DNA from: Escherichia phage vB_EcoM_PiR
Sequence record: OM313461
Length of the DNA stretch: 52,936 nucleotides
Direction: 5' to 3' (one strand)
Part shown: positions 1-52,936 of the stretch, piece by piece
How the letters are laid out: the number at the start of each line of letters is the position of its first letter
How positions within the stretch are numbered: the stretch's first letter is position 1
Notes under the pieces: model-generated
Databases searched by the model: none
Seen by the model: the letters and a program-made list of their open reading frames with translations, nothing else
What the model was told of the DNA's origin: nothing
Made by a program: the position numbers and the translations under genes

Positions 1-1449
1 ATGAATCTTGACTTTCACCTGCATGACAGACAAGGTGCCGCTCTGCGGTCTCAGGCAACTGAGATTCTGTACGGTGGTGCTGCTGGTGGTGGTAAGTCTC
101 ACCTTATGCGTGTAATGTCAATTATCATGTGTTGCATGATACCTGACTTGCAGATTTACCTTTTCCGCCGAAACTATAACGACCTTACGGCTAACCACAT
201 GGTTGGCCCCACAAGTTATCCTGCCTTGCTGGATGGTATGTGCAAAGCTGGCAAGTGCAAGATTAACTACTCGAGCAACACTATCAAATTCTGGAACGGT
301 GCAAACATCAAGCTCTGTCACCTCCAGTATGAAAAAGATATTTATACCTACCAGGGTGCGGAGATTCACGTTCTGCTGATGGATGAGCTTACTCACTTCA
401 CAGAAACGATGTACCGCTTCTTGCGTAACCGTGTCCGACTCGGTGCTCTCAAAGTCCCTGAGAACTTTTTCCGGCCTCTGCCACTCATCTTTTGTGGGTC
501 AAACCCCGGTGGTGTAGGTCACAACTGGGTTAAGCGTACTTTCGTAACTGCTGCTCCTCCGATGAAAATCGTTAAGCAGGAAAAACGCGAAGGTGGTATG
601 GCGCGTCAGTACATACCAGCTAAGATGACTGATAACCCTACGTTGATGGAAAACGACCCTGATTACGGCGACCGTCTTGAAGGTCTTGGTGACCCGGCGC
701 TTGTTGCCGCGATGAAAGAAGGCGACTGGGATATTGTTGCAGGTGGTGCACTCGACGATGTATGGTCAACCAAGTGTATTCTGCCTCGTATGCGTATTCC
801 AAAAGGCTGGACTATCGAACGTTCTCTTGACTGGGGTTCTACTCACCCGTTCTCTGTTGGTATCTGGGCTATTGCAAATGGCGCTTCGCTTACAGACGAC
901 GAAGGCAATGAGTACTTTATTCCACGTGGTTCCATTATACGTATAGCTGAATGGTATGGGTGCTCTGAAAAAGAAGCTAACAGGGGTATTAAACTTTCTG
1001 CTGCCGAAGTTGCTCAAGGTGTTCTCCGCTTACAGGAAAATCTGCAAGCTGGTGGCTGGATTCAAAGCAACGTTAATCCTGGTCCGGCTGATAGTCAAAT
1101 TTATGCGTGCAAGGAAAAAGACGTTGAGACTATCGCGAAGAAAATGGAAGACGAAGGCGTAACCTGGGTCAAGGCCGACAAGTCACAAGGTTCGAGAATA
1201 AATGGCTTAGAGCTATTCCGTCAGCTTCTGAAAAATGTTAAGATGGACGAAACGGAAAAGCCGGGCATTTATTTTATGGAAAACTGTCCAGCAGCCATAA
1301 ACACGTTGCCGGTTCTGCCGCGTGACAAGAACAACACGGAAGATGTCGACACGAACTCTGAAGACCACGTATACGATGATTGTCGTTACATGGTGTTGCG
1401 TGGCATCAACCGTTATACTACCAAGCTCAAAATAAATATGGGACGGTAA
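1..1449 (+). CDS. terminase large subunit
   Basis: ATG at position 1; Walker A GGAAGGGKS near N-terminus, Walker B-like LLMDE; directly followed by portal-sized ORF. Confidence 0.85.
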   Translation: MNLDFHLHDRQGAALRSQATEILYGGAAGGGKSHLMRVMSIIMCCMIPDLQIYLFRRNYNDLTANHMVGPTSYPALLDGMCKAGKCKINYSSNTIKFWNGANIKLCHLQYEKDIYTYQGAEIHVLLMDELTHFTETMYRFLRNRVRLGALKVPENFFRPLPLIFCGSNPGGVGHNWVKRTFVTAAPPMKIVKQEKREGGMARQYIPAKMTDNPTLMENDPDYGDRLEGLGDPALVAAMKEGDWDIVAGGALDDVWSTKCILPRMRIPKGWTIERSLDWGSTHPFSVGIWAIANGASLTDDEGNEYFIPRGSIIRIAEWYGCSEKEANRGIKLSAAEVAQGVLRLQENLQAGGWIQSNVNPGPADSQIYACKEKDVETIAKKMEDEGVTWVKADKSQGSRINGLELFRQLLKNVKMDETEKPGIYFMENCPAAINTLPVLPRDKNNTEDVDTNSEDHVYDDCRYMVLRGINRYTTKLKINMGR

Positions 1450-1450
1450 A

Positions 1451-3013
1451 ATGTCGATAACCCCAAGCAGCACGCCTAACGTCGGATACCAGCGTCCTGA
1501 GCTGACTAAGAACGCTGGTAAGTACCGAATGATTAAGGACTGCATCGAGGGTCAGGAAGCTGTTAAAGCACGCGGTGATTTTTATCTGCCTCGTCCTGAC
1601 CCTACGAACTGCACAGAAGAAAACCTGATGCGGTACAACTCGTACCTGCGTCGCGCTGTGTTCTATAACGTACTACAGCGAACTCTTTCGGGTATGACTG
1701 GTCTGGTATTCCAGCAGCAACCTGAAATGCTGATGCCTGATGATATGGAAGTGCTGAAAGTAAATATCGACGGTGCAGGTATCGGTGCTATTCAGCAAAT
1801 GCGTAAGTGCTTTAAATCAGTGCTTGCGTTTGGACGGGCAGGATTGCTGACTGACTTTCCAAAAGCACGTATCGGTGAGTTTGGTGAATCCATTGGTTTT
1901 ACACGTAAAGAACTAATGGATGGAGAAGTGCAGCCGACAGTAACGCTGTACATGCCATGGCAGATTATAAACTGGCGAGAAGAGTATCGCAACGGTAAAG
2001 TGATGCTCACTCAAGTTGTCATTTGCGAGCAAATACCGGGGGTTACTGATGGCTTTCAGCAAGACTACACACCCGTGTGGCGTCACCTTTACCTGGATGA
2101 AGAAGGCAATTGCAACCAGTCTTTGTGGGTCAATAAGGGCGACAAGAATGCGCAGAACGTCTCCGGTGGTGCGTTGTATGTCACGCAAGAAAATGTTGTC
2201 TTACGCGACTCCAACGGCTTACCGCTGAAGTTTATTCCGTTCCAGTTTATTGGTTCTGAAACAAACAGCGCTGAGATTGACCCTCCGCCGATGTACGACT
2301 TAGCTGTGCTTAATATCGCACACTACCGTAACTCTGCTGACTACGAAGAATCATGCTTCGTAACAGGTCAACCCACAGTATGGGCGTCTGGACTTACTGA
2401 AGCATGGGTTGAAGATGTTCTGAAGGGTGAACTGCGACTCGGTTCGTTTGGTGGTATTCCGCTGCCGGCTAACGCCGCTGTAGGTATTATTCAGACCAAC
2501 CCTAACACCCAGCCGTTTGAAGCGATGAAGCAAAAAGAAGCGCAGATGATTGCAATCGGTGCTCGACTGATTCGCGAGAATGGTAAGGTAGAACGACGCG
2601 AAGTTGAGATTAAGAATGAAGCTGCATCTGAGGCATCGCTTATCGTAACTGTTGCGCAGAACGTTGAAGCTGCTTATCGTAAAGCAATCGAATGGTGTGG
2701 CCTGTTCTACGGACACCCTAAAGAAGAAATTACGATTAACCTCAGCTACAACTTCATCTATAGCCAGTTGACTTATCAAGAACGTCAGCAGCTGGTTAAC
2801 GAATGGATTGCTGGTGCTATCACGTTTAGTGAGATGCGTAGCAATCTTAAACAGGCTGGCATTGCTAAGCTCACCGACGAAGAAGCTAAGAAGCTAATTG
2901 ATGAAGAGCTGGCTGAACGCGATGCGCGTGAGGTAGCAAAAGAAGCAGAAAAGAACGCTCAAGCAGCTAAGAACAGTGATGGGCAGGAAAATAATCCAGA
3001 AAAAACTGAATAA
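1451..3013 (+). CDS. portal protein (probable)
   Basis: 520-aa ORF starting 2 nt after terminase stop; position and size typical of portal; charged C-terminal tail. Confidence 0.65.
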   Translation: MSITPSSTPNVGYQRPELTKNAGKYRMIKDCIEGQEAVKARGDFYLPRPDPTNCTEENLMRYNSYLRRAVFYNVLQRTLSGMTGLVFQQQPEMLMPDDMEVLKVNIDGAGIGAIQQMRKCFKSVLAFGRAGLLTDFPKARIGEFGESIGFTRKELMDGEVQPTVTLYMPWQIINWREEYRNGKVMLTQVVICEQIPGVTDGFQQDYTPVWRHLYLDEEGNCNQSLWVNKGDKNAQNVSGGALYVTQENVVLRDSNGLPLKFIPFQFIGSETNSAEIDPPPMYDLAVLNIAHYRNSADYEESCFVTGQPTVWASGLTEAWVEDVLKGELRLGSFGGIPLPANAAVGIIQTNPNTQPFEAMKQKEAQMIAIGARLIRENGKVERREVEIKNEAASEASLIVTVAQNVEAAYRKAIEWCGLFYGHPKEEITINLSYNFIYSQLTYQERQQLVNEWIAGAITFSEMRSNLKQAGIAKLTDEEAKKLIDEELAERDAREVAKEAEKNAQAAKNSDGQENNPEKTE

Positions 3014-3018
3014 AGCTA

Positions 3019-3047
3019 TTTACTTTCGGTTTACCTGGCTATATAAT
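3019..3047 (+). promoter_or_regulatory. sigma70-like promoter TTTACT-N17-TATAAT
   Basis: -35 TTTACT at 3019-3024, 17-bp spacer, -10 TATAAT at 3042-3047; leaves a ~143-nt GC-rich leader before 3191. Confidence 0.5.
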
Positions 3048-3190
3048 CCTTCATGTCAACCGCGCAACAGCCGGCCACGAGAGTCTGCAGGGCTCAGTGG
3101 ATTTCGGATGGCTGGCTGCGCGGTTCGACCCAAACCTGTTCGGAGCCCACTTGAGTGGATTGAGCCCCTCTCATATAGGATTGTAAAATT

Positions 3191-3904
3191 ATGGCACTTA
3201 AAACAGTTGTAACTGACCTTACCGAAGTTGATGAAGGCTTCCGTGGCCTGTATATCAAAGACGAAGCATCTGGCGCATTCCGTTTGGACGTTGAACCAGA
3301 CGAAAAAACGCTGAAAGAATTAGAAGACCTGCGCAAAGAAAAACAGCGTATGGAACAGCACACCAAAAAGCTTCTCGAAGAAAAGAAAAAAGAAGCTGAA
3401 CGTGCTCGCCTGGCTGAAGAAGAACGCGCACGTCGTGAGCGTGATGTTGAATCTCTTGAGCGCTCTATCAAAGAGAAACATCAGGCTGAACTGGAACAGT
3501 ATACTAATCGTCAGGCACAGCTGCAAGCTCAGCTGGAAGCGCAAATGGTTGATAACCTGGCGCTGAACCTGGCTAACCAACTCTCTGACACCCCGGCACT
3601 TATTATGCCACACATCAAGGCCCGACTGCGCGCTCAGGAAATTGATGGTAAGTGGCGTACTACTGTCGTGGATGTTATGGGTAACCCGACTGCTACAACG
3701 CCAGATGAGCTAGTGGAACATATGCGCGCTGATAAGCAGTTTGCACCTCTTGTGCGTGGAACCAAGGCTGGCGGTGGCGGTGCCAACGGCGGCGGAGCTA
3801 ATCCTGGTGGGAACGGCGGTGGCGAACAGCACACTTTCGGAGGCGGGGACGACCGCATAGCACGTGCTCGTGCTAAAATCCAAAACACACAATGGGGCAA
3901 ATAA
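3191..3904 (+). CDS. scaffolding protein (probable)
   Basis: 237-aa highly charged E/K/R-rich coiled-coil-like protein with Gly-rich C-terminus, immediately upstream of capsid gene. Confidence 0.55.
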   Translation: MALKTVVTDLTEVDEGFRGLYIKDEASGAFRLDVEPDEKTLKELEDLRKEKQRMEQHTKKLLEEKKKEAERARLAEEERARRERDVESLERSIKEKHQAELEQYTNRQAQLQAQLEAQMVDNLALNLANQLSDTPALIMPHIKARLRAQEIDGKWRTTVVDVMGNPTATTPDELVEHMRADKQFAPLVRGTKAGGGGANGGGANPGGNGGGEQHTFGGGDDRIARARAKIQNTQWGK

Positions 3905-3907
3905 TTT

Positions 3908-4885
3908 ATGTCACTGTATATTTTTAACGAACAAGTACGTTCTACCGCCACCGAACTGGTCGACCAGGACGTACAGAAGTTTAACGAAGCTTCTGCTGGT
4001 ACCCTTATCCTGGGTAACCAGTACGTAATCGGTGATTACGTTGAGCAGGCAATGTGGCAGCTGGTTGACGGTATCGCTACTCGTCGTAACGCTTACGCAG
4101 GCACCAACAAAGTTGATGCGCAGACTCTGGGCCAGATTCTGGACCGTTCTGTTAAGATCGACGGCCGTGTTGGTCCTCTGAACATTACCGGTACTATGAT
4201 GCGTCGCATCGGTGCAGGTGATACTGAACCAGCAGCTGTTGTTGCTGCACAGGCTTCTGCTGCGATGTTCCAGGACTACCTGAACACCACTGCTGCATGT
4301 CTGGTAGCTGCTATCGGCGCAAACGCTGATGTTGTTCTGGACGTAACTGCAGGTTCCGGTGCTGCTGCAAACATCACTATGCAGAACCTGAACAAAGTAA
4401 ACGCTAAGATGGGTGACCGTTCTCAGCAGATTCGTGCATACATCATGCATTCTACTGCGTTCCACTCTCTCATCGACCAGGCCATCAACAACACGGAACA
4501 CCTGTTCCAGATTGGTGACCTGAACGTATACAAAGACTTCCTGGGTCGTCGTTATGTCGTTTCCGACATCCCGGCTCTGGTTGATGGCGCCGGTGCTTCC
4601 GCTAAGTACCGCACTCTGGGTCTAACCCCGTCTGCTGCAATCGTTCAGGTCGGCGGCCTGTACGATATGGTTACCTCCGAGCAAACCGGTGGTGAAAACA
4701 TCCTGCGTCAGATGCAGGGTGAATACGACTTCAACGTGTCGCTGAAAGGCTACAGCTGGGTCGGTCACAAAGCTGGTCAGTCTCCGACTGATGAAGACCT
4801 GGCTGCTCAAGCGTCCTGGTCTAAAGTTGCGACTTCCAACAAAGACACCGCTGGTGTTATGCTGCTGGCTAAGTCTGCAATCTAA
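3908..4885 (+). CDS. major capsid protein (probable)
   Basis: 325-aa ORF after scaffold gene; followed by strong intrinsic terminator and promoter. Confidence 0.6.
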   Translation: MSLYIFNEQVRSTATELVDQDVQKFNEASAGTLILGNQYVIGDYVEQAMWQLVDGIATRRNAYAGTNKVDAQTLGQILDRSVKIDGRVGPLNITGTMMRRIGAGDTEPAAVVAAQASAAMFQDYLNTTAACLVAAIGANADVVLDVTAGSGAAANITMQNLNKVNAKMGDRSQQIRAYIMHSTAFHSLIDQAINNTEHLFQIGDLNVYKDFLGRRYVVSDIPALVDGAGASAKYRTLGLTPSAAIVQVGGLYDMVTSEQTGGENILRQMQGEYDFNVSLKGYSWVGHKAGQSPTDEDLAAQASWSKVATSNKDTAGVMLLAKSAI

Positions 4886-4907
4886 CCCACAAACGGGACT
4901 AACAAAA

Positions 4908-4933
4908 GGCGAGCTGACGAGCTCGCCTTTTTT
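4908..4933 (+). terminator. rho-independent terminator
   Basis: perfect 8-bp stem GGCGAGCT/AGCTCGCC with 4-nt loop followed by TTTTTT. Confidence 0.8.
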
Positions 4934-4934
4934 A

Positions 4935-4963
4935 TTTACACGTATAAAGTTCTGGTATATAAT
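4935..4963 (+). promoter_or_regulatory. sigma70-like promoter TTTACA-N17-TATAAT
   Basis: -35 TTTACA 4935-4940, 17-bp spacer, -10 TATAAT 4958-4963; GGAGG SD and ATG at 4990 downstream. Confidence 0.65.
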
Positions 4964-4989
4964 CGGACTAAACTTGCTGGAGGCTTTAT

Positions 4990-5490
4990 ATGGCATACAC
5001 ACTTGTTGTGGAAGACGGTTCAATCGTTCCGGGTGCTAACTCGTATGTTAGCGCTGCAGAAGTAGATGAGTTTATCACTAACGAAGGTCTTCTCATTCAG
5101 CCAGGAACTGACCCGTACTACCAGGCTGCCAAAGCAGCTATTCGACTTGATAACCAGTTTAACTGGCTAGGCCGTAAGGTCAGCAAAACACAGAACATGG
5201 CTTGGCCCCGTACTGGCCTCGGTGCATGCAATGTTGACATCGCGGAGTCTGTAATTCCGCGAGAAGTTAAGCTGGCACAGCTTTATATGATGGCCAGTGT
5301 ATTGAGCTATGACGGCGAAGAAGGTGTGCGTAGCGACCAGGCTTTGCGCCGTAAGAAAGTTGGTAACCTGGAGATTGAATACTTCGACTCCAAATCAGGC
5401 GTTACCGGCGCAACTGACCTTTGGACGTCAGACGTCAAGGCCATGCTCAAGCACCTTGTGGGTGCATCCCTGAGAACGCGGAGAGTATAA
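4990..5490 (+). CDS. virion structural protein (head completion/connector region), function unknown
   Basis: ATG with GGAGG SD; stop overlaps next start (TAATG). Confidence 0.6.
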   Translation: MAYTLVVEDGSIVPGANSYVSAAEVDEFITNEGLLIQPGTDPYYQAAKAAIRLDNQFNWLGRKVSKTQNMAWPRTGLGACNVDIAESVIPREVKLAQLYMMASVLSYDGEEGVRSDQALRRKKVGNLEIEYFDSKSGVTGATDLWTSDVKAMLKHLVGASLRTRRV

Positions 5491-5978
5491 TGATTCGCAT
5501 ACGCCTTGAACGTCGCGACAAACAAAAGTTCGAGTTCACCTACCGTGCCTTTAAGTCGTTTGAAGGTCAAGGCGTATCAGTAGGTGTTCATCCAGAACAC
5601 AACAGACGTGTAAACCCTAGAGATCGTATAACAAACGCTGAGCTTGCAATGGTGCATGAGTACGGTCTTAACGGTCTACCAGAACGAAGCTTTCTTCGTA
5701 GCGCTGTTGGTGGTAGGGGTAAAGGTCGACAGGCGATAAACAAAGCTTTCCGTGATAACGTGCCTGCCGTTCTTAGAGGAAGCATGACTGCCCATGAACT
5801 TAACGACAGAATAGGCCGTATGCTTGTCGATGCTGTTCACGACAGAATGGACAGTGATGTACCGCCTCCTAACACCGAGCTGACAGAAGAGCGCAAGCGC
5901 GGACCTGGTACGCTTAGAGAATCTATGCAGTTGTATGATTCGATAGGGTACAAGGTCGGCAGAAACTGGAGGCTATAA
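5490..5978 (+). CDS. hypothetical head-tail region protein
   Basis: start re-assigned to ATG 5490 (GGAGA SD, TAATG overlap with upstream stop) rather than track start 5421. Confidence 0.55.
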   Translation: MIRIRLERRDKQKFEFTYRAFKSFEGQGVSVGVHPEHNRRVNPRDRITNAELAMVHEYGLNGLPERSFLRSAVGGRGKGRQAINKAFRDNVPAVLRGSMTAHELNDRIGRMLVDAVHDRMDSDVPPPNTELTEERKRGPGTLRESMQLYDSIGYKVGRNWRL

Positions 5979-6355
5979 TGCTCAAGATAACTTCGCTAAT
6001 GAAGGATAAAACCTTTGTAGCATTAACGGATGTTCTTCTCCGAAACGATTCGCGCTTACCAAATGGCGACTTCGAAGACGAATATACAGCTGCAAAGTAT
6101 CTGTGTAACATTCAACCTGGTGCAGCTACCAACCAGCCTAACCTGTTGACTAAAGACGATGGCGAGCATGAGTTCCCACGTATTGCGATATACAGTGGAC
6201 AAGAGCTGAAGCTCGGAGACTTCGTTATATACGAAGACCAACCATACCGTGTATTCCGTATCGACCCATGGAGTCGTCATGGCCACTACTACGTTACAGC
6301 AATTCTCCATAAAGGACCTCAGGGAGCTCGTTCAGAAGCTTTTACCATTACCTGA
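5978..6355 (+). CDS. hypothetical head-tail region protein
   Basis: ATG 5978 with GGAGG SD. Confidence 0.5.
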   Translation: MLKITSLMKDKTFVALTDVLLRNDSRLPNGDFEDEYTAAKYLCNIQPGAATNQPNLLTKDDGEHEFPRIAIYSGQELKLGDFVIYEDQPYRVFRIDPWSRHGHYYVTAILHKGPQGARSEAFTIT

Positions 6356-6806
6356 CGGGACATGTATTATTGGTGAAGAGTCTGGTACAGTCGATGGTAG
6401 TCCGTATGTTTACATGCGCCCTGGCGACGCATATGACTTCGGACCTCCTCGAACCAAACAAGGCGCTGACGGCTTTGAGTACGTCAGTAAACCTATGATG
6501 ACATCTGTACGTATTACAGCTGTCGGTAAGAATGCTGCTGAGTTAATGCGTAAGCTACATATAGCACTGGGTAGCTCACCAGCTAAGCAGTTTAACCGTT
6601 TACGGCATTATGCAATAACCAAAATATCGAAGATTGATAATGTCGGTGGTGCTATTGGTGCAGGCTATGCGCAGAAATCAATGATGACTGTCGACATTAG
6701 CTATGTACATAAAGTTAAAATTGAGCAACCGTACATCTACAAGGTTGACATCACTTGTATGGATGATAACGGTAACAAAGCGACTGGTACAGTAGAGGAA
6801 CCGTAA
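6279..6806 (+). CDS. hypothetical head-tail region protein (start uncertain: 6279 or 6414)
   Basis: ATG 6279 preceded by GGAG; overlaps upstream ORF by 77 nt, alternative ATG 6414 in same frame. Confidence 0.45.
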   Translation: MATTTLQQFSIKDLRELVQKLLPLPDGTCIIGEESGTVDGSPYVYMRPGDAYDFGPPRTKQGADGFEYVSKPMMTSVRITAVGKNAAELMRKLHIALGSSPAKQFNRLRHYAITKISKIDNVGGAIGAGYAQKSMMTVDISYVHKVKIEQPYIYKVDITCMDDNGNKATGTVEEP

Positions 6807-7429
6807 TGGCAACTGAAGTAGACCCGGAACTGCAAGCGCAGCTGGATAAGCTAACAACTGCTGTCCAGCTTATTCATGACTTCGGTATGTCAGACGACTC
6901 AAGCATCCCTAACCCGGAAGGCGGTGTCATACGCACACTCGAAGGCATTAACGCTGCAATCAATGAAGCTATACCAAATTTTGAAAATGCTAACGAAGCT
7001 GCTATACAGGCGCGTGCTGCTCGTGATGCGGCTATTGCAGCCAAAGAAGCTGCAGAAACCGCAGCTGAACAGGCCACAGTATCTTCTACGTCAGCAATCT
7101 ATGAGTACGGCAACGTTGCAAGTGCAGCTACTGTAACTATACCTGCTGCATCTAAAACAATTGTCAGTCTTACTCTTAACCAGCCAAACACCGTAATTAA
7201 TATCGGTGGTGTATCTGACCCGTCTACTGTTGCGCGTCAGATTACTATTGCTATTAAGCAAGGCACTGGTTCTAACAAGGTGACTGCCTGGGATCCCAGA
7301 ATAAAATGGGCAAACAACAGAAAGCCCGTTCTGTCATTCCTTGTGGGTTACACAGATGTTGTTACGTTGCTTACATTTGACTCAGGAGCAACTTGGATGG
7401 GTTTCTTTAACGGTGGATGGATTAAATAA
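6806..7429 (+). CDS. hypothetical virion protein
   Basis: ATG 6806 overlapping upstream stop (TAATG); Ala-rich coiled N-terminal region. Confidence 0.5.
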   Translation: MATEVDPELQAQLDKLTTAVQLIHDFGMSDDSSIPNPEGGVIRTLEGINAAINEAIPNFENANEAAIQARAARDAAIAAKEAAETAAEQATVSSTSAIYEYGNVASAATVTIPAASKTIVSLTLNQPNTVINIGGVSDPSTVARQITIAIKQGTGSNKVTAWDPRIKWANNRKPVLSFLVGYTDVVTLLTFDSGATWMGFFNGGWIK

Positions 7430-10386
7430 TGCACACGATGTTGCTTAAAGACGGATCAGACCATCGAGCTAATGTCGAAAGCCTTATCGAAGGTCACCAC
7501 CACTTTCTTGAGCGCAATACTGGTAGAACTGACGACGCTACGCGTCAGCACTATATCTTCAACCCAGAAGGAGTAGTGTCGAACAACCGCCATTTTATTG
7601 CGCACACTATGATGGAGTACCAACCTAACGGTGATGCTCCGTCTGAAAGTCAGTCGCTGCTGATACTCGGCGAAATTCACGCGTACCTTGCTACTAAGGA
7701 ACAGCGGTATCTGGACAAAGCAATTGAGTACTTCAATGCTTACGTCAAATACTATTACGAGGGTGACCCAATCCCTGATACTCCTCGTCGCTGGATCGCT
7801 AACTGGCTTTGTAATGGCAAAGAGCCTGTGCTAGCCAGCTTCCCGATCAACCCTGATTCACCAACACAGGGTGGATATAAAAATGTGCCAGTTAAATTTG
7901 TTAACGGCAAAGCACAAATCCCTCATGGTTCTCCTTTCTGGGGCGAGTACCTGGATGTTGCTACTTGGGCCCACAGGGGACACATGGCATGGCCTGCTAT
8001 TAATGGCGGGGTGCGTGTTATTAAAAATGAAGTTAACTGGGATGATATTTACAACAATTATCGCATCACTACCATGCCAGCTGACCCATGGAATCAGTTA
8101 GCCTGGATTGACTGGCCGAGGTACCTCGGTGAGCCAAGCTACACTGTGGACTGGTCTGCTGCTGAACCTCCTATACATCTCATCGAGTATATTGTTGCGT
8201 GGACCAATAACAAGATTGGTGTTCTACCTGGCAAAAACGATGAGCTATGGGGAGGCGAGATTCTTGAGACTGGACTGCCTGACTCTCGCAGGGGTGAGAT
8301 TCAGCTTCGTGACCATACTATCAATGGTGTGTACCTGCTTAACTATGCTGTTAAGCTTCCTGTTGAACACGGTGGTTATTTGCTCAAGCGAAATGAAGTA
8401 TGGCACAACAGACCTGTGAACGTTCCACTGTACGGCGAGCTTCAGCGCGGTAATGCTGCTGATGCTGAGTTGTGGTTCTGTGACTGCTGCTATATGCTGT
8501 GGCGAATTACTAACGAGCAAAAGTATTACAACGCTTGGCAAGCTGTCCTGTTTACACTGGAGGAGTATATTGACATCGATAAACAAGACCAGTTCTTCCG
8601 ACAAGACACTCACGCGTCGTCTCCGTTTACTGATGGCATCTCTTATGATTGGTCTTATCCTGAACTGGCACAAGCTATATATTCACGTGATGAAAATGGT
8701 TATATAGTTCTACGTCAGAACGAAAAAGCTCAATCATCTCTGGAGCAGCAGGCTGTATGGTTTAAGTGTAAGCCAACAGCTAAGATACGTACAGAAGTTG
8801 GTGGCAAAGATGATGCTGGTCAGAATATCAGTGTCAAGGTGGAAATGTACATGAACCGTGAAAAGGTTGACGTCGAGCAAAACATCTATCGTTTTGTCAC
8901 ACAGCTACCTGCTCTTGGCGCTTCGCCTGCTAACTACGACATTCCGTTAAGCGATTTTGTCGCAGGTACTAAGCCAGACGGTTCTGAGTATATCTTAGCT
9001 GATATTCGTTCATCCACTGATTATGGTAATGCCACTATTGCAGTGTCTTACCGTACTGACATACTCGACAACAGACGTGGCAACACTGTTCGTATGACGA
9101 TACCGGATAGTTCGTCAGGTGCCATTATAGGCTTTTGGCTACTGGAATCTTCCCAGGCACCTTTAAACTCGCTGACGTATACTTCTACAGGTCCGTTGTA
9201 CATCAAAGTAACTGACGCGCAAGGCTGGAGCTGGGTACGTGATTTACCTGCCGCATCAGGCTGGGTAACTCAGCAGATTCGTACATGGGAGTTCAGGCTG
9301 GCGTCATACCAGGAAAACCCAGGTACACCACCAGCTAGCCCACAATTCGGCGAGATTAAGCAGTTCTCGTTTGTACTGCCTGACGGCGTTAATACGTCGA
9401 CAAGTATTAGCTGGTACTGTGTGAATGATGTTCCGCCTCGCTATAACTGGCCAATTGGTTATACGATTAAGTATCGTCTTACTTTCTCGGCTGATAACCC
9501 GTACACAGCTAAGCTTGGCGACTGTACTGTGCTGGACTATGAGAATGATAACCTTGCTTACACGCCAGGTGTTATTCCGTTCTCCAACATTTATAACCCT
9601 GATTCTAAGCAGTTCGATGGTTGGCACGGTATACCTTACCCTGGCTATCAGTATCCGTTTGTCTTTACGCATGACGATACTGCAGCAGGTACAATCAGGC
9701 TGAACAACATGGTTAACTTTTTGTACGATTCTCAGCAATGGTACTATAAGAAGTTTGGTCAGCTAGGTCCTGGTGCATCTGCTTTTATCTGGAACCGTTG
9801 GGATAACTTTAAATACGGTGTACCTGATACGTTTACCATGTATCACTGGGGTAATGGTAGTGCATGGTCAGGTTACCAGCCTCGTGCTTATTTCTCCGCA
9901 GCACGTGGATGGTATGAGCTAGTAAACCGTGGTAAGCCGGTTCCGAGTAAGCTTATTGCTTACGTGGATAACTGGTCAAAATGGTTGCTTGACTTCATGG
10001 AAAGGTCAGGAGGTGTGTCACCTTCTAACTTCCCGCAAGAAGGTGTTGCTCTGCCAGTCCCTTCAGACTTCACAGGCCACATGTGTGGACTATGGCTTGC
10101 TGGTGCAGCTATGTCAGCCCTTTGTGGGTCAACAGTATCAGGACTTGATAAGCTGATGGATATGCTTGTCAATGAGCTAGAAGACCACTATGACATAACT
10201 GGTATTCCGGGACATGTAATGGATGGTGGTTGGTCGCCAGCGTTACGCCTTGAAACTGGTACCGGACCTGAAAGCAACGCCATGTACTATGGTTTTTACT
10301 CTGGCGAAATATTACGAGGGCTGGGGTTATACTTACTGTACAAAAACAAAGGGGCTAAAGCAGATATTTATGATTTAGGCCCGTAA
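7429..10386 (+). CDS. large virion-associated protein (985 aa), function unknown; possibly carbohydrate-active
   Basis: long uninterrupted ORF, Trp/Tyr-rich, located between head-completion genes and Ig-like proteins; no catalytic motif confidently recognised. Confidence 0.5.
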   Translation: MHTMLLKDGSDHRANVESLIEGHHHFLERNTGRTDDATRQHYIFNPEGVVSNNRHFIAHTMMEYQPNGDAPSESQSLLILGEIHAYLATKEQRYLDKAIEYFNAYVKYYYEGDPIPDTPRRWIANWLCNGKEPVLASFPINPDSPTQGGYKNVPVKFVNGKAQIPHGSPFWGEYLDVATWAHRGHMAWPAINGGVRVIKNEVNWDDIYNNYRITTMPADPWNQLAWIDWPRYLGEPSYTVDWSAAEPPIHLIEYIVAWTNNKIGVLPGKNDELWGGEILETGLPDSRRGEIQLRDHTINGVYLLNYAVKLPVEHGGYLLKRNEVWHNRPVNVPLYGELQRGNAADAELWFCDCCYMLWRITNEQKYYNAWQAVLFTLEEYIDIDKQDQFFRQDTHASSPFTDGISYDWSYPELAQAIYSRDENGYIVLRQNEKAQSSLEQQAVWFKCKPTAKIRTEVGGKDDAGQNISVKVEMYMNREKVDVEQNIYRFVTQLPALGASPANYDIPLSDFVAGTKPDGSEYILADIRSSTDYGNATIAVSYRTDILDNRRGNTVRMTIPDSSSGAIIGFWLLESSQAPLNSLTYTSTGPLYIKVTDAQGWSWVRDLPAASGWVTQQIRTWEFRLASYQENPGTPPASPQFGEIKQFSFVLPDGVNTSTSISWYCVNDVPPRYNWPIGYTIKYRLTFSADNPYTAKLGDCTVLDYENDNLAYTPGVIPFSNIYNPDSKQFDGWHGIPYPGYQYPFVFTHDDTAAGTIRLNNMVNFLYDSQQWYYKKFGQLGPGASAFIWNRWDNFKYGVPDTFTMYHWGNGSAWSGYQPRAYFSAARGWYELVNRGKPVPSKLIAYVDNWSKWLLDFMERSGGVSPSNFPQEGVALPVPSDFTGHMCGLWLAGAAMSALCGSTVSGLDKLMDMLVNELEDHYDITGIPGHVMDGGWSPALRLETGTGPESNAMYYGFYSGEILRGLGLYLLYKNKGAKADIYDLGP

Positions 10387-10392
10387 CCACTA

Positions 10393-10421
10393 TTTACTTA
10401 ACCGAGGCGCCAGCCTATAAT
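10393..10421 (+). promoter_or_regulatory. sigma70-like promoter TTTACT-N17-TATAAT with embedded inverted repeat
   Basis: -35 10393-10398, -10 10416-10421; 8-bp perfect inverted repeat GCGCCAGC (10407-10414) / GCTGGCGC (10424-10431) flanks the -10. Confidence 0.55.
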
Positions 10422-10453
10422 AAGCTGGCGCACCCAATAAGAGGATTCTCCAG

Positions 10454-11092
10454 ATGGCAAATCGTACTACAGCCAACCGTCATATTGAAGACGCAGACCT
10501 GCGTCAAGAGTCGGTTACTCAGTTCCCGTTAGCCAAGCCGACCAAGCTTGATGAGAACGGAAAATTCATTCCAACCCCAGTTACCGGTGTAACTGTTACC
10601 CCTAAAACTAAGTCAATTGCTGTTGGTGAGTTTACTACTCTGACAGCAGCAGTAGCCCCGGCAGACGCAGATGACGTCACCGTATTGTGGGAAAGCGATA
10701 CACCTGCTAATGCCACTGTTGATGGTTCAGGTCGTGTTCAGGGTATCAAAGTAGGTTCAGCAACTATTACTGCTAAATCCAAGCTTGACCCTGCCAAAAC
10801 CGATACCGTAGCAATTACGGTAACTGCTCCGCCTGTAGCCGTCACTGGTGTTACGTTAGCGCCTAAGTCGCCCAGCGTTGTAGTAGGCTCTACTGTACAG
10901 CTGACTGCAACTGTGCTGCCTGCTGGCGCTACTAACAAAGCTGTTACCTACGAGTCCAATGACACGGCTAAAGCTACTGTTAGCGCTACCGGTCTGGTGA
11001 CTGGTAAAGCAGCTGGCGTCGTCACCATCACTGTCAAAACAGCTGATGGCAGCTTCACTGACACCGCGTCAGTAACTGTTACTGCCGAGTAA
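10454..11092 (+). CDS. Ig-like (Big_2-type) domain protein
   Basis: tandem repeats of motif VTGVxxxPKxxS..GxTxQLTATVxPxxATNKxVTYES.D..xATV...G.VTG...G..TIT.KT.DG. Confidence 0.75.
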   Translation: MANRTTANRHIEDADLRQESVTQFPLAKPTKLDENGKFIPTPVTGVTVTPKTKSIAVGEFTTLTAAVAPADADDVTVLWESDTPANATVDGSGRVQGIKVGSATITAKSKLDPAKTDTVAITVTAPPVAVTGVTLAPKSPSVVVGSTVQLTATVLPAGATNKAVTYESNDTAKATVSATGLVTGKAAGVVTITVKTADGSFTDTASVTVTAE

Positions 11093-11103
11093 GGAGCTGA
11101 TTG

Positions 11104-13233
11104 ATGTCGCTTCCACTTGATGAGGTTGTCGACGTCCAGTTCAGTAAGAGCAACGGGGGTAAAGGTTTTACCCCCAATGTTCCGCTGGAAGGCATAATGC
11201 TTTACAACTACGAGTACTCAATCGTTGCGGATGATGACCCTGTTCAGCTAGCTGTGCTCTACATTCCAACCAACGCTACGGAGCGTGGTATGGTATGGGA
11301 ATCTAGCGACTCAGACGTTATCACCGTTGATGAGCTCGGATTTGCAAAGCCGCTGGCGGAAGGTGTTGCATACGTGACTGGTACGTCTGTTGATGGCGGT
11401 TATACTGTACGAGCAAAGTTCAATGTTGCTCGAGCACCTATCCTTGTTGAATCTGTTACAGTGTCTCCCACAAGCGTGACACTTGAAGAGGGTAAGACTC
11501 AACGTCTGACATACACCTATTTACCTGCTAATGCAGACAAACCTGATTTTTACTGGATTTCAGATGACGAGGCTGTTGCTGTCGTTAGTGACAGCGGGCT
11601 TGTCACTGCCATTCTAGACGGTGAAACAACTGTAAGCGTACAGTACGGTATTGACAGTACTATATCTGATAGCTGTATCGTAACTGTTATTCCACCTATT
11701 GTACACGTTACAGGAGTTGAGTTTCTTACTCAGTCACCTCTTAACATTAATATCGGAAGCACAACTGAGACGAGTATTCGTGTATCGCCAGAAGACGCCA
11801 CTGACAAAACAGTGACGTACGAAAGCAGTGCGACTGATGTAGTAACTGTAGATACTGACGGAAATGTTACGGGTGTTATAGCTGGCAATGCCACTATTAC
11901 TGTTAAGACGAATGATGGTGATAAGACTGACACTCTTGATATTATAGTCAAGGAGGCTGTCGTAAATGTTACCGGTGTAAGTATTGATGAAGGCGCTACA
12001 GCTTCTATGGAGGTTGGTGACACGCTTCAGCTACATGCCACTGTGACTCCTGAAAATGCTACTGACCCGTCTGTTGTATGGAGTGCTCCTGTATCAGAAG
12101 TTGCGTCTGTGACTGAAGCTGGTTTGGTAACCGCTAACGCTGCAGGTTTAATTGATGTTACTGTTATCACTAATGATGGGAACTTTACTGATAGAATCGA
12201 GGTTAAAGTTACAGACCCCAGAATCGCAGTTACGGATGTTGCATGGGCTCCTGACTCTCCGACTAAAGTAAGACATGGCCATCAGGTGCAAACTAAAATT
12301 GTTATAACACCTGAAAAAGCAACCAATAAAAAAGTCAGTTACAACAGCTCAAACCCAGACGCTGTTACTGTTGACACTGATGGAGTTATATACGGTCAAT
12401 CTCCTGGAACTTCAACTATTACAGTTACAACAGACGACGGTGGACTTACTGCTTCGTTTATAGCTACTTGCACAGAAGTGGCTGTTATTACACCTGACGG
12501 TCTTGGCGGTATTCCAATCGGTGGCACCCAGCAGTTCACTTATACTGTTAGCCCGTCTGATGCTGAGCTAACTGATATTCGTTACGAATCTGCTAACCCA
12601 GCTATTGCAACTGTTGATTCGTCTGGCGTTGTAACTGGTGTTGCTAGCGGCGGATGTAATATCTGGATTTACGCAACTAGTAATGGTGCGGACATTAGCT
12701 CAGCTACTTGGGCACAAATTTCTGAGAGGGTTCAGGTATACCCGCAGTATGCTGAATGGCTTGTGGGTAACAACAAACAGCTTGATGTTGAGATTTATCC
12801 ATCGGACTCTAAGAGCGTTACCGTTACTTATAGCTCGTCAGATGATTCTGTAATTAGCATAGATGCAAATGGCTTGATGACTGCTAAGTCTGAAGGTTCA
12901 GCAACTATTACTGCTAACGTTGTAATGAACGGTGTTGCTGCTTCTGGTACAACATCTCCTTACGTGTCTGAGCTTTCTGTTACTACTGATTCGCTGCCTG
13001 CACTTACTGTTGGCAACACGCAGCAGCTGGTTGTAACTGTTAGACCTGAATACGCTAAGACAGACCCAGGCTATAACATTCAGTATACAACTACAGACGA
13101 TACTGTCGCTACTGTAAGTAATACCGGTGTTATTACTGGCGTTGGTAACGGTGGATGCCGTATTGGTGCCACAGTAACTGTGAGAAATGCTACAGCGTCG
13201 GACAGCTCTTATCAGTCCGTCGATGCAGCATAA
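11104..13233 (+). CDS. multi-repeat Ig-like (Big_2-type) domain protein
   Basis: about 7 repeats of the same Ig-like motif; track start 11101 is TTG, ATG at 11104. Confidence 0.75.
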   Translation: MSLPLDEVVDVQFSKSNGGKGFTPNVPLEGIMLYNYEYSIVADDDPVQLAVLYIPTNATERGMVWESSDSDVITVDELGFAKPLAEGVAYVTGTSVDGGYTVRAKFNVARAPILVESVTVSPTSVTLEEGKTQRLTYTYLPANADKPDFYWISDDEAVAVVSDSGLVTAILDGETTVSVQYGIDSTISDSCIVTVIPPIVHVTGVEFLTQSPLNINIGSTTETSIRVSPEDATDKTVTYESSATDVVTVDTDGNVTGVIAGNATITVKTNDGDKTDTLDIIVKEAVVNVTGVSIDEGATASMEVGDTLQLHATVTPENATDPSVVWSAPVSEVASVTEAGLVTANAAGLIDVTVITNDGNFTDRIEVKVTDPRIAVTDVAWAPDSPTKVRHGHQVQTKIVITPEKATNKKVSYNSSNPDAVTVDTDGVIYGQSPGTSTITVTTDDGGLTASFIATCTEVAVITPDGLGGIPIGGTQQFTYTVSPSDAELTDIRYESANPAIATVDSSGVVTGVASGGCNIWIYATSNGADISSATWAQISERVQVYPQYAEWLVGNNKQLDVEIYPSDSKSVTVTYSSSDDSVISIDANGLMTAKSEGSATITANVVMNGVAASGTTSPYVSELSVTTDSLPALTVGNTQQLVVTVRPEYAKTDPGYNIQYTTTDDTVATVSNTGVITGVGNGGCRIGATVTVRNATASDSSYQSVDAA

Positions 13234-13258
13234 AAATTAATTAACTTTGCCTCGGCCA

Positions 13259-13287
13259 TTTACTTGGTTAAACTTACTGAGTATAAT
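13259..13287 (+). promoter_or_regulatory. sigma70-like promoter TTTACT-N17-TATAAT
   Basis: -35 13259-13264, -10 13282-13287; inverted repeat CGGCCATT (13253-13260) / AATGGCCG (13285-13292) overlaps both hexamers; AAGAGG SD before ATG 13320. Confidence 0.6.
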
Positions 13288-13319
13288 GGCCGGAAAGTCC
13301 ACCCAAGAGGTAAACAAAA

Positions 13320-14459
13320 ATGCCGTTGAATGTAAACCAGATTGTAAACGTTCAACTGAACAACACTCCAACTGGTATCAGCAAAGGTGACTTCGGTAAG
13401 CTGGCTCTTTTAACTCAGGACCCTGGCACTGCTTTTCCTGACAGCGACAACGGACACTATGTTGAAATCGGCAGCTACTCTGAAGCCGAGTCTTATTGGG
13501 GTGCTGGTTCAGTTGTGCTTGGCGCGTTGAAGATTTTCTTTGCACAATCTCCGCGTCCTCGTTCAGTAGTTATCGCCTCATGGAACAACACCTCTACTCT
13601 GGATGCGGCTATTAAAGCATTCAACGATGTGTACCCTGACTGGTATGTTCTGCGTCCGCTTCCACCTACTGGTGAGCTGTCTGACGATGACATCAGTTTG
13701 CTGGCGTCAACTGTTGCTGCTTACGATAAAAAACGTTGCAGCTATACAACCACTAAAGCAACTCATATTGAAAACAGCGACTCCAACCCGATTAAAGTTC
13801 TGGCTGGTAAAGGCTACAACAATATGTGGCTTCAGTATGATAAGAACAACCAACACTATGCAGACATTTCTGCTATGGCGCGTGCTCTGTCCGTTAACTT
13901 CTCTGGTAACCGCACCACGATTACCATGAAGTTCAAACAAGAGCCTGGCATTACACCGAACAACACTTTAACGCTTACTGAAGCTAACAAGTGTAAAGCG
14001 CTGGGTATTAACTGGTACACCTACTACAGCACCTTTGCTATGCTTGCTGAGGGTACTGTTCTCGGTACGTCCAAACCGCCTCGCTTCTGGGATGAAGTAC
14101 ACGGCCTAGACTGGTTCTGTAATGCAGTTCAGACTTACGTCTTCAACTCAATCGCTACGTCACCCACGAAGGTGCCGCAGACGAACAAAGGTCACGAGCG
14201 CCTTACCGGTGCTGCAGCTGTTGCTTGTCAGCAGGCTGTCGACAACGGCTTGGTTGCACCTGGTATCTGGTACGGTGATGAGTTTGGTACACTGTCTTAT
14301 GGTGACCGACTCGAGACAGGTTTCTACATCTACATCCCTGACGTAGATGACCAGCCTCTGGATGAGCGTGAAGCTCGTCAGGCCGTTGTAATGCAAATCG
14401 CGATTAAGCTGGCAGGTGCAATCCATTCCAGCGACATCCTGATTAACTTCACTCGCTAA
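13320..14459 (+). CDS. tail sheath protein (probable)
   Basis: 379-aa ORF followed by 143-aa tube-sized ORF, chaperone with frameshift and tape measure, the order seen in P2/Mu-type contractile tails. Confidence 0.5.
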   Translation: MPLNVNQIVNVQLNNTPTGISKGDFGKLALLTQDPGTAFPDSDNGHYVEIGSYSEAESYWGAGSVVLGALKIFFAQSPRPRSVVIASWNNTSTLDAAIKAFNDVYPDWYVLRPLPPTGELSDDDISLLASTVAAYDKKRCSYTTTKATHIENSDSNPIKVLAGKGYNNMWLQYDKNNQHYADISAMARALSVNFSGNRTTITMKFKQEPGITPNNTLTLTEANKCKALGINWYTYYSTFAMLAEGTVLGTSKPPRFWDEVHGLDWFCNAVQTYVFNSIATSPTKVPQTNKGHERLTGAAAVACQQAVDNGLVAPGIWYGDEFGTLSYGDRLETGFYIYIPDVDDQPLDEREARQAVVMQIAIKLAGAIHSSDILINFTR

Positions 14460-14470
14460 GGAGCAGATCA

Positions 14471-14902
14471 ATGATCATCGATTCTTCTGAATGCGTGTTG
14501 AGCCTGAATGGTGTTCAGCTGTCCGACTGGGCAGACGGTGCCGATGTCATTGACGTGCAATGGGTGGACCCAGCTTCCACCTATCTTGCAGGTGCTGATG
14601 GCGGTGGTATCCAGATTATGAACCCGTCCAAAGCCATTAAGCTGACTATCAAAGTTAAGCAAAGTGGTCCGGACGCCAAATGGCTTAACGACCAGTACAA
14701 CCTGCAGCGTAACAACATTCGTGGATTCGTCCCGTTTGTGCTGCAAGCCAAAGACCTGCTAAACCAGGATTTGGCATGGGGTAAAAAAGGTTACTTTACC
14801 GATGGTTCCCCGTGGACTCGTGGTAACGGCCATAACCCGACTACCTTCTCTATTGTGTTCCACCAAGGTGGTATGCAGTTGACTGAAGGCTTTGACCAGT
14901 AA
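14471..14902 (+). CDS. tail tube protein (probable)
   Basis: 143-aa ORF between sheath candidate and chaperone. Confidence 0.5.
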   Translation: MIIDSSECVLSLNGVQLSDWADGADVIDVQWVDPASTYLAGADGGGIQIMNPSKAIKLTIKVKQSGPDAKWLNDQYNLQRNNIRGFVPFVLQAKDLLNQDLAWGKKGYFTDGSPWTRGNGHNPTTFSIVFHQGGMQLTEGFDQ

Positions 14903-14920
14903 CAATAGAGGAAAGCACAA

Positions 14921-15349
14921 ATGACTGAGCCCAAATCATTTGACATCGACGACGTAACGTACAACATGACACTCGCAAACGCGCTGCAAGCCTGGACAGT
15001 CCTGAAAAAAGCAGGTAAGCTGTTCAAAGGCATTGGTAACGCGGACATTGTGGGTAAAGACGGCAAAGTGGACGGTAAGAAAGCAATGCTGGTCCTGTTG
15101 GACGCTGTTCTGGAGAACGCAGGTTCTGACGAGATGACAGCTATTGAGGAACTAATCTTCCGCAATACTGTTGTTGTAGTTGATGGCAAACCGCGTAAGC
15201 TGTCTGACTGTAAAGACCAACACTTCAACGCACATCGTAGCCATATCTTCGGTGTGCTTAAGGAGGGATTGGTATATCAGTTCGCGGATTTTTTCAAAGG
15301 GAATGGCCTGTCAGGTCTAGCGGGTCTAGCCACGCCCTTGACGAAATAA
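14921..15349 (+). CDS. tail assembly chaperone (short form)
   Basis: 142-aa ORF immediately upstream of tape measure; contains slippery heptamer T_TTT_TTC in frame near its 3' end. Confidence 0.7.
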   Translation: MTEPKSFDIDDVTYNMTLANALQAWTVLKKAGKLFKGIGNADIVGKDGKVDGKKAMLVLLDAVLENAGSDEMTAIEELIFRNTVVVVDGKPRKLSDCKDQHFNAHRSHIFGVLKEGLVYQFADFFKGNGLSGLAGLATPLTK

Positions 15350-15531
15350 AACGCAAGCAACAGTCAGGGACGCAAGAAACTGACCGGTTTATTTGGCTTC
15401 CTATTCTCAAGGGTCATGTGACCCTTGCAGAATTAAAGTCGTCTTACAGCTTGTGTGATTTGTGCGACCTGCATATTGCTATTCTGGACTATGCCGAGTT
15501 AGAGGAAATCCATGGCGACCATAATCGATAG
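14921..15531 (+). CDS. tail assembly chaperone, -1 frameshift-extended form
   Basis: slippery site T TTT TTC at 15289-15295 in 0 frame; -1 frame open for 78 codons from 15295 to TAG 15529-15531, filling the apparent gap before the tape measure gene; length not a multiple of 3 by design. Confidence 0.6.
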
Positions 15532-17173
15532 CTTTCTGGTAACGCTTGAGAGTAAAGCCGATAGTGCAGGCTTTGACCTCTTCGACCAGCTGTCCCGCCG
15601 TTTTGTGATTACCCTCGGCGATGTAATCAATCTTGCTGAGCGTGCCGCTGGTGCGCTCGGTAGGATGTTTGCGCCTGCGTTAGAGGCTGACGTACTCGCC
15701 GCCAAGATTAAAGGCTTCGGCTACGACGTCGAATCGACGTGGAAAACGCTGATGGATATGTCTTTGCAAATGGGTACACCATTTCAAGAGGCACTCGACG
15801 GCTTTACTAAACTTAAAGCGTATGGCGTTGACCCGTTAAACGGTTCGCTACAAATGCTCAAAACAATCACTGCTGCAACAGGCGGTGATTTGGCACGTAC
15901 CATTGTTGCGTACGGCCAGGCAACTGCGATGGGTTCATTGCAGGGCCAGGAAAAGAACCAGTTCATTAACGCCGGTGTTGACATCTGGGGCGCATTGTCC
16001 CGTTACACTGGTAAGCAACTCGGCGAGCTTCAGGATATGATGCGGCAGAAGAAAATTACTGCCGACATACTGACTAGCGCGCTGAAACAAGAAGCCGAAC
16101 GGTTAAAACCAATTGCCCACGAAGTGTCACAGACACTCAAAGCGCAGTTAACTAACCTGAGCACAATTTGGTATGCTGCTCGTGCTAAGATTACCCAGAC
16201 CCGAGTATGGGACGAGGTAACTAAAGGCGCGATAAATATGGTTAAGTCACTTACCGCAGTGCTTAACGATACCACACTTACTGCAGCATTTAAAAAGTTT
16301 GATGAAATTGTATTCAATACAATTGAAAATATAAAACGACTTATCTACGTTATCGGGGATAACTTCCCGTTAATGGTTGCAATAACTTCGTACGCACTAT
16401 TGGCACTTATTCCCGTGCTGACTAAGGTCGGCAATGCCTTTGTGGGTTTAGCTGCCAAAATACTTATGAACCCGCTTACGTGGATTGTACTTGCTATCGG
16501 CGCAGTTATTGCTGTACTCGCTGACCTCGATGATGCTCTGGCAGGACGTGAGACAGTTGTTAAGTGGTCAAAAGACGTTGTTGCTGCATGGGGAATTGTC
16601 AAGCAGTATATCGTAGTTATTGCAGACTTTATTCTGTCAATATTTGACGGCCGCTTATGGAACCGGCTCGGTAACTGGTGGCAAGGTTTCCTTGGTGAAG
16701 TTAAGCAAGGCATAGAGCAGATAAAGCTGTGGTTGTCTGAAGCGCTTTACCAGTTGCCTGGTGGTAAGTTCCTAATGGCATTATTTGGTAAGCTCGATTC
16801 TACCCTGGGCTTTGCTGGTAACAAACTTGTGACAGGTGCGGAGGCTACTGTCAATGCTGTGTCGCCTACCACTGAACAGGGCGGAAGCTTCTGGAGTAAG
16901 GCGCTCAACTGGTCTATGCGTAACTTCAACCCTATTACAGGGGAGATGACAGCTGGAGGCCAGGCTATGCAGTCAGCTATAAATACAGCTAAGCAAAACC
17001 AACAACAGAACGCAACTGTTATCCATCAGGATAATAGCGTTAAAGTTGATGCTACTATTACCGGTGTACAAAACCCACAAGAAGTAGGTCGTGAGGTCAA
17101 TGACCAGGTCAAACAGGCGCAGAAAGAGAATGCTACTGTAAGGGCTAACAACAAAACGGCGGTAACACAATGA
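15512..17173 (+). CDS. tail tape measure protein
   Basis: 553-aa protein with central hydrophobic segments, downstream of chaperone/frameshift pair. Confidence 0.75.
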   Translation: MATIIDSFLVTLESKADSAGFDLFDQLSRRFVITLGDVINLAERAAGALGRMFAPALEADVLAAKIKGFGYDVESTWKTLMDMSLQMGTPFQEALDGFTKLKAYGVDPLNGSLQMLKTITAATGGDLARTIVAYGQATAMGSLQGQEKNQFINAGVDIWGALSRYTGKQLGELQDMMRQKKITADILTSALKQEAERLKPIAHEVSQTLKAQLTNLSTIWYAARAKITQTRVWDEVTKGAINMVKSLTAVLNDTTLTAAFKKFDEIVFNTIENIKRLIYVIGDNFPLMVAITSYALLALIPVLTKVGNAFVGLAAKILMNPLTWIVLAIGAVIAVLADLDDALAGRETVVKWSKDVVAAWGIVKQYIVVIADFILSIFDGRLWNRLGNWWQGFLGEVKQGIEQIKLWLSEALYQLPGGKFLMALFGKLDSTLGFAGNKLVTGAEATVNAVSPTTEQGGSFWSKALNWSMRNFNPITGEMTAGGQAMQSAINTAKQNQQQNATVIHQDNSVKVDATITGVQNPQEVGREVNDQVKQAQKENATVRANNKTAVTQ

Positions 17174-18066
17174 GTGACATCTTTGCTGGAATTACTGATG
17201 CTGCCAACGACTTGTACCAAGAAGCCCGCGACAGACTCATGGGCGACGGTACGACCACCTTACGCTTCCGCAACTGCGGAGGCATTAAGATGGATGCTGT
17301 CACTAACGAAGAGCATCAGTCTGACCTTGACATCGCTGATAACGAACTTGAGTCCGGGGCTAAGGCTTCGGACCATGCTGCTGTACAACCAAAAGTTATT
17401 ACTGTCACTGGCGTGGTGGTTGGTTATATCGACGAGTCAGTTCAAGAGTCAACAATTAAGGATGTAACAGGCCTACGGTCTATGGATTTCTTGGATGATA
17501 TTCAGCTTCCACAGGTAGTGTCTACTGCTCTCGAAGGAACAAGGGACTTTGCTGTTAACAAGCTAGCCTCATTCATAGACTGGGGCGGTTTAGACGCTAC
17601 CATCTCACGCTCTTTAGTTCCATGGCTTCCTGACTTTAGTATAGCTGAACAGCTTAAGTCTTCGGACAATATGAGGATTGAACAGGTATACCGTACCTTG
17701 CTGGATTTACAGAAAAACGTTATCTACTGTGACGTTGACACTGGTATCTTCAAGTATACGAATATGCTTTTGAAGTCTGTTCGTGTTGTACAGGAGAAAG
17801 ATGGTTCAGCGACGTTTACCCTTACGTTCCGTGAAGTCATCGAAGTGCCGATTGTAGTTACAAACGCTGTAGCGGCTAAGTCAACAGGTCGCCCGGCTAA
17901 CAACGGTACCAAGAAGAGCGGACGGGCGCAAGGTCAGGGTGATGCTGTCAGTAAGAAGGACATAAACACAACTACGTCGATTAGCGAGAAACGCGTAAAC
18001 GATAACCGTGGATTCGGCGTAACGCTTGGTGATATGTTCGGCTTTAACCTACGAGGTATTTTCTGA
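17170..18066 (+). CDS. tail/baseplate protein (Mu gpN-like position)
   Basis: ATGA overlap with tape measure stop; position in tail module. Confidence 0.45.
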   Translation: MSDIFAGITDAANDLYQEARDRLMGDGTTTLRFRNCGGIKMDAVTNEEHQSDLDIADNELESGAKASDHAAVQPKVITVTGVVVGYIDESVQESTIKDVTGLRSMDFLDDIQLPQVVSTALEGTRDFAVNKLASFIDWGGLDATISRSLVPWLPDFSIAEQLKSSDNMRIEQVYRTLLDLQKNVIYCDVDTGIFKYTNMLLKSVRVVQEKDGSATFTLTFREVIEVPIVVTNAVAAKSTGRPANNGTKKSGRAQGQGDAVSKKDINTTTSISEKRVNDNRGFGVTLGDMFGFNLRGIF

Positions 18067-18458
18067 TGATACTTACCACAACTGCTTTCCTCGACATTGT
18101 AGGTAACGATGGTTCTGGTATTTACGACTTGGAGCCTACCTCTGAAGGTAAGCAATCAATATCAATTTCTATCGCTGGATATACGTATAACATTGAGTTG
18201 TACTATAACACGGTAGGTCAGCTCTGGCAGGCTACAGTGACTGACCTATCAAGTAATGCTGTACTTTGTTCCAGTTATGCTTTACAATATGGGCGTATTG
18301 CTTTTGGTAACTGGGACACGCGTATAGCGTTGCTGGTAAGTGACAAATCCTCCAGCCGCATCGGTCCTATGACTACAGATGACATGGGAGGACGTTGCAA
18401 TGTCTACATCGTCGACAAAACAGCCTACCCGTCAGTTTGGCCGCGCGTTAAAGCTTGA
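18066..18458 (+). CDS. hypothetical tail protein
   Basis: ATG overlapping upstream TGA. Confidence 0.45.
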   Translation: MILTTTAFLDIVGNDGSGIYDLEPTSEGKQSISISIAGYTYNIELYYNTVGQLWQATVTDLSSNAVLCSSYALQYGRIAFGNWDTRIALLVSDKSSSRIGPMTTDDMGGRCNVYIVDKTAYPSVWPRVKA

Positions 18459-19359
18459 GGTCAGCAACGGTAAAGATGAAGGCATAATCATCTCAAATCT
18501 TCGTGTTACCTTTGACATTCAAAAGGGTAACACGAAGCATCCAAATAAAGCGACAATCACAGTGTTCAACTTGACTGAATCCAACCGTTATAAGTTGGCG
18601 GCAGGTACCTGGGATTACGTCCGTCTCTCTGTGGGTTACGGTCTTGACAACATAGTTTATCGTTTGATATTCGAAGGCGATATTACTCGTGCTAACGACC
18701 AACGAAACGGCCTTGACATTCAGACTGTTCTCGAATGTGGCGATGCCCGTAAATCTTACAACGATGGCTTTGTTAATACGACGCTGGCTGCTGGTTCTAC
18801 GTATGACAGTGTTGTTGACGTTTGCCTGGCTAGCATGCCAAACGTTGAAGAAGGGTACGTCTGCCTTGACAGCAACAAACCAGCTTTCCTGAGAGCACGT
18901 ACTCTGTTCGGACAAACGCACAGTGTACTGGACCAGGTTGCTGCTGCCAACAAGGCTACCTGGTCTATACAAGACAATAAGCTCAATATCATTCCTAACG
19001 ACTCTGTTACTGACTACGACGTTGTTGTGCTGTCAGAATCGTCTGGTATGATTGGTGCTCCTCGCGGCACAGACAAAGGTCTTGAGGTTACTTGCAACCT
19101 GAATCCTAGCCTGGCCATCGGTGGTCTTGTACAAGTAAATTCTATGTTTACACAGTACAACGGACAGTATAAAATCGACACTATAAGATTTCGGGGTGAC
19201 AATAAACCGAAAGGACCGTGGCGTGCTGACTTAACGGTTCTTGGCGGACAGTTCGCGAAGAAAGTTCGTCGACTCAAGAAGCCACGCAAACTGTCGAAGA
19301 TTGAGTACGACTACGTTACCGAACCCGGTGTTGACCATACAGTAGGCGGAGGTAGCTGA
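18400..19359 (+). CDS. baseplate hub / tail protein (probable)
   Basis: start re-assigned to ATG 18400 with GGGAGGA SD; position before spike and gp25-like genes. Confidence 0.45.
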   Translation: MSTSSTKQPTRQFGRALKLEVSNGKDEGIIISNLRVTFDIQKGNTKHPNKATITVFNLTESNRYKLAAGTWDYVRLSVGYGLDNIVYRLIFEGDITRANDQRNGLDIQTVLECGDARKSYNDGFVNTTLAAGSTYDSVVDVCLASMPNVEEGYVCLDSNKPAFLRARTLFGQTHSVLDQVAAANKATWSIQDNKLNIIPNDSVTDYDVVVLSESSGMIGAPRGTDKGLEVTCNLNPSLAIGGLVQVNSMFTQYNGQYKIDTIRFRGDNKPKGPWRADLTVLGGQFAKKVRRLKKPRKLSKIEYDYVTEPGVDHTVGGGS

Positions 19360-20006
19360 TGTCAGCTATTGACTATAATACAGCAACACTTGACGAGGCC
19401 ATTGAAGCTGCACTGTTTGCTGCAATGATTGGTAAACGCCACTGTTTACCTGGCCGTATAGTATCGTTTAACAGCGACCTACAGACTGTTGTTGTTGAAC
19501 CTATGGTTAGCGCCGAAAACGAAGATGGTTCGATGAGACAGTTACCGCCAGCGGCTGACGTTCCTTTATTCCAGCTAGGTGGCGGTGATTTTGTTATAAC
19601 ACTCGAACCAAAGAAAGGCGACCCGTGCTTACTTCTTGTTGCTGACAGATGTATTGACGTATGGTATGAGCTGGCTGAAAACGCTATACCAGGTGACTTC
19701 CGACAGAATGACCTGTCAGACTGCTTCTGTCTTGTGGGCTTCAGACCTAAACCTCTGAAGATAACAAACTGGATGGAAGGTGTAACTATCCGTAAGGTTG
19801 ATGGTAGCCACTATATCAATATTAATAATGCTGGCAAGGTATCGATAAAGGCTACAGCAGTAGACTTGCTTGATACACCAACACTTAATGCACCAAACAC
19901 AGAAGCCAAGTTTAAAGAAATTAATATTGGCGGCGTTAAGATGTCCAAACACAGACACCAAGAGAATGGTGACGGTGGCGGTATTACTAATGGCCCGCAA
20001 AACTAG
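19359..20006 (+). CDS. baseplate spike protein (gpV/Mu gp45-like, probable)
   Basis: 215 aa, position in baseplate module; ATGA overlap with upstream stop. Confidence 0.4.
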   Translation: MSAIDYNTATLDEAIEAALFAAMIGKRHCLPGRIVSFNSDLQTVVVEPMVSAENEDGSMRQLPPAADVPLFQLGGGDFVITLEPKKGDPCLLLVADRCIDVWYELAENAIPGDFRQNDLSDCFCLVGFRPKPLKITNWMEGVTIRKVDGSHYININNAGKVSIKATAVDLLDTPTLNAPNTEAKFKEINIGGVKMSKHRHQENGDGGGITNGPQN

Positions 20007-20016
20007 GTAACCCACA

Positions 20017-20388
20017 ATGCGAACTAGACGACTTGATTCAAACTGGGACTGGAATTTTGGGCGTGGACGACTTGACTACGCCGAGACATCTGAGTCCATT
20101 GAACAACGCATCGTGCAGATACTCCGCTGCTATACCATGGACTGGGTACATGACCTGGACTATGGCATTGATTGGTTCGGACTAATGGAGAAGCCTGTTC
20201 GATGGGCTGACCTGGAGGCTGCAATCAAAACAGCAATACTTGCGGAGTATGGAGTTAGTTCTATCGAGAGCTTTACCCTAAGCTTCGACCCTGACTCACG
20301 TCACGCTGTTTATTCGGTTGAGGTTAATGATATTTACCACAACACAACCTCTATTAACAGAAGTATTAATTTAACCGGAGAAAACTGA
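20017..20388 (+). CDS. baseplate wedge protein (gpW/gp25-like, probable)
   Basis: 123 aa, immediately upstream of J-like gene. Confidence 0.4.
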   Translation: MRTRRLDSNWDWNFGRGRLDYAETSESIEQRIVQILRCYTMDWVHDLDYGIDWFGLMEKPVRWADLEAAIKTAILAEYGVSSIESFTLSFDPDSRHAVYSVEVNDIYHNTTSINRSINLTGEN

Positions 20389-21560
20389 TGGGCTCTGTAA
20401 CTAGCACAGGCTATGTTCCCGTCAAGCTCGACGACTGGATCAGCAGATTCGAAACGCTCTTCCGTCGTGTGTATGGCGCGGAAATTGATTTGTCAGCTAA
20501 GTCTGCTGACGGACAAATGGTTGGTATTCTGGCGCAGATGTTTGCAGACCAGGACGAGCAAGTTGCAATTCTGTTTTCTATGCTTGACCCTAACCAGGCG
20601 TCTGGCGTATACGTCGACCAGTTTCTTGCCTACGTAGCGCTTCAGCGTAAAGGCGAGATGTCAACGCTGTTGACTAAGGTTAAGATTGAAGGCGACCGTA
20701 ACACTATTATACGTACGCCTTACTATGTAACTGACAGCTCGAATAACGTGTACCAGCTTAACTCCACTGTTGCGCTGGATGATAACGGTGTAGTAGAAAC
20801 AAGCTTCAGCTCTGTTAAGACTGGACGCTTTGTCGTACTTGCAAACGATGAGCTTAAACCACAGACTATTGTTTCTGGTGTACGTAAAGTTACCAACATG
20901 CAAGTGTCGTCTGGCGGTGCGTCCACTGAGCTCGACTCTGAGGCAATAGACCGGGCGTATGCTTCTTACGGCAAACCTGGCACTAACAGCATCGATGGTA
21001 TTGTTGCTGAGATTCGTCAGATGACTGATGTTATCGCATGTAACGGTTACGAGAACGAAGGAGACACACAGGACCCGTTAACTGGCTTACCTCCTCATAG
21101 TATGCAGATTGTTGTGGATGGCGGTTCACCTGCGGCTATTGCTGATTGCATCTTCCGTCGTAAGACTAATGGCTGTAAGCAGATTGGTACGGAGTCTTAT
21201 CAGATTACGGATAAGTCCGGTACACAGCGTACAATAAAATGGAGTCAGCCTACTTATGTTGAGGCATATGCTTCAATAGTTGTAGCTCGTAAAGAGCTGT
21301 TTACAGACGTTTCCGAGGACCTTATCAAGAATGCTATTCTGTCCAAGGTATACAATATCGGTGAAGAGGTATCGACTTACGAGCTGGGCCAGCTGATTCA
21401 AGAAGCTAACGGTGTAAGCCCGAACTTCTACATCAAGACGTTCTTTGTGGGTAAAACATCTAATCCGTCAACAGATACTATTCTGCGTATCACTGCTCTT
21501 GAGCGTGCAATATTCGCTGCAGACCGTATCACTATTGCAGTGGTGAATGCTGATGGCTGA
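20388..21560 (+). CDS. baseplate J-like protein (probable)
   Basis: 390 aa, between gp25-like and I-like genes, overlapping starts. Confidence 0.45.
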   Translation: MGSVTSTGYVPVKLDDWISRFETLFRRVYGAEIDLSAKSADGQMVGILAQMFADQDEQVAILFSMLDPNQASGVYVDQFLAYVALQRKGEMSTLLTKVKIEGDRNTIIRTPYYVTDSSNNVYQLNSTVALDDNGVVETSFSSVKTGRFVVLANDELKPQTIVSGVRKVTNMQVSSGGASTELDSEAIDRAYASYGKPGTNSIDGIVAEIRQMTDVIACNGYENEGDTQDPLTGLPPHSMQIVVDGGSPAAIADCIFRRKTNGCKQIGTESYQITDKSGTQRTIKWSQPTYVEAYASIVVARKELFTDVSEDLIKNAILSKVYNIGEEVSTYELGQLIQEANGVSPNFYIKTFFVGKTSNPSTDTILRITALERAIFAADRITIAVVNADG

Positions 21561-22206
21561 ATATCATAAACTACTTATTCAACAGTACGCTGATAAACCA
21601 AAAGCTGTTGCAACTATTAAGGGCTTCGATGATGCAATTCAAGGTATCTGGGACGGCGCCCAACAAGTTGTTGATAGCCTTAATATAGATAAAGCTTTTG
21701 GTAAAGGTCTTGATAATGTTGCAGCCCGCGTCGGTGCATCTCGTGTTCTCAAGAAAGGCGTAGACCGTAAGTTCTTCGGCTTTACCAACAAAGTACCAGA
21801 CGTGCTTGGCTTCGGTGGTTCGTCTGGTAATAAAGGTGGCCCGTTCTATCGCTACGGTGCATCAGTTTGGGACCCGGTAATTCTTGACGACATTGACCTG
21901 CGTACTTACATCAAGATGAAAATCTGGAAGAACATGCAAGACGGTACTATGCCGTATCTAATTGACTTCCTGATTGAATTCTTCGGAATGAATAACTTCG
22001 TTATAACTGACAACGAAGATATGACAATGACTCTGGAGATATACAGTACTCTGACTCCGCTTAAACAAGTGTTGATTCAGAACTATGATATTCTTCCGCG
22101 CCCCACAGGGGTGAAGATTGAACTTAACACGAGCGTTGACGTCACGGATAGTCTGTACCGTTACGCTACTGTAAACTTACCAGCACAGGTGAATGTATAT
22201 GGCTGA
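21547..22206 (+). CDS. baseplate protein (gpI-like, probable)
   Basis: 219 aa preceding fibre gene. Confidence 0.4.
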   Translation: MLMAEYHKLLIQQYADKPKAVATIKGFDDAIQGIWDGAQQVVDSLNIDKAFGKGLDNVAARVGASRVLKKGVDRKFFGFTNKVPDVLGFGGSSGNKGGPFYRYGASVWDPVILDDIDLRTYIKMKIWKNMQDGTMPYLIDFLIEFFGMNNFVITDNEDMTMTLEIYSTLTPLKQVLIQNYDILPRPTGVKIELNTSVDVTDSLYRYATVNLPAQVNVYG

Positions 22207-23533
22207 TGTACAAACAAGACCCGATAACGACATCTTCGCCAGCTCCGCGGGTACTGGTGAACTGCTGCCGTTCGGTGACCTTGCTCGTGGCTGGGGTGCA
22301 ACCCTTGGCTACTCAGAAGGTATTCCTCCGATGGAGTGGTTTAACTTTATCGGTAACCGTACTGACAAAGGTATCCACTACATCCTTCAGCAGGGTGTTG
22401 ATATATGGGTAGAAACTGAGACCTACCCGGTTGGTGCACTGGTTAAAGTTAACGCCGACAATATGCTGTACCGTTGTCTGGTGCAGAACATTAATATGCC
22501 ACCGTCTGCTAACCCTACACAGTGGCGTCCTGTACTTGACCTGACAGCTGCATCTGCTGCAGCACGACAGGTTGGTAAAGCCTCTGGTAACGTAATCCAG
22601 GTCGGTGCATTTGGCTTAGGCGGCAACGCTGAGGTAGTTACTAATGCTAACAGCATTGTAAACGACGGTATCTACCAGCTTCCAGCGTCAGGTACGGGCG
22701 GACCTACTAACGGCGTTGAGACTGAGATTCTGCACATCAACTGGGATGCTAATAACGCTTCACAGTGGGCACGAACCAAAGGTAAGCGCGTAATTGCTAT
22801 GCGTGAGAAGGTTAACAATACCTGGGGTGGCTGGTCATACTCTTACGGGCCTGACAATAAACCTACGGCTGCTGAGCTGGGTATTAACCAGGACTTCATC
22901 CCTATGGATGGTTCTGACTCAATCCGTGGTAACTTAGGTACTATTGGCTGGTTGCATATTGCACGTACTACTTCCGACTTGCTACGTGCTGCTAACTCCG
23001 CTGGTGTAGGTACTGTCGAGTATTCTGGTAACATCGCAGGTGGTACTGCTGTTCAGGAGTTGCTGACTTCAGTTTCTGTCGCGGCTAACAGTAATGTTGT
23101 CACTGCTGCTCGCTGGGGATCTGTACCTATGTCGCACATCCAGCACATCCTTGTGGCTGGCGGTGCTACACAGATTAACATGGCGGTATGTCGCCCTGGT
23201 GGTATTGCCGACCGCCGTACAGTAGCTTTGCAGGTGGATGGTCTTAACAGCCGAGTAACTACCACAAATAGCTTTATTTTATGTGAGAATGGTGTTAGAG
23301 TATATTCACCTAACAACCCGCAGCCTATCGATACTTCAGCCGGTAACGTTCGGGGTATTCGACTCGGCGCTCGTATTGCTGCTGGTGTATCCGAGTCAAC
23401 ATTCTACCCGGGCCATGTAATGACTGGCTGGCGCTTCGGTAATAAGAAAGAGCTGCGCGGTGGTACATACTGGTCAGCGCCGTTACAGTATTATATCAAC
23501 GGCACTTGGATTAACGTAAGCAACGTATCGTAA
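22193..23533 (+). CDS. tail fibre protein (probable)
   Basis: 446 aa, Gly/Ala/Thr-rich, followed by two tail-fibre-assembly-like paralogs. Confidence 0.5.
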   Translation: MYMADVQTRPDNDIFASSAGTGELLPFGDLARGWGATLGYSEGIPPMEWFNFIGNRTDKGIHYILQQGVDIWVETETYPVGALVKVNADNMLYRCLVQNINMPPSANPTQWRPVLDLTAASAAARQVGKASGNVIQVGAFGLGGNAEVVTNANSIVNDGIYQLPASGTGGPTNGVETEILHINWDANNASQWARTKGKRVIAMREKVNNTWGGWSYSYGPDNKPTAAELGINQDFIPMDGSDSIRGNLGTIGWLHIARTTSDLLRAANSAGVGTVEYSGNIAGGTAVQELLTSVSVAANSNVVTAARWGSVPMSHIQHILVAGGATQINMAVCRPGGIADRRTVALQVDGLNSRVTTTNSFILCENGVRVYSPNNPQPIDTSAGNVRGIRLGARIAAGVSESTFYPGHVMTGWRFGNKKELRGGTYWSAPLQYYINGTWINVSNVS

Positions 23534-23542
23534 AGGTTTATT

Positions 23543-24085
23543 ATGACTAAGCATAAGGTGTTCCGTAACTTTACCATGTACCATCCCGAGGTAACAGAAG
23601 AGAACGAGAACATTGTAAATGCTGGTGCAATCTTCCTCAAGGATGAGGAAGGTCGCGACTGGTACAATCTCGCAAAAGAGTTCGCTGTCAAATACGAAGG
23701 CGCAACGTTCTTGCAGGTAGATAAGAACGGAGTTGTAATTGCGGCACATACCGACCCAACTATGTTCCATCCTGTGGGTTGCGATATGGTAGTAACATAC
23801 GACCCGCCTTTCAACATCTTCGAGACTGTTGGCGAATGGCTGTTCGACGGTAAAGAGTTTACGCTTAACGCACCAATGATGAAGGAGATTGCTCGTGAGC
23901 GTAAAGAACAAGCTCTGTCCATCGCTTCGACCAAGGTCAGTGTTTTACGTGACACAGTTGATAGTGGCAATGCTACCGATGAAGAAAAAGAGCTATTTGC
24001 TAAATGGCGTGATTACAGGATTGCTGTCAATCGTCTTGACATTAACCTTGGTTCCGCTATGGTTGTTCCACCTATGCCGGAGTAA
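23543..24085 (+). CDS. tail fibre assembly protein (paralog 1)
   Basis: paralogous to 24089-24592 (shared N-terminal region NFTxYxPxxTxE...DW..LAKE); position after fibre gene. Confidence 0.5.
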   Translation: MTKHKVFRNFTMYHPEVTEENENIVNAGAIFLKDEEGRDWYNLAKEFAVKYEGATFLQVDKNGVVIAAHTDPTMFHPVGCDMVVTYDPPFNIFETVGEWLFDGKEFTLNAPMMKEIARERKEQALSIASTKVSVLRDTVDSGNATDEEKELFAKWRDYRIAVNRLDINLGSAMVVPPMPE

Positions 24086-24088
24086 ACC

Positions 24089-24592
24089 ATGCAACTGTCA
24101 TTTTTCAACTTTACAGAATACAACCCACAAAGGACGGCGGAGACACTTCCGCTGATTAAGCAAGGCGTTGTATTCATCAAAGATAACAATGGTAATGACT
24201 GGCGTAAGCTGGCTAAAGAGCTGGCTAAGAATAAAGAGCTGGTTCATTATATTGTTGTGGACAAGTACAATGCTGTTGCCGCGTATGCTAACGATCCTAC
24301 GCTACTGTTTCCTGTTAATTGCGATTTGCATATTGTTGAGTCTGTCCCTGCTGCTAAGTTTGCGGATTGCTATTACGAATGGTCATACGTTAATGGCAAG
24401 TTTGTTAAGCACTCGGAACTGCAGAAGGTGATTGCAGAAGAGCGCCTGCATGAAGAACAGGCTTGGGTTGAAGAGCAACTCGATACTGAAGAGGATGAAG
24501 AACGTATCATCGCTTTGCATAAATTCCGTGCTGATTTGATGTTGCTTGTAATGTCAGATGTGCCGCATATTGACTGGCCTGTACGACCGTAA
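24089..24592 (+). CDS. tail fibre assembly protein (paralog 2)
   Basis: paralog of preceding ORF. Confidence 0.5.
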   Translation: MQLSFFNFTEYNPQRTAETLPLIKQGVVFIKDNNGNDWRKLAKELAKNKELVHYIVVDKYNAVAAYANDPTLLFPVNCDLHIVESVPAAKFADCYYEWSYVNGKFVKHSELQKVIAEERLHEEQAWVEEQLDTEEDEERIIALHKFRADLMLLVMSDVPHIDWPVRP

Positions 24593-24599
24593 CTAATTG

Positions 24600-24640
24600 C
24601 TACCAGCAAGCTTGTGCAGTTGCTGGTAGCGTTTCTTTTA
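24600..24640 (+). terminator. rho-independent terminator
   Basis: perfect 10-bp stem CTACCAGCAA/TTGCTGGTAG, 10-nt loop, then T-rich GTTTCTTTT. Confidence 0.65.
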
Positions 24641-24651
24641 CGCTTGAGTCG

Positions 24652-24660
24652 TGCTATAAT
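24652..24660 (+). promoter_or_regulatory. extended -10 promoter element TGCTATAAT
   Basis: TGnTATAAT at 24652-24660 upstream of lysis cassette; no good -35. Confidence 0.4.
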
Positions 24661-24694
24661 CCACTCTGGGTATACAATAAACCGGAGATATGGG

Positions 24695-24955
24695 ATGTTT
24701 GACTACAACGACAAGTCTTCCCTTATTGGCCAGTTTGTGGCTTGGGTAACAATAACAGTAAGTACTTTATCACTAAGTGATTGGGGTACTCTTATCGGTA
24801 TACTCAGTTCCTTGGTGATGCTGATTGTTGTTACATATAACCAAACACGGCGAACCAAAATTATGTCGGATTATTACAATCGTAAGAAGCCGATAGAGGA
24901 TGAAGTCGCGTCGAAAGAAGAGGTGTTACGTGAGTCTGAAATCAGCAGCGACTAA
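24695..24955 (+). CDS. holin (two-TMD, pinholin-like)
   Basis: 86 aa with two hydrophobic segments and charged C-terminus; ATG 24695 with GGAGA SD; track start 24614 is GTG inside the terminator stem. Confidence 0.6.
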   Translation: MFDYNDKSSLIGQFVAWVTITVSTLSLSDWGTLIGILSSLVMLIVVTYNQTRRTKIMSDYYNRKKPIEDEVASKEEVLRESEISSD

Positions 24956-24968
24956 AGGAGGTTGTAGC

Positions 24969-25475
24969 GTGCTCGCTATCATCGGGCTTGTATTGTCGAT
25001 GACAAGTACGCATGTACGTACTAATAAAGAAGGTCTTGAAATAATCGGTAATGCAGAAGGTTGTATGCGCAACCCGTATGTATGCCCTACTGGTTATTTA
25101 ACAGTTGGCATTGGTAGCCGCATCTACAGCGATGAGCCCGCTGTACGGCGCGAAGGCCTGACAGACCAGGAGATTGCTGACCGCTGGGTCAAGAATATAC
25201 AAGAAGCAGAAAAGTGTGTTAACGACTGGTTCCACGGTAAAGATATGAACACTAACCAGTTCAGCGCTATGACTTCAATGGTATTCAACCATGGTTGCAC
25301 TAGACTCCGTAAGAACAAGGATGGTTCACCTACCAAAATATATACTGCTGCCCGTAAACAAAACTGGACTGAAATGTGTAACAGCATAACTGACTGGGAT
25401 ATGGGTGGTAAGTACAGGGGCTTGACAATACGTAAGCAAAAGGAAAAAGCGTTATGTCTAAAACCGGTGCAATAA
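24969..25475 (+). CDS. SAR endolysin (T4-lysozyme-like muramidase with N-terminal signal-anchor-release domain)
   Basis: GTG 24969 seven nt after AAGGAGG; N-terminal hydrophobic LAIIGLVLSMTS followed by EGLEIIGNAEGC...TGYLTVGIG and MVFNHG lysozyme-like motifs. Confidence 0.7.
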   Translation: MLAIIGLVLSMTSTHVRTNKEGLEIIGNAEGCMRNPYVCPTGYLTVGIGSRIYSDEPAVRREGLTDQEIADRWVKNIQEAEKCVNDWFHGKDMNTNQFSAMTSMVFNHGCTRLRKNKDGSPTKIYTAARKQNWTEMCNSITDWDMGGKYRGLTIRKQKEKALCLKPVQ

Positions 25476-25783
25476 TTGCAGTTATTCTCGGCCTCGCCAT
25501 TGTGTTCCTGGCTTTGTGGGTACGTGAGCTGAAAGGTGATATTATCGACCGTGACGGTATAATCAAACAGCTTAACAAGACTAATGGCGAGTTGTCCGCT
25601 ACTAATCAAACGCTGATTAACTCTGTAAAGGATGAACGTGAGGCTTCAGCCAAACGCGCTAGTAAGATAGCTGAACTTGAACAACAACTGCGTGATAAGA
25701 AGGGTAAATATGACGAAGCGACAAAATATGATTCGTGCGCTAATACTGTTGCTCCTTCTGCCGTTCTTGAACTCATGCGCTGA
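25454..25783 (+). CDS. i-spanin (Rz-like)
   Basis: N-terminal transmembrane segment then charged coiled-coil periplasmic domain; follows endolysin. Confidence 0.6.
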   Translation: MSKTGAIIAVILGLAIVFLALWVRELKGDIIDRDGIIKQLNKTNGELSATNQTLINSVKDEREASAKRASKIAELEQQLRDKKGKYDEATKYDSCANTVAPSAVLELMR

Positions 25784-25985
25784 TAAGCCTGAAGTTGTTT
25801 ATGTTGACAGGGTAGTCAAGGTTTATCCGCCTGGTGCGTACATGGTTAAATGCCATAAACCTGAATTAACAGGTAATACCTGGAAGGCAATAGGTCAGTT
25901 AGCTATTGAACGTGGAACAGCTCTTGATGATTGTGCAGACAAGATGGACAGCATAATTAACTGGAGTAACAAAGGGGCCGAGTGA
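25710..25985 (+). CDS. o-spanin (Rz1-like lipoprotein)
   Basis: ATG 25710 with AAGGG SD; signal peptide LILLLLLPFLNSC with lipobox-like Cys; overlaps i-spanin 3' end in another frame. Confidence 0.55.
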   Translation: MTKRQNMIRALILLLLLPFLNSCADKPEVVYVDRVVKVYPPGAYMVKCHKPELTGNTWKAIGQLAIERGTALDDCADKMDSIINWSNKGAE

Positions 25986-26002
25986 TGGCCCCTTTATTTA
26001 TT
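25971..26002. terminator. bidirectional terminator between convergent late (+) and replication (-) units
   Basis: stem GGGGCC/GGCCCC (25974-25979/25987-25992) with 7-nt loop, A-run upstream and TTTATTTATT downstream. Confidence 0.6.
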
Positions 26003-26225
26003 AGCGTTTTCCTTTCAGCTCGTTATACTGCGCACATGCAGCACACAGCACTGTACCGGGTAAAAGCTGACGTCGTTTTTCTTCAATGTCTTCCCCACAC
26101 TGGTAGCACGTCAGCGGGCTTACTCCTGTGTATCTTACTCGGTTCGATAGCGCTGCGTCCCGGGCAACTTGTTCAGCTTCAGAAGCCATATCATTAATGT
26201 CCGATGTGCGCGTAGTCTCAATCAT
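26001..26225 (-). CDS. TraR/DksA-family C4 zinc-finger protein
   Basis: CYQCGEDIEEKRRQLLPGTVLCAAC matches the C-x2-C-x3-I-x3-R-x4-P-x4-C-x2-C signature; GAGGG SD. Confidence 0.8.
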   Translation of the reverse strand: MIETTRTSDINDMASEAEQVARDAALSNRVRYTGVSPLTCYQCGEDIEEKRRQLLPGTVLCAACAQYNELKGKR

Positions 26226-26500
26226 TATTTTCCCTCTTCTTCACAATACAGGGTTTCTAATTCGTCGCATAGCTGTTGCGTCCAGCAATCATCCTCACCA
26301 CGTATCTGGAAGCACAGCACAGGAATATCCTGTCGTAAAATATCGCTCTTGTAAATCTTTTTGGCAACAGCTTCTGGTTCTTCCTGGAATATCTTCATAA
26401 ACCAGTCCAGGCCTGACGTGCAGCCTGAGGCGTCTAGTATCTCCTTCGCCCTTAACTTAAGCGTTTCATCTACTTCATACTCTAAACCTATCTTAGACAT
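26225..26500 (-). CDS. hypothetical protein
   Basis: ATG start, acidic 91-aa protein. Confidence 0.5.
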   Translation of the reverse strand: MSKIGLEYEVDETLKLRAKEILDASGCTSGLDWFMKIFQEEPEAVAKKIYKSDILRQDIPVLCFQIRGEDDCWTQQLCDELETLYCEEEGK

Positions 26501-26515
26501 ATTATAGACCTTTAA

Positions 26516-28483
26516 TTAGTGTGCCTCTGCCCAGTTACTTTCTATCTTAGCATCAGTAAGAACAGGTACACGAAGCGGTAGTACAGTTTCCATGACCCGT
26601 ACGAAATCATAGAACCCATCTTCTGCTTGCTTACCAGACGGTAGAGAGAAGTTAAGCTCATCGTGTACAGTCAGGCGAGGTACGCCAATCACGTCAAAGT
26701 AACCGTCTTCATACCCTTTCAGCATTGCAGACTTCATCTGGTCTGCTGACGACCCTTGCAGCACTCGGTTGATTGCCTTGTGGGTGTCTGCCAGTTTAAT
26801 GTTCGGGCCATACTCCTGACGTGCTTCTTCAAATGGCAAAGGCATCTTCCCGAATCCACCACGCTTTGGTACCCACTTATTGAACCACGTCTTCCGGCCC
26901 ATAAAGGTTTCTACGTACCCCTGGCTATAACATAAATCTTCATAATGCTTCATGGTAGCACCAATGAATGGTGCGCCCTGATGGTACGCCTTCAGAACAG
27001 GTTCTGCTTCTTCAGGCGTCATTGCTAACTTACGGGCAAGAGCATTAAGCATCATGCCATATAGCAAACCAAAGTTGATGGTCTTGGCTGGTTTACGCTC
27101 TATAACGTGACCTGAGGCTTCCTTGATAATATCGACCATAACATTGTGGTAATCTGCTTCCGGGTTAGCCGCGAAAATTGCTCGTAACTCATCAGCGCCC
27201 GGGCCGACTGCAAAATGCGCCATGAATCGATATTCAATTTGGGCGTAGTCTGCTGATCCCCATCTGTGTCCGACATCCGGTACGAAACAAGCACGAAGGA
27301 GTGGTCCCAGTATTTTGTGTCGAGACGGTATATTCTGCAGATTAGGGTCAGATGAGCTAAACCGACCACTAACGGTTCCACCGTCATCACCGCGCATTTG
27401 ATGGAATTGACCGTGAAGGAAGCCATTTGTATTCATCCCCAATATATAGCCACGAATAAACGTGGACTGGATTTTTTCATAAGACTTAATCTCAGACACC
27501 AGTTCCGCAAACGGATGGTGCAAGCCTGCTAAGAAGTCTGCCGTAAACGACGGATTACCCGCCGCTGTTTTGAAGTACTCCAGACCTAAATGGTCAAATG
27601 CAAGAGCTAAGTCCGGACCTGAGTTAACGTTAATGTTAAAGCCAATCTGGTCTTTAATCTGCTGGTGCATTTTCCTTATTTCAGCGCTAAGCGTATCATC
27701 CGCCTCTTTGGCTTTATCAAGGTCAACACGCACACCTGCAAAACGCATCTTAAGCATTAATGGAATAAGCTTGCACTCCATATAGAATACATCTGTTAAA
27801 CACCAGCGACTTAACAAAGGCCACTGGGCTTTGATAATGTGTATTGGTAAGTCGGCGTCAGATTCAGCATAGTAACCCACAAGACGAGGAGGCGTTTTGT
27901 AGATGTACTTTCTGGCTTCACCTGTTGGCTTACAGCCATAAGCATCTGAAATCCATTGGTACATCTCGGCTGAGTCTTTACCTTCGCCTACATACTTTCG
28001 TCCAAGTCCTTCAAGTGCAACACGCGCGCCTGGGTCAAGTAATGCTTCCGCGAATTGTACATCCATGCACAATCCTTTAACTTCCACGCCTTCTGCTGCA
28101 AGCCAGCCCAAGTCATATGTGATGTTAGCACCGACTTTAACTTGGTTAGGTCGCGAGAGTTCGAGCCGAAGCCAACCAAGTACTTCCTCAGCTGGAAGGT
28201 TATCCTCTTCGCCGAGCTCGTGTCTGATTGGGTAGTAAGCTTTGAAGCCGTTGTCCGTAGCGATACTAACTCCAACGATATGACCCTCCCTCCTGGCCCA
28301 ACCACTACCATTTGTATCCATCCCTGGGTCGTATGTTTCACAGTCAAGACCGATAATCTTTGCAGAAGACAAATCCGGGTAATGCGCGCGCGGCCGCCAT
28401 CCAGTATCCCTGACGTATGGTATAGGACGGTTGATAGGTTTAACATTCTTTGCACCTTCGAAGCTATCGAATAAAAAGCTCAT
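26516..28483 (-). CDS. DNA polymerase, family A, with 3'-5' exonuclease domain
   Basis: exo motif LDCET; pol motifs DYAQIEYR (A), KTINFGLLYG (B), VHDE (C); GAGGGGA SD. Confidence 0.9.
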   Translation of the reverse strand: MSFLFDSFEGAKNVKPINRPIPYVRDTGWRPRAHYPDLSSAKIIGLDCETYDPGMDTNGSGWARREGHIVGVSIATDNGFKAYYPIRHELGEEDNLPAEEVLGWLRLELSRPNQVKVGANITYDLGWLAAEGVEVKGLCMDVQFAEALLDPGARVALEGLGRKYVGEGKDSAEMYQWISDAYGCKPTGEARKYIYKTPPRLVGYYAESDADLPIHIIKAQWPLLSRWCLTDVFYMECKLIPLMLKMRFAGVRVDLDKAKEADDTLSAEIRKMHQQIKDQIGFNINVNSGPDLALAFDHLGLEYFKTAAGNPSFTADFLAGLHHPFAELVSEIKSYEKIQSTFIRGYILGMNTNGFLHGQFHQMRGDDGGTVSGRFSSSDPNLQNIPSRHKILGPLLRACFVPDVGHRWGSADYAQIEYRFMAHFAVGPGADELRAIFAANPEADYHNVMVDIIKEASGHVIERKPAKTINFGLLYGMMLNALARKLAMTPEEAEPVLKAYHQGAPFIGATMKHYEDLCYSQGYVETFMGRKTWFNKWVPKRGGFGKMPLPFEEARQEYGPNIKLADTHKAINRVLQGSSADQMKSAMLKGYEDGYFDVIGVPRLTVHDELNFSLPSGKQAEDGFYDFVRVMETVLPLRVPVLTDAKIESNWAEAH

Positions 28484-29478
28484 CAGTCCCCTCTCACATA
28501 CGCAATTACAACTGTACGAGTTGAGTTTTCCATTTTGAGCGCCTGACTACCAAGCCCTATTCTTTCCATGCCTTTAGCCAGTTTACTCATCTGACTAATA
28601 ACACAGTTGAACGGTTTACTAAACTTAGTCGACTGGAACTTAATGTCGACGGACATCTTAGGAATAATCTTGTCTGGTAAGTCTGCTTTTGCTGTTGACT
28701 CGCCAGTTATCTCCAGAATGGCTTGACCTTCGTCATACCCAGTAAGCTGGTCCATAACTTCCAGGAATTCAGGAGTGATGGCCTGCATATCCATTTCCAT
28801 ATTGAAGAACTTCGATACGTCTGGCCATTTGGCTGCGAGTACCGGAGCATCCATCTGTACGCCATCCGCAAAACCGAAGAACATCTGACCGCGGGTATAT
28901 CCTACGCTTGTGGGTTCCATCTTCAGCTTAACCAGAGCCTCAAGCATTGGTTTGGCTATGGCACATTCAAATTCAAAATCTACATTCAACTTCTCGCGTA
29001 TCATATACTTACCGTTAGTGGCGTAAGCATAACCATCGCGCAGAAGTAAAGATGTTGCCCATACCTGCGGTGCTTCGTTAGGTACCCATTTGGCTAAGGC
29101 AGTTAATACCGGGAGTAATTCGCCATGTGCTGAATACCAGTTGTTAACTGTAGCAAGCGGCGGTATTGGTTCATTAAGCGCTTGCATTCTTGTTTTAAGT
29201 ACACCTGCTGTGACCGTGAGGTTTCCAGCGGCTGTAATGTTAAAAGTAATCTGTTCAGTTCTTGCCGCATTAACGGCCTTACGAAATGATTCAGCATCCA
29301 CTTGCAGGTCTGGAAATCCTTTACATGGCGCTCGTAGTAATACGTTCTTGTAGTATGAATGGATTGTTCCGTCTGCAATCCATATTTTGCCCATAAGACC
29401 ACTATCAGTATACTTGATGGGACGAGCTTGTTGAACGGCAGTCTGTATTTGTTTGGTGTCATAGTTAAACTTGCTCAT
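28483..29478 (-). CDS. hypothetical protein, possibly sliding-clamp-like polymerase accessory factor
   Basis: 331 aa adjacent to polymerase; WPDVSKFF segment resembles the beta-clamp (F/W)PDYxxV motif; weak, by eye. Confidence 0.35.
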   Translation of the reverse strand: MSKFNYDTKQIQTAVQQARPIKYTDSGLMGKIWIADGTIHSYYKNVLLRAPCKGFPDLQVDAESFRKAVNAARTEQITFNITAAGNLTVTAGVLKTRMQALNEPIPPLATVNNWYSAHGELLPVLTALAKWVPNEAPQVWATSLLLRDGYAYATNGKYMIREKLNVDFEFECAIAKPMLEALVKLKMEPTSVGYTRGQMFFGFADGVQMDAPVLAAKWPDVSKFFNMEMDMQAITPEFLEVMDQLTGYDEGQAILEITGESTAKADLPDKIIPKMSVDIKFQSTKFSKPFNCVISQMSKLAKGMERIGLGSQALKMENSTRTVVIAYVRGD

Positions 29479-29485
29479 AGTATAA

Positions 29486-29501
29486 CGGGGCCGAAGCCCC
29501 G
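29486..29501 (-). other. GC hairpin with UUCG tetraloop (as RNA: CGGGGC-UUCG-GCCCCG) at gene junction
   Basis: perfect 6-bp stem; lies between TS-like stop and next start; same core as hairpin at 35927-35946. Confidence 0.6.
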
Positions 29502-29508
29502 CTCCATC

Positions 29509-30393
29509 TTATACGGCCATTTGTAGTTTGATGTTTGGCATTGGTTTGTACTTCTCAACCATTGGCGTAACATCGGCAGGAGTGAAGTCAAACACTGACA
29601 CGTCGTAAATTGCGTTAATGTCAGGACGACCTTCAAAGTTAGTGTCCAGTGTAGTATCAGAATTGCTTACGATACGTTGCAGGAAAATCTTTGCAGCATC
29701 GATATGATTCTGATAGATGTGATAGTCACCCAGCGTAACAGTCATATCACCTACCCCAGTACCCAGCTCAGCAGCAATGGTAATCTGCAGCATTTGATGC
29801 AACAGAATATCGTGAGGCAGACCCAGAATAACATCCGCGCTACGCATGTGGAACATCAGCTCTAATTCATTGCGGTTGTTAATGAACAGCTGAAAACCAT
29901 GGTAACAAGGCGGAAGGGCCATGGCGTCCATCTCTTGTGGGTTCCATGCCGTAATGTATGCCCGGCGGTCAGTAGGCTTAACCTTCAGCGTTTCAATAAC
30001 ATCTTTAAGCTGGTTAGTAAGAACACCATTCTTGTAGAATGGCTTAATCCATTGCACGCCGTACACAGGACCTAAGTCACGGTTGTCTGGCGTACCCCAG
30101 CGTTTGTTTGCGTCCTGCAGGTTACCTTCCCACCAGTTGCAGCCAAAGCCTTTGAGCGTGTCGACGTTTGAAATACCGTTGATAAAGCAGTAAAGCTCAG
30201 CAGCAACAGCTTTGATGTTAACAGGTTTAAACACCGGCACCATCAGTTTGTTGTCGTTAAAAGCCAGCTTAAATGCTGTACCAAAACAACGGCGTGTACC
30301 AACACCTGTACGGTCTACAACATCCTCGCCTTTACGCAGGATAAAAGAAATGATGTCGCTGTAAAGAGAATCGACAGTGCTATATGTTTTCAT
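29509..30393 (-). CDS. thymidylate-synthase-fold enzyme, predicted dCMP-specific (dCMP hydroxymethylase or methylase)
   Basis: aligns to ThyA: DRTGxGT, DLGPVYG, catalytic Cys in ALPPCYHGFQ, RSxD, GDYHIYQNH; specificity Asn replaced by Asp in GLPHD. Confidence 0.8.
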   Translation of the reverse strand: MKTYSTVDSLYSDIISFILRKGEDVVDRTGVGTRRCFGTAFKLAFNDNKLMVPVFKPVNIKAVAAELYCFINGISNVDTLKGFGCNWWEGNLQDANKRWGTPDNRDLGPVYGVQWIKPFYKNGVLTNQLKDVIETLKVKPTDRRAYITAWNPQEMDAMALPPCYHGFQLFINNRNELELMFHMRSADVILGLPHDILLHQMLQITIAAELGTGVGDMTVTLGDYHIYQNHIDAAKIFLQRIVSNSDTTLDTNFEGRPDINAIYDVSVFDFTPADVTPMVEKYKPMPNIKLQMAV

Positions 30394-30986
30394 TAAAACA
30401 GTTCCTTTTGAGCCGGGTTAACGTGTGCGTCGATGATGGCCTGGATGTCAGGTGCTTTCCATCCTTCAGGCTTAACAATATCCTGACCAGACTTATGCTT
30501 ACTGTTGCTTGCATCAGGCTTAGCACGTTCTTTCGCCATGTTAGCAACTTGTACCGCATCCCATGCTGCGTCGAGTGGCCAGTTGTTGTTTGCACACCAG
30601 GTAATCAGGTGGATAATTAACTGGGCCAGACGGTCGCAATGAGTGTCTTCAGTATCCTTAACGTATACAATAAGGCCGTCAGCATCGAAGCGGTCCATAA
30701 ATCCGCATGGCGTAGTTAACAGAATCGGATACTCAAATTCGTTGGTGAACCATGCAGTCTGGTCATACAGATATAACGTACCTGCAGCAATGTAAATTAA
30801 ATCTACAATACCGTCTAAGAATCCAGCTTTATCGCCGTCCTTCTTAGCTTGTTTAATTTCTTCCATCTCCTCAATAAGACGGTCATAGCGAAGCTTGAAC
30901 TCAGGTTTACCGCCTTGACTAACAGGCTTGAGGTCAAACTTCTCATGAAAAGCGGTAACGCCTGCAGCAATTTTACTGAATCGCAT
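30393..30986 (-). CDS. MazG-like nucleoside triphosphate pyrophosphohydrolase (probable)
   Basis: EEMEEI ... DGIVDLIYIA acidic helix motifs typical of all-alpha NTP pyrophosphatases; TAATG overlap with TS-like gene. Confidence 0.5.
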   Translation of the reverse strand: MRFSKIAAGVTAFHEKFDLKPVSQGGKPEFKLRYDRLIEEMEEIKQAKKDGDKAGFLDGIVDLIYIAAGTLYLYDQTAWFTNEFEYPILLTTPCGFMDRFDADGLIVYVKDTEDTHCDRLAQLIIHLITWCANNNWPLDAAWDAVQVANMAKERAKPDASNSKHKSGQDIVKPEGWKAPDIQAIIDAHVNPAQKELF

Positions 30987-31371
30987 TTCGTAACTCCTTA
31001 CAAACAGTTTCGATAAACTTACGCTTAATTTCTGTAGACCAGATAATATGACGAGCCTGTTCTAAAGTGTCCCAACGTTCTTTACCCACAGGAAAGGGAA
31101 CAATGAAAAGGCCGGTACGGGATATGCGCTTGATAAACGGGAATTTACAGCGCATGGTTGTTTCAAACTTGATAAAGTTGGTTTGCACTTCGCGTGTAAA
31201 CTTGACCTTATCAAATTCATGTTCAAGAGTTTGAGCAAGGTTGCATACTTCCTGGAAAGAAGATGTGGGTAAATAATCTTCGCGGCCGACGGTGTTCACG
31301 TAGTCGATTTGGCCTTCGAGTCGAAGTATCCAAATCCTGTAATAAGCTTCAGCAACACGTTGTAGGTTCAT
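30973..31371 (-). CDS. hypothetical protein
   Basis: ATG 31371 with GAGGAGAG SD. Confidence 0.55.
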   Translation of the reverse strand: MNLQRVAEAYYRIWILRLEGQIDYVNTVGREDYLPTSSFQEVCNLAQTLEHEFDKVKFTREVQTNFIKFETTMRCKFPFIKRISRTGLFIVPFPVGKERWDTLEQARHIIWSTEIKRKFIETVCKELRNAIQ

Positions 31372-31397
31372 TGTATCTCTCCTCTAAAAGATAACTT

Positions 31398-31426
31398 ATT
31401 ATACCACATCACTCTCTAGTGGTAAA
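31398..31426 (-). promoter_or_regulatory. sigma70-like promoter TTTACC-N17-TATAAT (minus strand)
   Basis: reverse complement of 31421-31426 is TTTACC and of 31398-31403 is TATAAT, 17-bp spacer. Confidence 0.55.
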
Positions 31427-31445
31427 GCACTTTTTATGCTTCGGG

Positions 31446-31477
31446 TAAAAATAAAAAGGACCAGCGTTAACTGGTCC
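31446..31477 (-). terminator. rho-independent terminator
   Basis: stem GGACCAG/CTGGTCC (31458-31464/31471-31477), 6-nt loop; on minus strand followed by UUUUUAUUUUU. Confidence 0.7.
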
Positions 31478-31739
31478 TTTTGGCAGGGTGGCGTAAGGAG
31501 ATACAAGGAATCGCAGTTATGCAACCAGGCAGCGCATATGAGATTGGCTAAAGGACTGACCGACTTAATCCCCGCGACGAGTCGAAAGGAGGTACCATCA
31601 AGTAGCCAATCACATATGCGTTACTTGCTGTGTGCTCTTACCACAGAAAGTATATAGCGTTACACTTATCACACAGTTGTAGTGGCAAAAGCACACAGCA
31701 AGTACAACCTTAGTTGTGGTGTCTTAGCACCTGAGTTAT

Positions 31740-31748
31740 TGTGGATAA
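31740..31748 (-). promoter_or_regulatory. perfect DnaA box TTATCCACA
   Basis: reverse complement of 31740-31748 is TTATCCACA; lies in 565-bp non-coding region between 12-bp inverted repeats TAGTTGTGGTGT (31711-31722 / 31784-31795). Confidence 0.5.
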
Positions 31749-32047
31749 CCTGCACCCGACGGGTGTCAAAAAGATACGCCAAAACACCACAACTAAAATT
31801 GTGACCGCCGTCTACACCAGGCGCCTGGGGTCAAGGTAGCGAGCCAATACCCTTTTCAGCGTCGGAGGAATCGAACCTCACACATCACGGCTTTTACCAA
31901 ATCTCGGTCAGCGAGCAGAATTGAACTGCATTCACTGGACACCCTCACTGTTTCAACACACCAGGCTTAATTGATTGTTGATAAGAAGAGAGATGTAAGG
32001 ATGTCCATTGAATGCACCTCCGTAGAGGTGCGTTCAGATCAGCGCTA

Positions 32048-32515
32048 TTATTCAGCAACTTCTTCGTTGTCGCCTTCGATCGCGCCAGCCAGTTTAGCAG
32101 CTTCAGCTTTAGCAGCTTCTGCTTTCTGGCGAGCTTTTTCAGCTTTCTCTTCAGCTTTGCGAATCTGCTCAGCAGCTTTCGCTTCGGCTTTTTCAGCTTT
32201 GATGCGAGCACGCTCTTCAGCTTTACGCTGTTTTTCAGCGGCTTTAGCAGCATCGCGTTCTGCTTTAGCGGTATCAACACGCTTAGCCAGAACTTTACCA
32301 GTGGCTTTACGCCAGTAGGTCAGCTGGGAAGAAACAGTACCACGGGACATTTCGGTAGTGGCAACAACTTCGTCCATAACGTCAGAGCTGGACTTGCCTT
32401 CTTCATGGGCTTTATCAGCCAGGTCCCATACGTAACGTGCGCCAGTACCAGCTGCCGGATACAGTACGCCGTTAACTTCTTCTTTACCAGTTACAAAAGT
32501 CAGTTTCTCGCTCAT
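32048..32515 (-). CDS. hypothetical protein with Ala/Lys/Glu-rich low-complexity C-terminal tail
   Basis: start re-assigned to ATG 32515 with GAGGAA SD; C-terminal KAEE/AKAA repeats. Confidence 0.6.
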   Translation of the reverse strand: MSEKLTFVTGKEEVNGVLYPAAGTGARYVWDLADKAHEEGKSSSDVMDEVVATTEMSRGTVSSQLTYWRKATGKVLAKRVDTAKAERDAAKAAEKQRKAEERARIKAEKAEAKAAEQIRKAEEKAEKARQKAEAAKAEAAKLAGAIEGDNEEVAE

Positions 32516-32563
32516 AATTTTTTCCTCGTCTACAGGGCTTAATGTTTGTTCGTTACGTGAGTT

Positions 32564-32592
32564 AATATACGTCATTTAAAAGAGAGTGTAAA
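32564..32592 (-). promoter_or_regulatory. sigma70-like promoter TTTACA-N17-TATATT (minus strand)
   Basis: reverse complement of 32587-32592 is TTTACA and of 32564-32569 is TATATT. Confidence 0.55.
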
Positions 32593-32621
32593 CACCTTTT
32601 TTAAACTTTTTTCATTAGTGT

Positions 32622-32849
32622 CTAGAAAGGCACATCATAGTCAAAAAGTTTACATCCGGAAGACAGGACTGCCGGCGGTGGTGTTTTGCCTCCGGATAAT
32701 AGACAACCTCCTGCCTGAAAGCTACGGCAGTTCGCACAGCTCATATCCTGCAGGTATATAATAAGCTGCCGGCGAACGTGCCGAGGCAAAGCTTTAGCCT
32801 GGGTTGCTACCCGTTCAAATAGTTCTCTGTCATCGAGCGCCATAGCCAT
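32622..32849 (-). CDS. small Cys-containing protein (hypothetical)
   Basis: 75 aa with CANC...GGC...GC cysteines; overlaps helicase 3' end by 20 nt. Confidence 0.4.
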   Translation of the reverse strand: MAMALDDRELFERVATQAKALPRHVRRQLIIYLQDMSCANCRSFQAGGCLLSGGKTPPPAVLSSGCKLFDYDVPF

Positions 32850-34500
32850 TCCCCCAGTCGTAGTTCATGATTTGTGGGTAGGGTCGTTTAATCCATACCT
32901 TGATGCGCTTAGGAATAGCCAGCTCACCCTTACGGCGAATAAACTCATCGCATGTTTCAGGCGGTTCGGTTCCTGCAGCATTACGCCACCAGGCATCTGC
33001 CATTTGCTTAGCATTACCATGGGCCTCAATATTTACCCAAGTTGTGTACACTTCCAGGTTTGAATAATACACAACCTTTATACTGTCAGGCCGTCCTTGC
33101 TTCTGGAATAAAGAATAGTTTACCAGCGTAACATCCTTATCCACAACACGAAGCTGACCGTTAGTCATTACCTCTTCTTCTGATGAAGTGAAGGCAATAG
33201 CAGGTCCGTTAACTGTAAATTCAAATTCATGTCCGCACATCGGATATACACCATTCTCGTCTGGCGTACTTCCTTTAGCCGGATGTTTACATGTACGAGC
33301 AGCATAACCACTTACCTGGTGGCAGATAGGGCACTCTTTACCGCCAGGTGTTTTCTCTGACCGTTTCTTTTTCTTCTTACCAAGACGTGGCGGAACAGCC
33401 GGGTCATCAATAGGACCAAGGTCAATGGTGTTAGATGTGAAGTCCATAACAAGACAGTCATGCTTACCAGGCGCTGTACGTAATCCTCGACCGAGTATCT
33501 GCACCCACAAGGCAACAGACGTGGACGGGCGCAAGATGCCGAGCATATCAATTTCAGGATAGTCAAAGCCTGTTGTCAATACGTTTACGTTTACGCATAC
33601 CCTGGCACGTCCGCTTGTAAACTCTTCCAGTGCGGCTTCACGTTCTTTCTTTGTAAGACCGCCATGCACAACTACAGTCTGCCACCCGCGCAGATTAAAT
33701 TCGTCTGCTATGTTGTGGGCGTGCTCAACACTTGTGGCAAATACAAGAACGTGGTTCCTGTCTTTACCGTAGTGCATCATCTCACGAATAGCCGCGACTG
33801 TTATACTATGCTGGTTGGCTACCTTCTCGAGCTCTGACGGGATATAGTCACCCATCCTTTCGCCAACATTACTGGTGTCAATCTTGGTTAACACTTTCTT
33901 GTTGACCAGGCGCGACAGGAAGCCTTCATTTACCAGTCGGGTGAATGCGTCAGGTGTTGTAAGGTCATAGCAGATGTCGGTAAATATACCACAGTCAAGC
34001 AAGTGACCACCTGCCAGTCGATACGGAGTTGCTGTAAGGCCTGTTACCTTTACCTTAGGATTAAGCTCTTTGAAATGAGCAATAACCTTACGGTATGTTG
34101 TTTCAGACTTCTCAGGAACGAGATGGGCTTCGTCAATGAATATAAGATTGAACTTACCTGCTTCTTCCAGGTTCTTAATAATCGACTGTACTGACGCTAC
34201 AACTATACGACCTGAAAAGTCTATGTGTCCTGCACCTGAAGAGTAGATTGATACTGGTGCTTGTGCCCAGTGGCGAACAATTGCTTTGGCGTCTTGTTCT
34301 ACCAGCTCCTTGACGTGTGTCAATATAAGAATGCGCTGACGTGGATAGCTGGTAAGAATATCCTTCATCAACATACCAAGCACAGGTGATTTACCTGAAC
34401 CTGTTGGCATGACAATAAGTGGGTTACCACTATAAGAATTGAAGTACGACCACCAAGCGGTCACAGCTTCTTGTTGATACCAGCGAGCTTCAAAAGCCAT
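32830..34500 (-). CDS. SF2 DEAD/DEAH-box DNA helicase
   Basis: motif I MPTGSGKS, motif II FIDEAH, SAT-like TATP, C-terminal Cys cluster CPICH...C; GAGGAGA SD. Confidence 0.75.
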   Translation of the reverse strand: MAFEARWYQQEAVTAWWSYFNSYSGNPLIVMPTGSGKSPVLGMLMKDILTSYPRQRILILTHVKELVEQDAKAIVRHWAQAPVSIYSSGAGHIDFSGRIVVASVQSIIKNLEEAGKFNLIFIDEAHLVPEKSETTYRKVIAHFKELNPKVKVTGLTATPYRLAGGHLLDCGIFTDICYDLTTPDAFTRLVNEGFLSRLVNKKVLTKIDTSNVGERMGDYIPSELEKVANQHSITVAAIREMMHYGKDRNHVLVFATSVEHAHNIADEFNLRGWQTVVVHGGLTKKEREAALEEFTSGRARVCVNVNVLTTGFDYPEIDMLGILRPSTSVALWVQILGRGLRTAPGKHDCLVMDFTSNTIDLGPIDDPAVPPRLGKKKKKRSEKTPGGKECPICHQVSGYAARTCKHPAKGSTPDENGVYPMCGHEFEFTVNGPAIAFTSSEEEVMTNGQLRVVDKDVTLVNYSLFQKQGRPDSIKVVYYSNLEVYTTWVNIEAHGNAKQMADAWWRNAAGTEPPETCDEFIRRKGELAIPKRIKVWIKRPYPQIMNYDWGNGYGAR

Positions 34501-34558
34501 TTAACGTCTCCTCATTAACTTCATATATTATACCACTTCCTTGTGGTGATGTATACTT

Positions 34559-35437
34559 TTATTTTAAGGAAAGTTTAACGGGCTTCTCATCCTGTGGGAA
34601 GACATCAGCAGGGCGATACTCATCGCAAGCCGCTAATTGCTCTTCGATTGTTTCGAGTTCTTTCTGGTGCTTGTTGCAGTACCACACTTTGCCCTGAAGC
34701 GGTTTACTGTAATGGCAGGTTCTGCAGTTCCTGTCTGGCATTGCTCCTTTGTGGCACAAGTGATGGTATTCGCACATCCCTGGTTTGCACTCCCACCAAA
34801 TAGGCGATTCAGAAATCTTCGGCATATCCAAACCAGATTCCGCATATACAACAGCCTCCGCTTTACTCAGTTGTATGTCGCTTTCCAGTAAGTCAATCTC
34901 GACCACTTCAAAATACATCTCGTCAGTGTTCTTGTTGATTGCAATATACACAGCTTGATTCAGCTTAAGCTTCCGCATGTACACCTGCATCTGGGCGTAG
35001 TGTACCGGCTTACTTGCTTTAACAGACTTGAGCTTGACTAACTCTTTAAACGACTTATCGCCATGCGTCTTGAATTCAGCAAGTGCCCATACGCCTTTGT
35101 ATTTAATTACACAGTCACAAGACCCAGAGAAGATGTCATTGAAGTCGTGTATGCGCCATTGCTTACCAGTCTTGGGATTGACGTCCAGCACTTCGTCACA
35201 TACGGAACGAAGCCACTTTACAATTCTGCTTTCTTCAAGGTTACCACGTTCAAACAGACGAAGTTGCTTAGCTGTAAACTTCTCCTTGAACGACCAGTGC
35301 AGAACGTGCCAAAGATAGCGATAGCAGTTGTGTCCTATCTGCGATGCTCCAAGATGCCCGCGTCGTTCTTCTCTTTCATGGGCTTCGACTATCTTGATGT
35401 CAATACGTTTCTGCAGGTCGTTAAACGGACTGGGCAT
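34559..35437 (-). CDS. Cas4/RecB-like PD-(D/E)xK nuclease with C-terminal Cys cluster
   Basis: D...EFK nuclease-like motif and CKPGMCEYHHLC Cys cluster; start re-assigned to ATG 35437 with GAGGAG SD. Confidence 0.55.
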   Translation of the reverse strand: MPSPFNDLQKRIDIKIVEAHEREERRGHLGASQIGHNCYRYLWHVLHWSFKEKFTAKQLRLFERGNLEESRIVKWLRSVCDEVLDVNPKTGKQWRIHDFNDIFSGSCDCVIKYKGVWALAEFKTHGDKSFKELVKLKSVKASKPVHYAQMQVYMRKLKLNQAVYIAINKNTDEMYFEVVEIDLLESDIQLSKAEAVVYAESGLDMPKISESPIWWECKPGMCEYHHLCHKGAMPDRNCRTCHYSKPLQGKVWYCNKHQKELETIEEQLAACDEYRPADVFPQDEKPVKLSLK

Positions 35438-35906
35438 TGTTAAACTCCTCAACGCTGAATTCATCATACACAATATTATGTGCCCACAAATGGGCGACGG
35501 CATTTGCCATGCTGTCCTTCCATTTGGATTGAGAAGCTGTGTGTGCCAATGCAACTACCCGAACCAGGTTAAGGTTGGCTATCAGCATATCTGCACAATG
35601 TTCGCACGGCGGGTAGGTTATGTAGATGGTAACCGGGCCTAATGAAGGAGTGTCTAACTCACTCCTTATATTAGCTAAGGTATTTATCTCGCTATGAATA
35701 GTTAGAGCGTTCTTGAGGCTATTAGGCACTATTCTTATAGAGTCTAGCTGCGTAGGTAAGCCGTTATATCCAGTGGAAATAATACGCTTGTTCTGGTCCA
35801 CAAGAACACTACCGACTTGACGTTTCGGGTCCTTTGACCAGCTTGCAACTTCACAAGCTATGCGCATAAACCGCTTGTCCCACTTGTCCATCTTCTTCTT
35901 TTGCAT
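35421..35906 (-). CDS. dCMP deaminase
   Basis: zinc-binding motifs HSEINTL (H-x-E) and PPCEHCADM (PCxxC). Confidence 0.85.
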   Translation of the reverse strand: MQKKKMDKWDKRFMRIACEVASWSKDPKRQVGSVLVDQNKRIISTGYNGLPTQLDSIRIVPNSLKNALTIHSEINTLANIRSELDTPSLGPVTIYITYPPCEHCADMLIANLNLVRVVALAHTASQSKWKDSMANAVAHLWAHNIVYDEFSVEEFNNAQSV

Positions 35907-35926
35907 GGTAGTCTCCGTATACGAAA

Positions 35927-35946
35927 ATAGGGGCCGAAGCCCCTAT
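35927..35946 (-). other. GC hairpin with UUCG tetraloop (as RNA: AUAGGGGC-UUCG-GCCCCUAU)
   Basis: perfect 8-bp stem, followed on minus strand by UUUUCGUAU; between SSB-like stop and deaminase start. Confidence 0.6.
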
Positions 35947-35967
35947 TGAATATCTACTCGGCAGGGA

Positions 35968-36513
35968 TTACTCTTCCCAAGGAGCTGCTTCACCACCATC
36001 AGTACCAGGTGCCGTTGCAGTAGCACTCCCCTTCATTGAAGTACCCGCACCTGCACCTACTTTCTTCGTCGTCGATGCAGTTGCTTGAGACTGACCGCCT
36101 ACTGCAGTAGTTGCTTCAGTTGACGCTTTGTATTCGCGAATATCGTTTTGTGGGTCGTATTCACCGGTCTTGTCGATACGAACACCAACTTTACCGGCTA
36201 CAATACGGTTTTCCAGTAAGTCGGTAGAAGTCAGTTCAACAATACCCAGCGCACGACACAACGCAGACAGTTTGCGATGACCGATTTCAACAGCTTGTGC
36301 ATTAGGGTTGGAGTAGGTAATCATGTCAAATACAACACGGTTAGCGAACTCACCTTCCTGCACTTTCAGACGCAGGGACAGGTAAGAACCAGTGCCTGCT
36401 TTAGTCGGCTTCAGCTCAACCTCTTCAATCATGAAGTTGTACCAGCCTTTCGGGATAGGGTCAAAAGACTGTTGCGGTTCGACGGTAGAGCTGTTGAAGT
36501 TTAATTCAGCCAT
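35968..36513 (-). CDS. ssDNA-binding protein (DUF669-like, probable)
   Basis: position next to AAA_24 ATPase and nuclease; Gly/Ala/Thr-rich flexible tail ending in acidic PWEE. Confidence 0.45.
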   Translation of the reverse strand: MAELNFNSSTVEPQQSFDPIPKGWYNFMIEEVELKPTKAGTGSYLSLRLKVQEGEFANRVVFDMITYSNPNAQAVEIGHRKLSALCRALGIVELTSTDLLENRIVAGKVGVRIDKTGEYDPQNDIREYKASTEATTAVGGQSQATASTTKKVGAGAGTSMKGSATATAPGTDGGEAAPWEE

Positions 36514-36585
36514 TGTTTGGTATCCTGTTTAAGTTTAGTTTAATTTCGTTTAACGCTTTACCGGCAGCGTTCGGCCGTGATGCTT

Positions 36586-36615
36586 ATTATACGCCACTTT
36601 TTATCATGGCGTAAA
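36586..36615 (-). promoter_or_regulatory. sigma70-like promoter TTTACG-N18-TATAAT (minus strand)
   Basis: reverse complement of 36610-36615 is TTTACG and of 36586-36591 is TATAAT. Confidence 0.5.
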
Positions 36616-36620
36616 CACTT

Positions 36621-37505
36621 TTATTTGCTGGTTTCTTTCTCAGCTTGAGCGGCTTTCTTCGCCATCCAGGCTTGGTGCTTCTCTTTCGATTCGTCCGAAC
36701 CGATTTTAGTGAGCTGCACGTTTGGGTCGTCGTTCTGCATCTGTTCTGCAGCTCGACCTGTCAGGAGCAGGTAGCTGTCTGACTCCGGATGATAATACCA
36801 CAGCTGGTAAGGATGATAGCCTTGTAGCTTATCATAAATCCAGCCCAGATCTGCAGGTTCACGTGCATCCAGTTCACGGCCTGGTGCGTTACGGCACTTA
36901 GCTTCCCATTGATAGTCAGGTTGTGTCTGAATATAGCGCTCGCTGTTACCATTGGCATCAGGTGCAGTCATACGTAAAGCAAGCACCGCATCCATAAGGT
37001 ACGGTAACTGTTTAGGTAACTGCTGACCAGGCATAAGAGGTGAGTACAACATTGCACCAGTAACCTCGTCCTTGTTCTTCTCAAGCTTGCACAGGTATGC
37101 AACGCTGAAAGGCAAGTCACGGAACTGACGCATGATATACATCATCTTGTCGTTGGTATTACCATACGCCTGTCGTTTGTCATTAACCTGTGACTTCTCG
37201 TAGTCCAGACAAACTTCAGCAACATCTGATAGTGAGTCGAAAATCAGATGCTCATACTTCTGCGCATCCTTACTTTCGGTAAGCCATTTGTACAGCGCCA
37301 GAATGTCGTTGAACGTATTGATTGGCGTAGAGTCGATGTCAGCGTCTGCAATTGACATCAAACCGCCTTCGGCATTAATGACAAGAACCTTGTCATGAGG
37401 CAAGGTCTTAGCCAGGGTGGTTTTACCAACACCTGATGCGCCGTAAATAGCGACCTTAGGTCGCTTATTTTCTACGGCTTGTTTAGTAGATACAATCTGA
37501 ACCAT
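36621..37505 (-). CDS. AAA_24 (Sak4-like) RecA-fold ATPase
   Basis: Walker A YGASGVGKTT followed by VLVINAEGG, typical of Sak4-type recombination ATPases. Confidence 0.65.
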   Translation of the reverse strand: MVQIVSTKQAVENKRPKVAIYGASGVGKTTLAKTLPHDKVLVINAEGGLMSIADADIDSTPINTFNDILALYKWLTESKDAQKYEHLIFDSLSDVAEVCLDYEKSQVNDKRQAYGNTNDKMMYIMRQFRDLPFSVAYLCKLEKNKDEVTGAMLYSPLMPGQQLPKQLPYLMDAVLALRMTAPDANGNSERYIQTQPDYQWEAKCRNAPGRELDAREPADLGWIYDKLQGYHPYQLWYYHPESDSYLLLTGRAAEQMQNDDPNVQLTKIGSDESKEKHQAWMAKKAAQAEKETSK

Positions 37506-37735
37506 TAATGATAGTCCTCGTAAAGTGATTCTTCATCGCAGTACATACGATAAAGAGCTTCTTCGGCTTCTTCCAGGGTGTCAAACTCCTCGCCACAGAC
37601 GGAGTATTTTGTGGGTTCATCGAATGACTCGACGATGTGCCAGTCATGATGAATACCGTATGTCCACAAGTCGCAGTCATCTTTTGCAACAAGCTTACGT
37701 GTGGAACGAAATTGTGCTAGAGTATTGATGCTCAT
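37505..37735 (-). CDS. hypothetical small acidic protein
   Basis: start re-assigned to ATG 37735 with GAGGAGAGAGAAT spacer; track start is GTG. Confidence 0.5.
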   Translation of the reverse strand: MSINTLAQFRSTRKLVAKDDCDLWTYGIHHDWHIVESFDEPTKYSVCGEEFDTLEEAEEALYRMYCDEESLYEDYH

Positions 37736-37795
37736 ATTCTCTCTCCTCATGTGTATAGAGGTATTATACACCACTTACATGGGGTAAGTACACTA

Positions 37796-38242
37796 TTATT
37801 TTACACTAACAGCTTGACACGATAGCCGCGACAAACCGAGGTTGGCTATAACGCCATCGAGCAATACTCCTGCATGTTCTTCATTGTATGCTTCTACCCA
37901 CAAAGGGATGGTGACGCCCTTCAGATGGTCGCTATACACGTTAAACCTATATACCTGTTTGTGTGCTTTGTCAACACGCACAACAGTAAGGTTACCATCC
38001 TCGTAAGGAGGAAGCTCAACGCCTTTCTTACTCCAGAAGTTACGGAACTCAGCACTATTAACAATGCCGTGTACAACACGTTCTGTAAGCTCTGTTTTGA
38101 GGTCAGCACGTGCCTTTGTACTGATAAAGAAACGACAAGAGAAGAAAGCATTGACGTTTAACACATCAACCGCGTACACAACGTTATGCTCTTCAGCAGT
38201 TGGTGCTTTATAAACAATATATTTAGTTTTGAACAGGTCCAT
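37796..38242 (-). CDS. hypothetical protein
   Basis: ATG 38242 with GGAGAG SD. Confidence 0.55.
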   Translation of the reverse strand: MDLFKTKYIVYKAPTAEEHNVVYAVDVLNVNAFFSCRFFISTKARADLKTELTERVVHGIVNSAEFRNFWSKKGVELPPYEDGNLTVVRVDKAHKQVYRFNVYSDHLKGVTIPLWVEAYNEEHAGVLLDGVIANLGLSRLSCQAVSVK

Positions 38243-38290
38243 AGTACTCTCCAGGGAGGAAGATAGGCGGGCTTGTACCCGCCGAAGTTA

Positions 38291-39196
38291 TTACAGCAGT
38301 TCTGCTTTCATGGCAGCGATACCATCAAGCAATGCTTTGATGTCCGGATTAGATGCTGCCAGGTCTGCAACAACTGACTGACGACGACGTTCCAGCTCTT
38401 TCTCAACTTCCAGGTCGAGGCGTGCTGATGCTTCACGCAATAAGGTTTCAACCTGCTGACGACGCTGGTACTTGTTAAAGTCAGGTACATCAACCAGCCA
38501 TTTGAGAGTTGCAGTATTATAGCCAGAAGTATTGGCTGCACTTACAGACACAACGTCAACCAGCTTAGTACCGTTTAAGTCCGGATAGTTAACATTGCGA
38601 ACGTCAACAACTGCTTTGTCGCCTACACTTACTTTGCCGATGTACTTGTATGTGTACACACGACCATTCGGTTCAAATTTAACACCGACGAACTTCAGTT
38701 TGTCGTCGGCAATAACTTCTTCCTCAACTTTGAAGTTGATTGCTGTGTTCTTGACAGGTGCAGCCGCTTTGAGCTTAGCAACCATGTACTGTTCGGAATG
38801 AGCAGGACGGCACAGACGGAATACGTCTTCATTGTACGTCAGCCAGTTACCAGTCTCATCCATGCATGCAATCTGATTAGTGCCATCCAGCGAACGAACA
38901 CCCGGACGATTCTTCTCAACACGATACAGCTTACCTTCTTTCAGGTTAGCATAAGAACGGCGGGCGATACCCCAGTTGTGTTTTTCAGATTCATACTTAG
39001 CGAAACGGTCAACACTGAAGTTCTGCTTCAGACCACGGTCGTCAATTACCCATAAGTTATCGTAAGCACCGCCGAAAGAACCCAGGTTGGCATACACTTT
39101 GCCCTGCGTCAACAGGGAAGTGTTTCCCTCGTCAACACAGATAACAAAACCCAGAGCTTCGTGTGCTTTACCGCTGCGGTCAAATACTGTAGTCAT
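38291..39196 (-). CDS. hypothetical protein
   Basis: 301-aa ORF, ATG start. Confidence 0.55.
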   Translation of the reverse strand: MTTVFDRSGKAHEALGFVICVDEGNTSLLTQGKVYANLGSFGGAYDNLWVIDDRGLKQNFSVDRFAKYESEKHNWGIARRSYANLKEGKLYRVEKNRPGVRSLDGTNQIACMDETGNWLTYNEDVFRLCRPAHSEQYMVAKLKAAAPVKNTAINFKVEEEVIADDKLKFVGVKFEPNGRVYTYKYIGKVSVGDKAVVDVRNVNYPDLNGTKLVDVVSVSAANTSGYNTATLKWLVDVPDFNKYQRRQQVETLLREASARLDLEVEKELERRRQSVVADLAASNPDIKALLDGIAAMKAELL

Positions 39197-39310
39197 TTCT
39201 TGTTTCCTTGTATACCAGTTTGATTGTATGCCAGAGACATTCCCTGCGCATGTGCTTTATTGCTTAACCGTTAAAGACATTATATCATTAGTGAGTGGTG
39301 ACGTACACAT

Positions 39311-39601
39311 TTATTTTAAGGCAGAAGTGCAAATAGCATCACACAAACAATAATGAGCACGGTCGTAGTCTTCAAACAAGAACACTTCGCCGTTGGCGAC
39401 TACTTCAATATCGTTAACTTGCATGCTGATACCAGAATGCAGGAGCACATCCATAGCCTGGTCCTTGTTCTTGTACGGGTCCCAAATAAGCTGGAAGCCT
39501 GACCCACAAAGGAGACATCCCTTGAGCTCCGGAAGAGTTGACTCCTTCACGGTCACATTACAAATCTTAGCCAGCTTAGCACGAGAATCGAGAGTACTCA
39601 T
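39311..39601 (-). CDS. hypothetical protein
   Basis: ATGA overlap with upstream gene stop. Confidence 0.5.
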   Translation of the reverse strand: MSTLDSRAKLAKICNVTVKESTLPELKGCLLCGSGFQLIWDPYKNKDQAMDVLLHSGISMQVNDIEVVANGEVFLFEDYDRAHYCLCDAICTSALK

Positions 39602-39876
39602 TTACGTTTGTGTGGAGGTGTATATGTTTTCTTCGGTACGCCGAACATGGCCGCATATGTACCGACTTCTTTCTTTGTTGGCTTATCCACAATCTCGTCA
39701 ATCACGATTAAGTCATGGTTGATATTGCGAAAGACTTCAGCCGCTCTTTTCTCAACAGGAGTAAAGTCAATAACCAGCTCTTTGCCTATCAGGCTTTCTT
39801 TGAACTTGTCAAATAGCCATTTGTCACGCGGACCAGGATTGCCCATAAACATAACACGCATCTGCTTATTGTCCAT
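39598..39876 (-). CDS. hypothetical protein
   Basis: 92-aa ORF with ATG start. Confidence 0.5.
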   Translation of the reverse strand: MDNKQMRVMFMGNPGPRDKWLFDKFKESLIGKELVIDFTPVEKRAAEVFRNINHDLIVIDEIVDKPTKKEVGTYAAMFGVPKKTYTPPHKRK

Positions 39877-39944
39877 GGATGATATACCCCGTTATTTGTG
39901 TTGCCAGGTACAAACCGTATACCACACACCCAACTAGTATGGCA

Positions 39945-40244
39945 TTAAGAATAAGATGGGCTATCCTCACGTTTTAACTGGACGTTACGGCTGTTAACCA
40001 CTTCCAGGCTGGTGCCATCATTTTTGTGGGTTACACGAATAAACGCAACACCCTCAGCCTGTGCCTGCTCAATAGCTTTATTCAGCACAACATTATCCTG
40101 TACCATATGACGTACGCGAGGAAGGATATTACAAAGAGGTTCCATCTCATCCATTCCTGCAGTACGCATGACTGACTTGAGAATGCCAAGATGATGCTTA
40201 TAACGGTCTTCAAGATTATACTTCTTGCTGTTATCTAATGCCAT
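39945..40244 (-). CDS. hypothetical protein
   Basis: start re-assigned to ATG 40244 (GGAGA SD); track start 40256 is TTG. Confidence 0.5.
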   Translation of the reverse strand: MALDNSKKYNLEDRYKHHLGILKSVMRTAGMDEMEPLCNILPRVRHMVQDNVVLNKAIEQAQAEGVAFIRVTHKNDGTSLEVVNSRNVQLKREDSPSYS

Positions 40245-40288
40245 GTAAGTCTCCAAAAGTCAAGGGGCTTGTGCTAAGCCCCGTCTAA

Positions 40289-40738
40289 TTACTCGGCTTC
40301 TTCCGTAGCTGCCGGGGTGAATGTTACAGTCGGAATACCAGGCGAGGTCTTCACAACAGGGTCGACGATAGCCAGTTGTTCTGGTGTCAGGTTACGGTAT
40401 GCAGTAACTGACATTTCATACTTGGTTTTAAACAGCTTGGCAACAACAGTCTTCGGTAACTTCTTCATTACGTCAGGCACAAGCTTCTGGTCTAGCGAGC
40501 GGTTAACCTTCTGCTCAACCTTGAGTTTACCAGGTACGCCATGCATGCTGAACTCAACCGTTTGTGTACCTTCTTTACCACGATTGATAATCATGTCGCG
40601 TTCAAGACGTGCTTTAATGGTCCGGCGCAATGTCTCCTGGTTAGCTTTCGCCTGTGCCATCCAGCGGTTCAGATTCGCCAGCTTGTCGTACAGCTGTTCC
40701 GTGTCCATCGATTCCAGTTCTTGTGGGTTCAGTGCCAT
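40289..40738 (-). CDS. hypothetical protein
   Basis: start re-assigned to ATG 40738 with GAGGAAA SD; track start is TTG. Confidence 0.5.
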   Translation of the reverse strand: MALNPQELESMDTEQLYDKLANLNRWMAQAKANQETLRRTIKARLERDMIINRGKEGTQTVEFSMHGVPGKLKVEQKVNRSLDQKLVPDVMKKLPKTVVAKLFKTKYEMSVTAYRNLTPEQLAIVDPVVKTSPGIPTVTFTPAATEEAE

Positions 40739-41009
40739 CAGTTGTTTCCTCAGGTTGCATGTGCATAGTTGCACCAATTAGTAGACAATAGTTATTGAAC
40801 ATTGTACGTAGTGCCTGGCCCGCAACAATATCCGTTATGTCTATTATACCACTTTTAGTGGTGACGCGTAAAGCTTTTTCTTTCTTTGTTTTTTCCACGA
40901 ATGCAATGCTGATGATTTCTTCCGCATGTATTACGTGGATAGTACCTGCAAACTCACCAGTCTTAGCTGGTGCCTGGTACACTAACGACATAGACGGTTG
41001 GTTACTCAC
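40641..41009 (-). CDS. hypothetical protein (GTG start)
   Basis: GTG 41009 preceded by AGGAG; 3' end overlaps start of next gene in another frame. Confidence 0.4.
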   Translation of the reverse strand: MSNQPSMSLVYQAPAKTGEFAGTIHVIHAEEIISIAFVEKTKKEKALRVTTKSGIIDITDIVAGQALRTMFNNYCLLIGATMHMQPEETTDGTEPTRTGIDGHGTAVRQAGESEPLDGTGES

Positions 41010-41019
41010 TTAATTACTC

Positions 41020-41457
41020 CTATTTGTATAAGTCCATCCAGTTACGATACTCGTCATAAAACCGGTCAAACTCGTTTTTGGTGAGTGCAATAGCAACACC
41101 ATTTACCAGATGCATGGTTCGTGTTTTGATGTTGACATACATGACATTGCTGTACGGGAATAAGCTACCGTCATTGTCAGTAAAATAAGTAGGTGTAATA
41201 TGAAGCGCATCACGCAATGCAACCAGTGATTCAACAGCTTCAGCGTGCCATTCACGTTTGAAGGTCATGCAAGGCGGTGCACCGTCTTCGTCCTGGGTAC
41301 CGCGCAAAGTAAGGTATACAATTTCGGCAGTATCATTGTGTACAATTACGCTAATGTCAACGATGTCGCTGGTACGGAAGGTAACAAAGTGCTCTTCAAT
41401 TACTTGTTCGTCGGTATTAGGGCTGACGCCCTGAAAGGTCTTGAGTGTGTGAAACAT
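41020..41457 (-). CDS. hypothetical protein, first gene of minus-strand replication operon
   Basis: start re-assigned to ATG 41457 with AAGGAGA SD. Confidence 0.55.
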   Translation of the reverse strand: MFHTLKTFQGVSPNTDEQVIEEHFVTFRTSDIVDISVIVHNDTAEIVYLTLRGTQDEDGAPPCMTFKREWHAEAVESLVALRDALHITPTYFTDNDGSLFPYSNVMYVNIKTRTMHLVNGVAIALTKNEFDRFYDEYRNWMDLYK

Positions 41458-41488
41458 TGGTTGTATCTCCTTAGCAGAATGTACGTCT

Positions 41489-41517
41489 ATTATGTATATA
41501 AAGGAGGGGAAAGTAAA
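41489..41517 (-). promoter_or_regulatory. sigma70-like promoter TTTACT-N17-CATAAT (minus strand)
   Basis: reverse complement of 41512-41517 is TTTACT and of 41489-41494 is CATAAT; divergent from plus promoter at 41551. Confidence 0.5.
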
Positions 41518-41550
41518 TAGATATAAATGTATAAAATACATAAAAGTCTA

Positions 41551-41580
41551 TTTACTCTGGTTTAATAACGTGTATATAAT
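41551..41580 (+). promoter_or_regulatory. sigma70-like promoter TTTACT-N18-TATAAT
   Basis: -35 41551-41556, -10 41575-41580; AAGAGGAGAGA SD before ATG 41611. Confidence 0.55.
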
Positions 41581-41610
41581 GAGAGCCTCACAAACAAGAG
41601 GAGAGACTCA

Positions 41611-41943
41611 ATGATAAAGCCAAAGCTGTTGCGGCATATTCGCAACGGTATTAAGCTACTCGCCGAAGGCAATGAATATGCCTGCAAGCAACGCGGTATT
41701 ACAAAAGTCGGCCTGTTCAATAAAGAGTTACCGACTCGCTACTTTACCAAATCACCACTAACACTCGTACCTGCAGCGGAGTATTATAAAGACCCCGAAG
41801 CAGCTCGGGCTAAAATCAAGGAAGGTCTTGACCGACTTGTAGAGGAAGGCTATTTGACAGTACGTCAACACACTGAATCATCTTATTACTACAAGCCAAC
41901 TTCTAAGGTAACCAGCAATGACAATGACGAGTCAGCCGAGTGA
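41611..41943 (+). CDS. hypothetical protein
   Basis: 110 aa, strong SD; first gene of primase operon. Confidence 0.55.
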   Translation: MIKPKLLRHIRNGIKLLAEGNEYACKQRGITKVGLFNKELPTRYFTKSPLTLVPAAEYYKDPEAARAKIKEGLDRLVEEGYLTVRQHTESSYYYKPTSKVTSNDNDESAE

Positions 41944-44452
41944 TATTCTCGGTCTGAAATACTTTAAGCCAGAAGGGATTCCCCAAGTCTTCAAAGATAT
42001 GAAGCGCTGGGCTATCTTTGAGCTGACGTACGAAGACGAGACTCTCGAAGTTCAATCCAAACCTAAGAAACCTGCAAGAGCGCCATCAGGCCGTTCCTTC
42101 AGCACAACTGTGCCTGAAGAGTGGATGACTTTCGACGACGCCCTGTCACGTTGTATTCGCAATCGTGAAATGAAGATTAAAGCTGTACAGGGGAATATCA
42201 CCTTTGTGCCGGCTTTGGTTGTTCCTCGCCAGTGGTACTTTGTTGACCTGGACAACCATGAAGATAACCCAGACATTGAAGCTACCCACAAAGCGATAAT
42301 TGAAGGGACTCGTGGTGCTTATGCCGAGACGTCAATCTCTGGCAAAGGGCAACACATTGCAATCCCTTTACCCTGGACTGCAGCAACATCTAAAGAGAAA
42401 GACGAACAACTGGACATCAAAATCCAGAAGGCTGAGATGTTCCTGGTAATGACAGGCAATGTATTGAGTGAGTTCAATGCTAATCCTGTTTCAGCCCGTG
42501 AATGGCATGCAGCAATTGAGAAGTTCTTTCTTGAATCAAGCGCACCTGATATTGATGTTGAGTTTGAGCAAGACGAAGACCGTGGCGAAGAGTATGACAA
42601 AGAGCTGTACGAACAGCTAGCCGACAATACTCGCTGGGCGCTTGAGCACTATCTTAGCGACTACGCACCAGACGGTGTTGGTGTGAGTAATGACGGTTCT
42701 GAACGTTTAAGCCGTATCTTAAAAGACTTGCTTCGTGTAACCCGTAACTATGAAGTTACACAACGCATCTTCATGGCCAGCAAAGCTGCAGCATACGAAG
42801 GTCGTCGTGCAAGTCGACATAGTTTGTCTGTTGACAAGTACCATCAGTGGTTCAGTCGTGTTGGTAAGACTGTGCTGAAAGAGATGCAACGTGATGGCTT
42901 ATTCGTCAAGACCAAGTTTGCTCTTGACATCAACAAAGAGTTAACCAAGAATTCTGGGGTGTCACTGGCTGAGAACGTTGAGTTCAAAGTCAACGACGAT
43001 ATTCTGCCATCTGACGTATTTGTCAGAACGGCCCCGTCCGGGTTTAAACGGCTTATTGCTGAGATACAGGATAACATATCTCCGGCTAACAGGGTTAACG
43101 ACTATGCAATTGGCACAGCTCTTAACATCCTGAGCAACTGCGCCGGTCGTAAGTATGTTTGTCCAGTAGGCGGTCATGCTAACTTCCTGGTAACCAACAT
43201 CATTCTTGTGGGTGGTTCATCAATCGGTAAATCGTTGTATACCGAGATGTTCCCACAAATCCAGGCAAGTTTACCTGACACATCGCCTATCAGCCTTAAT
43301 CGGATTCCAAGGGAACAGACTTTTGCAACCAGGACGTTCGCTGAACTGATGGCTAACCCGTCATACCATTCAGTCCAGTTGTTCTACCCTGAATTTGGTC
43401 TGGCTTTAGGTTCTGGCTTACGCATGAATCCTAACAACCCTGACAACTTTCAGAAAGCTCTGATGGACGCTTCAACCAAGCGTAAGGTTGGCGGTATACT
43501 GACAGGTATCAAACGTGCTAATGCTGACAATGATGTCAAGACAGTAAGCGAACCATGCTACTCTATCCTGGGGGACTCAACTCAAGAGCTTATCCTTGAC
43601 AACACCCGGAAGCAAGACTTCTCAAGTGGCTTTTTGCCCCGCTTCCTGTTCATCCCGAACTATGAGCGAGCGGAGTTTGCCAAACCTGAGAAGGTAGGAC
43701 GTCGCCAGCAGATTCGCCGTACTCAATTCTCCAAAGAGCTGATTGAGAAACTGGAAGCAATCGCTTATGTGAATGCTATCCCGCCTAACGGTAAACTAAG
43801 GCACGACCCGATTCCTATTTACGACGAATCGGATGATGATGACTTCCTGTACGAATACCAGTGCAATATTAATGATATGCGCCAGTATTACAGGGATAAC
43901 GAAGTAGCATCTGCCTTTGTGGGCCGAATGGGCGAGTATGTATTCAATATAGCAGCACTGATTGGACTACTCGATAACTGGGATGCTCCTGTTATGACCA
44001 GGGACAACATCGAATGGGCTTACAAATATGTTCTTCGTTGTATAACCGCCTGGGTCAATAACACAAGCAGGATAGTCGCACCACCAACTACCAACGCCGA
44101 AGTAGTGGACGGCTTCCTAAAAGTCTACAGGGACATTTTGGCCCTTTACACCAAAAGAGGATGGTCTGGCATTGTCAAGCATTATCCCGAAGGTGTTGTA
44201 AGAAGTATCCGGGAAGAACACCTCCAGATGAATGGTTTAAGCATATATGCTATTCGTCAGTCTTTGAGCTGGTTTAAATCGAATTACGGTTTTAACATCA
44301 CAGCTAATAACAAAGTCATTGACGGTATGCTCCAGGATATGATTGACCAGGACTATTTAGCAGTACAAGTATATAAGCCCACAAGAGGCCGATCTGCTAA
44401 CATTTACTGCCTGACGGAGCGAGGATATGACACTGCTAAGAAGTTAAAATAA
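41918..44452 (+). CDS. DNA primase (primase-polymerase-type) fused to SF3/D5-like helicase
   Basis: N-terminal WYFVDLDNHED acidic motif (DxD-type); central Walker A VGGSSIGKS; 844 aa. Confidence 0.6.
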   Translation: MTMTSQPSDILGLKYFKPEGIPQVFKDMKRWAIFELTYEDETLEVQSKPKKPARAPSGRSFSTTVPEEWMTFDDALSRCIRNREMKIKAVQGNITFVPALVVPRQWYFVDLDNHEDNPDIEATHKAIIEGTRGAYAETSISGKGQHIAIPLPWTAATSKEKDEQLDIKIQKAEMFLVMTGNVLSEFNANPVSAREWHAAIEKFFLESSAPDIDVEFEQDEDRGEEYDKELYEQLADNTRWALEHYLSDYAPDGVGVSNDGSERLSRILKDLLRVTRNYEVTQRIFMASKAAAYEGRRASRHSLSVDKYHQWFSRVGKTVLKEMQRDGLFVKTKFALDINKELTKNSGVSLAENVEFKVNDDILPSDVFVRTAPSGFKRLIAEIQDNISPANRVNDYAIGTALNILSNCAGRKYVCPVGGHANFLVTNIILVGGSSIGKSLYTEMFPQIQASLPDTSPISLNRIPREQTFATRTFAELMANPSYHSVQLFYPEFGLALGSGLRMNPNNPDNFQKALMDASTKRKVGGILTGIKRANADNDVKTVSEPCYSILGDSTQELILDNTRKQDFSSGFLPRFLFIPNYERAEFAKPEKVGRRQQIRRTQFSKELIEKLEAIAYVNAIPPNGKLRHDPIPIYDESDDDDFLYEYQCNINDMRQYYRDNEVASAFVGRMGEYVFNIAALIGLLDNWDAPVMTRDNIEWAYKYVLRCITAWVNNTSRIVAPPTTNAEVVDGFLKVYRDILALYTKRGWSGIVKHYPEGVVRSIREEHLQMNGLSIYAIRQSLSWFKSNYGFNITANNKVIDGMLQDMIDQDYLAVQVYKPTRGRSANIYCLTERGYDTAKKLK

Positions 44453-44463
44453 GTAAGTAAATC

Positions 44464-44505
44464 AAGGGCTTGGGTAATTGTAAAAATCCTAAGCCCTTAT
44501 TTTTT
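44464..44505 (+). terminator. rho-independent terminator
   Basis: 11-bp stem AAGGGCTTGGG/CCTAAGCCCTT (one G-U), 13-nt loop, then ATTTTTT. Confidence 0.65.
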
Positions 44506-44619
44506 AAGCTTATTTTACAAACTGATTAATATTTAAACTATAATTAAATATATGGGCTCTAAGAGTATGATTTTATTACTCTTTTACAAATCATAATATA
44601 TGAGCTCCTTATAAAAGAT

Positions 44620-44835
44620 TAAGGGGGTAAAAAAGGGGGATACAAGAACCGGATAAAGGGGGTATATATTTATTTATTATTATTATTATTATTATATATT
44701 ATTAATTATATTAGAAGTAATAAAAACAGCTACTTAGAGGCGTCTATATGTATGATCCGGTTTATCTCTTTATTAATATCAGAACCGGATGAAAAAAATT
44801 TACGCTGGTGAAAAAAATAAAAAAGCCGGATTGAT
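44620..44835. repeat. AT-rich iteron cluster (putative replication origin)
   Basis: three AAGGGGG(T/A) copies (44620-44665), ACCGGAT-type motif four times in both orientations (44647, 44753, 44782, 44825), (ATT)n microsatellite 44671-44695. Confidence 0.5.
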
Positions 44836-44852
44836 AAATAAATCTGTAGACG

Positions 44853-44881
44853 TTTACACTGTAAAAAAGATGTGCTACAAT
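44853..44881 (+). promoter_or_regulatory. sigma70-like promoter TTTACA-N17-TACAAT with extended -10 TG
   Basis: -35 44853-44858, TGCTACAAT at 44873-44881. Confidence 0.6.
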
Positions 44882-44935
44882 ATTTATCAATGTTGCTGAT
44901 TACCAAAACTTTGAATTGTATACGAGGCTGAATAA

Positions 44936-45367
44936 ATGGTTAATATAAGACAGAAAGGACAGAACTTTGAGCGTAAAATGGCTAAGAAGTTTAATAGCTC
45001 GTTCGGATTAACTGTTGAGCGCAATCTTCAACAGTCTATTAATGGCGGGGATGACTTGTTGGGTGTGCCGTTTTTCAGCGTTGAACTGAAGAAGCACAAG
45101 ACCAAGTCTATCGGAACATGGTGGAGACAGTGTGCGGCATCGGCAAAGGCTCAGAACAAGATGCCAGTGCTTATATACGAACTACCAAGAAAACAGCCTA
45201 CCGTGGTGATGAATAAGGCTGATGTGATTGACTGTTTTCCAAGTGGCACGACTTTTAACGAGGCATCGAACCGCCTCTTTGTGGGTTTAGTAGAATTAAC
45301 ATGGGAACAATTTTGCCGGGTCTACAACTATTACGTTGCGCCCGGCACTCAATATCACGTCAATTAA
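44936..45367 (+). CDS. hypothetical protein, possibly a small nuclease/resolvase-like protein
   Basis: 143 aa basic protein with GAGG SD; function guess is weak. Confidence 0.5.
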   Translation: MVNIRQKGQNFERKMAKKFNSSFGLTVERNLQQSINGGDDLLGVPFFSVELKKHKTKSIGTWWRQCAASAKAQNKMPVLIYELPRKQPTVVMNKADVIDCFPSGTTFNEASNRLFVGLVELTWEQFCRVYNYYVAPGTQYHVN

Positions 45368-45549
45368 TCTTGTTTCAGCTCGTCACAAATGACATGCTGA
45401 TTTTTGGCAGGGATAATACCAAGATTTAGTAAGGTGTATGGACTATCGGCGACACATTGTTCAACGGTAGTCCATTCAGGTTTGGATTCAACAATTTTGT
45501 AACTACAATCATGAGTAGCCACACATGTTGCCAGGATTAAGCCAATCAC
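45364..45549 (-). CDS. small protein with hydrophobic N-terminus (GTG start)
   Basis: GTG 45549 preceded by AAGGTGA and overlapping upstream TGA (GTGA). Confidence 0.45.
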   Translation of the reverse strand: MIGLILATCVATHDCSYKIVESKPEWTTVEQCVADSPYTLLNLGIIPAKNQHVICDELKQD

Positions 45550-45686
45550 AAGTAATCACCTTCAACCAGGAACTCAAACAATTGGTTGTAAACGTTGCAA
45601 CCTTTAGCGAAAGAGCTTTCAGCAGGTTTACCATCGCGGACGATCATCATATACTCACCGCCATGGATGTCCACCCAGTATTGCAT
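45546..45686 (-). CDS. small ORF (46 aa), not in track
   Basis: ATG 45686 just after AGGTGG; stop overlaps GTG start of next gene; fills gap in tightly packed early operon. Confidence 0.35.
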   Translation of the reverse strand: MQYWVDIHGGEYMMIVRDGKPAESSFAKGCNVYNQLFEFLVEGDYL

Positions 45687-45724
45687 GCCACCTTTGACCG
45701 GATTACGTTGTAAGAATTTAAACA

Positions 45725-45970
45725 TTATTTGCTCCTGATTCCAAGTTTATTCAATAGCCACACTGTCATGTCAACCCAGGTTAACGGTACAGTTTTCGGG
45801 GGTTGATAATCCCAGCAGCTTGCAGTTCTTTGTATTTCTGCTTGGCGCCGCTCCGCTTCGCGTAATACCGCATCGTCAGAAGTGCCGGCAGAAAAAAGAT
45901 CGGTAACACCAGATAAATCGCGTTGATTAACACGTCGAGCAATGTCATATAAATCTTCCTTAGAAAGCAT
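45725..45970 (-). CDS. hypothetical protein
   Basis: 81-aa ORF with ATG start. Confidence 0.5.
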   Translation of the reverse strand: MLSKEDLYDIARRVNQRDLSGVTDLFSAGTSDDAVLREAERRQAEIQRTASCWDYQPPKTVPLTWVDMTVWLLNKLGIRSK

Positions 45971-46085
45971 AAGTTAATACCATAATAATTACCAGAAAAA
46001 CCGCTACCAGTTTACTCATGTACCGGCCTTCAGCATATGCAGGATTCACAACAGAATACTCAACAACATGTTTACGGCGGACCAT
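45960..46085 (-). CDS. small hydrophobic peptide ORF (41 aa), not in track
   Basis: ATG 46085 preceded by GGAGG; C-terminal LVAVFLVIIMVLTYAF transmembrane-like segment. Confidence 0.35.
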   Translation of the reverse strand: MVRRKHVVEYSVVNPAYAEGRYMSKLVAVFLVIIMVLTYAF

Positions 46086-46197
46086 AAGGCCTCCACTTGT
46101 GGGTTAATTCAAGCATGAGGACTTTCATCAAATCCTCAGGATTGAATTAATTACCAGCTTTTAATCAAGCCCTGTCAGCGCCAGGACTTGAAAAAGA

Positions 46198-46398
46198 TCA
46201 CTCAATCATTATCTGTACTACTATTATACACTCTTTATTGAAGCGGGTAAACACCTTTCCTCCATTTGTGCGTTTAGCCCCAGATTTTAGAGCTGACTGG
46301 CACCAGACATTCCATTCCTCAACTGTCAAGAATTTTTGCTCAGCTTTGGGTGGTAGTCCATTGGCAAGGTCTACCGTAGTAAATTTGACTAGTGGCAT
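46198..46398 (-). CDS. hypothetical protein
   Basis: TAATG overlap with upstream gene. Confidence 0.5.
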   Translation of the reverse strand: MPLVKFTTVDLANGLPPKAEQKFLTVEEWNVWCQSALKSGAKRTNGGKVFTRFNKECIIVVQIMIE

Positions 46399-46787
46399 TA
46401 CTTGACCTCAAATTTTGACTCGTCATATTCCGGATCAGTCACGTCCCGGGTAGCACAATTTTTGATTGCCTCCCAGTAACGTTGGGCATCATCGCCATCG
46501 ACATAAACTGTCCAGTGGCCGTAACCACCTTCAAATCTGTCCCAGGCTTGTTCCCAGACTTTGCCATCTTCCAGCTTGTACCAAGTTGGACGACTGTCAA
46601 ACTCGCGGATTGGATGGTACCCCAATAAAGGATTCATGATGTCAATAATGTCTGCCCTGCCAATCTCCTGGTTTTCCCACAAGATTGTCATGAATTGCTC
46701 AAACTTAAAAGCGTTTGGCAGAACTTTGATGACTTCACCATCACAATATACGGTATAGGTGCCATCTTCGCATTTTGCACTGTACAT
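46398..46787 (-). CDS. hypothetical early protein
   Basis: start re-assigned to ATG 46787 with AGGAGAGAGAAAC spacer. Confidence 0.55.
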   Translation of the reverse strand: MYSAKCEDGTYTVYCDGEVIKVLPNAFKFEQFMTILWENQEIGRADIIDIMNPLLGYHPIREFDSRPTWYKLEDGKVWEQAWDRFEGGYGHWTVYVDGDDAQRYWEAIKNCATRDVTDPEYDESKFEVK

Positions 46788-46855
46788 GTTTCTCTCTCCT
46801 ATTGATATAATTTCAATCATGAACTATCACAACTTTGGATAGTTCATTGTTGAAA

Positions 46856-47029
46856 TTATACTAACTTTGTTACAATCTGAATTGTCAGCCGGAAGTCTTC
46901 CATCAAGTTATCAAACTCTTTGGAACCACCAACCGCATCAGCTATTTGATCTTTCACAATTTGGGCATTTGATTCCAGTAATTCAATCAGGTGCGCCAAT
47001 TCGTCTTCAGTCAATTTCAGGTCTTTCAT
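46856..47029 (-). CDS. small early protein, paralog family member 1
   Basis: ATG 47029 (GGTGGA SD, ATGA overlap); N-terminus MKDLKLTEDELAHLIELLE resembles 47289-47447 and 48144-48317. Confidence 0.55.
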   Translation of the reverse strand: MKDLKLTEDELAHLIELLESNAQIVKDQIADAVGGSKEFDNLMEDFRLTIQIVTKLV

Positions 47030-47283
47030 AATGTATCCACCCAAGCCATAACTTTTGCCAGTCTTACAACGTCTTCATGGTCCCGCTCGCCATCAGAAAA
47101 TTCGCTGGCGATGATACCCATAATTGACGCCAGATTCATGTTGATGATGTAGGCGTGTTGGCGCACTTCATCAATTCCTGAATCTATCACCAGTTCCGCA
47201 AATTCCTGCGAACCTTCATCCCATTCAGCCCAATACTGCTCGGCATAAAAGTCCAGTTCTTTTTTCATCTCAATGTCAGTCAT
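47026..47283 (-). CDS. small highly acidic protein
   Basis: GAGGAG SD; strongly acidic composition. Confidence 0.55.
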   Translation of the reverse strand: MTDIEMKKELDFYAEQYWAEWDEGSQEFAELVIDSGIDEVRQHAYIINMNLASIMGIIASEFSDGERDHEDVVRLAKVMAWVDTL

Positions 47284-47288
47284 TTTGA

Positions 47289-47447
47289 TTACTCCTCAGA
47301 ACTTGAAAATTTGTCATCAATGGACTCAACAATATAATCAAGAGTTGAAGTGTGAGAACTATCAGAAAAAGTGCCCATCTTCTCCAGCTCAATCATCATA
47401 TCCCGTAAAGCCATTGCCTGGTCTTTGGTCAGTTTAATTTTAAGCAT
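47289..47447 (-). CDS. small early protein, paralog family member 2
   Basis: ATG 47447 after CAGGAGAGAAAC; N-terminus MLKIKLTKDQAMALRDMMIELE. Confidence 0.55.
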   Translation of the reverse strand: MLKIKLTKDQAMALRDMMIELEKMGTFSDSSHTSTLDYIVESIDDKFSSSEE

Positions 47448-47511
47448 GTTTCTCTCCTGTTGATTGTGAATAATTTCAATTGATGGCACTACTTGAGTGC
47501 CATCTCAAAAA

Positions 47512-48048
47512 TTACTCTTCAGTTTCTTGGGTTTCAGGTTTTTGACCAGTTACTGACTTGCCATCAGTCACTTTACCAGATTTTACATCATTCCGGTAGT
47601 ATGACATATATGACTGGATAACTCTTTTGGCTTTGATGTCATCCGCCTCCATCCCACAGGCTTTCATGGCATCAACTAGGGCCAGTTTGGAATCTTCTTT
47701 ATCCATCAGGTTGTAATCTTTGAACACCAGATAACAAGTATCTTTTGTTGATGGACCAGATGACTTCCGGGCCCCACCATTGGAAGATCTTGATGCCACA
47801 ACTTTGACCTCTTCAACTTCCAGTTGGTTCAGTTCATCAAACAATGCCTTGACCAACACTTCTTTGGAGTCCTTGACACTTACAGTACTTTCATCATTAA
47901 GGGACTTAATCATCTTAATGATCTGGTTGTTGGCAAAGTACTGAAGACTATCCATCTGCACTACAATAGTCCCAAGACTTTCAGTAGTCAGACCAGATTT
48001 TACAGACTCAACAGAAAAGGCGGAAGTCAGGTAAACATAGTTAGTCAT
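47512..48048 (-). CDS. hypothetical early protein
   Basis: start re-assigned to ATG 48048 with GAGGA SD. Confidence 0.55.
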   Translation of the reverse strand: MTNYVYLTSAFSVESVKSGLTTESLGTIVVQMDSLQYFANNQIIKMIKSLNDESTVSVKDSKEVLVKALFDELNQLEVEEVKVVASRSSNGGARKSSGPSTKDTCYLVFKDYNLMDKEDSKLALVDAMKACGMEADDIKAKRVIQSYMSYYRNDVKSGKVTDGKSVTGQKPETQETEE

Positions 48049-48143
48049 TGATGTATCCTCATTGATAGAATTTTTGATAAGTGTCAATCCTTGACAAGTA
48101 AGTCCAATCATGAGGACTTTTACCAAGTCCCCATTGTTGGAAA

Positions 48144-48317
48144 TTACTTCAACTTATCCAGAATTGATTGGAGTAACTTGACCCTCACTTCCTGGTCTTT
48201 GACATCCCTTCCACTCTCCCTGTCATATTCCAACAGGTCACTTTCCATAAATAAAGTAGTGTCCAATTGGTCAACCAATAATTCCAGTTCTTCTTGGGAC
48301 AATTCTAAAACTTTCAT
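48144..48317 (-). CDS. small early protein, paralog family member 3
   Basis: ATG 48317 after CAGGAG; N-terminus MKVLELSQEELELLVDQLD. Confidence 0.55.
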   Translation of the reverse strand: MKVLELSQEELELLVDQLDTTLFMESDLLEYDRESGRDVKDQEVRVKLLQSILDKLK

Positions 48318-48321
48318 CTTA

Positions 48322-48468
48322 TTACTCCTGATATTTAATAACTTGGGATTGGATAAAGTCAACACAATCTTCCACATCCATTGACTCAAAGTCTGGAACT
48401 GGACCATTGTTTATATTGACACACCAAAGCCCTTCATTGGTATCATACCAAAGTGTGTAGTTGTCCAT
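48322..48468 (-). CDS. small early protein (first gene of AT-rich block)
   Basis: ATG 48468 after AGAGGTG; track start 48525 is GTG. Confidence 0.5.
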   Translation of the reverse strand: MDNYTLWYDTNEGLWCVNINNGPVPDFESMDVEDCVDFIQSQVIKYQE

Positions 48469-48834
48469 CTTAATAGTCACCTCTTGTACTAGTTTCCAGT
48501 TGTGACTACTGTTACCAATAGTCACTGGTTGAAACTATTACTAGTGTTACTATCAACAAGAAACATGTTACCAGATTGTTAAAGAGCAAAAGGTACCATT
48601 GACATCTACCAGATGTACCTGTTGACTGGTTAAGTACTACCTACCCAAATTAAACCATACTAATACCCTCCAGACCAGTTGACTGGTCACTTGGTCATCA
48701 CATTCAATAAATATATAATAGTCCAATCCCTCTTGATTGTACACCTTATATTTGTAAGTTTATGCAAGTTTTTAGAAATGATAATCACTTGCGATTGAGA
48801 GTGGTTCTCGTATGCTATTGATATAGTTTCGCAT

Positions 48835-49098
48835 GTAATTACTCAACTCAAAATGGTCGGCAGGGGTTATAATCACATAGGGGTGCCACTTAAAGGAGCC
48901 GGCGAAATTATTTATAAAAATATAATTTCAATCTGAAGTATAGACGCTTTGTGTTATAACGGCCGAAGTAGTTCATACGGTAATTGTATCAATCACAATA
49001 GTTACCAGCGTAATCATTTCAATCGAAATAGGTGCGGCGGGGGTAATTTCGCAAGGGTGCTACCCACCAGGAGTCAGCGGAATTTTTTTATTTTTTGG
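48835..49098. repeat. duplicated ~85-bp non-coding element (two full copies plus a partial copy)
   Basis: copy 1 48835-48915 and copy 2 49010-49098 share GTAAT...CAA..AAAT.GGT.CGGC.GGGG...AGGGTGC.AC...AGGAG.C.GCG.AATT-T-run; partial copy at 48979-49006. Confidence 0.5.
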
Positions 49099-49307
49099 TA
49101 TTTTTGCCTTATCAGGACCAATCATCATCAGATTGATACAATAGGAGCTAACCTTTTGCCTAACACAATAATAAGTGAAGCCCCTCTAAAATTTTTTTTT
49201 ATATTTTTCGGAAATTGTGTAGACACTCACTAAAAAGTGGTGTACTTTCTCTCCTCCACGCGCTATCATTAATGTGAATCATCAAACGGCCTCACGGTCT
49301 CCTACTT

Positions 49308-49805
49308 ATGGGTAACATTATGAAAATTGTTCAATTAGAGCCATATCCGCCTCAATTGGCTATCGTTTGCAGCGAAAAAGAGCACCAGGAGCTCCAAAAG
49401 CTGATGGATTTGCCTGATTTTGGCAACTGGAATGACCGGGAAACGCGTAATGCGTCTACTTTTACGTTCACTCGCGTTAACTATCCGTACCTGTTAATCG
49501 TCGTCGAACTGTACCACCCGGACGACCTGAAGTACAACACCATTTCCCACGAAGGCATTCACGTAATGTCGTCGCTGATGAACTATGTAGGGCTTAAATA
49601 CGACCCAGAAAACGATGAATGGTACGCATATCAGCACGATTTCATCGTAAATGCCATTTGTAAGGCCCATGATGAGTACCTGGAGCGCAAAAAAGCGCCA
49701 AAACATAAGCCAAAAATCGAAACAGGCAATCATCCTGTGATACTGCCACAAGACGTTATGAACTCGCTTTTGACTGACACTACTGGGGACTTTTTAGGTG
49801 ATTGA
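49308..49805 (+). CDS. HExxH-motif protein (putative metallopeptidase-like)
   Basis: 165 aa containing SHEGIHV. Confidence 0.45.
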   Translation: MGNIMKIVQLEPYPPQLAIVCSEKEHQELQKLMDLPDFGNWNDRETRNASTFTFTRVNYPYLLIVVELYHPDDLKYNTISHEGIHVMSSLMNYVGLKYDPENDEWYAYQHDFIVNAICKAHDEYLERKKAPKHKPKIETGNHPVILPQDVMNSLLTDTTGDFLGD

Positions 49806-50307
49806 AATACTCCGTAAGTATTTTCGCTATGAGCCAGACACAGGCTTATTGTACAGAATACGACAGGCTAAAACAGGTAAACGAGTCGATATGAGCCAGC
49901 CTGTAGGCACGGAACATAGCGGTTATCTGTTTTGCAGTGTACCAGAAGGCATTCGTACAAAGCCTGTGCACGTAATCTGCTATGCTTTACAAACTGGCGA
50001 ACTACCTGAAGTAGTTGACCATAAAGATGGTAACGGGCTTAACAACAAATGGTACAACCTTCGTAACGGTACTCAAACGCAGAACCGGTATAACTCAAAA
50101 GTCAAATCAAGTAACACAACAGGCGTAAAAGGCTTGTTTGAGTACGCACCAAAAGGTCGTAAACCTCTTTGGAAAGCCAGCATTAAAGTAGATGGAGTCA
50201 ATCATCAGAAGTATTTCCCTTATACTGATAACGGTAGGCTGGAAGCTATTGAGTGGCTTGACGAACAAAGACATCAACATGGCGAATTCGCCAACAAAGG
50301 AAATTAA
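49798..50307 (+). CDS. HNH homing endonuclease with AP2-like DNA-binding domain
   Basis: VDHKDGNGLNNKWYNLR...TQTQNRYN HNH motif; C-terminal AP2-like region; GTG start with weak RBS. Confidence 0.7.
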   Translation: MIEILRKYFRYEPDTGLLYRIRQAKTGKRVDMSQPVGTEHSGYLFCSVPEGIRTKPVHVICYALQTGELPEVVDHKDGNGLNNKWYNLRNGTQTQNRYNSKVKSSNTTGVKGLFEYAPKGRKPLWKASIKVDGVNHQKYFPYTDNGRLEAIEWLDEQRHQHGEFANKGN

Positions 50308-50308
50308 T

Positions 50309-50983
50309 ATGATAAACCTAATCTTTGCAATGGGCCAAAATGGGGAATTCGGGTTGTCCCCGGAGTTTATGAAGCATCAGGTGGACTCGTGTAAGACTAT
50401 GGAAGAGGTCCGTGCGCTTCCTAAGTCTGGTTTACCATGGAAGTGTCCGTCAGATATGCTCTTTTTCAGGACTATGACTAATTCAATTGCGTCAGAACCA
50501 GGCTATAATGCGTATCAGCAACTACGGGGACAGTTCCCAAGTGACCAGTTGCGAAACATGATAGCTGATGTAACGGTAAAAATGGTTGGGCATAGCGTAT
50601 TGTTAGCCGGTCGTAAAACGTTTATGACTATGAGTCTGCCTATGTCAGCCCACCGAATACTGCTGCCGGTATCTCGTCAGATTATGGCTTCAGAAGGCTA
50701 CAACAATATAGGTGAGTTGGCAGCAGCACTTGAAGACCGTGGTTCAGATGTTTGGATTGTTGGCGGTGCACAGTTAATACTTGCGGCTCTTGAAGAGCAT
50801 GCCAAAGGTACACTCCGTGTTGACAACATGTTTATCAGCACAATCAAAGAAGCAGGTCCAAGTGATATATTAATGGACCGTAGCAAATTAATGATGTACA
50901 TTGATAGCGACTTCACTTATAATGATGAATATGTTGATAACAAATCTGTGCTGATACAGCGTTACCGGAGTGTACAGCAATGA
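50309..50983 (+). CDS. dihydrofolate reductase (with internal insertion)
   Basis: start ATG 50309 (AAGGA SD); DHFR-like motifs MINLIFAMGQNGEFG, LPW, VGHSVLLAGRKTF, VWIVGGAQL. Confidence 0.65.
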   Translation: MINLIFAMGQNGEFGLSPEFMKHQVDSCKTMEEVRALPKSGLPWKCPSDMLFFRTMTNSIASEPGYNAYQQLRGQFPSDQLRNMIADVTVKMVGHSVLLAGRKTFMTMSLPMSAHRILLPVSRQIMASEGYNNIGELAAALEDRGSDVWIVGGAQLILAALEEHAKGTLRVDNMFISTIKEAGPSDILMDRSKLMMYIDSDFTYNDEYVDNKSVLIQRYRSVQQ

Positions 50984-51486
50984 ATATCATAGTTGAGGGA
51001 CCTGACAATGCTCGTAAATCTACACTTATTAAGTTCCTTGAACCTCATCTTGGCCGCAGCATTATTCATAATACTGTTGACAAAGATGCCGAATCGGTCA
51101 TGGCTAAACAGGCCAAAGAAAACGCGCTCGAAGGCAATAGTATTTACGACCGTAGCGCTGTTATATCTGAGTATATCTATTGCATGGTTCTTCAACGTAC
51201 GCCTGTCATCAATATTAATGTATCACATGTAGCAGATATGTGTGACAACGCCATCGTTATCTTTTGTATGCCGCCTATTGAAAAGGTACTGGCGACTACA
51301 AAAGAAGAGATGCCTGGTGTTGTGGAAAATCTTGAGGCGTTATACAACCAGTATGACAACCTCATTGACGAACTGGTTATGATGGGCAAGCAGTTCTTTA
51401 TTTACGACTGGACTGCTGAAGAAAATGGCCCAGAAGCAGTTCTCGAATACATCAACGAACGTATTAATAAGGAGTGGAACAAATGA
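50980..51486 (+). CDS. P-loop-like nucleotide kinase with degenerate Walker A (possible dNMP kinase)
   Basis: IVEGPDNARKSTL resembles thymidylate-kinase P-loop but second Gly replaced by Arg; ATGA overlap with DHFR stop. Confidence 0.35.
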   Translation: MNIIVEGPDNARKSTLIKFLEPHLGRSIIHNTVDKDAESVMAKQAKENALEGNSIYDRSAVISEYIYCMVLQRTPVININVSHVADMCDNAIVIFCMPPIEKVLATTKEEMPGVVENLEALYNQYDNLIDELVMMGKQFFIYDWTAEENGPEAVLEYINERINKEWNK

Positions 51487-52175
51487 GCCCAGTATACAAT
51501 ACCTCAGTCACGCTGTCAGCAACCGTAGGGGACGTCAACAAGACTGTTACTGTGGGTTCAACTAACCCGAACCTGTCAGGCGAAGACCTGCTACGCCTGG
51601 CCAAACGTGCTCTTGAAGATAACGAAGTGACTGGTACTGAAGGCGTTAACATTGAAATTAACGTCGAAGGGTGTCCACACAGCATCAGCATTGCGACTTC
51701 TGGCGATGAAATTGAAAAGTTCAACGACGAGCTGGAATATCGTACCGGTGAGATGTTCAGCAGTGCGCTAAACTGGTACTTGTGCAAGGCTTCAAACTAC
51801 GCTGGCGCTCCTATGTCAGACCGTATGTTAGCTGATATGTCTGCACGTGAAATTGCTAAAGGCTGGGCGCATGTACAGATGCTGCAGGAGCATATCTGCA
51901 AGCTGGAAAGCTGCAATAAAGACGCGTCTGAGCTTATTACTGCCTATAAGCGACAGATTAACGACCTGCAGCAACTGATGGGCAAACGCGCTGAAGAATA
52001 TGAGGCTGAGATTCGTAGTCTTAACGGTACGGCTGTTGCTAACAACCGTGCTTTCAGCGAAGAGCGTAAAGCGCTTATTGCCCAGCGTGACGCTGAAAAA
52101 CGTCGTGCAGACGACCTAGCAAACCGTCTTAATTTTATCCGTAAACACATGGAACACATGGATGGAGTAATCTGA
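51483..52175 (+). CDS. hypothetical protein with C-terminal coiled coil
   Basis: ATG 51483 with AAGGAG SD; track start 51474 is GTG. Confidence 0.5.
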   Translation: MSPVYNTSVTLSATVGDVNKTVTVGSTNPNLSGEDLLRLAKRALEDNEVTGTEGVNIEINVEGCPHSISIATSGDEIEKFNDELEYRTGEMFSSALNWYLCKASNYAGAPMSDRMLADMSAREIAKGWAHVQMLQEHICKLESCNKDASELITAYKRQINDLQQLMGKRAEEYEAEIRSLNGTAVANNRAFSEERKALIAQRDAEKRRADDLANRLNFIRKHMEHMDGVI

Positions 52176-52465
52176 TGGACTTGTTCGATATGGTCGAACA
52201 TCCTGAAGTAAACGGCTTGGCGGAAGCTAAGCCATTTAACTGGGATGAATTCGTAGCAGGCAAACCTGCTGTAACCCACAATGGGCAGATTGCATATTAC
52301 GGAGGCCATAGCGAACATCCGATGTGCACTCACCTGTACAACGCTATCACAACCATAGCCGACGAAAACGTTATTAAATACGGAAAAGATGTAATGCCTT
52401 TTCTTGTAGATGAGCGCGGTTACTTCGAAGGTAAATGGTTCCCGTTTCTGGTAGAAATGGCCTAA
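52175..52465 (+). CDS. hypothetical protein
   Basis: ATGA overlap with upstream stop. Confidence 0.5.
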   Translation: MDLFDMVEHPEVNGLAEAKPFNWDEFVAGKPAVTHNGQIAYYGGHSEHPMCTHLYNAITTIADENVIKYGKDVMPFLVDERGYFEGKWFPFLVEMA

Positions 52466-52581
52466 AAACCGGATAAATATAAAGGCGTCTAAGTTAGTTC
52501 TTCATCTATATAAGCTACTTATTCGCCTTTCTACTGTAGACTTTCTCATCATCTCTCTAGACACTTCATTTTTATATTCTG

Positions 52582-52610
52582 TTTACTTACTTCGCGTAAC
52601 TCGTTATAAT
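52582..52610 (+). promoter_or_regulatory. sigma70-like promoter TTTACT-N17-TATAAT
   Basis: -35 52582-52587, -10 52605-52610; ACCGGAT-type motifs at 52469-52475 and 52617-52623 nearby. Confidence 0.6.
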
Positions 52611-52642
52611 CCCGACTATCCGGATTAACGAGGACGACACCC

Positions 52643-52933
52643 ATGGCAAAACCGAAAAAAACCCGTGAGGCAACAGAAGAACTGTTGGCCACGATGCGAC
52701 GTATCCAGCTGGACCCGTTGGAAGTTATGCAACGGGCTATCATACTTGCTGAACGTGAAGACGACTACAAAGCAATGATGGATGGTGCACTGGGCGTTAT
52801 GCCGTACATGTATCCTAAGCTGAAAGAATCCGTTGTCAAAGCAGACATCGACCAGAACCTGTCTGGTAATGGTGTCAACCTGAACATTACAATAGGCGAC
52901 CAGAAAGTGGTAGATACTACTGGGGAAGAGTAA
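52643..52933 (+). CDS. terminase small subunit (candidate)
   Basis: 96-aa ORF with GAGGA SD whose stop is 3 nt before window end, which would abut the large terminase ATG at position 1 in a circularly permuted genome. Confidence 0.35.
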   Translation: MAKPKKTREATEELLATMRRIQLDPLEVMQRAIILAEREDDYKAMMDGALGVMPYMYPKLKESVVKADIDQNLSGNGVNLNITIGDQKVVDTTGEE

Positions 52934-52936
52934 TAA

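Follow-up and report, generated by a model that had tools for sequence, protein, structure and literature searches.

The lysis cassette of Escherichia phage vB_EcoM_PiR: a predicted P1 Lyz-type SAR endolysin and the position of its start codon

Where does the endolysin of Escherichia phage vB_EcoM_PiR begin, and what do its first residues imply for the way in which the enzyme is exported and activated? Public records hold four differing starts for this endolysin and four differing starts for the o-spanin encoded with it. The window considered here, the whole stretch of 52,936 nucleotides in sequence record OM313461, is the genome of a phage of the Rosemountvirus type (a BP63-like myovirus). 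Its cassette region is 95-99.5% identical to that of more than 40 Rosemountvirus genomes, in the records of which the genes are labelled holin, endolysin or SAR-endolysin, and Rz-like spanin. All four lysis genes, encoding holin, SAR endolysin, i-spanin and o-spanin, are present. The cassette is already known, being annotated in GenBank relatives and published for the sister-genus phage S144, where the four-gene content is identical (PMC7432712) and the supplement likens the endolysin to the P1 SAR-endolysin (PMC7432712). An initial annotation of the DNA had proposed a cassette of holin, SAR endolysin and two-component spanin, in agreement with both of these sources. Collectively the evidence makes it very likely that these genes make up a full lysis cassette of the SAR-endolysin type, as in phages of Gram-negative bacteria, expressed as one transcript from a predicted extended -10 promoter, and that its endolysin is a GH24 lysozyme of the disulfide-caged SAR type closely homologous to P1 Lyz. 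Throughout, hydropathy refers to the Kyte-Doolittle scale (KD), and motifs such as the lipobox were sought by regular expressions.

The cassette is preceded by an intrinsic terminator located 3' of the tail-fibre-assembly gene (24599..24639, + strand), which was identified by folding and alignment and consists of a 13-bp interrupted stem (24599-24630) followed by GTTTCTTTT. It folds with a free energy of -21 kcal/mol (z -3.9), a stability equalled by 0 of 200 shuffled sequences, and a hairpin with a T-run occurs at this position in 9/9 aligned loci from three phage clades. The stems differ in sequence between the clades with compensating changes, such that the structure is kept. Downstream of it lies the extended -10 element TGcTATAAT (TGCTATAAT; 24652..24660, + strand), recognised by its conservation: GCTATAATCC is unchanged in all nine loci of the three clades and the TG is retained in eight of them, within a spacer that is otherwise divergent. 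Across the window TGNTATAAT occurs seven times, against 2.1 +/- 1.3 expected. Both elements had been proposed in the initial annotation as insulating the cassette, and both are borne out by this conservation. No recognisable -35 hexamer accompanies the element at 24652-24660, which we infer to act as a promoter and which sits directly 3' of the terminator of the tail-fibre operon. Neither the -35-less promoter nor the upstream terminator was picked up by a simple scan for promoters and terminators, in the case of the terminator because its interrupted stem falls outside the scanner's simple stem-loop rule; they came to light through folding and alignment.

The first gene of the cassette encodes a holin of 86 aa (24695..24955, + strand) and is preceded by the Shine-Dalgarno sequence GGAG (24685-24688). 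The protein matches phrog_1350 'holin' (2e-15) and phrog_20 (1.5e-4). By hydropathy it has uncharged stretches at residues 8-28 and 30-51, as expected from the two transmembrane segments originally described, with TMD1 placed at residues 8-28 and TMD2 at residues 30-48, followed by a charged C-terminal tail, and it is predicted to be a class II holin with two transmembrane domains; elsewhere one has been counted for BP63 (by TMHMM) and two for S144. The holin has no Pfam or NCBIfam match above threshold, and it falls outside Phage_holin_2_1 (PF04971), for which the best family member was found at E 0.019, short of the cutoff. A word-index search recovered seven proteins, every one from within the same phage group, and a profile searched exhaustively against 1.8 billion representatives yielded only four. 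On the strength of its remote matches, the holin can be related, at a distance, to HP1/P21-S holin superfamily II; it lies under the Pfam thresholds of those families.

The description 'pinholin-like' derives from the topology of the protein, the neighbouring SAR endolysin and this weak remote similarity, and assignment as a pinholin is plausible. It is also quite possible, if somewhat short of probable, that the protein is a canonical large-hole holin which, as LydA does for P1 Lyz, would free the SAR endolysin through gross permeabilisation of the membrane. Indeed, the SAR endolysin of P1 operates with a canonical holin (PMC9025707), the present holin scores below the PF04971 threshold and reaches a probability of just 5% against S21 68 in hhalign, a search for a dual-start or antiholin motif in it found none, and its TMD1 (mean KD 1.27) exceeds that of S21 (0.52) in hydrophobicity. 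Nevertheless, TMD1 of this two-TMD protein is weakly hydrophobic, with 48% Gly/Ala/Ser/Thr, the N-terminus is acidic, and the holin gene adjoins and overlaps that of a SAR endolysin. Furthermore, there are weak PHROG cross-matches with S21 68 in both directions, BLASTP aligns the two proteins over 54 aa (35% identity, E 7e-4), and the profile search reaches PF16080/PF04971 members at E 1.2e-5 and 3.8e-4 that themselves adjoin SAR-type lysozymes. Taken together, a pinholin is slightly favoured over a large-hole holin.

The endolysin gene follows (24930..25475, + strand, 181 aa if read from the GTG at 24930). The lysozyme-like motifs noticed initially correspond to a match to PF00959 (Phage_lysozyme) at E 6.4e-20 (72.2 bits; cutoff 22.3). 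The protein also matches P1 Lyz (1XJT) at E 2.4e-42, in an alignment that extends into the SAR region, to Lyz residue 5. In the PDB, an AF2 model of the endolysin (pLDDT 89) best matches P1 Lyz in its active form (1XJT; 174 columns), and Foldseek matches of the model comprise 1XJT and the R21, P22 and T4 lysozymes. The catalytic motif E-x8-(D/C)-x5-T is found as Glu43 (25056-25058), Cys52 (25083-25085) and Thr58 (25101-25103), all on the + strand, as are Cys12 (24963-24965) and Cys45 (25062-25064). Among 95 homologues, E43, C45 and C52 are invariant, and Cys12 and the catalytic threonine are each present in 94. C12, C45 and C52 align with three corresponding cysteines of P1 Lyz, which we take to be C13, C44 and C51.

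The position of the start codon determines whether Cys12 belongs to the protein at all. The initial annotation began the gene at the GTG at 24969..24971 (+ strand), on account of the strong AAGGAGG ahead of it, and this is also the start in most Rosemountvirus records. The AAGGAGG is indeed present, at 24955-24961 with a spacing of 7 nt, but it is improbable that the endolysin is translated mainly from GTG 24969. The most likely start is GTG 24930, which lies inside the holin gene, 39 bases 5' of GTG 24969, and is preceded by the Shine-Dalgarno sequence GAGGTG (24920-24925). Comparison between clades points the same way. The codon equivalent to 24930 is ATG in fHy-Eco03, SOI901 and CHIN23, only four codons past a stop, and in the sister clades it is either ATG or the sole available start codon; across clades this conserved start is preceded by GAGGTG or GGGAG. 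Starting here, the endolysin gene shares 26 nt with the 3' end of the holin gene, and this overlap is the most conserved DNA of the region, with both reading frames conserved.

It remains to ask whether the endolysin could begin at GTG 24969 as a protein of 168 aa, with a short hydrophobic N-terminus that still serves as a SAR anchor. In its favour are the perfect AAGGAGG at close range, the absence of any overlap between the holin and endolysin genes, and its adoption in the records of BP63 (GenBank and RefSeq), IntR, nenneke, PEA2-3 and SE4 and in a 'Listeria phage' record. However, a product starting here retains only 14 uncharged N-terminal residues, loses the positive charge at its N-terminus and lacks the SAR Cys that is almost universal among homologues. 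The SAR-domain Cys is reportedly the activator of P1 Lyz. Nor are the codon and its Shine-Dalgarno sequence conserved: the 24969-equivalent is GTA in S144, which has no start codon at this position, and GTT in fHy-Eco03 and CHIN23, and the counterpart of AAGGAGG in other clades is AAGGTGG or AAGCTGG. In the present phage the AAGGAGG encodes Lys9-Gly10-Gly11, and it is a single synonymous difference from S144, in a Gly codon, that creates the Shine-Dalgarno sequence. By contrast, the residues SLKS(A/T)ATK, which lie 5' of the 24969 start, are conserved as protein between clades that are ~70% identical in DNA. An endolysin that begins at GTG 24969 is therefore unlikely.

Two further start codons found in individual records were considered and rejected. 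ATG 24900, which is in frame in Rosemountviruses and gives the 191-aa form of the KE24 record, has as its sole Shine-Dalgarno candidate a GAGG that abuts the ATG; the codon is absent in SE4, and in S144 its equivalent is followed by a stop codon. ATG 24999, used in the JEP7 record, was rejected because it would remove the hydrophobic segment entirely.

Some initiation may take place at GTG 24969 in addition to that at GTG 24930, since its Shine-Dalgarno sequence is the better of the two. A genuine dual start in Rosemountviruses, with the full SAR form made from GTG 24930 and a truncated isoform from GTG 24969, nonetheless seems quite unlikely. If it did occur, the isoform, having neither Cys12 nor a working anchor, would be cytoplasmic, uncaged and active in a reducing milieu, and would need holin holes for its exit; alternatively, it could regulate the SAR form. 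Such an arrangement would be the endolysin equivalent of the dual-start motif of holin and antiholin. The two products would differ at their predicted N-termini, (f)Met-Ser-Leu-Lys from 24930 and Met-Leu-Ala-Ile-Ile from 24969, and the peptide GGCSVLAIIGLVLSMTSTHVR would mark the former, being absent from the latter.

Read from GTG 24930, the endolysin begins with a region that carries lysines at positions 4 and 9, followed by the SAR segment G10-T27 (24957-25010, + strand), GGCSVLAIIGLVLSMTST, an 18-aa stretch with 50% G/A/S/T and a mean KD of 1.67. The combination that defines a SAR domain, basic residues followed by a weakly hydrophobic, G/A/S/T-rich transmembrane domain, is found with this start only. 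The SAR-like N-terminus of the initial annotation thus holds for GTG 24930 and fails for the GTG from which it had been read, where the Cys and the lysines are lost. Consistent with this, all intact homologues have at least eight residues and at least two Lys/Arg N-terminal to the SAR Cys. The segment is short, its 18 uncharged residues comparing with 24 in P1 Lyz, and on inspection of the sequence the small residues SMTST behind it could suit signal peptidase; it could thus be argued that the endolysin carries a cleavable Sec signal peptide at its N-terminus and becomes a soluble periplasmic enzyme that undergoes no anchoring or release. This is very unlikely, since in the h-region there are a Cys invariant in the family and the conserved motif CSVxAIIGLV, neither of which would be expected in a signal peptide that is discarded. 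In addition, residues 14-24 form a confident helix packed against the body in the AF2 model, and the matched structure of active P1 Lyz keeps the same segment. By homology, the SAR segment is predicted to remain uncleaved.

The remaining two genes encode the spanins. The i-spanin (109 aa; 25454..25783, + strand) was recognised by its match to phrog_214 'Rz-like spanin' (5.6e-14), by hydropathy and by its orthologues. Its gene shares 22 nt with the 3' end of the endolysin gene. The protein has an N-terminal TMD at residues 4-23 (mean KD 2.67), a periplasmic domain that is helical and charged, and Cys95 as its lone periplasmic cysteine, and its score against PF10828 (DUF2570) is 25.0 bits, 1.6 bits short of the 26.6 cutoff. 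The o-spanin lipoprotein precursor (91 aa; 25710..25985, + strand) matches PF23793 LysC at 1.4e-19 (70.2 bits; cutoff 27) and phrog_456 at 5.6e-22. NCBIfam gave no matches for either spanin. An out-of-frame lipoprotein gene had been proposed for the o-spanin from the outset, and a lipobox, LNSC (Cys23), is indeed found behind the signal peptide MTKRQNMIRALILLLLLPFLNS; it is conserved across all clades, the +2 residue being Ala and not Asp. Two periplasmic cysteines, Cys48 and Cys75, follow. The start at ATG 25710, with the Shine-Dalgarno sequence GAAGGG, is conserved in all clades. Of the other starts, the second ATG, at 25728, is disfavoured by its absence in SE4, and TTG 25767 would cut off the signal peptide.

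The o-spanin gene lies in the +1 frame relative to the i-spanin gene, shares 74 nt with it and continues for 202 nt past its stop (25783). The initial annotation had called the spanins overlapping in its title and the o-spanin embedded in its text. Only the first description holds, because a gene that starts at 25710 and ends at 25985, beyond the i-spanin stop, does not have the embedded (lambda-type) architecture. By the published definitions of spanin gene architectures (PMC6139136), the predicted genes form a two-component pair of the overlapped kind. A bidirectional terminator between the cassette and a convergent DksA-like gene (25971..26005, both strands) was detected by scan and folding, with free energies of -17.5 kcal/mol for the + strand fold and -19.8 kcal/mol for that of the - strand (z -4.2), and is annotated on both strands in the BP63 record. 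The o-spanin stop codon falls within the loop of this terminator.

P1 Lyz and phage 21 serve as models from which a plausible course of lysis can be outlined. The endolysin would be exported by Sec and stay inactive, tethered to the inner membrane through its SAR domain, the active-site Cys52 being caged in a Cys45-Cys52 disulfide. The holin would meanwhile build up and, on triggering, collapse the membrane potential, whereupon the SAR domain would exit the bilayer. Cys12 would then attack the Cys45-Cys52 disulfide and free Cys52, and the endolysin would refold with the SAR helix packed onto its body. Following degradation of the murein, the spanin complex, released from the murein mesh, would fuse the inner and outer membranes.

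The biology is that of a textbook SAR-endolysin cassette, from a genus of Salmonella and E. coli phages that are candidates for therapy and of which many genomes have been sequenced, and the value of the analysis lies mainly in the correction of annotation. The endolysin start that records give most often, used in the RefSeq record for BP63 too, deletes the portion of the protein that bears the export and activation signals. Cloning of the annotated 168-aa 'endolysin' for use as an enzybiotic would yield a truncated protein without the Cys expected to uncage the active site. For lysis genes, Kongari et al. (2018) described a bias of gene callers against overlapping starts, and the probably miscalled endolysin start is a clear example of this bias.

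Among the closest known relatives is P1 Lyz (PDB 1XJT, 1XJU), a SAR endolysin activated by disulfide isomerisation, with which the present endolysin shares ~46-50% identity over its full length, including the SAR region. The two have in common the E-x8-C-x5-T motif, a Cys at Glu+2, the SAR Cys and four more conserved Cys, and the predicted fold matches the active form (TM 0.81, AF2 model). They differ in the length of the SAR segment (18 versus 24 uncharged residues) and in the n-region, which here has two separated Lys. Gene organisation differs too: here holin, endolysin and spanin genes form a compact cassette in which that of the endolysin overlaps that of the holin, whereas in P1 the lyz gene has no linkage to lydA/lydB and lydD comes next downstream (PMC9025707).

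In gene order, in its predicted two-TMD holin with a weakly hydrophobic TMD1 and in the pairing of that holin with a SAR endolysin, the cassette resembles that of phage 21 (S21 68/R21, PF04971). TMD2 likewise has a small-residue face, IGILSSLV compared with IGVLGSLV in S21. However, the similarity to S21 68 is sub-threshold, and the Met-Lys-x-Met dual start is absent from the present holin. The endolysins also belong to different types: R21-type endolysins have Asp in the catalytic triad, whereas the present enzyme is of the P1 disulfide-caged type and only 18% identical to the R21 structure (3HDE). The spanins recall P2 LysB/LysC, in that the o-spanin belongs to PF23793 and its gene opens within that of the i-spanin, in the +1 frame, and runs past the end of the latter; the i-spanin is DUF2570-like, though just under the gathering score.

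A further counterpart is found in S144 (Loughboroughvirus; PMC7432712), the cassette of which is gene-for-gene orthologous at ~74% DNA identity. It has a class II holin, an endolysin of 181 aa whose gene shares 26 nt with that of the holin, an i-spanin, an o-spanin read in the +1 frame and the same hairpins on its flanks. Unlike the Rosemountviruses, S144 has neither the internal AAGGAGG-GTG site nor the upstream in-frame ATG, the two features that are the source of the annotation confusion in Rosemountviruses.

Every element that the initial annotation had assigned to the lysis cassette was found in the window. The cassette is ordinary and has been annotated before: public records of its genes already carry holin, endolysin and Rz-like spanin labels ("SAR-endolysin" in two of them), and the sister genus version is published, the orthologous cassette of S144 being described as a class II holin, endolysin, i-spanin and +1-frame o-spanin, with the likeness of the endolysin to the P1 SAR-endolysin remarked in the supplement (PMC7432712). 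More than 40 complete genomes of Rosemountvirus, the genus of BP63-like myoviruses with Salmonella and E. coli as hosts, share 24550-26050 at 95-99.5% identity, the nearest relative over the cassette region being vB_EcoM_IntR (99.5%), and identity to Loughboroughvirus (S144, ZCSE2, SE4) and the fHy-Eco03/Erwinia SOI901 clade is about 70-76%. The sole useful outcome of the analysis is a correction of start codons.

Comparison across these clades places the main endolysin start, very probably, at GTG 24930, giving a protein of 181 residues that begins MSLKSAATKGGCSV. The initial annotation had preferred GTG 24969, as do six of the nine Rosemountvirus records inspected, because AAGGAGG precedes it, and here the comparative evidence favours the upstream codon. 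AAGGAGG is merely part of the codons for Lys9-Gly10-Gly11 (numbered from GTG 24930) and reads AAGGTGG or AAGCTGG in other clades. The product from GTG 24969 would begin MLAIIGLVLSMTST and would carry 14 uncharged residues, with neither a basic n-region nor Cys12; all intact homologues have at least eight residues and at least two Lys/Arg before the conserved Cys. In fHy-Eco03, SOI901 and one metagenomic relative the codon equivalent to 24930 is ATG, with an in-frame stop four codons before it. In S144 it is the sole start codon 5' of the hydrophobic segment, the 24969-equivalent being GTA and the 24900-equivalent ATG being followed by TAG. A GAGGTG at 24920-25, whose GAGG core ends at 24923, 6 nt before GTG 24930, is common to the BP63 and S144 clades, and the ATG clade has GGGAG instead. 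The 26-nt holin/endolysin overlap (GTGAGTCTGAAATCAGCAGCGACTAA) is the most conserved DNA of the region and is conserved in both frames (ES-x-I-x-SD in the holin, (M/V)SLKS(A/T)ATK in the endolysin); immediately 5' of it the holin tail exists in two unrelated versions. Some initiation may occur at GTG 24969, and a functional dual start is most improbable. The 24930-equivalent start is already used in the LPSEYT, S144, S1, fHy-Eco03 and SOI901 records, KE24 has ATG 24900 and JEP7 ATG 24999. Records of near-identical phages give four endolysin starts (24900, 24930, 24969 and 24999), and the one in RefSeq BP63 drops the SAR cysteine.

The spanin genes follow. The i-spanin (25454-25783, + strand, 109 aa) has a strongly hydrophobic N-terminal transmembrane domain (residues 4-23), a charged helical remainder and a single Cys close to the C-terminus; phrog_214 is matched (5.6e-14), and the cutoff for DUF2570 is missed by 1.6 bits. 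The best o-spanin start is ATG 25710, preceded by a GAAGGG Shine-Dalgarno and kept in all clades; ATG 25728 is disfavoured, being missing in SE4. The precursor reads MTKRQNMIRALILLLLLPFLNS-C and contains the lipobox to be expected of the proposed lipoprotein, LNSC, with an Ala at +2 that fits outer-membrane sorting. Two more periplasmic Cys are conserved across clades, and PF23793 (LysC) is clearly matched (70.2 bits). Public records hold four o-spanin starts (25710, 25728, 25767 and 25842), of which TTG 25767 (BP63, including RefSeq, and IntR) deletes the signal peptide. The gene lies in the +1 frame, overlaps the i-spanin gene by 74 nt and continues for 202 nt beyond the i-spanin stop. As Kongari et al. 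2018 (PMC6139136) define these terms, the architecture is overlapped, as in P2 LysB/LysC, and different from the embedded architecture of lambda. The pair had been termed both overlapping and embedded; the former holds, whereas the latter does not, given the 202-nt extension.

The proposed upstream terminator is borne out by folding statistics and by stem variation: its + strand hairpin (24599-24630, followed by GTTTCTTTT) lies 3' of the second tail-fibre-assembly gene, which stops at 24592, and has a dG of -21 kcal/mol (z -3.9; 0/200 shuffles fold equally well). Nine aligned loci representing three clades keep it with varied stems (GCTACCAGCAA/TTGCTGGTAGC, GATGCCAGCAA/TTGCTGGCA, GCCTGCTC/GAGCAGGC and GCCCGCTC/GAGCGGGC), which indicates structural conservation. 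The extended -10 element is likewise present. Twenty bases 3' of the terminator, GCTATAATCC is unchanged in all nine loci while the spacer around it varies, and the TG is retained in eight; a -35 element is absent ahead of it, which is why a simple promoter scan missed it. This would be the promoter of the cassette. The extended -10 sequence TGNTATAAT occurs seven times in the window (23490, 24652, 31398, 34527, 39279, 40843 and 46803) against 2.1 +/- 1.3 expected, a count reached in 0/100 shuffles, and four of the sites directly precede minus-strand (replication-side) genes. This phage may depend on host promoters of the -35-independent kind, a class that could also drive the lysis cassette in place of read-through from the tail operon alone. 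At the other end, scanning and folding locate a GC-rich hairpin (25971-25995, annotated as a terminator on both strands in BP63) whose loop contains the stop codon of the o-spanin; it ends the cassette and faces a convergent DksA-like gene. Two tandem tail-fibre-assembly (chaperone) genes (23543-24085 and 24089-24592, the second matching phrog_136 at 2.6e-30) adjoin the cassette upstream and may be paralogues for alternative fibres.

The holin (24695-24955, + strand, 86 aa, GGAG 6 nt before the ATG) has two uncharged stretches that fit the two transmembrane segments claimed for it, one at residues 8-28 (48% Gly/Ala/Ser/Thr, mean Kyte-Doolittle 1.27) and one at 30-51, divided by Asp29 and followed by a tail that is basic, then acidic. 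It matches phrog_1350 ("holin", 2e-15) and phrog_20 (1.5e-4), and nothing above threshold in Pfam or NCBIfam. For comparison we used what we take to be the sequence of S21 68, the phage 21 pinholin; its matches to PHROG holins at 1e-32 show that it is a real holin sequence, with a strong match to phrog_20 and a weak one to phrog_1350 (E 0.0028). BLASTP aligned the two over 54 residues (35% identity, E 7e-4), and hhalign gave 5% probability only. The family is small, with seven proteins in a word-index search and only three outsiders when 1.8 billion representatives were searched exhaustively with a profile. Two of the three (E 1.2e-5 and 3.8e-4; loci L011, 2501-3230, and L012, 2501-3122) match PF16080 (HP1 holin family) above threshold, and also PF04971 (P21 holin S), and each shares 17 nt with the downstream gene, which encodes a lysozyme bearing a SAR-like N-terminus. 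One lies in a P2-like prophage, its lysozyme belonging to the same CSVxAIIG family as the window endolysin, while the second comes from a T7-like contig, so the holin/SAR-endolysin pair appears to move as a module among unrelated phages. The protein belongs to holin superfamily II as a divergent member; SAR endolysins are the habitual partners of that superfamily. The proposed pinholin-like character is reasonable, although pinhole formation is a matter of function that sequence cannot settle; the P1 SAR endolysin can operate with either kind of holin (PMC9025707).

Several public records invite comment. Escherichia phage JEP7 (MT764207) is exactly as long as the window (52,936 bp) and has its ORFs at the same coordinates; over 24200-26400 they differ at 105/2201 positions, mostly third codon positions and without indels, and the window is a distinct isolate or else a recombinant patch. 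'Listeria phage 220426122051' (PP583539.1, stated host Listeria monocytogenes) is a Rosemountvirus, 96.9% identical, and its Gram-negative lysis cassette, including an outer-membrane lipoprotein spanin, renders the host label doubtful. In fHy-Eco03 the holin, endolysin and i-spanin orthologues are tagged 'virion associated' (LC-MS/MS), and the S144 protein table gives peptide counts for the endolysin and both spanins (PMC7432712); these are likeliest membrane debris carried over in lysates and not structural.

The endolysin itself is closely homologous to P1 Lyz. The claimed SAR-like N-terminus and lysozyme motifs are upheld by PF00959 and by a phmmer alignment to P1 Lyz (PDB 1XJT; E 2.4e-42) that begins at Lyz residue 5 and spans the SAR segment. 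An AlphaFold2 model (52-sequence alignment, pLDDT 89) packs N-terminal helix 14-24 confidently against the body, and its top PDB match is active-form P1 Lyz (TM 0.81, 174 columns, 46% identity). The motif is Glu43-x8-Cys52-x5-Thr58, with Cys45 at Glu+2 and Cys12 within the hydrophobic segment; Glu43, Cys45 and Cys52 occur in all 95 homologues and Cys12 in 94, the exception being a truncated gene call.

What these data show is the gene content, the motifs, the homology and the conservation of the regulatory elements; the lysis pathway would, if it resembles those of P1 and phage 21, run as follows. Transcription from the extended -10 promoter would yield all four proteins from the tightly overlapped, probably translationally coupled genes, and Sec would export the endolysin, which would build up as an inactive, disulfide-caged, membrane-tethered enzyme. 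Triggering of the holin would depolarise the membrane, the SAR domain would leave it, Cys12 would uncage Cys52 and murein would be degraded, after which the i-spanin/o-spanin complex would fuse the inner and outer membranes. In P1 Lyz, a Cys44-Cys51 disulfide reportedly cages the active-site Cys until it is isomerised by Cys13 of the released SAR domain (Xu et al. 2005, Science); the equivalent pair in the window endolysin is Cys45-Cys52, and Cys12 sits in its hydrophobic segment as Cys13 does in the SAR domain of P1 Lyz.

Follow-up and report, generated by a model that had tools for sequence, protein, structure and literature searches.

A TraR-family zinc-finger protein encoded at the end of the DNA polymerase operon of a virulent Rosemountvirus

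The last gene of the replication operon of Escherichia phage vB_EcoM_PiR (sequence record OM313461; the window analyzed here is a stretch of 52,936 nucleotides) encodes a 74-residue protein that has every sequence and fold feature defining functional TraR proteins, the family that enables mobile elements to run a stringent-response-like transcription programme in the absence of ppGpp. [quoted passage not shown] It is from the features described below that we infer that the protein binds RNA polymerase, which promoters it affects and how the phage benefits. The TraR-type assignment as such is not new, as the ortholog of phage BP63 (97% identical) was already annotated as a "DksA-like zinc-finger protein" in RefSeq, and the proposed activity would not surprise a specialist, given that the family, the mechanism and the database annotation already exist. 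Note also that "DksA-like" and "DnaK suppressor", as used in databases, are imprecise names, the 74-residue protein being no ortholog of DksA.

The gene and its operon

The source phage is a Rosemountvirus, a virulent BP63/JEP7-like myovirus of Salmonella and E. coli. The gene appears in the list of open reading frames as a minus-strand frame running from 26225 to 26001, with an ATG start and 74 codons, and its product reads MIETTRTSDINDMASEAEQVARDAALSNRVRYTGVSPLTCYQCGEDIEEKRRQLLPGTVLCAACAQYNELKGKR. The features of the gene and of its operon are the following:

26001-26225, minus strand: coding sequence of the 74-residue TraR-family protein, ortholog of BP63 gp51 and fHy-Eco03 gp50
26232-26236, minus strand: Shine-Dalgarno sequence GAGGG, 6 nt 5' of the ATG of this gene, read from the sequence
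26225-26500, minus strand: acidic 91-residue open reading frame (PHROG 28954), a conserved neighbour and possible partner
31398-31426, minus strand: putative sigma-70-like promoter of the seven-gene unit, TTTACC-17-TGgTATAAT, found by promoter scan as a consensus match (10 of 12 positions, plus the TG)
25971-25995, both strands: G+C-rich hairpin, found by terminator scan, at which the minus-strand replication unit and, converging on it, the plus-strand lysis cassette both end

The start codon of the 74-residue gene shares bases with the stop codon of the 91-residue frame (TAATG), which suggests translational coupling of the two genes. Comparison with orthologs at dS above 1 gives dN/dS values of 0.08-0.12, indicative of strong purifying selection; this signature, together with the Shine-Dalgarno sequence and the start/stop overlap, establishes that the frame is a real gene. 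A plus-strand frame of 71 codons at 25982-26197 was taken as spurious antisense, the selection signature being carried by the minus-strand frame. A match to the Rfam family sraL, covering the 3' half of the gene and the terminator, scores 23.9 against 39 bits and was judged a chance match driven by the terminator.

The first-pass annotation had placed the gene at the distal end of the replication operon, and this position holds: it is the last of seven tightly packed genes forming a minus-strand unit of about 5.4 kb, in the order 132-residue open reading frame, nucleotide pyrophosphohydrolase, thymidylate synthase, polymerase processivity factor, family-A DNA polymerase, 91-residue open reading frame and 74-residue gene. 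The promoter of the unit (31426-31398) sits directly 3' of a terminator hairpin and has an A+T-rich discriminator, AAGTTAT; the BP63 annotation carries a promoter at the equivalent site. The hairpin at the other end folds as RNA with -19.8 kcal/mol (z -6.25, minus strand) and has a weak minus-strand U-tract (UUUGUUACU), and BP63 is annotated with terminators on both strands at this site.

Co-transcription with the polymerase and the processivity factor would be explained if the protein, as a secondary-channel binder, served the replication fork by destabilizing or clearing RNA polymerases that block the phage replisome, in the way DksA acts on elongation complexes. The gene is tightly linked to the polymerase gene in Rosemountvirus, in Loughboroughvirus and in the metagenomic relative L011, P2 Orf82 and PSP3 gp34 likewise have replication genes around them (with which P2 Orf82 is co-transcribed), and a preprint credits DksA with a positive role in DNA replication and with the ability to act on elongation (10.64898/2026.07.27.740977). 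We nevertheless regard such a role as distinctly unlikely, for the documented activity of the TraR family concerns initiation, and operon position is a weak guide in phages, whose early and middle operons mix functions. The reading as an initiation factor acting on host promoters is the one that we pursue in the following.

The zinc finger and the features that accompany it in TraR proteins

The features of the protein on which the family assignment rests are, in coordinates of the window:

26034-26108, minus strand: C4 zinc-binding motif in the globular domain, C40-x2-C43-x17-C61-x2-C64, by direct reading
26184-26201, minus strand: DxxDxA motif, D9-I-N-D12-M-A14, predicted to contact the active-site region of RNA polymerase
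26070-26075, minus strand: R51-R52, equivalent to TraR R48 (beta' rim helices) and R49 (beta'Si3)
26007-26042, minus strand: C-terminal helix predicted by AlphaFold (residues 62-73), equivalent to TraR-C

The C4 signature, previously said to be matched essentially exactly, is an exact fit to C-x2-C-x3-I-x3-R-x4-P-x4-C-x2-C. The six-frame translation of the window contains the strict pattern a single time, at the site of the gene, and none of 200 shuffled sequences contains it. Among 136 family representatives, 128 have the same spacing of 17 residues. The sole unusual residue of the motif is Y41, at a position where family members usually carry an acidic residue. The protein matches the Pfam family PF01258 (zf-dskA_traR) with 39.4 bits (E 6.2e-10), above the gathering cut-off of 24.9 bits, and PHROG 54, "DksA-like zinc-finger protein" (E 6.4e-18). 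The NCBIfam model TIGR02419 (C4_traR_proteo) aligns over its full length with 51.7 bits, below the cut-off of 59.7; this cut-off excludes true members, since the validated lambda Orf73 also falls below it, with 54.7 bits. At E 0.01 or better, no other Pfam family and none of the DksA equivalog models TIGR02420, NF008045 and NF033459 matched.

Not every C4 finger of the DksA/TraR type acts on RNA polymerase, and the inactive proteins are devoid of both the DxxDxA motif and the C-terminal helix (PMC9239242). A C4 finger alone is thus no proof of TraR-like function, which is why features beyond it were examined. They support the TraR/DksA-type assignment made earlier and place it on a firmer basis than the C4 signature by itself: the DxxDxA motif, the arginine pair equivalent to R48/R49, the C-terminal helix and a length of about 73 residues are all present.

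The DxxDxA motif is needed for the function of TraR and Orf73 (PMC9239242). Position 1 of the TIGR02419 profile falls on D9 of the phage protein and on D3 of TraR and lambda Orf73. The alignment with the experimentally tested homologs shows no substitution at D9 or D12 and hardly any at A14, and among 105 family members D12 never varies and D9 and A14 are each conserved in at least 90%; the motif as a whole is invariant across the phage clade and present in 84% of family representatives. The distance from D9 to the first cysteine, 31 residues, is the mode of the family. A BLASTP alignment that set TraR D3 against D12, with six gaps and the motif degraded to DxxSxA, was dropped, as the profile, the hmmsearch coordinates (query positions 8-9 fall on protein positions 2-3 in most matches), the MAFFT alignments and clade conservation favour D9; the resulting distance of 28 residues would lie beyond the observed range. 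The pair R51/R52 is invariant both in the clade alignment and in the alignment with all tested homologs, and an RR pair occupies this position in 117 of 136 representatives (86%); in TraR, R48 contacts the beta' rim helices and R49 beta'Si3 (PMC9239242, PMC6970531). Within the C-terminal helix, whose TraR equivalent contacts the beta lobe-Si1 (PMC6970531), E69 is nearly invariant among tested homologs. Residues invariant with TraR, lambda Orf73, P2 Orf82, VHML Orf8 and VP882 Orf61 are D9, D12, C40, C43, I47, R51, R52, C61 and C64.

The structure prediction agrees with this picture. A first AlphaFold run on 11 close relatives was too weak (pLDDT 64.7) and was redone with 105 sequences, yielding a model with pLDDT 84.5 that consists of a coil (residues 1-9), a helix (10-27), the zinc globule and a second helix (62-73); at 74 residues and with one N-terminal helix, it has no coiled coil of the DksA type. 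In a Foldseek search of this model, the first rank by E-value was taken by the NMR model of E. coli YbiI (E 1.6e-3, TM 0.45/0.38), followed by TraR in RNA polymerase complexes, which gave the best superposition (TM 0.55-0.61, rmsd 3.7-4.1 Å, probability 1.00), and then by DksA.

The rank of YbiI bears on the idea that the product is a zinc-ribbon protein with no task in the secondary channel, be it an Ogr/Delta-type activator of late genes, a Mu Com-like activator of translation, a replication accessory that binds nucleic acid or a YbiI-like protein. C4 ribbons are functionally diverse, some of the DksA/TraR type do not act on RNA polymerase (PMC9239242), and the fHy-Eco03 ortholog is not toxic (see below). 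We find this idea very improbable, because PF01258 is the sole Pfam match, the YbiI-type model NF008243 covers only the finger and reaches 30.2 bits against a cut-off of 96, and the DxxDxA motif and C-terminal helix that inactive C4 proteins miss are present and conserved here. Ogr/Delta and Mu Com proteins belong to Pfam families of their own with other cysteine spacings, the spacing of 17 found here being that of TraR, and YbiI appears in the structural list owing to the shared fold.

Proposed function, the N-terminal extension and the upstream neighbour

Taken together, these data lead us to propose a TraR-family transcription factor that would bind RNA polymerase and not DNA. Host sigma-70 RNA polymerase would transcribe its gene as the last cistron of the DNA polymerase operon. 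The N-terminal helix would reach down the secondary channel, placing D9, D12 and A14 beside the active-site region, while the C-terminal helix would engage the beta lobe-Si1. As for F TraR and lambda Orf73, binding would alter the conformation of RNA polymerase without ppGpp and shorten the lifetime of open complexes, so that intrinsically unstable promoters (those of rRNA and ribosomal proteins) would be inhibited and stable promoters left unaffected or even stimulated; the phage promoter, with its A+T-rich discriminator, may belong to the latter. Overall, this would leave more host RNA polymerase and more nucleotides available to the phage for its transcription and replication. All close relatives of the phage infect Salmonella, E. 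coli or Klebsiella, and the RNA polymerases of these hosts have the Si1 and Si3 insertions on which TraR relies. Against the proposal stand the TIGR02419 score below cut-off, the late position of the DxxDxA motif, the replacement of two TraR prolines that aid binding and the behaviour of an ortholog in a toxicity screen, all described in this text.

The notion of a host-takeover factor, raised in the first-pass annotation, is probably best understood as mild reprogramming, a redistribution of RNA polymerase and not a shut-off, because the 84%-identical fHy-Eco03 ortholog, g50, was not flagged as toxic when screened by cloning in E. coli (ratios 1.53 and 0.75). No experiments on TraR or DksA-like proteins from virulent phages turned up in a literature search, and the phage TraR homologs with validated function all come from temperate phages. 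If the proposed function is correct, it would extend the mechanism to virulent phages, here a strictly lytic one under development for biocontrol of Salmonella and E. coli, and would partly explain how a phage without an RNA polymerase of its own holds its ground against rRNA operons in the competition for that of the host. The protein would also provide a natural, N-terminally extended variant with which to probe the action of the secondary-channel tip on the active site.

This extension is encoded by the first codons of the gene:

26202-26225, minus strand: codons 1-8 (MIETTRTS), a six-residue extension relative to TraR and lambda Orf73

The first aspartate of the DxxDxA motif is thereby residue 9, and residue 3 in TraR and lambda Orf73. 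Of 114 family representatives, 94 have the motif starting at residue 2 or 3, and a start as late as residue 9 with no internal methionine is found in only about 5% of them. The extension takes the form M-I-E-T/S-T-R-T/S-S in the clade, with E3, T5, R6 and S8 invariant among 11 members, and codons 1-9 differ from those of AEV23 and fHy-Eco03 by three to four synonymous and zero to one non-synonymous changes. Ahead of M13 the frame contains no alternative start codon. Initiation at M13 itself was rejected, as it would destroy the motif and lacks a Shine-Dalgarno sequence, and codons 1-9 are under purifying selection.

In the AlphaFold model the extension is coil, and residues 1-10 have a mean pLDDT of 62. 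Since S2 of TraR already sits 4.3 Å from the catalytic Mg2+ (PMC6970531), the six extra residues must either fold back or intrude. It is conceivable, although we think it unlikely, that this conserved segment makes the protein a mechanistically distinct variant whose activity differs from that of TraR, maybe in concert with the 91-residue neighbour. The extension would then enter the active centre and could there obstruct the NTP or template site or, through E3, perturb Mg2+; alternatively, it could fold back as a miniature version of a DksA or Gre coiled-coil tip. Such a variant might, for example, inhibit more strongly and directly, or affect elongation or cleavage.

The neighbour itself occurs solely in the 60 phage records of the Rosemountvirus/Loughboroughvirus group, and the protein matched nothing in Pfam, NCBIfam or the PDB. 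In the loci inspected (BP63, JEP7 and AEV23) its gene immediately precedes the zinc-finger gene, and the pair is kept in the metagenomic relative L011, with 66% and 53% identity of the two proteins. This group-specific adjacency, L011 included, and the TAATG overlap raise the possibility of a two-protein module, in which the translationally coupled 91-residue protein would bind the TraR-like protein and strengthen or redirect its action. A precedent exists in VP882, where TraR forms a complex with QisA, the product of the upstream gene, and both together arrest growth far more than TraR alone; moreover, the fHy-Eco03 screen recorded mild toxicity for the 91-residue ortholog g52 but not for the TraR-like g50. 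Against this analogy, the neighbour shows no similarity to QisA (E 1.2) and is much shorter (91 against 199 residues), a 51-residue frame (gp51) is annotated between the two genes in fHy-Eco03, and adjacency of non-interacting proteins is common in compact operons. A module of this kind therefore seems improbable to us, and we retain a TraR-type factor acting on host RNA polymerase as the preferred reading.

Comparison with known TraR-family systems

A word-indexed search gave only close relatives, and an exhaustive profile search was used instead to find homologs. Outside the clade, the nearest ones in the phage collection are of the lambda Orf73 type (36-40% identity over residues 6-74). TraR of the F plasmid shares 34% identity by BLASTP (E 6e-12), phmmer finds the TraR chains of the RNA polymerase complexes 6N57 and 5W1S (E 1.4e-6), and tblastn with F TraR retrieves Rosemountviruses.

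F TraR (73 residues; PDB 6N57, 5W1S) has the same arrangement of N-terminal helix, C4 globule and C-terminal helix, the DxxDxA motif, the CxxC-17-CxxC finger, R48/R49 corresponding to R51/R52, and E46 corresponding to E49. Differently from the phage gene, it is encoded by a conjugation gene and has no counterpart of the six extra N-terminal residues, and its stretch from the DxxDxA motif to the first cysteine is longer (34 against 31 residues). P43, P45 and K50 of TraR, the first two of which aid RNA polymerase binding (PMC6970531), are replaced by D46, E48 and Q53.

Lambda Orf73 (73 residues) shares the DxxDxA motif, the C4 motif and the RR pair, also has no equivalent of P45, and is likewise expressed together with early recombination or replication genes. 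It differs in coming from the pL exo-xis region of a temperate phage, in having six cysteines and in having no N-terminal extension. For proteins of the Orf73 type, binding to RNA polymerase, inhibition of rrnB P1 and an increase in burst size have been demonstrated. More generally, such binding and rrnB P1 inhibition were seen with all five phage homologs under test, each of which also complemented a dksA deletion (PMC9239242). Overexpression of lambda Orf73, P2 Orf82 or TraR slows growth, in contrast to the lack of toxicity of the fHy-Eco03 ortholog.

Among the tested homologs, VHML Orf8 alone carries an N-terminal extension too (four residues, MTDCSADPLDRA), and its stretch between motif and finger aligns without gaps, and thus with equal spacing, to that of the 74-residue protein. 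It belongs, however, to a temperate Vibrio phage, and its extension is unrelated in sequence. Orf8 was the least active homolog on E. coli RNA polymerase, with an IC50 of 800 nM, a weakness for which the authors held both the extension and the foreign host partly responsible (PMC9239242).

VP882 TraR (Orf61), whose effect requires the DxxDxA motif, resembles the present protein in being encoded directly 3' of another small-protein gene. The upstream products differ in sequence as well as in length, and the locus described here offers no context of Q antiterminator, cI or quorum sensing.

Finally, DksA (151 residues, chromosomal, acting with ppGpp) has in common with the phage protein the zinc globule, the DxxDxA tip and the C-terminal helix, and its binding site on RNA polymerase is the one that we propose for the 74-residue protein. 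The latter is half the size and without the coiled coil and the ppGpp-contacting residues of DksA; speculatively, its short N-terminal extension might double back in the manner of the first coiled-coil helix of DksA.

The zinc-finger gene and the replication operon

The last gene of the replication operon encodes a 74-residue protein with cysteines C40-x2-C43-x17-C61-x2-C64, arranged as C-x2-C-x3-I-x3-R-x4-P-x4-C-x2-C. The first-pass annotation had described the C4 signature as essentially exactly matched, and this holds: the strict pattern occurs once in the six-frame translation of the window and in none of 200 shuffles, and the protein matches Pfam PF01258 (zf-dskA_traR; 39.4 bits, cut-off 24.9, E 6.2e-10) and PHROG 54, 'DksA-like zinc-finger protein' (E 6.4e-18). 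The ATG shares bases with the preceding gene's stop codon and has a Shine-Dalgarno sequence (GAGGG) 6 nt before it, and comparison with the orthologs of phage fHy-Eco03 and Klebsiella phage AEV23 gives a dN/dS of 0.08-0.12 (dS >1, dN 0.10-0.20). Given the unique strict pattern, the two family matches, the Shine-Dalgarno sequence and the low dN/dS, the C4 zinc-finger gene is real, well beyond chance. A second pattern, CxxC-x20-CxxC, was seen in the six-frame translation at window 3194-3277 (minus strand; CARCFVFDIQATEAFINFGKVSYNCFKC) and lies outside the DksA/TraR signature. The operon consists of seven closely packed minus-strand genes.

Features of the operon and its surroundings (window coordinates)
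31481-31454: terminator-like hairpin before the promoter
31426-31398, minus: promoter consensus match TTTACC-17-TGgTATAAT, followed by an A+T-rich discriminator and a Shine-Dalgarno sequence
31371, minus: first ATG of the operon
Gene 1, minus: 132-aa ORF
Gene 2, minus: nucleotide pyrophosphohydrolase
Gene 3, minus: thymidylate synthase
Gene 4, minus: polymerase processivity factor
Gene 5, minus: family-A DNA polymerase
Gene 6, 26225-26500, minus: acidic 91-aa ORF (PHROG 28954), probably translationally coupled to the TraR-like gene
Gene 7 (last), 26225 to 26001, minus: zinc-finger (TraR-like) CDS, 74-aa ORF
25971-25995: hairpin 3' of the zinc-finger gene, 5 bases past its stop codon (-19.8 kcal/mol, z -6.25)
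24900-25985, plus: convergent lysis cassette with endolysin (Phage_lysozyme), i-spanin and o-spanin
25454-25783, plus: Rz-like i-spanin
25677 or 25842 to 25985, plus: LysC/Rz1-like o-spanin, overlapping the i-spanin out of frame

The gene had earlier been placed at the distal end of the operon, and in this phage that is correct: it is seventh of seven, and the hairpin after it also terminates the convergent holin-endolysin-spanin cassette. The start codons of the o-spanin and endolysin differ between the BP63 and JEP7 annotations. A sub-threshold match to Rfam sraL, an Hfq-binding sRNA (window 25966-26115, minus strand; 23.9 bits against a gathering threshold of 39; E 0.016 in a 3-kb search), spans the 3' half of the TraR-like ORF and the terminator hairpin; it is probably due to chance, the alignment being carried mostly by the terminator stem. 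Small genes continue 3' of the zinc-finger gene in fHy-Eco03 and in the metagenomic relative L011, where the next gene (L011 1500-1712, plus strand) matches Pfam PF21825 (Sequestin) and is followed by a DUF4326 gene. These two genes are absent at the corresponding position of the window, which makes the operon's 3' end a variable region.

By megablast with window 25000-30000, 52 phage records cover at least 80% of the interval and 45 of the 60 matching records are 90-99% identical, nearly all being members of Rosemountvirus that infect Salmonella or Escherichia (among them BP63, JEP7, yarpen and swi3). JEP7 (MT764207.1) has the gene coordinates of the window and ~97.4% identity over this interval, and the TraR-like protein is 100% identical in vB_EcoM_PiR and PA13076. 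The Rosemountvirus relatives are virulent myoviruses of ~52-53 kb; an integrase, a repressor, an RNA polymerase and a sigma factor are all missing from the BP63 RefSeq annotation. The phage studied here seems to rely on the RNA polymerase of its host throughout.

TraR-specific elements beyond the finger

As pointed out by the Gourse laboratory, proteins are often filed as TraR/DksA homologs from the finger alone, and RNA polymerase is not a target of C4 proteins that have neither DxxDxA nor the C-terminal helix (PMC9239242). Three functional elements are conserved in TraR proteins: an N-terminal helix bearing DxxDxA, a C4 globule whose R48 and R49 contact the rim helices and beta'Si3, respectively, and a C-terminal helix contacting beta Si1 (PMC9239242). 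The TraR/DksA-type assignment, for which the C4 signature alone is insufficient, is borne out by the DxxDxA motif, the arginine pair and a predicted C-terminal helix.

The motif is D9-I-N-D12-M-A14. A different BLASTP register was overruled by four lines of evidence that pair D9 with TraR D3: position 1 of the TIGR02419 profile falls on D9 of this protein and on D3 of TraR and lambda Orf73; when 1.84 billion representatives are searched exhaustively with a profile, query positions 8-9 map to positions 2-3 of most matches; D12 is invariant and D9 and A14 are at least 90% conserved in a MAFFT alignment of 105 sequences; and the distance of 31 from the aspartate to the first cysteine is the family mode (54 of 114 representatives). 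R51 and R52 correspond to TraR R48 and R49, an arginine pair that does not vary among this protein, TraR, lambda Orf73, P2 Orf82, VHML Orf8 and VP882 Orf61. E49 aligns with TraR E46, another Si3 contact (PMC6970531).

The AlphaFold model (105 sequences, pLDDT 84.5) comprises a coil (1-9), a helix (10-27), the zinc globule and a helix (62-73). By Foldseek E-value the top match is a YbiI NMR model (1.6e-3, TM 0.45/0.38); RNA polymerase-bound TraR comes next and is best superposed (5W1S_N, TM 0.58/0.61, rmsd 3.7 A; 6N57_M, TM 0.55/0.56), with DksA ranking after TraR. TraR chains in the PDB are recovered by phmmer (E 1.4e-6), tblastn with F TraR recovers Rosemountviruses, and the nearest out-of-clade homologs in the phage collection are Orf73 genes of lambda and Stx phages (36-40% identity over residues 6-74). 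The TIGR02419 score of 51.7 bits lies below the cut-off of 59.7; validated lambda Orf73 (54.7) also falls under it, and the threshold is therefore treated here as uninformative. Membership in the DksA-proper, YbiI-type, Ogr/Delta and Com families failed with the family models. Judging from these similarities, the protein is likely to be a secondary-channel regulator of RNA polymerase.

The TraR family, its mechanism and its occurrence in phages are already published, and the ortholog group already carries the name 'DksA-like zinc-finger protein' in PHROGs and RefSeq. What is added here is the presence of TraR-specific elements beyond the finger, the correct DxxDxA register, a conserved N-terminal extension, a conserved 91-residue neighbour, and a tie to existing toxicity data.

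A predicted regulator and its 91-residue neighbour

Cryo-EM and biochemistry have established that TraR binds the secondary channel and controls initiation allosterically and free of ppGpp (PMC6970531). Purified lambda Orf73, P2 Orf82, VHML Orf8, VP882 Orf61 and X. bovienii Gp34 all compete with DksA for RNA polymerase, inhibit rrnB P1 and complement a dksA deletion; Orf73 D3N and D6N are inactive, and lambda yield is ~4-fold higher with Orf73 (PMC9239242). By homology, the TraR-like protein would bind the secondary channel of the host enzyme and regulate initiation allosterically, independently of ppGpp. Promoters for rRNA and r-proteins would be turned down while the replication genes are expressed, thus freeing polymerase and nucleotides. 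An A+T-rich discriminator predicts insensitivity to DksA/TraR, and such a discriminator follows the consensus match in the operon's own promoter, which we infer would be insensitive to the TraR-like protein.

In a toxicity screen of fHy-Eco03, a noisy assay, the 84%-identical ortholog g50 scored as non-toxic (NGS ratio 1.53, plating ratio 0.75) and g52, the ortholog of the 91-aa gene, as mildly toxic in E. coli (0.56 and 0.33) (PMC8145870). Within the noise of the assay, the result for g50 argues against a strong shut-off function.

Among phage records, the 91-aa gene is confined to the 60 of the Rosemountvirus/Loughboroughvirus group. At the inspected loci it immediately precedes the zinc-finger gene, except for one small intervening ORF in fHy-Eco03. 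This annotated 51-aa ORF, gp51 (fHy-Eco03 locus L007, 2773-2928), overlaps both genes and has no equivalent in the window; one assay flagged it as weakly toxic, with a plating ratio of 0.44. The metagenomic relative L011 keeps the pair, with the polymerase 86%, the 91-aa protein 66% and the TraR-like protein 53% identical. In phage VP882, TraR and QisA, which is encoded by the gene just before traR, associate in a complex, and growth arrest is much stronger with this complex than with TraR on its own (2026 preprint, 10.64898/2026.07.27.740977). By analogy, the 91-aa protein is a possible partner of the TraR-like protein; this is a lead rather than a finding, since the 91-aa protein is unrelated in sequence to QisA and matches no known family in Pfam, NCBIfam or the PDB.

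The N-terminal extension and comparison with characterized members

The TraR-like protein carries six residues ahead of the usual TraR-family start. In 94 of 114 motif-bearing representatives DxxDxA begins at residue 2 or 3, and longer database N-termini mostly carry a methionine just before DxxDxA, as if their starts had been mis-called. Such a methionine is absent here, in the family representatives P0015, P0026 and P0063, and in a few others. Since E3, T5, R6 and S8 are invariant in the clade and extension codons change mostly synonymously, the extension is translated and constrained. TraR S2 lies 4.3 A from the catalytic Mg2+ (PMC6970531), and the extra residues must therefore fold back or enter the active centre.

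TraR P43 and P45, which help binding (PMC6970531), are replaced by D46 and E48, yet lambda Orf73 also lacks P45 and its activity equals that of TraR. The validated phage homologs all come from temperate phages, whereas this protein comes from a virulent one. Of the homologs tested, VHML Orf8 alone has an extension (four residues, with the same 31-residue spacing); it is active but the weakest, for which its authors suggest the extension as one cause (PMC9239242). The metagenomic P0026 (contig L012, 2705-4308) has an extension of the same kind (N-terminus METSERLAD...) and lies in the order cI-like repressor, 200-aa protein, TraR and Q antiterminator. This arrangement resembles that of VP882, so the extension also occurs in temperate, QisA-type contexts and is not specific to lytic phages.

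Follow-up and report, generated by a model that had tools for sequence, protein, structure and literature searches.

A diverged DnaN-type sliding clamp as the probable processivity factor of a phage family-A DNA polymerase

Profile comparisons and a predicted structure indicate that the 331-residue protein encoded directly 5′ of the family-A DNA polymerase (PolA) gene in the window, i.e., the whole stretch of 52,936 nucleotides from Escherichia phage vB_EcoM_PiR (OM313461) analyzed here, is a compact and highly diverged homologue of the bacterial β sliding clamp DnaN. We consider it probable, at roughly 0.7, that this protein is the processivity clamp of the phage's own PolA, acting as a ring to which the polymerase would dock by an N-terminal peptide. 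The identification as such is not new, since records of relatives already annotate the gene as "DNA polymerase beta subunit", and elsewhere the labels "putative replicative clamp" and "DNA polymerase processivity factor" are used. Escherichia phage JEP7 (Rosemountvirus) matches the window, and its "hypothetical protein" at this locus gains a function that is already annotated in relatives. In open-access papers and bioRxiv preprints we found neither an experimental study of any member of the PHROG 947-type clamp family nor an earlier description of the N-terminal motif of the polymerase.

Results

Arrangement of the clamp locus

The first-pass annotation had called a 331-residue reading frame at this position, and the ORF scan returns it with identical end points and an ATG start (Table 1). 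Translation of the same interval on the plus strand runs into many stops, which places the clamp gene on the minus strand. The protein had been described as lying immediately downstream of the polymerase with an overlapping stop and start; the adjacency holds, and so does the overlap, which takes the form of a TGATG with one base in common, but by transcription the clamp gene is 5′ of the polymerase gene and it is the clamp stop that overlaps the PolA start. A Shine-Dalgarno-like run, GAGGGG, is situated within the last clamp codons ahead of the PolA start, and in relatives the clamp-polymerase gap is 1–2 nt with AGGGA or AAGGAG immediately 5′. The stop/start overlap together with the Shine-Dalgarno-like run suggests that the clamp and PolA are translationally coupled.

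Upstream of the clamp gene, the thymidylate-synthase homologue occupies by synteny the position that is held by DpdA in Queuovirinae cassettes. The hairpin in the intervening spacer has a folding energy of −17.9 kcal/mol, a stability that does not differ significantly from that of shuffled sequence (z = −1.4), and scans for sigma-70 promoters and terminators performed near chance level.

Table 1 Features of the clamp-polymerase locus, in coordinates of the window
Feature	Coordinates	Strand	Description
Family-A DNA polymerase (PolA)	26516..28483	−	655 aa, with 3′-5′ exonuclease domain; presumed clamp partner
PolA N-terminal module, aa 1–40	28364..28483	−	MSFLFD candidate clamp-binding peptide, linker and RPIPYVRDTGWRPRAHYPDLSS, all before the ExoI motif
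TGATG	28481..28485	−	Clamp stop and PolA start, one base in common
Clamp gene	28483..29478	−	331 aa plus stop; homologue of DnaN-type sliding clamps with three domains, PHROG 947 family
Clamp domain III, ~aa 223–331	28486..28812	−	Predicted helices 236–246 and 294–301; C-terminal strand ...RTVVIAYVRGD
WPDVSKFF, aa 218–225	28804..28827	−	Homologous to DnaN F241-P242-D243-Y-R-R246-V247
Clamp domain II, ~aa 111–222	28813..29148	−	Predicted helices 121–129 and 176–185 (DSSP on model)
Domain II pocket segments			Q138-W140 on R152-Y154; A153-T-N-G-K-Y-M159 on A171-TDGHRL-177 (pocket subsite I)
Clamp domain I, ~aa 1–110	29149..29478	−	Predicted helices 8–18 and 62–70; from DSSP and alignment to E. 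coli β domain I; approximate boundaries
GC-rich hairpin	29484..29503	−	8-bp stem, UUCG loop; lies in the 30 nt that separate the clamp ATG from the thymidylate-synthase-like gene
Thymidylate-synthase homologue	29509..30393	−	Directly 5′ of the clamp gene; Pfam Thymidylat_synt 2.3e-62

Fold of the clamp and homology with DnaN

The HMM of PHROG 947, "DNA polymerase processivity factor", matches the protein over its full length (E = 7.2e-48; residues 1–328 on profile positions 2–351 of 368). Searched against the PDB, a profile of the family recovers the DnaN chains 4trt and 8xla (E ~2e-6) and places WPD on the FPD of DnaN, and a larger profile of 79 family sequences aligns with E. coli DnaN at E = 4.6e-6 over 317 columns; the match obtained by hhalign between a 13-sequence alignment and E. 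coli DnaN alone is weak (E = 0.003, probability 10%). Pfam gives no match to the clamp at E ≤ 1, NCBIfam gives none at E ≤ 10, and a single-sequence phmmer search of the PDB gives none either, and the homology is therefore visible only by profiles and structure. Precomputed Pfam domains are likewise found in 0 of 19 clamp homologues. The family comprises at least 588 clusters at E ≤ 1e-30, all from phages.

In the AlphaFold2 model (pLDDT 88.5, pTM 0.81), DSSP assigns three domains, each composed of two β-α-β-β-β units, i.e., six in total, in agreement with the β-strand-like periodicity that had been noticed in the sequence. The best 50 Foldseek matches of the model in the PDB are all DnaN (TMq 0.74–0.81, E 5e-19 to 3e-17), with superposition over the full length (~370 aligned columns) at 10–15% identity, and no gp45 or PCNA structure is found among these 50. 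The chain also differs from the two-domain type of gp45 and PCNA (~230–260 residues) in having three domains within 331 residues. The first-pass annotation had proposed a structure prediction and comparison with DnaN, and had named an unrelated fold as the outcome that would speak against it; what is obtained is a clamp fold. Its reading of the protein as a sliding clamp is thus supported by the profiles, by PHROG 947 and by the predicted fold, and the processivity role for PolA is one that we infer.

Peptide-binding pocket

The WPDVSKFF stretch, in which a resemblance to the β-clamp motif had been seen, is present, and in profile alignments W218-P219-D220 falls on the F-P-D of DnaN, i.e., the resemblance reflects homology and not chance. 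In DnaN, three residues of the segment F241–V247 are part of the peptide-binding pocket, i.e., P242, R246 and V247. The W, P and D of the motif are conserved in 96, 98 and 85%, respectively, of 52 non-redundant family members, and the most conserved residues of the family map onto pocket segments of the E. coli protein, with 138–143 on R152–G157, 153–159 on A171–L177 and 218–224 on F241–V247.

Compared with the list of E. coli pocket residues (subsite I: R152, L155, T172, G174, H175, R176, L177, P242, R246 and V247, among others; PMC11139829), the window clamp retains T172, G174 and P242 as T154, G156 and P219, and has a lysine at the position of R246, the alignment being reliable only outside subsite II and the C-terminus. 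The remaining replacements are, by the same alignment, R152 to Q, L155 to A, H175 to K, R176 to Y, L177 to M and V247 to F. Retained in the family consensus are R152, T172 and P242. For domain III and the C-terminus, the sequence alignment to E. coli DnaN is unreliable.

Linkage of clamp and polymerase

The partner polymerase is assigned to family A by Pfam (DNA_pol_A, E = 1.6e-63; DNA_pol_A_exo1, 6.9e-8) and by PHROG 17 (E = 7e-116). Across viruses, the polymerase follows the clamp directly and on the same strand in 75 of 76 informative loci. The clamp-linked polymerases belong either to family A (PHROG 17) or to family B (PHROG 1252, with matches to PolB in the PDB), and BLAST detects no similarity between the two groups. 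The phages PAE1, VP5, JeffCo and PSA28, which have a related PolA and served as controls, lack both the clamp (E > 1) and the N-terminal module.

Candidate docking peptide of the polymerase

Relatives have x-x-G-[LMF]-F-W, and the pattern G[LMFI][FYW]W is present near the N-terminus of all 51 PolB-type and 16 of 22 PolA-type polymerases, compared with 4 of 2655 other ORFs. In most clamp-linked polymerases the G-[LMF]-F-W peptide is followed by a Pro/Lys linker. A profile constructed from PolB N-termini only finds all 16 GxFW N-termini of the PolA type (E 1e-10 to 6e-3), with no other match at E < 0.1. Contrary to expectation, the PolB-derived profile does not detect the peptide of the window PolA, and the claim for the window therefore rests on a MAFFT alignment, in which MSFLF is in register with the G-[LM]-F-W of related family-A and family-B polymerases, and on the invariance of MSFLF in Rosemountvirus-like PolAs down to 72% PolA identity. 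Within the window lineage the LF of the peptide is invariant, L009 included.

With respect to the canonical motif Q-φ-x-[L/M]-[F/L], the M-S-F-L-F of the window PolA contains the L-F, and lacks both the glutamine and the GxFW pattern. For binding to the β clamp the LF moiety can suffice, and the motif of the δ subunit, AMSLF, has no glutamine (PMC11139829). As far as sequence can tell, the N-terminal peptide of the polymerase looks like a clamp-docking motif. The clamp residues aligned with the pocket are the same for GxFW PolA and GxFW PolB partners and different in the SFLF lineage, i.e., the pocket residues co-vary with the peptide type, and this co-variation is confounded by phylogeny because the SFLF lineage is a single clade.

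Among the ORFs that flank 80 clamps by up to 6 kb on either side, the terminal motif is carried by the polymerase only, and by neither DpdA nor any other ORF. The possibility that the clamp tethers DpdA or the thymidylate-synthase homologue by the same peptide was rejected on this ground.

Search for a clamp loader

A clamp loader is recognizable neither in the PHROG-based annotation of the relative SPLA2 nor by Pfam in ten replication-module ORFs of the window.

Discussion

Proposed mechanism and alternatives

In the mechanism that we propose, the clamp and PolA genes would be co-transcribed and translationally coupled, and the clamp would assemble into a head-to-tail homodimeric ring on duplex DNA that serves as processivity factor of the phage polymerase. 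PolA would dock with its extreme N-terminal M-S-F-L-F-D, connected by a flexible linker to the exonuclease domain, and the docking site would be the cleft that domains II and III of the clamp form, as for the Q-L-x-L-F motifs of bacteria. As the phage has no recognizable loader, the ring would be loaded by the host DnaX complex or in a loader-independent manner.

The same fold and the same partner would also be compatible with a monomer or open dimer that binds DNA directly and holds PolA on the template without a loader. Precedents for direct binding are the herpesvirus proteins UL42 and UL44, and it has been proposed for the PolIIIβ homologue of Bacillus phage 0305phi8-36. Besides the lack of a recognizable loader in this phage, the evidence for such binding includes the report that loaders accompany fewer than half of the viral clamps (PMC4889955) and the pI of the window clamp, which at 7.6 is well above the 5.25 of E. 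coli β; by the heuristic in which a raised pI and a missing loader point to direct contact with DNA (PMC3201878), this value leans toward direct binding over a loaded ring. However, the value of 7.6 is intermediate and not strongly basic, many members of the family are acidic like the cellular ring clamps and also have no loader in their neighborhood (median pI 5.7, range 4.8 to 8.7), and the model has the full three-domain crescent of DnaN. Direct binding is in our judgment unlikely.

A role other than processivity appears still less probable. The conserved order of a modification or nucleotide-metabolism gene, clamp and polymerase, where the first gene is DpdA in Queuovirinae and many PolA-type loci and a thymidylate-synthase homologue in the window lineage, would fit a clamp that acts mainly as a mobile platform coupling late transcription, repair nucleases or the enzymes of DNA modification or nucleotide salvage to replicating DNA. 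Precedents are the tool-belt function of clamps, the activation of late transcription by T4 gp45 (PMC9690074) and the use of the host clamp in late transcription of phage Mu. Such a platform is nevertheless improbable, since the N-terminal motif around the 80 clamps is confined to the polymerase, and since the tight stop/start coupling is to the polymerase, with the upstream gene set apart by the spacer and its hairpin. The host clamp is a recognized target of phages, and a protein that has the fold of DnaN and part of its pocket conserved, encoded by a phage that lacks its own loader and for which contact with the host loader is plausible, could be a takeover decoy that sequesters the host clamp loader or clamp-binding proteins and stops host replication. 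This is highly improbable, given the near-universal coupling to a phage polymerase with a lineage-specific peptide; the pocket residues track the peptide and not the host, and the same pocket set is found over hosts from Vibrio to Pseudomonas to Escherichia. Finally, an unrelated protein or a DNA-modification enzyme had been named as an alternative by the first-pass annotation, and the negative results with Pfam, NCBIfam and single-sequence phmmer would be in line with it. The Foldseek matches of the predicted structure, which are full length and among the best 50 to DnaN only, effectively refute a non-clamp reading, and the profile matches to DnaN, the assignment to PHROG 947 and the lack of a catalytic-family signal in any library argue in the same direction; a modification enzyme, i.e., DpdA, is rather the frequent upstream neighbor of the clamp in relatives.

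Returning to the processivity clamp, we tentatively suggest, as a possibility that we would hold at somewhat less than even odds, that the clamp and a polymerase tether of ~45 residues (G-[LMF]-F-W or S-F-L-F, a Pro/Lys linker and PPxxxW...[FY][LP]xL) constitute a portable two-part processivity module that is retained through swaps between family-A and family-B polymerases. The two would form a private pair, apart from the host β clamp and without a phage loader, the clamp being loaded by the host loader or by itself. If true, this would represent a case in nature in which the polymerase was exchanged while its clamp tether stayed, and the clamp and peptide would be a candidate orthogonal pair. 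The large phage-only clamp family, to which Pfam and NCBIfam are blind and for which no loader is recognized, together with the shared polymerase peptide offers a hypothesis for processive replication in phages of 40–70 kb, and bears on a question, posed in 2011 and again in 2016, about the way in which viral PolIIIβ homologues without a loader reach DNA.

Comparison with known systems

The phage clamp shares with bacterial DnaN (E. coli, PDB codes 3pwe and 3q4k; B. subtilis, 4tr6) the three clamp-fold domains, with a TM-score of ~0.8, and homologous cleft segments (FPD/WPD and ATDG/ATNG). It differs in its length (331 compared with 366–380 residues), in the low identity and higher pI given above, and in the replacement of several pocket residues, and it is missed by the DnaN models of Pfam and NCBIfam. 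Furthermore, the phage encodes no recognizable cognate loader, and the polymerase partner is PolA or PolB instead of Pol III.

The PHROG 947 proteins of Queuovirinae (Seuratvirus, Nipunavirus) and other phages belong to the same family at 20–26% identity (tblastn), and in Queuovirinae the gene order, clamp followed by polymerase, is the same. In Queuovirinae, however, the polymerase is of family B with G[LMF]FW, DpdA is located upstream, and the clamp has the pocket set R/P/G/N/V and the tail ...GMR[L/M], whereas the window lineage combines a PolA with MSFLF, a thymidylate-synthase homologue upstream, the pocket set Q/V/S/G/K/F and the tail ...YVRGD. In the phages Ma-LMM01 and RSL1, a phage PolA is likewise accompanied by a DnaN homologue that was proposed as processivity factor (PMC3201878), but their genomes exceed 150 kb and encode a PolIIIγ loader subunit, whereas the present genome has 53 kb and no recognizable counterpart. 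Genomes of this ~53-kb size class were in 2011 described as typically without clamps (PMC3201878).

T4 gp45 and PCNA belong to the same clamp-fold superfamily and have the role proposed here, with the polymerase held on a short terminal hydrophobic peptide; they are trimers of two-domain chains, in contrast to the three domains of the phage clamp. T4 also has its own loader, gp44/62, and the motif in its polymerase is C-terminal, whereas the candidate motif is N-terminal in the present phage, in which no loader is recognizable. A further parallel is provided by Pol I of M. tuberculosis (bioRxiv 10.64898/2026.09.19.751633), i.e., a family-A enzyme whose clamp-binding motif occupies the canonical pocket of a DnaN-type clamp. 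In that case the motif, QLSLLDD, lies inside the Klenow fragment and the clamp is cellular, whereas the candidate described here is at the extreme N-terminus of the polymerase and its presumed partner is a clamp of the phage.

Gene arrangement

The first-pass annotation placed a 331-aa protein downstream of a family-A polymerase, with overlapping stop and start codons, and recognized in it a WPDVSKFF motif. These elements are all present, the ATG-initiated ORF filling exactly the interval assigned to it and its neighbour being identified as a family-A polymerase (PolA) by Pfam (see table). The TGA of the clamp gene and the ATG of PolA have one base in common (…GGGGAC-TGATG-AGC…). Strand and gene order have to be corrected, however: the ORF is on the minus strand, the plus-strand translation being riddled with stops, and "downstream" is wrong because the clamp gene comes first in the direction of transcription, followed by PolA.

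The thymidylate-synthase-like gene is separated from the clamp ATG by a 30-nt spacer, most of which is taken up by a GC-rich hairpin of 8 bp whose loop is UUCG (fold −17.9 kcal/mol; z-score only −1.4). No Shine-Dalgarno sequence was seen near the clamp ATG and a GGAG directly precedes the stem on its 5' side, so the stem might juxtapose GGAG and ATG. Two further sites come from a consensus scan only, namely a strong terminator-like hairpin (10 bp, then a T-run) separating the lysis genes from the convergent replication operon, and, upstream of ORF 30973-31371, a terminator-like site with an extended −10 promoter-like site after it; they would delimit one transcription unit comprising a hypothetical gene, the MazG-like, ThyA-like, clamp and PolA genes and two small ORFs.

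Features of the clamp and polymerase genes, their relatives and surroundings
Feature	Position	Strand	Description or basis
Clamp ORF	28483..29478	minus	331 aa, ATG start; ORF list
Window PolA	26516..28483	minus	655 aa, family-A with 3'-5' exonuclease domain; Pfam DNA_pol_A E=1.6e-63
WPDVSKFF	clamp residues 218-225	minus	sequence
Pocket segment	clamp residues 138-143		E. coli R152-G157; alignment
Pocket segment	clamp residues 153-159		E. coli A171-L177; alignment
Pocket segment	clamp residues 218-224		E. coli F241-V247; alignment
Clamps of GxFW polymerases (PolA or PolB)	R138, P139, G143, N156, V/I157, V/I224		tail …GMR[L/M]
Clamps of SFLF lineage (window's)	corresponding positions: Q/K, V/A, S/T, G, K/R, F		tail …YVRGD
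Three-gene cassette, examples	L084:4779-8864; L085:5003-9126; L035:4994-8885; other loci; window 26516-30393
Viral locus L056	5806-6888 and downstream
PAE1 PolA	L086:45087-47081
Spacer hairpin	29484-29503	minus	GGAG just 5' of stem
Terminator-like hairpin	25971-25995		consensus scan
Terminator-like and promoter-like sites	31398-31481		consensus scan
Thymidylate-related genes	window 29509-30986; SPLA2 L001:2368-3545 and 40428-40913
Low-complexity-tail ORF	32048-32575	minus	175 aa

Fold and identity of the clamp

Pfam, NCBIfam and a single-sequence phmmer search of the PDB gave no match for the protein. It is matched over its full length by PHROG 947, "DNA polymerase processivity factor" (E=7e-48), and family profiles match DnaN chains 4trt and 8xla of the PDB (13 sequences, E~2e-6) and E. 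coli DnaN (79 sequences, E=4.6e-6). A confident AlphaFold2 model (mean pLDDT 88.5, pTM 0.81) contains six beta-alpha-beta-beta-beta units forming three clamp-fold domains. Rather than an unrelated fold, it is one that superposes on bacterial beta clamps over the full length, and these are the only proteins among the top 50 Foldseek matches in the PDB (TMq 0.74-0.81, E 5e-19 to 3e-17, identity 10-15%). Profile, model and structure comparison thus support the sliding clamp originally proposed.

In the 13-sequence profile alignment the family W-P-D falls on F-P-D of DnaN. W218-P219-D220 align to E. coli F241-P242-D243, and the resemblance remarked on in the first-pass annotation is genuine homology. 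The three residues are conserved at 96%, 98% and 85% in the family, whose most conserved positions are the three segments aligned to the E. coli pocket, where P242, R246 and V247 line the peptide-binding site (PMC11139829).

The protein is of a known kind. The window and Escherichia phage JEP7 (genus Rosemountvirus, MT764207.1; both 52,936 bp with equal gene coordinates) are collinear, with 98.7% nucleotide identity over 3.9 kb (26516-30393); the clamp proteins are 100% identical, so the differences within the clamp gene are synonymous. In the JEP7 record the gene is a "hypothetical protein", near-identical genes of relatives are named "DNA polymerase beta subunit" or "DNA polymerase processivity factor", and the UniRef name of the 99%-identity protein cluster is of the same type. 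Because relatives carry these annotations, the identity as a phage DnaN-like clamp is already public and the base finding is ordinary.

The family is large and compact, and is found in phage records and viral contigs: an exhaustive HMMER search gave 3,312 clusters (50% identity) at E<=1e-3 and 588 at E<=1e-30. Of the 150 best clusters, almost all are ~310-335 aa long, ~35-50 residues shorter than cellular DnaN. Two family proteins, P0056 (497 aa) and P0123 (361 aa), have ~174 and ~40 extra residues N-terminal to the clamp region, perhaps through fusion or a mis-called start codon.

Clamp and polymerase genes are coupled across two polymerase families

Among 80 viral loci encoding a family member, 73 have a co-oriented 650-745-aa ORF immediately after the clamp, in many cases with overlapping codons; one has an inserted ORF between clamp and polymerase, one contig ends in a truncated polymerase, and in four the contig stops at the clamp. 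A polymerase therefore follows the clamp in 75 of 76 informative loci, the sole exception being L056, with no recognizable polymerase downstream and none with the N-terminal module detected over the 3.5 kb after the clamp. Close relatives of the window PolA account for 22 polymerases (E<1e-140). The other 51 belong to PHROG 1252 (E~1e-220), are dissimilar to the window PolA by BLAST and match family-B structures in the PDB (S. solfataricus PolB1, 2e-5; E. coli Pol II, 0.009), which fits the view of PolB as a Queuovirinae hallmark (PMC8265664). Apparently, exchange between families A and B has left the ~45-aa N-terminal module of the polymerase in place.

The usual gene upstream of the clamp is a DpdA homologue (PHROG 887), seen in Queuovirinae and many PolA-type loci; in the window's lineage a thymidylate-synthase homologue takes this slot. 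The arrangement is a conserved cassette of a modification or nucleotide-metabolism gene, clamp and polymerase. Thymidylate-related genes are dense in the window and its relative SPLA2 (thymidylate-synthase homologue, MazG-like pyrophosphohydrolase, dCMP deaminase, dihydrofolate reductase, thymidylate kinase), the synthase homologue, at 294 aa, exceeding typical ThyA length.

A common N-terminal peptide and co-variation of the clamp pocket

All 51 PolB-type and 16 of the 22 PolA-type polymerases carry the peptide G[LMFI][FYW]W a few residues at most from the N-terminus; among 2,655 other ORFs it occurs in 4, including a truncated polymerase. The peptide is followed by a Pro/Lys-rich linker and a second common element, R-x-P-P-x-x-x-W…[FY]-[LP]-x-L, before the exonuclease domain. 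A profile built from PolB-type N-termini alone recovers all 16 PolA-type N-termini with G[LMFI][FYW]W (GxFW; E 1e-10 to 6e-3), and no other protein below E=0.1 among 2,935 ORFs. The six PolA-type exceptions are the window's lineage (SFLF lineage, MSFLFD…) and viral locus L009 (MNNLFDW…). The window PolA is not reached by this profile, yet in a MAFFT alignment its S-F-L-F sits in the columns of G-[LM]-F-W. Rosemountvirus-like PolAs with identities as low as 72%, paired with clamps as low as 48%, all keep MSFLF unchanged, and LF stays invariant once L009 is added.

In sequence the peptide is similar to the motif Q-phi-x-[L/M]-[F/L] with which bacterial proteins bind the clamp, QLGLF in E. coli Pol II and AMSLF, without Gln, in the delta subunit; the LF moiety alone is able to bind (PMC11139829). 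Four control phages with PolA at 25-31% identity (PAE1, VP5, JeffCo, PSA28) have neither a clamp (best E>1) nor the N-terminal module. The PolA of the clamp-less Pseudomonas phage PAE1 starts MSYLQPPLF..., a Q-x-x-L-F-like sequence at the same N-terminal position that could be a candidate motif for the host beta clamp.

Pocket residues and C-terminal tail differ with peptide type (see table), the tail of GxFW-paired clamps being like E. coli …PMRL. Such co-variation is the pattern that peptide-pocket co-adaptation would predict, with phylogeny as a confounder because all of the SFLF lineage falls into one clade.

Clamp loading and charge

No clamp loader is listed in the PHROG-based annotation of SPLA2, and none is recognizable in a Pfam search of ten ORFs from the window's replication module, in which the matches were limited to a Sak4-like AAA_24 ATPase, DUF669, a nuclease, helicases and a primase-helicase. 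In the same module, a 175-aa ORF with no Pfam match carries a long low-complexity tail rich in Lys, Ala and Glu (…AKAAEKQRKAEERARIKAEKAEAKAAEQIRKAEEKAEKARQKAEAAKAEAAK…) and may encode a histone-like or DNA-coating protein. The window clamp has a pI of 7.6, compared with 5.25 for E. coli beta (family median 5.7, range 4.8-8.7). Kazlauskas and Venclovas associated direct DNA binding with a raised pI together with a missing loader, and considered host-loader use beyond computational testing (PMC3201878).

Comparison with known systems

We infer with a probability of about 70% that the clamp acts as processivity factor of PolA, a reading that is well supported. What goes beyond annotation, and merits bench work, is the clamp-then-polymerase coupling across two polymerase families, the common N-terminal tether, the pocket co-variation and the missing loader. 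We found no experimental work on the family, nor a description of the N-terminal peptide, in the open-access literature.

Phage PolIIIbeta homologues are an established class, and loaders accompany fewer than half of viral clamps (PMC4889955). In the 2011 view, phages of 40-140 kb were typically without clamps, and PolA occurred with a PolIIIbeta homologue only in two phages >150 kb, both with a gamma homologue (PMC3201878). Clamp-binding motifs of viral polymerases have been sought and are known at C-termini, and a 2026 preprint describes binding of M. tuberculosis Pol I to its beta clamp via an internal motif (bioRxiv 10.64898/2026.09.19.751633).

Follow-up and report, generated by a model that had tools for sequence, protein, structure and literature searches.

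Conserved intergenic hairpins in the replication operon of a Rosemountvirus, one of them resembling the split ribosome-binding site of T4 gene 38

The replication operon and its intergenic hairpins

The stretch of DNA analysed here (referred to as the window; 52,936 nucleotides of Escherichia phage vB_EcoM_PiR, record OM313461) belongs to a Rosemountvirus, a Salmonella/E. coli phage, and is colinear with Escherichia phage JEP7. Its replication operon is read from the minus strand, and the coordinates of the hairpins are given on this transcribed strand. The five GC-rich hairpins proposed in the initial annotation were all found at their positions when checked against the sequence. Four of them are at gene junctions within the operon, viz. 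between thyA and the gene for the DNA polymerase processivity factor, or clamp (hp1), between ssb and dcd (hp2), after g38291 (hp3) and after g40289 (hp4). The fifth (AAAGGGGCC-N7-GGCCCCUUU, 25971–25995; −19.8 kcal/mol on the minus strand, z = −5.1) is a bidirectional terminator at the operon end, where the lysis and replication modules converge, and the BP63 annotation gives it as rho-independent on both strands. A canonical terminator inside the operon (31454–31481, minus strand; AAAAGGACCAG-UUAACG-CUGGUCCUUUU plus a U-tract; z = −4.95, tail score −5.62), which is followed by a promoter, was not in the list of the initial annotation and was used as our reference for a full terminator.

The pattern GGGGC-N3-9-GCCCC has four matches in the window where 0.06 are expected, a number reached in 0 of 100 shuffles, and all four are intergenic. 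Perfect GC-rich hairpins are likewise enriched in non-coding DNA, which holds nine of 32 while making up 9.2% of the window (binomial p = 0.002), the gene map used for this count being a crude greedy pick of ORFs that leaves at least one of the nine "intergenic" hairpins (35645–35667) inside dcd. The hexamer CUUCGG occurs 30 times against 16.3 expected, and just its two stem-loop copies are relevant to the hairpins. The folding energy calculation that had been proposed as a check was run, and the junction folds have energies of −12.3 to −19.2 kcal/mol (z of −2.2 to −3.4 against dinucleotide shuffles). The earlier statement that most of the hairpins lack a full U-tract holds in this phage. A consensus terminator scan calls only hp4 and the hairpins at 25971 and 31454, leaving hp1–hp3 uncalled; the U-tracts of hp2–hp4 are merely intermediate, and the tail scores of the internal hairpins range from −3.1 to −3.8, as against −4.25 to −5.64 for the operon-end terminators.

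Sigma-70-like promoters are present in the other intergenic regions but never 3' of hp1–hp4. None was found between hp1 and the starts of the clamp, polymerase and other genes, between hp2 and those of dcd and the cas4-exonuclease gene, between hp3 and the start of g37796, or between hp4 and the starts of g39945 to g39311. As the downstream genes have no promoter of their own, each hairpin must be read through. Hence, the view that these are not simple terminators is borne out in the sense that they are not simple strong ones. Of the other roles that had been offered for them, processing by RNase III is unlikely because the stems are just 6–9 bp long.

Hairpins following ssb, g38291 and g40289

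The sequence, fold and alignment of hp2 (AAUAGGGGC-UUCG-GCCCCUAUU, 9 bp, 35947 to 35926, with the tail UUCGUAUAC; together 35917–35947, minus strand) indicate a stem beginning 20 nt past the ssb stop codon, after which comes a normal Shine-Dalgarno (SD) sequence for dcd (35916–35913). In the alignment of seven lineages (A4) this stem is 100% paired and five of its nine pairs are changed on both sides, which was reached in 0 of 500 shuffles. An A-tract, a GC stem and a U5-6 tract are present at this junction in all sister lineages, where the tail scores do not exceed the 0.1 percentile, and hp2 looks like a leaky intrinsic terminator or a 3' stabiliser. The hairpin hp4 (GGGGCUU-AGCAC-AAGCCCC, 7 bp, 40282 to 40264, with the tail UUGACUUUUG; together 40254–40282, minus strand; −12.3 kcal/mol) begins 6 nt past the g40289 stop codon. 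Loughboroughvirus retains it together with a U-rich tail, and within the two genera that alone carry it no covariation of the stem was observed; it is probably a leaky terminator similar to hp2. Both hp2 and hp4 resemble intra-operon Rho-independent attenuators in having a GC stem of 5–9 bp, a loop of 4–5 nt, an A-tract before and a U-rich tract after the stem, and a position just past a stop codon on the sense strand. They differ from them in that, in this phage, their U-tracts are interrupted (UAUUUUCG, UUGACUUUU) and fall short of those at the operon-end terminators, and since promoterless essential genes lie downstream, the efficiency of termination must be partial.

The third hairpin, hp3 (GGCGGG(U)-ACAA-(G)CCCGCC, 38266–38283, minus strand; −18.2 kcal/mol), had been assigned to the GGGGC/GCCCC type, but its stem is in fact GGCGGG/CCCGCC. 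Stems found at this junction in other lineages include GCGGGAC/GUCCCGC, GCGGGGC/GCUCCGC and AUGCGCUCUU/AAGAGCGCAU. It begins 7 nt past the g38291 stop codon and is followed by a weak U-tract and the anti-SD-like sequence CUUCCUCC, and its tail scores fall just in the 1–13th genome percentile in all lineages. Like the 3' stabiliser hairpins of the REP or intercistronic type, hp3 is a stable stem-loop with a weak U-tract located directly 3' of a cistron in a polycistronic RNA, although it is not a repeated mobile sequence and is much shorter than REP pairs. The analysis demonstrates the structures themselves, their conservation and covariation, the SD geometry at hp1 and the likeness to T4 described below, and it is from sequence that we infer the functions of all of these hairpins (termination, stabilisation or an effect on translation); a search of the Rosemountvirus literature turned up no transcript study.

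Hairpins of the form (X)nCUUCGG(Y)n are common in phage intergenic regions according to the work of Tuerk et al. (1988) as summarised in PMC8948821. The extra-stable tetraloop, the intergenic location and the occurrence in a virulent coliphage place hp1, hp2 and most of their orthologs close to this group, which is however a structural class with diverse functions and not a single mechanism, and the loops of hp3 and hp4 differ from it. A CUUCGG hairpin stabilises the T4 gene 32 mRNA (PMC8948821), and the exceptional stability of UUCG hairpins, together with the single-stranded AU- or U-rich RNA that follows each hairpin and the conservation of hp3 despite its weak U-tract in all lineages, makes it possible, if tentatively so, that these work chiefly at the post-transcriptional level, as processing or stability elements. 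In that case, RNase E would cut the AU-rich 3' stretch and the hairpin would block PNPase and RNase II, giving rise to segmental differences in half-life without any termination. Left unexplained by this are the conservation of the U5-6 tracts after hp2 and the geometry of the SD at hp1 described below. As stabilisation and leaky termination both leave the same 3' end, the two look alike at the level of sequence.

The hairpin hp1 and the start of the clamp gene

The hairpin hp1 (CGGGGC-UUCG-GCCCCG, 6 bp, 29486–29501, minus strand; −16.3 kcal/mol, z = −3.4) abuts on its 5' side a GGAG (29502–29505), which is identified as the SD of the clamp gene by its sequence, its anti-SD match and its orthologs. 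On its 3' side are a 7 nt AU-rich spacer, UUAUACU (29485–29479), and the clamp AUG (29478–29476). The earlier account of hp1 missed this key feature, viz. that the GGAG directly 5' of the stem is the sole SD available to the clamp gene. The start codon is backed by the conserved residues M1, K3 and F4 in six lineages, and when the sequence was read directly no alternative in-frame start was present between the thyA stop codon and this AUG. The best anti-SD match of the gene lies about 22–23 nt upstream of the AUG and its normal SD window contains none better than −1.7 kcal/mol; the distance from SD to AUG is 23 nt on linear RNA but 7 nt with hp1 folded out. Of the 23 genes of the operon, 21 have an SD of the GGAG/GAGG/AGGA type at a gap of 2–9 nt, the exceptions besides the clamp gene being one annotation problem and one overlap-coupled gene. 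The clamp gene alone among the 23 has its SD at about 22–23 nt, and the order SD, hairpin and start codon is found only at hp1 in the entire 52.9 kb.

In all 11 ortholog versions, which represent about eight distinct stems, GGAG is located 0–2 nt 5' of the GC core, the spacer is 6–9 nt long, and the SD and AUG are separated by 23–29 nt on the linear RNA and effectively by 6–10 nt. The eight distinct lineage versions are 100% paired, both sides having changed in six of seven pairs, and the observed pairing was reached in none of 1000 shuffles, in a comparison that was loop-anchored and built from individual folds and hence leans towards structure; MAFFT alone left the stems out of register.

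A closely similar arrangement is known from phage T4, where the junction of genes 37 and 38 reads UAA-GGAG-AGGGGC-UUCG-GCCCUU-CUAAAU-AUG, with 22 nt from SD to AUG. The hairpin at this junction is reported to be needed for efficient translation; it shortens the spacing from 22 nt to 5 nt, and initiation drops when mutations destabilise it (PMC3014915). Split ribosome-binding sites have been described for T4 genes 38 and 25 (Nivinskas et al., 1999; Malys and Nivinskas, 2009), as presented in the review PMC3014915. The corresponding sequence in the window, UAA-GAU-GGAG-CGGGGC-UUCG-GCCCCG-UUAUACU-AUG (23 nt), nearly matches that of T4 and has the same order of stop codon, GGAG, GC-rich C(UUCG)G hairpin, short AU-rich spacer and AUG. 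In both cases the lower stem partly pairs with the 3' half of the SD, no other SD is present, and the arrangement is conserved among relatives. However, hp1 serves a DNA polymerase processivity factor and not a tail-fibre assembly or baseplate protein, the two phage groups are unrelated, and hp1 is conserved with many different stems across lineages whose clamp proteins are just 48–86% identical. Additionally, unlike in T4, a U4-5 tract follows hp1 in most lineages and could also terminate transcription; in view of this tract, hp1 may have a terminator role beside its translation role.

Based upon this likeness, hp1 looks like the T4 gene 38 device in which a long spacer is folded out and the SD is placed beside the start codon, and the translation-related structure that had been listed among the options appears to be right for this hairpin. 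At 23 nt from the AUG, the GGAG would be too far away to work on linear RNA, whereas the very stable C(UUCG)G hairpin would loop out 16 nt and leave an effective spacing of 7 nt, so that the 30S subunit could contact the SD and the AUG at the same time. Access to the SD may be adjusted by the weak pairing of GGAG with the U-rich 3' flank at the base of the stem.

It seems unlikely that all four hairpins including hp1 are merely leaky intrinsic terminators or attenuators, with an incidental GGAG and a clamp gene translated by reinitiation or by S1 binding to the AU-rich spacer. Terminators classically have a GC stem with a tetraloop, the thyA stop codon is just 30–40 nt upstream, and the sequence after hp1 in most sister lineages is UUUUAACU, UUUUGACU or UUUUAUUAU, for which the tail scores do not exceed the 0.5 percentile. 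However, the GGAG is invariant next to the hp1 stem in every lineage where hp2 has instead an A-rich 5' flank, and L023 keeps the geometry of hp1 with a 3' flank, AAGUAU, that has no U-tract (tail score at the 63rd percentile). The T4 gene 38 counterpart also lacks a U-tract, there is no other SD for the clamp gene where nearly all neighbouring genes have a strong one, and the essential polymerase gene downstream has no promoter of its own, so that strong termination at hp1 would not be tolerable.

Equally doubtful is a negative role, in which the lower stem would sequester the SD (and here part of the AUG) and translation of the clamp would have to wait until a ribosome reaching the end of thyA melts the structure, resulting in coupling or repression. 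The MFE folds of most lineages lengthen hp1 by pairing the GGAG with the U-rich flank in G.U and A-U pairs (GGAG or GAG is so paired in the window and in the fHyEco03-type, S144 and CHIN23 versions), which could lower rather than raise SD access. The thyA stop codon is 6–14 nt from the stem, a gap that the ribosome footprint spans, and the stem is thus within reach of a terminating ribosome. However, with hp1 melted the SD would lie 23–29 nt from the AUG, where it does not function, and melting by itself therefore cannot switch on initiation. The additional pairs are mostly G.U and weak, and the same partial pairing in T4 gene 38 accompanies an enhancing role that was shown experimentally.

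The initial annotation also pointed to a 10-codon ORF across hp1. This mini-ORF (AUGGAGCGGGGCUUCGGCCCCGUUAUACUAUGA) is present and its stop codon overlaps the clamp start (AUGA), but it runs from 29507 to 29475 on the minus strand and not from 29508 to 29478. Together with the overlap UAAGAUG at its 5' end, this would permit a relay, in our view quite improbable, in which ribosomes leaving thyA reinitiate at an AUG 2 nt downstream, read ten codons through hp1, stop at UGA and reinitiate at the clamp gene. The five Rosemountvirus genomes examined (the window, JEP7, BP63, yarpen and SE13) all keep the ORF, and its AUG is absent from all other lineages compared, which have GACGGAG, UAAGGAGAC, CAGGAGA and other sequences at this place and yet keep the hairpin and its spacing between GGAG and AUG. 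The mini-ORF therefore cannot be a conserved function and was rejected as such, and it may add something in Rosemountvirus.

Pairing across lineages and two proposed purposes of the hairpins

The same junctions bear hairpins with other stem sequences in up to eight or nine other phage lineages; pairing is 100% across the lineages with many two-sided changes, and hp1, hp2 and hp3 combined have 15 G.U pairs and no A.C pairs. These are therefore sense-strand RNA structures and not a repeated sequence family. Although hp1 and hp2 do share an identical core of 14 nt (GGGGCUUCGGCCCC), as had been noted, the single family proposed on this basis does not hold, the common GGGGC-UUCG-GCCCC core being peculiar to Rosemountvirus. 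In S144, the stems at the hp1 and hp2 junctions are unrelated (GGGCGGC/GUCGCCC versus CAGGAGC/GCUCCUG), and differences of this kind in sister lineages indicate that the shared core is not a recognition motif. That the elements act as DNA-level palindromes (protein-binding sites, cruciforms or mobile-repeat copies) is hardly credible, since perfect palindromes and a core common to two of them in this phage are set against orthologous stems that change while pairing stays, pairing kept on the transcribed strand only, hp1 and hp2 cores unrelated in sister genera, and asymmetric UUCG loops retained on the sense strand.

The intergenic GC-rich hairpins of the replication operon are real, conserved RNA structures that belong to already known kinds of element and to more than one functional class. 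The explanation that we favour and consider fairly likely as a whole is that hp1 forms a split ribosome-binding site, while hp2, probably hp4 and more weakly hp3 are intrinsic terminators subject to read-through. The hairpins would then be independent mRNA structures under selection at specific junctions, serving two different purposes in an operon transcribed by the host RNA polymerase. The positions of hp2, hp3 and hp4 would be those after the first gene or genes of promoter-driven units (ssb; g38291; g41020 to g40289). Some transcripts would end at the hairpin, which on being retained at the 3' end would protect them against 3' exonucleases, and the promoter-proximal genes, above all that for SSB, which is needed in stoichiometric amounts, would thus be expressed above the downstream enzymes.

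Hairpins of the replication operon and their conservation

The phage examined here is a Rosemountvirus, with 96–98% identity over 16 kb to JEP7, Salmonella phage BP63 and about 40 others in megablast searches, and its gene coordinates coincide exactly with those of the JEP7 record. Over positions 24500–43500 of the window (19 kb) it differs from JEP7 by 419 substitutions and no indels, and the total lengths are also equal; the substitutions, mainly spaced at 3 nt and clustered in some genes, reflect either a mosaic relative or else another version of the record. The replication and nucleotide-metabolism operon, which runs on the minus strand from 41457 down to 26001, is the site of all four internal hairpins. 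Its first half consists of early genes of unknown function followed by those for a Sak4-like ATPase, the single-stranded DNA-binding protein (ssb), a dCMP deaminase and a Cas4-type exonuclease, and its second half of those for a helicase, a MazG-like protein, thymidylate synthase (thyA), the DNA polymerase processivity factor (phrog_947, E = 7e-48; hereafter the clamp), the DNA polymerase and a DksA-like protein.

The hairpins that the initial annotation had proposed from the sequence alone were all located on the transcribed strand, which for the four internal ones is the minus strand. They comprise hp1 at the thyA–clamp junction (29501–29486, CGGGGC-UUCG-GCCCCG), hp2 after ssb (35947–35926, AAUAGGGGC-UUCG-GCCCCUAUU), hp3 after the gene g38291 (38283–38266, GGCGGG-UACAAG-CCCGCC), hp4 after g40289 (40282–40264, GGGGCUU-AGCAC-AAGCCCC), and the convergent terminator (25971–25995, AAAGGGGCC-N7-GGCCCCUUU). 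As its stem indicates, hp3 had been wrongly described as a GGGGC/GCCCC hairpin. The pattern GGGGC-N3-9-GCCCC has four matches in the window against 0.06 expected, all four of them intergenic. Perfect GC-rich hairpins are likewise over-represented in the non-coding 9% of the window (9 of 32, p = 0.002), a count based upon a crude gene map in which at least one of the nine really lies inside a gene. Folding energies, which had been suggested as a check, bear these structures out, the junction RNAs giving values of −12.3 to −19.2 kcal/mol with z = −2.2 to −3.4. Stems of terminator type (at least 5 bp and GC-rich) with a 3–8-nt loop, directly 3′ of a gene and on its sense strand, are formed by hp1–hp4 and by the sites at 25971 and 31454. 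Intergenic short stems with a C-G-closed UUCG tetraloop are seen for hp1, hp2 and most of their orthologs; the loops of hp3 and hp4 in the window phage are other than UUCG.

Some further features of the window were also observed. The 676 nt at 31372–32047 are without an annotated gene, save for a 54-codon ORF in BP63, and contain a canonical terminator (31454–31481) followed by a promoter; the equivalent region of Erwinia phage SOI901 carries tRNA-Pro and tRNA-Gln, and no tRNA genes were found in the window. At g40641 (window 40992–41019) the annotated ATG at 40991 is without a Shine–Dalgarno (SD) sequence, and a GTG at 41009, located 8 nt after AGGAG, opens a 122-aa ORF; the start given in the JEP7 and BP63 records probably truncates this gene. 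Intergenic hairpins are also present in the structural operon on the plus strand (4904–4931 and 10407–10431), where a 12-bp bidirectional terminator and then a promoter (TTTACA-N17-TATAAT) follow a 325-aa ORF, and an 8-bp GC hairpin follows a 985-aa ORF.

The operon was collected from other Rosemountviruses, from Loughboroughvirus (S144, ZCSE2, AEV23, and SE4), the fHy-Eco03/KE25/SE1_KM group, Erwinia phage SOI901 and six metagenomic contigs, and orthologous junctions were found by mapping each window protein onto the locus of every relative. IMG/VR scans returned only five already-known relatives and a metagenome scan one extra, additional lineages being obtained by protein search and contig look-ups. 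The clamp proteins of these relatives are between 48% and 99% identical to that of the window. A hairpin is present at the thyA–clamp junction in every lineage, between ssb and the next gene wherever both are mappable, between g38291 and g37796 in most lineages having both genes adjacent and mapped, and between g40289 and g39945 in the two genera with that gene order.

At these shared junctions the stems differ among lineages. In the alignment of the ssb junction (hp2), which contains seven distinct sequences, 100% of the cells are paired and five of the nine pairs have changed on both sides; none of 500 shuffles matched the observed pairing or covariation, and sliding of the partner columns gave pairing of 29–68%. 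Because MAFFT alignments left the hp1 stems out of register, these were compared in an ungapped, loop-anchored form with shuffle and slide controls; this alignment, which was built from single-sequence folds and is thus biased towards structure, contains eight distinct versions showing 100% pairing, with six of seven pairs changed on both sides (0 of 1000 shuffles). Over hp1, hp2, and hp3 (the L023 lineage, whose hp3 has a 3-nt loop, being counted separately) there are 15 G·U and no A·C pairs. Pairing is therefore kept on the transcribed strand only, indicating that these are RNA rather than DNA elements.

The initial annotation had further treated the hairpins as one sequence family, which fails, as orthologous hairpins differ in sequence and the 14-nt core common to hp1 and hp2 is found in Rosemountvirus only, within unrelated flanks. 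Since the hp1 and hp2 stems of the sister genera are unrelated to each other, the shared core does not represent a recognition motif, nor do the hairpins constitute a repeat family; a REP-like or mobile family is ruled out in the same way, the copies having no common sequence beyond this core. Rfam gave no match anywhere in the window at the gathering threshold. RNase III sites of the T7 type, for which an RNA duplex of at least about 20 bp, usually containing an internal loop, is needed, were rejected because the stems here, of 6–9 bp, are too short.

A probable split ribosome-binding site before the clamp gene

The hairpin hp1 is distinct from hp2, hp3, and hp4. For 21 of the operon's 23 genes, the strongest match to the anti-SD (of the GGAG/GAGG/AGGA type) is found 2–9 nt from the start. 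The sole SD of the clamp gene is a GGAG about 22–23 nt upstream of its AUG, adjoining hp1, and within gaps of 2–14 nt no anti-SD duplex is stronger than −1.7 kcal/mol, against −4 to −7.6 kcal/mol in most neighboring genes. The layout of the junction is UAA-GAU-GGAG-[CGGGGC-UUCG-GCCCCG]-UUAUACU-AUG, with the hairpin wholly between SD and AUG (fold −16.3 kcal/mol, z = −3.4). On linear RNA, an SD separated from the start codon by over about 15 nt was regarded as too far to act; the linear distance from GGAG to AUG is 23 nt in the window and 23–29 nt over all lineages, and with the hairpin removed the effective distance is 6–10 nt over the orthologs. In every ortholog the GGAG stands 0–2 nt before the GC core and the spacer measures 6–9 nt, with stems, loops and flanks that vary. 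A scan for this pattern (SD, 0–2 nt, GC hairpin, 4–9 nt, and the start of an ORF with 50 codons or more) found hp1 as the sole site in the window. The start codon itself is secure, since six lineages all share M1, K3, and F4 and the thyA stop is in frame with the clamp AUG with no start codon in between. The geometry is also retained in L023 (86% clamp identity), where hp1 is followed by AAGUAU, a sequence with no U-tract that scores at the 63rd percentile as a tail. Clamp homologs at 21–29% identity, the three most remote in the set, are informative on hairpin absence only: they have neither a thyA neighbor nor an intergenic region, and they lack the hairpin. In two of them the gene upstream ends within a UAAUG that also supplies the clamp start codon.

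Hairpin-bridged ribosome-binding sites are known from bacteriophage T4, where RNA structure cuts the SD–AUG spacing from 22 to 5 nt for gene 38 and from 27 to 11 nt for gene 25, and mutations destabilizing the structure lower initiation; these two genes are the sole such cases named in the T4 review (PMC3014915). The T4 37–38 junction reads UAA-GGAG-AGGGGC-UUCG-GCCCUU-CUAAAU-AUG, with 22 nt from GGAG to AUG and a fold of −16.7 kcal/mol. It is almost identical to the thyA–clamp junctions of the window and of the fHy-Eco03 group, the latter being GGAG-AGGGGCC-UUCG-GGUCCCU-UUUAUUAU-AUG, and in all of them the 3′ half of the SD is weakly paired with a pyrimidine-rich 3′ flank. According to Tuerk et al. 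(1988), in the part of that work summarized in PMC8948821, hairpins of the form (X)nCUUCGG(Y)n are common in phage intergenic regions, above all in T4, and have varied roles. Based upon this architecture, its conservation and the resemblance to the T4 37–38 junction, we assign hp1, with fair confidence, to the split ribosome-binding mechanism of the T4 gene 38/25 type.

Hairpins within transcription units and the ssb leader

The other intergenic regions of the operon contain sigma-70-like promoters of a common form (AAGTGTAC...TGnTATAAT), and in the hairpin-bearing regions no promoter was found in the BP63 annotation, by a consensus scan or in the aligned regions; as a regular expression caught only three of the promoter regions, the map rests on these three sources. 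The genes after hp2, hp3, and hp4 have a normal SD, 5 nt from the AUG. From the promoters elsewhere, their absence at the hairpins and the normal SD of the next gene, four transcription units can be drawn, each beginning with a promoter: g38291, hp3 and g37796; ssb, hp2, dcd and the exonuclease gene; g41020 to g40289, hp4 and three genes; and g30973, mazG, thyA, hp1, clamp, pol and onward to the terminator. As the genes downstream are without promoters of their own, the hairpins must be read through. Promoter-bearing regions (minus strand) are located at 39279–39308, 37763–37793, 36586–36620, 34527–34556, and 32564–32594, and share a −35 region AAGTGT(T)TAC / AAGTATAC and, as extended −10, TGnTATAAT, with a short inverted repeat placed in the spacer (e.g., CACCAC..GTGGT, CGCCA..TGGCG, and CCCCA..TGGGG). 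The position of this repeat is conserved across lineages and its sequence is not; it may be an operator or the mark of a phage-specific promoter class. The operon with these promoters also encodes the DksA-like protein.

An intrinsic terminator was expected to have at least five U in the 8 nt directly 3′ of the stem. In the consensus terminator scan of the window, hp4 was recovered and hp1, hp2, and hp3 were not. The scores for the strength of the U-rich tail are −3.1 to −3.8 for the internal hairpins of the window, weaker than those of the operon-end terminators (−4.25 to −5.64); U5–6 tails follow most orthologs of hp1, hp2, and hp4, and in the S144 and fHy-Eco03 versions of hp1 the U-tract is full. 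The GC stem of hp2 is preceded by an A-tract and followed by a U-rich tail; in every sister lineage the tail is U5–6, and its score does not exceed the 0.1 percentile taken over all positions of the genome. This hairpin is best read from its sequence as a leaky intrinsic terminator, whose leakiness would let SSB exceed the enzymes encoded downstream. The hairpin hp4, with U-rich tails in Loughboroughvirus and a stem without covariation, appears similar to hp2 in kind. The tail of hp3 is weak and C-interrupted in all lineages, and this hairpin may act mainly as a 3′ stabilizer or a weak attenuator. Processing and stabilization may, as an alternative to termination, also account for the internal hairpins more generally; a literature search for RNA-seq or Term-seq data on this phage group gave genome and host-range papers only.

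A PeSL-like terminator–promoter cassette at hp4 was rejected, as the TTGACT after its stem has no −10 element at 16–18 nt. A pyrimidine run (CUUCCUCC; 38243–38265, minus strand) is located after hp3 and before the SD of g37796. It is similar to an anti-SD and is able to pair with the GGAG downstream of it, forming a second small hairpin in the fold. This run, which is kept in Rosemountvirus and Loughboroughvirus and is not conserved in the fHy-Eco03 group, may be an SD-sequestering element.

For hp1, it is also conceivable, if unlikely, that a single hairpin serves as both terminator stem and split-site bridge. The ribosome ending thyA, 6–14 nt from the stem, would then block the hairpin behind RNA polymerase and suppress termination, and upon its departure the hairpin would refold and assemble the SD–AUG site; in Rosemountvirus the U-tract would have decayed and a mini-ORF been added, giving a variant of this circuit. 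If this were true, transcription and translation of clamp and polymerase would both hinge on translation of the upstream nucleotide-synthesis genes. The mini-ORF, a 10-codon ORF spanning hp1 with a stop overlapping the clamp AUG, is present in the sequence as the initial annotation had proposed, with a corrected span of 29507–29475. Its AUG (GAUGGAG) is confined to Rosemountvirus, being replaced by GACGGAG in the nearest outgroup and by UAAGGAGAC, CAGGAGA and similar sequences in other lineages, so that a mini-ORF relay is rejected as a conserved mechanism; a contribution within Rosemountvirus could exist.

A separate leader element (36577–36514, minus strand) occupies the sak4–ssb intergenic region after the promoter. 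It begins, 64 nt before the AUG, with a potential H-type pseudoknot (36577–36552; stem 1 CGGC/GCCG, stem 2 AACGC/GCGUU), after which an A-rich, unstructured stretch containing three to four (U)UAAAC repeats extends to the SD. The pseudoknot is present with 100% pairing in 10 of 10 lineage versions; stem 1 covaries (GC, AU, and UA at one pair, more types at the next pair out) and stem 2 is invariant. In its layout, a pseudoknot and then repeats reaching the ribosome-binding site, the leader is like the autoregulatory operator of T4 gene 32 (SSB), where a pseudoknot 67 nt upstream is combined with UUAA(A) repeats overlapping the ribosome-binding site (PMC3014915). It is thus a possible independent case of translational autoregulation by SSB; the literature search found no paper tying DUF669 SSBs to a pseudoknot. 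In three lineages (L011, L005, and L026) the leader is lengthened by some 45 nt inserted between promoter and pseudoknot (CUCGGUGCGGUUAUACAUAUCCAUGGUAUCUUGUCCCUGCCGUACCGAG), and the ends of this insert are complementary.

Significance of the hairpins

The hairpins described here are further cases of known element types. Those designated hp2–hp4 yield a simple map of the units, consisting of a promoter, a first gene, a leaky hairpin and further genes. For hp1, gene callers and published records place a ribosome-binding site and a "promoter" inside the hairpin, as in the S144 record, the S144 paper containing promoter predictions only. Expression or engineering constructs made without this hairpin would probably lose clamp expression, and the phages concerned are therapeutic candidates against Salmonella and E. 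coli. The probable split site of the T4 gene 38 type before the clamp gene is the part of these findings most deserving of experiment. It bears upon control of the processivity factor and displays compensatory evolution across several genera, down to 48% clamp identity; as an independent split ribosome-binding site in phages unrelated to T4, it would show that this arrangement is a recurrent solution and not a T4 curiosity.
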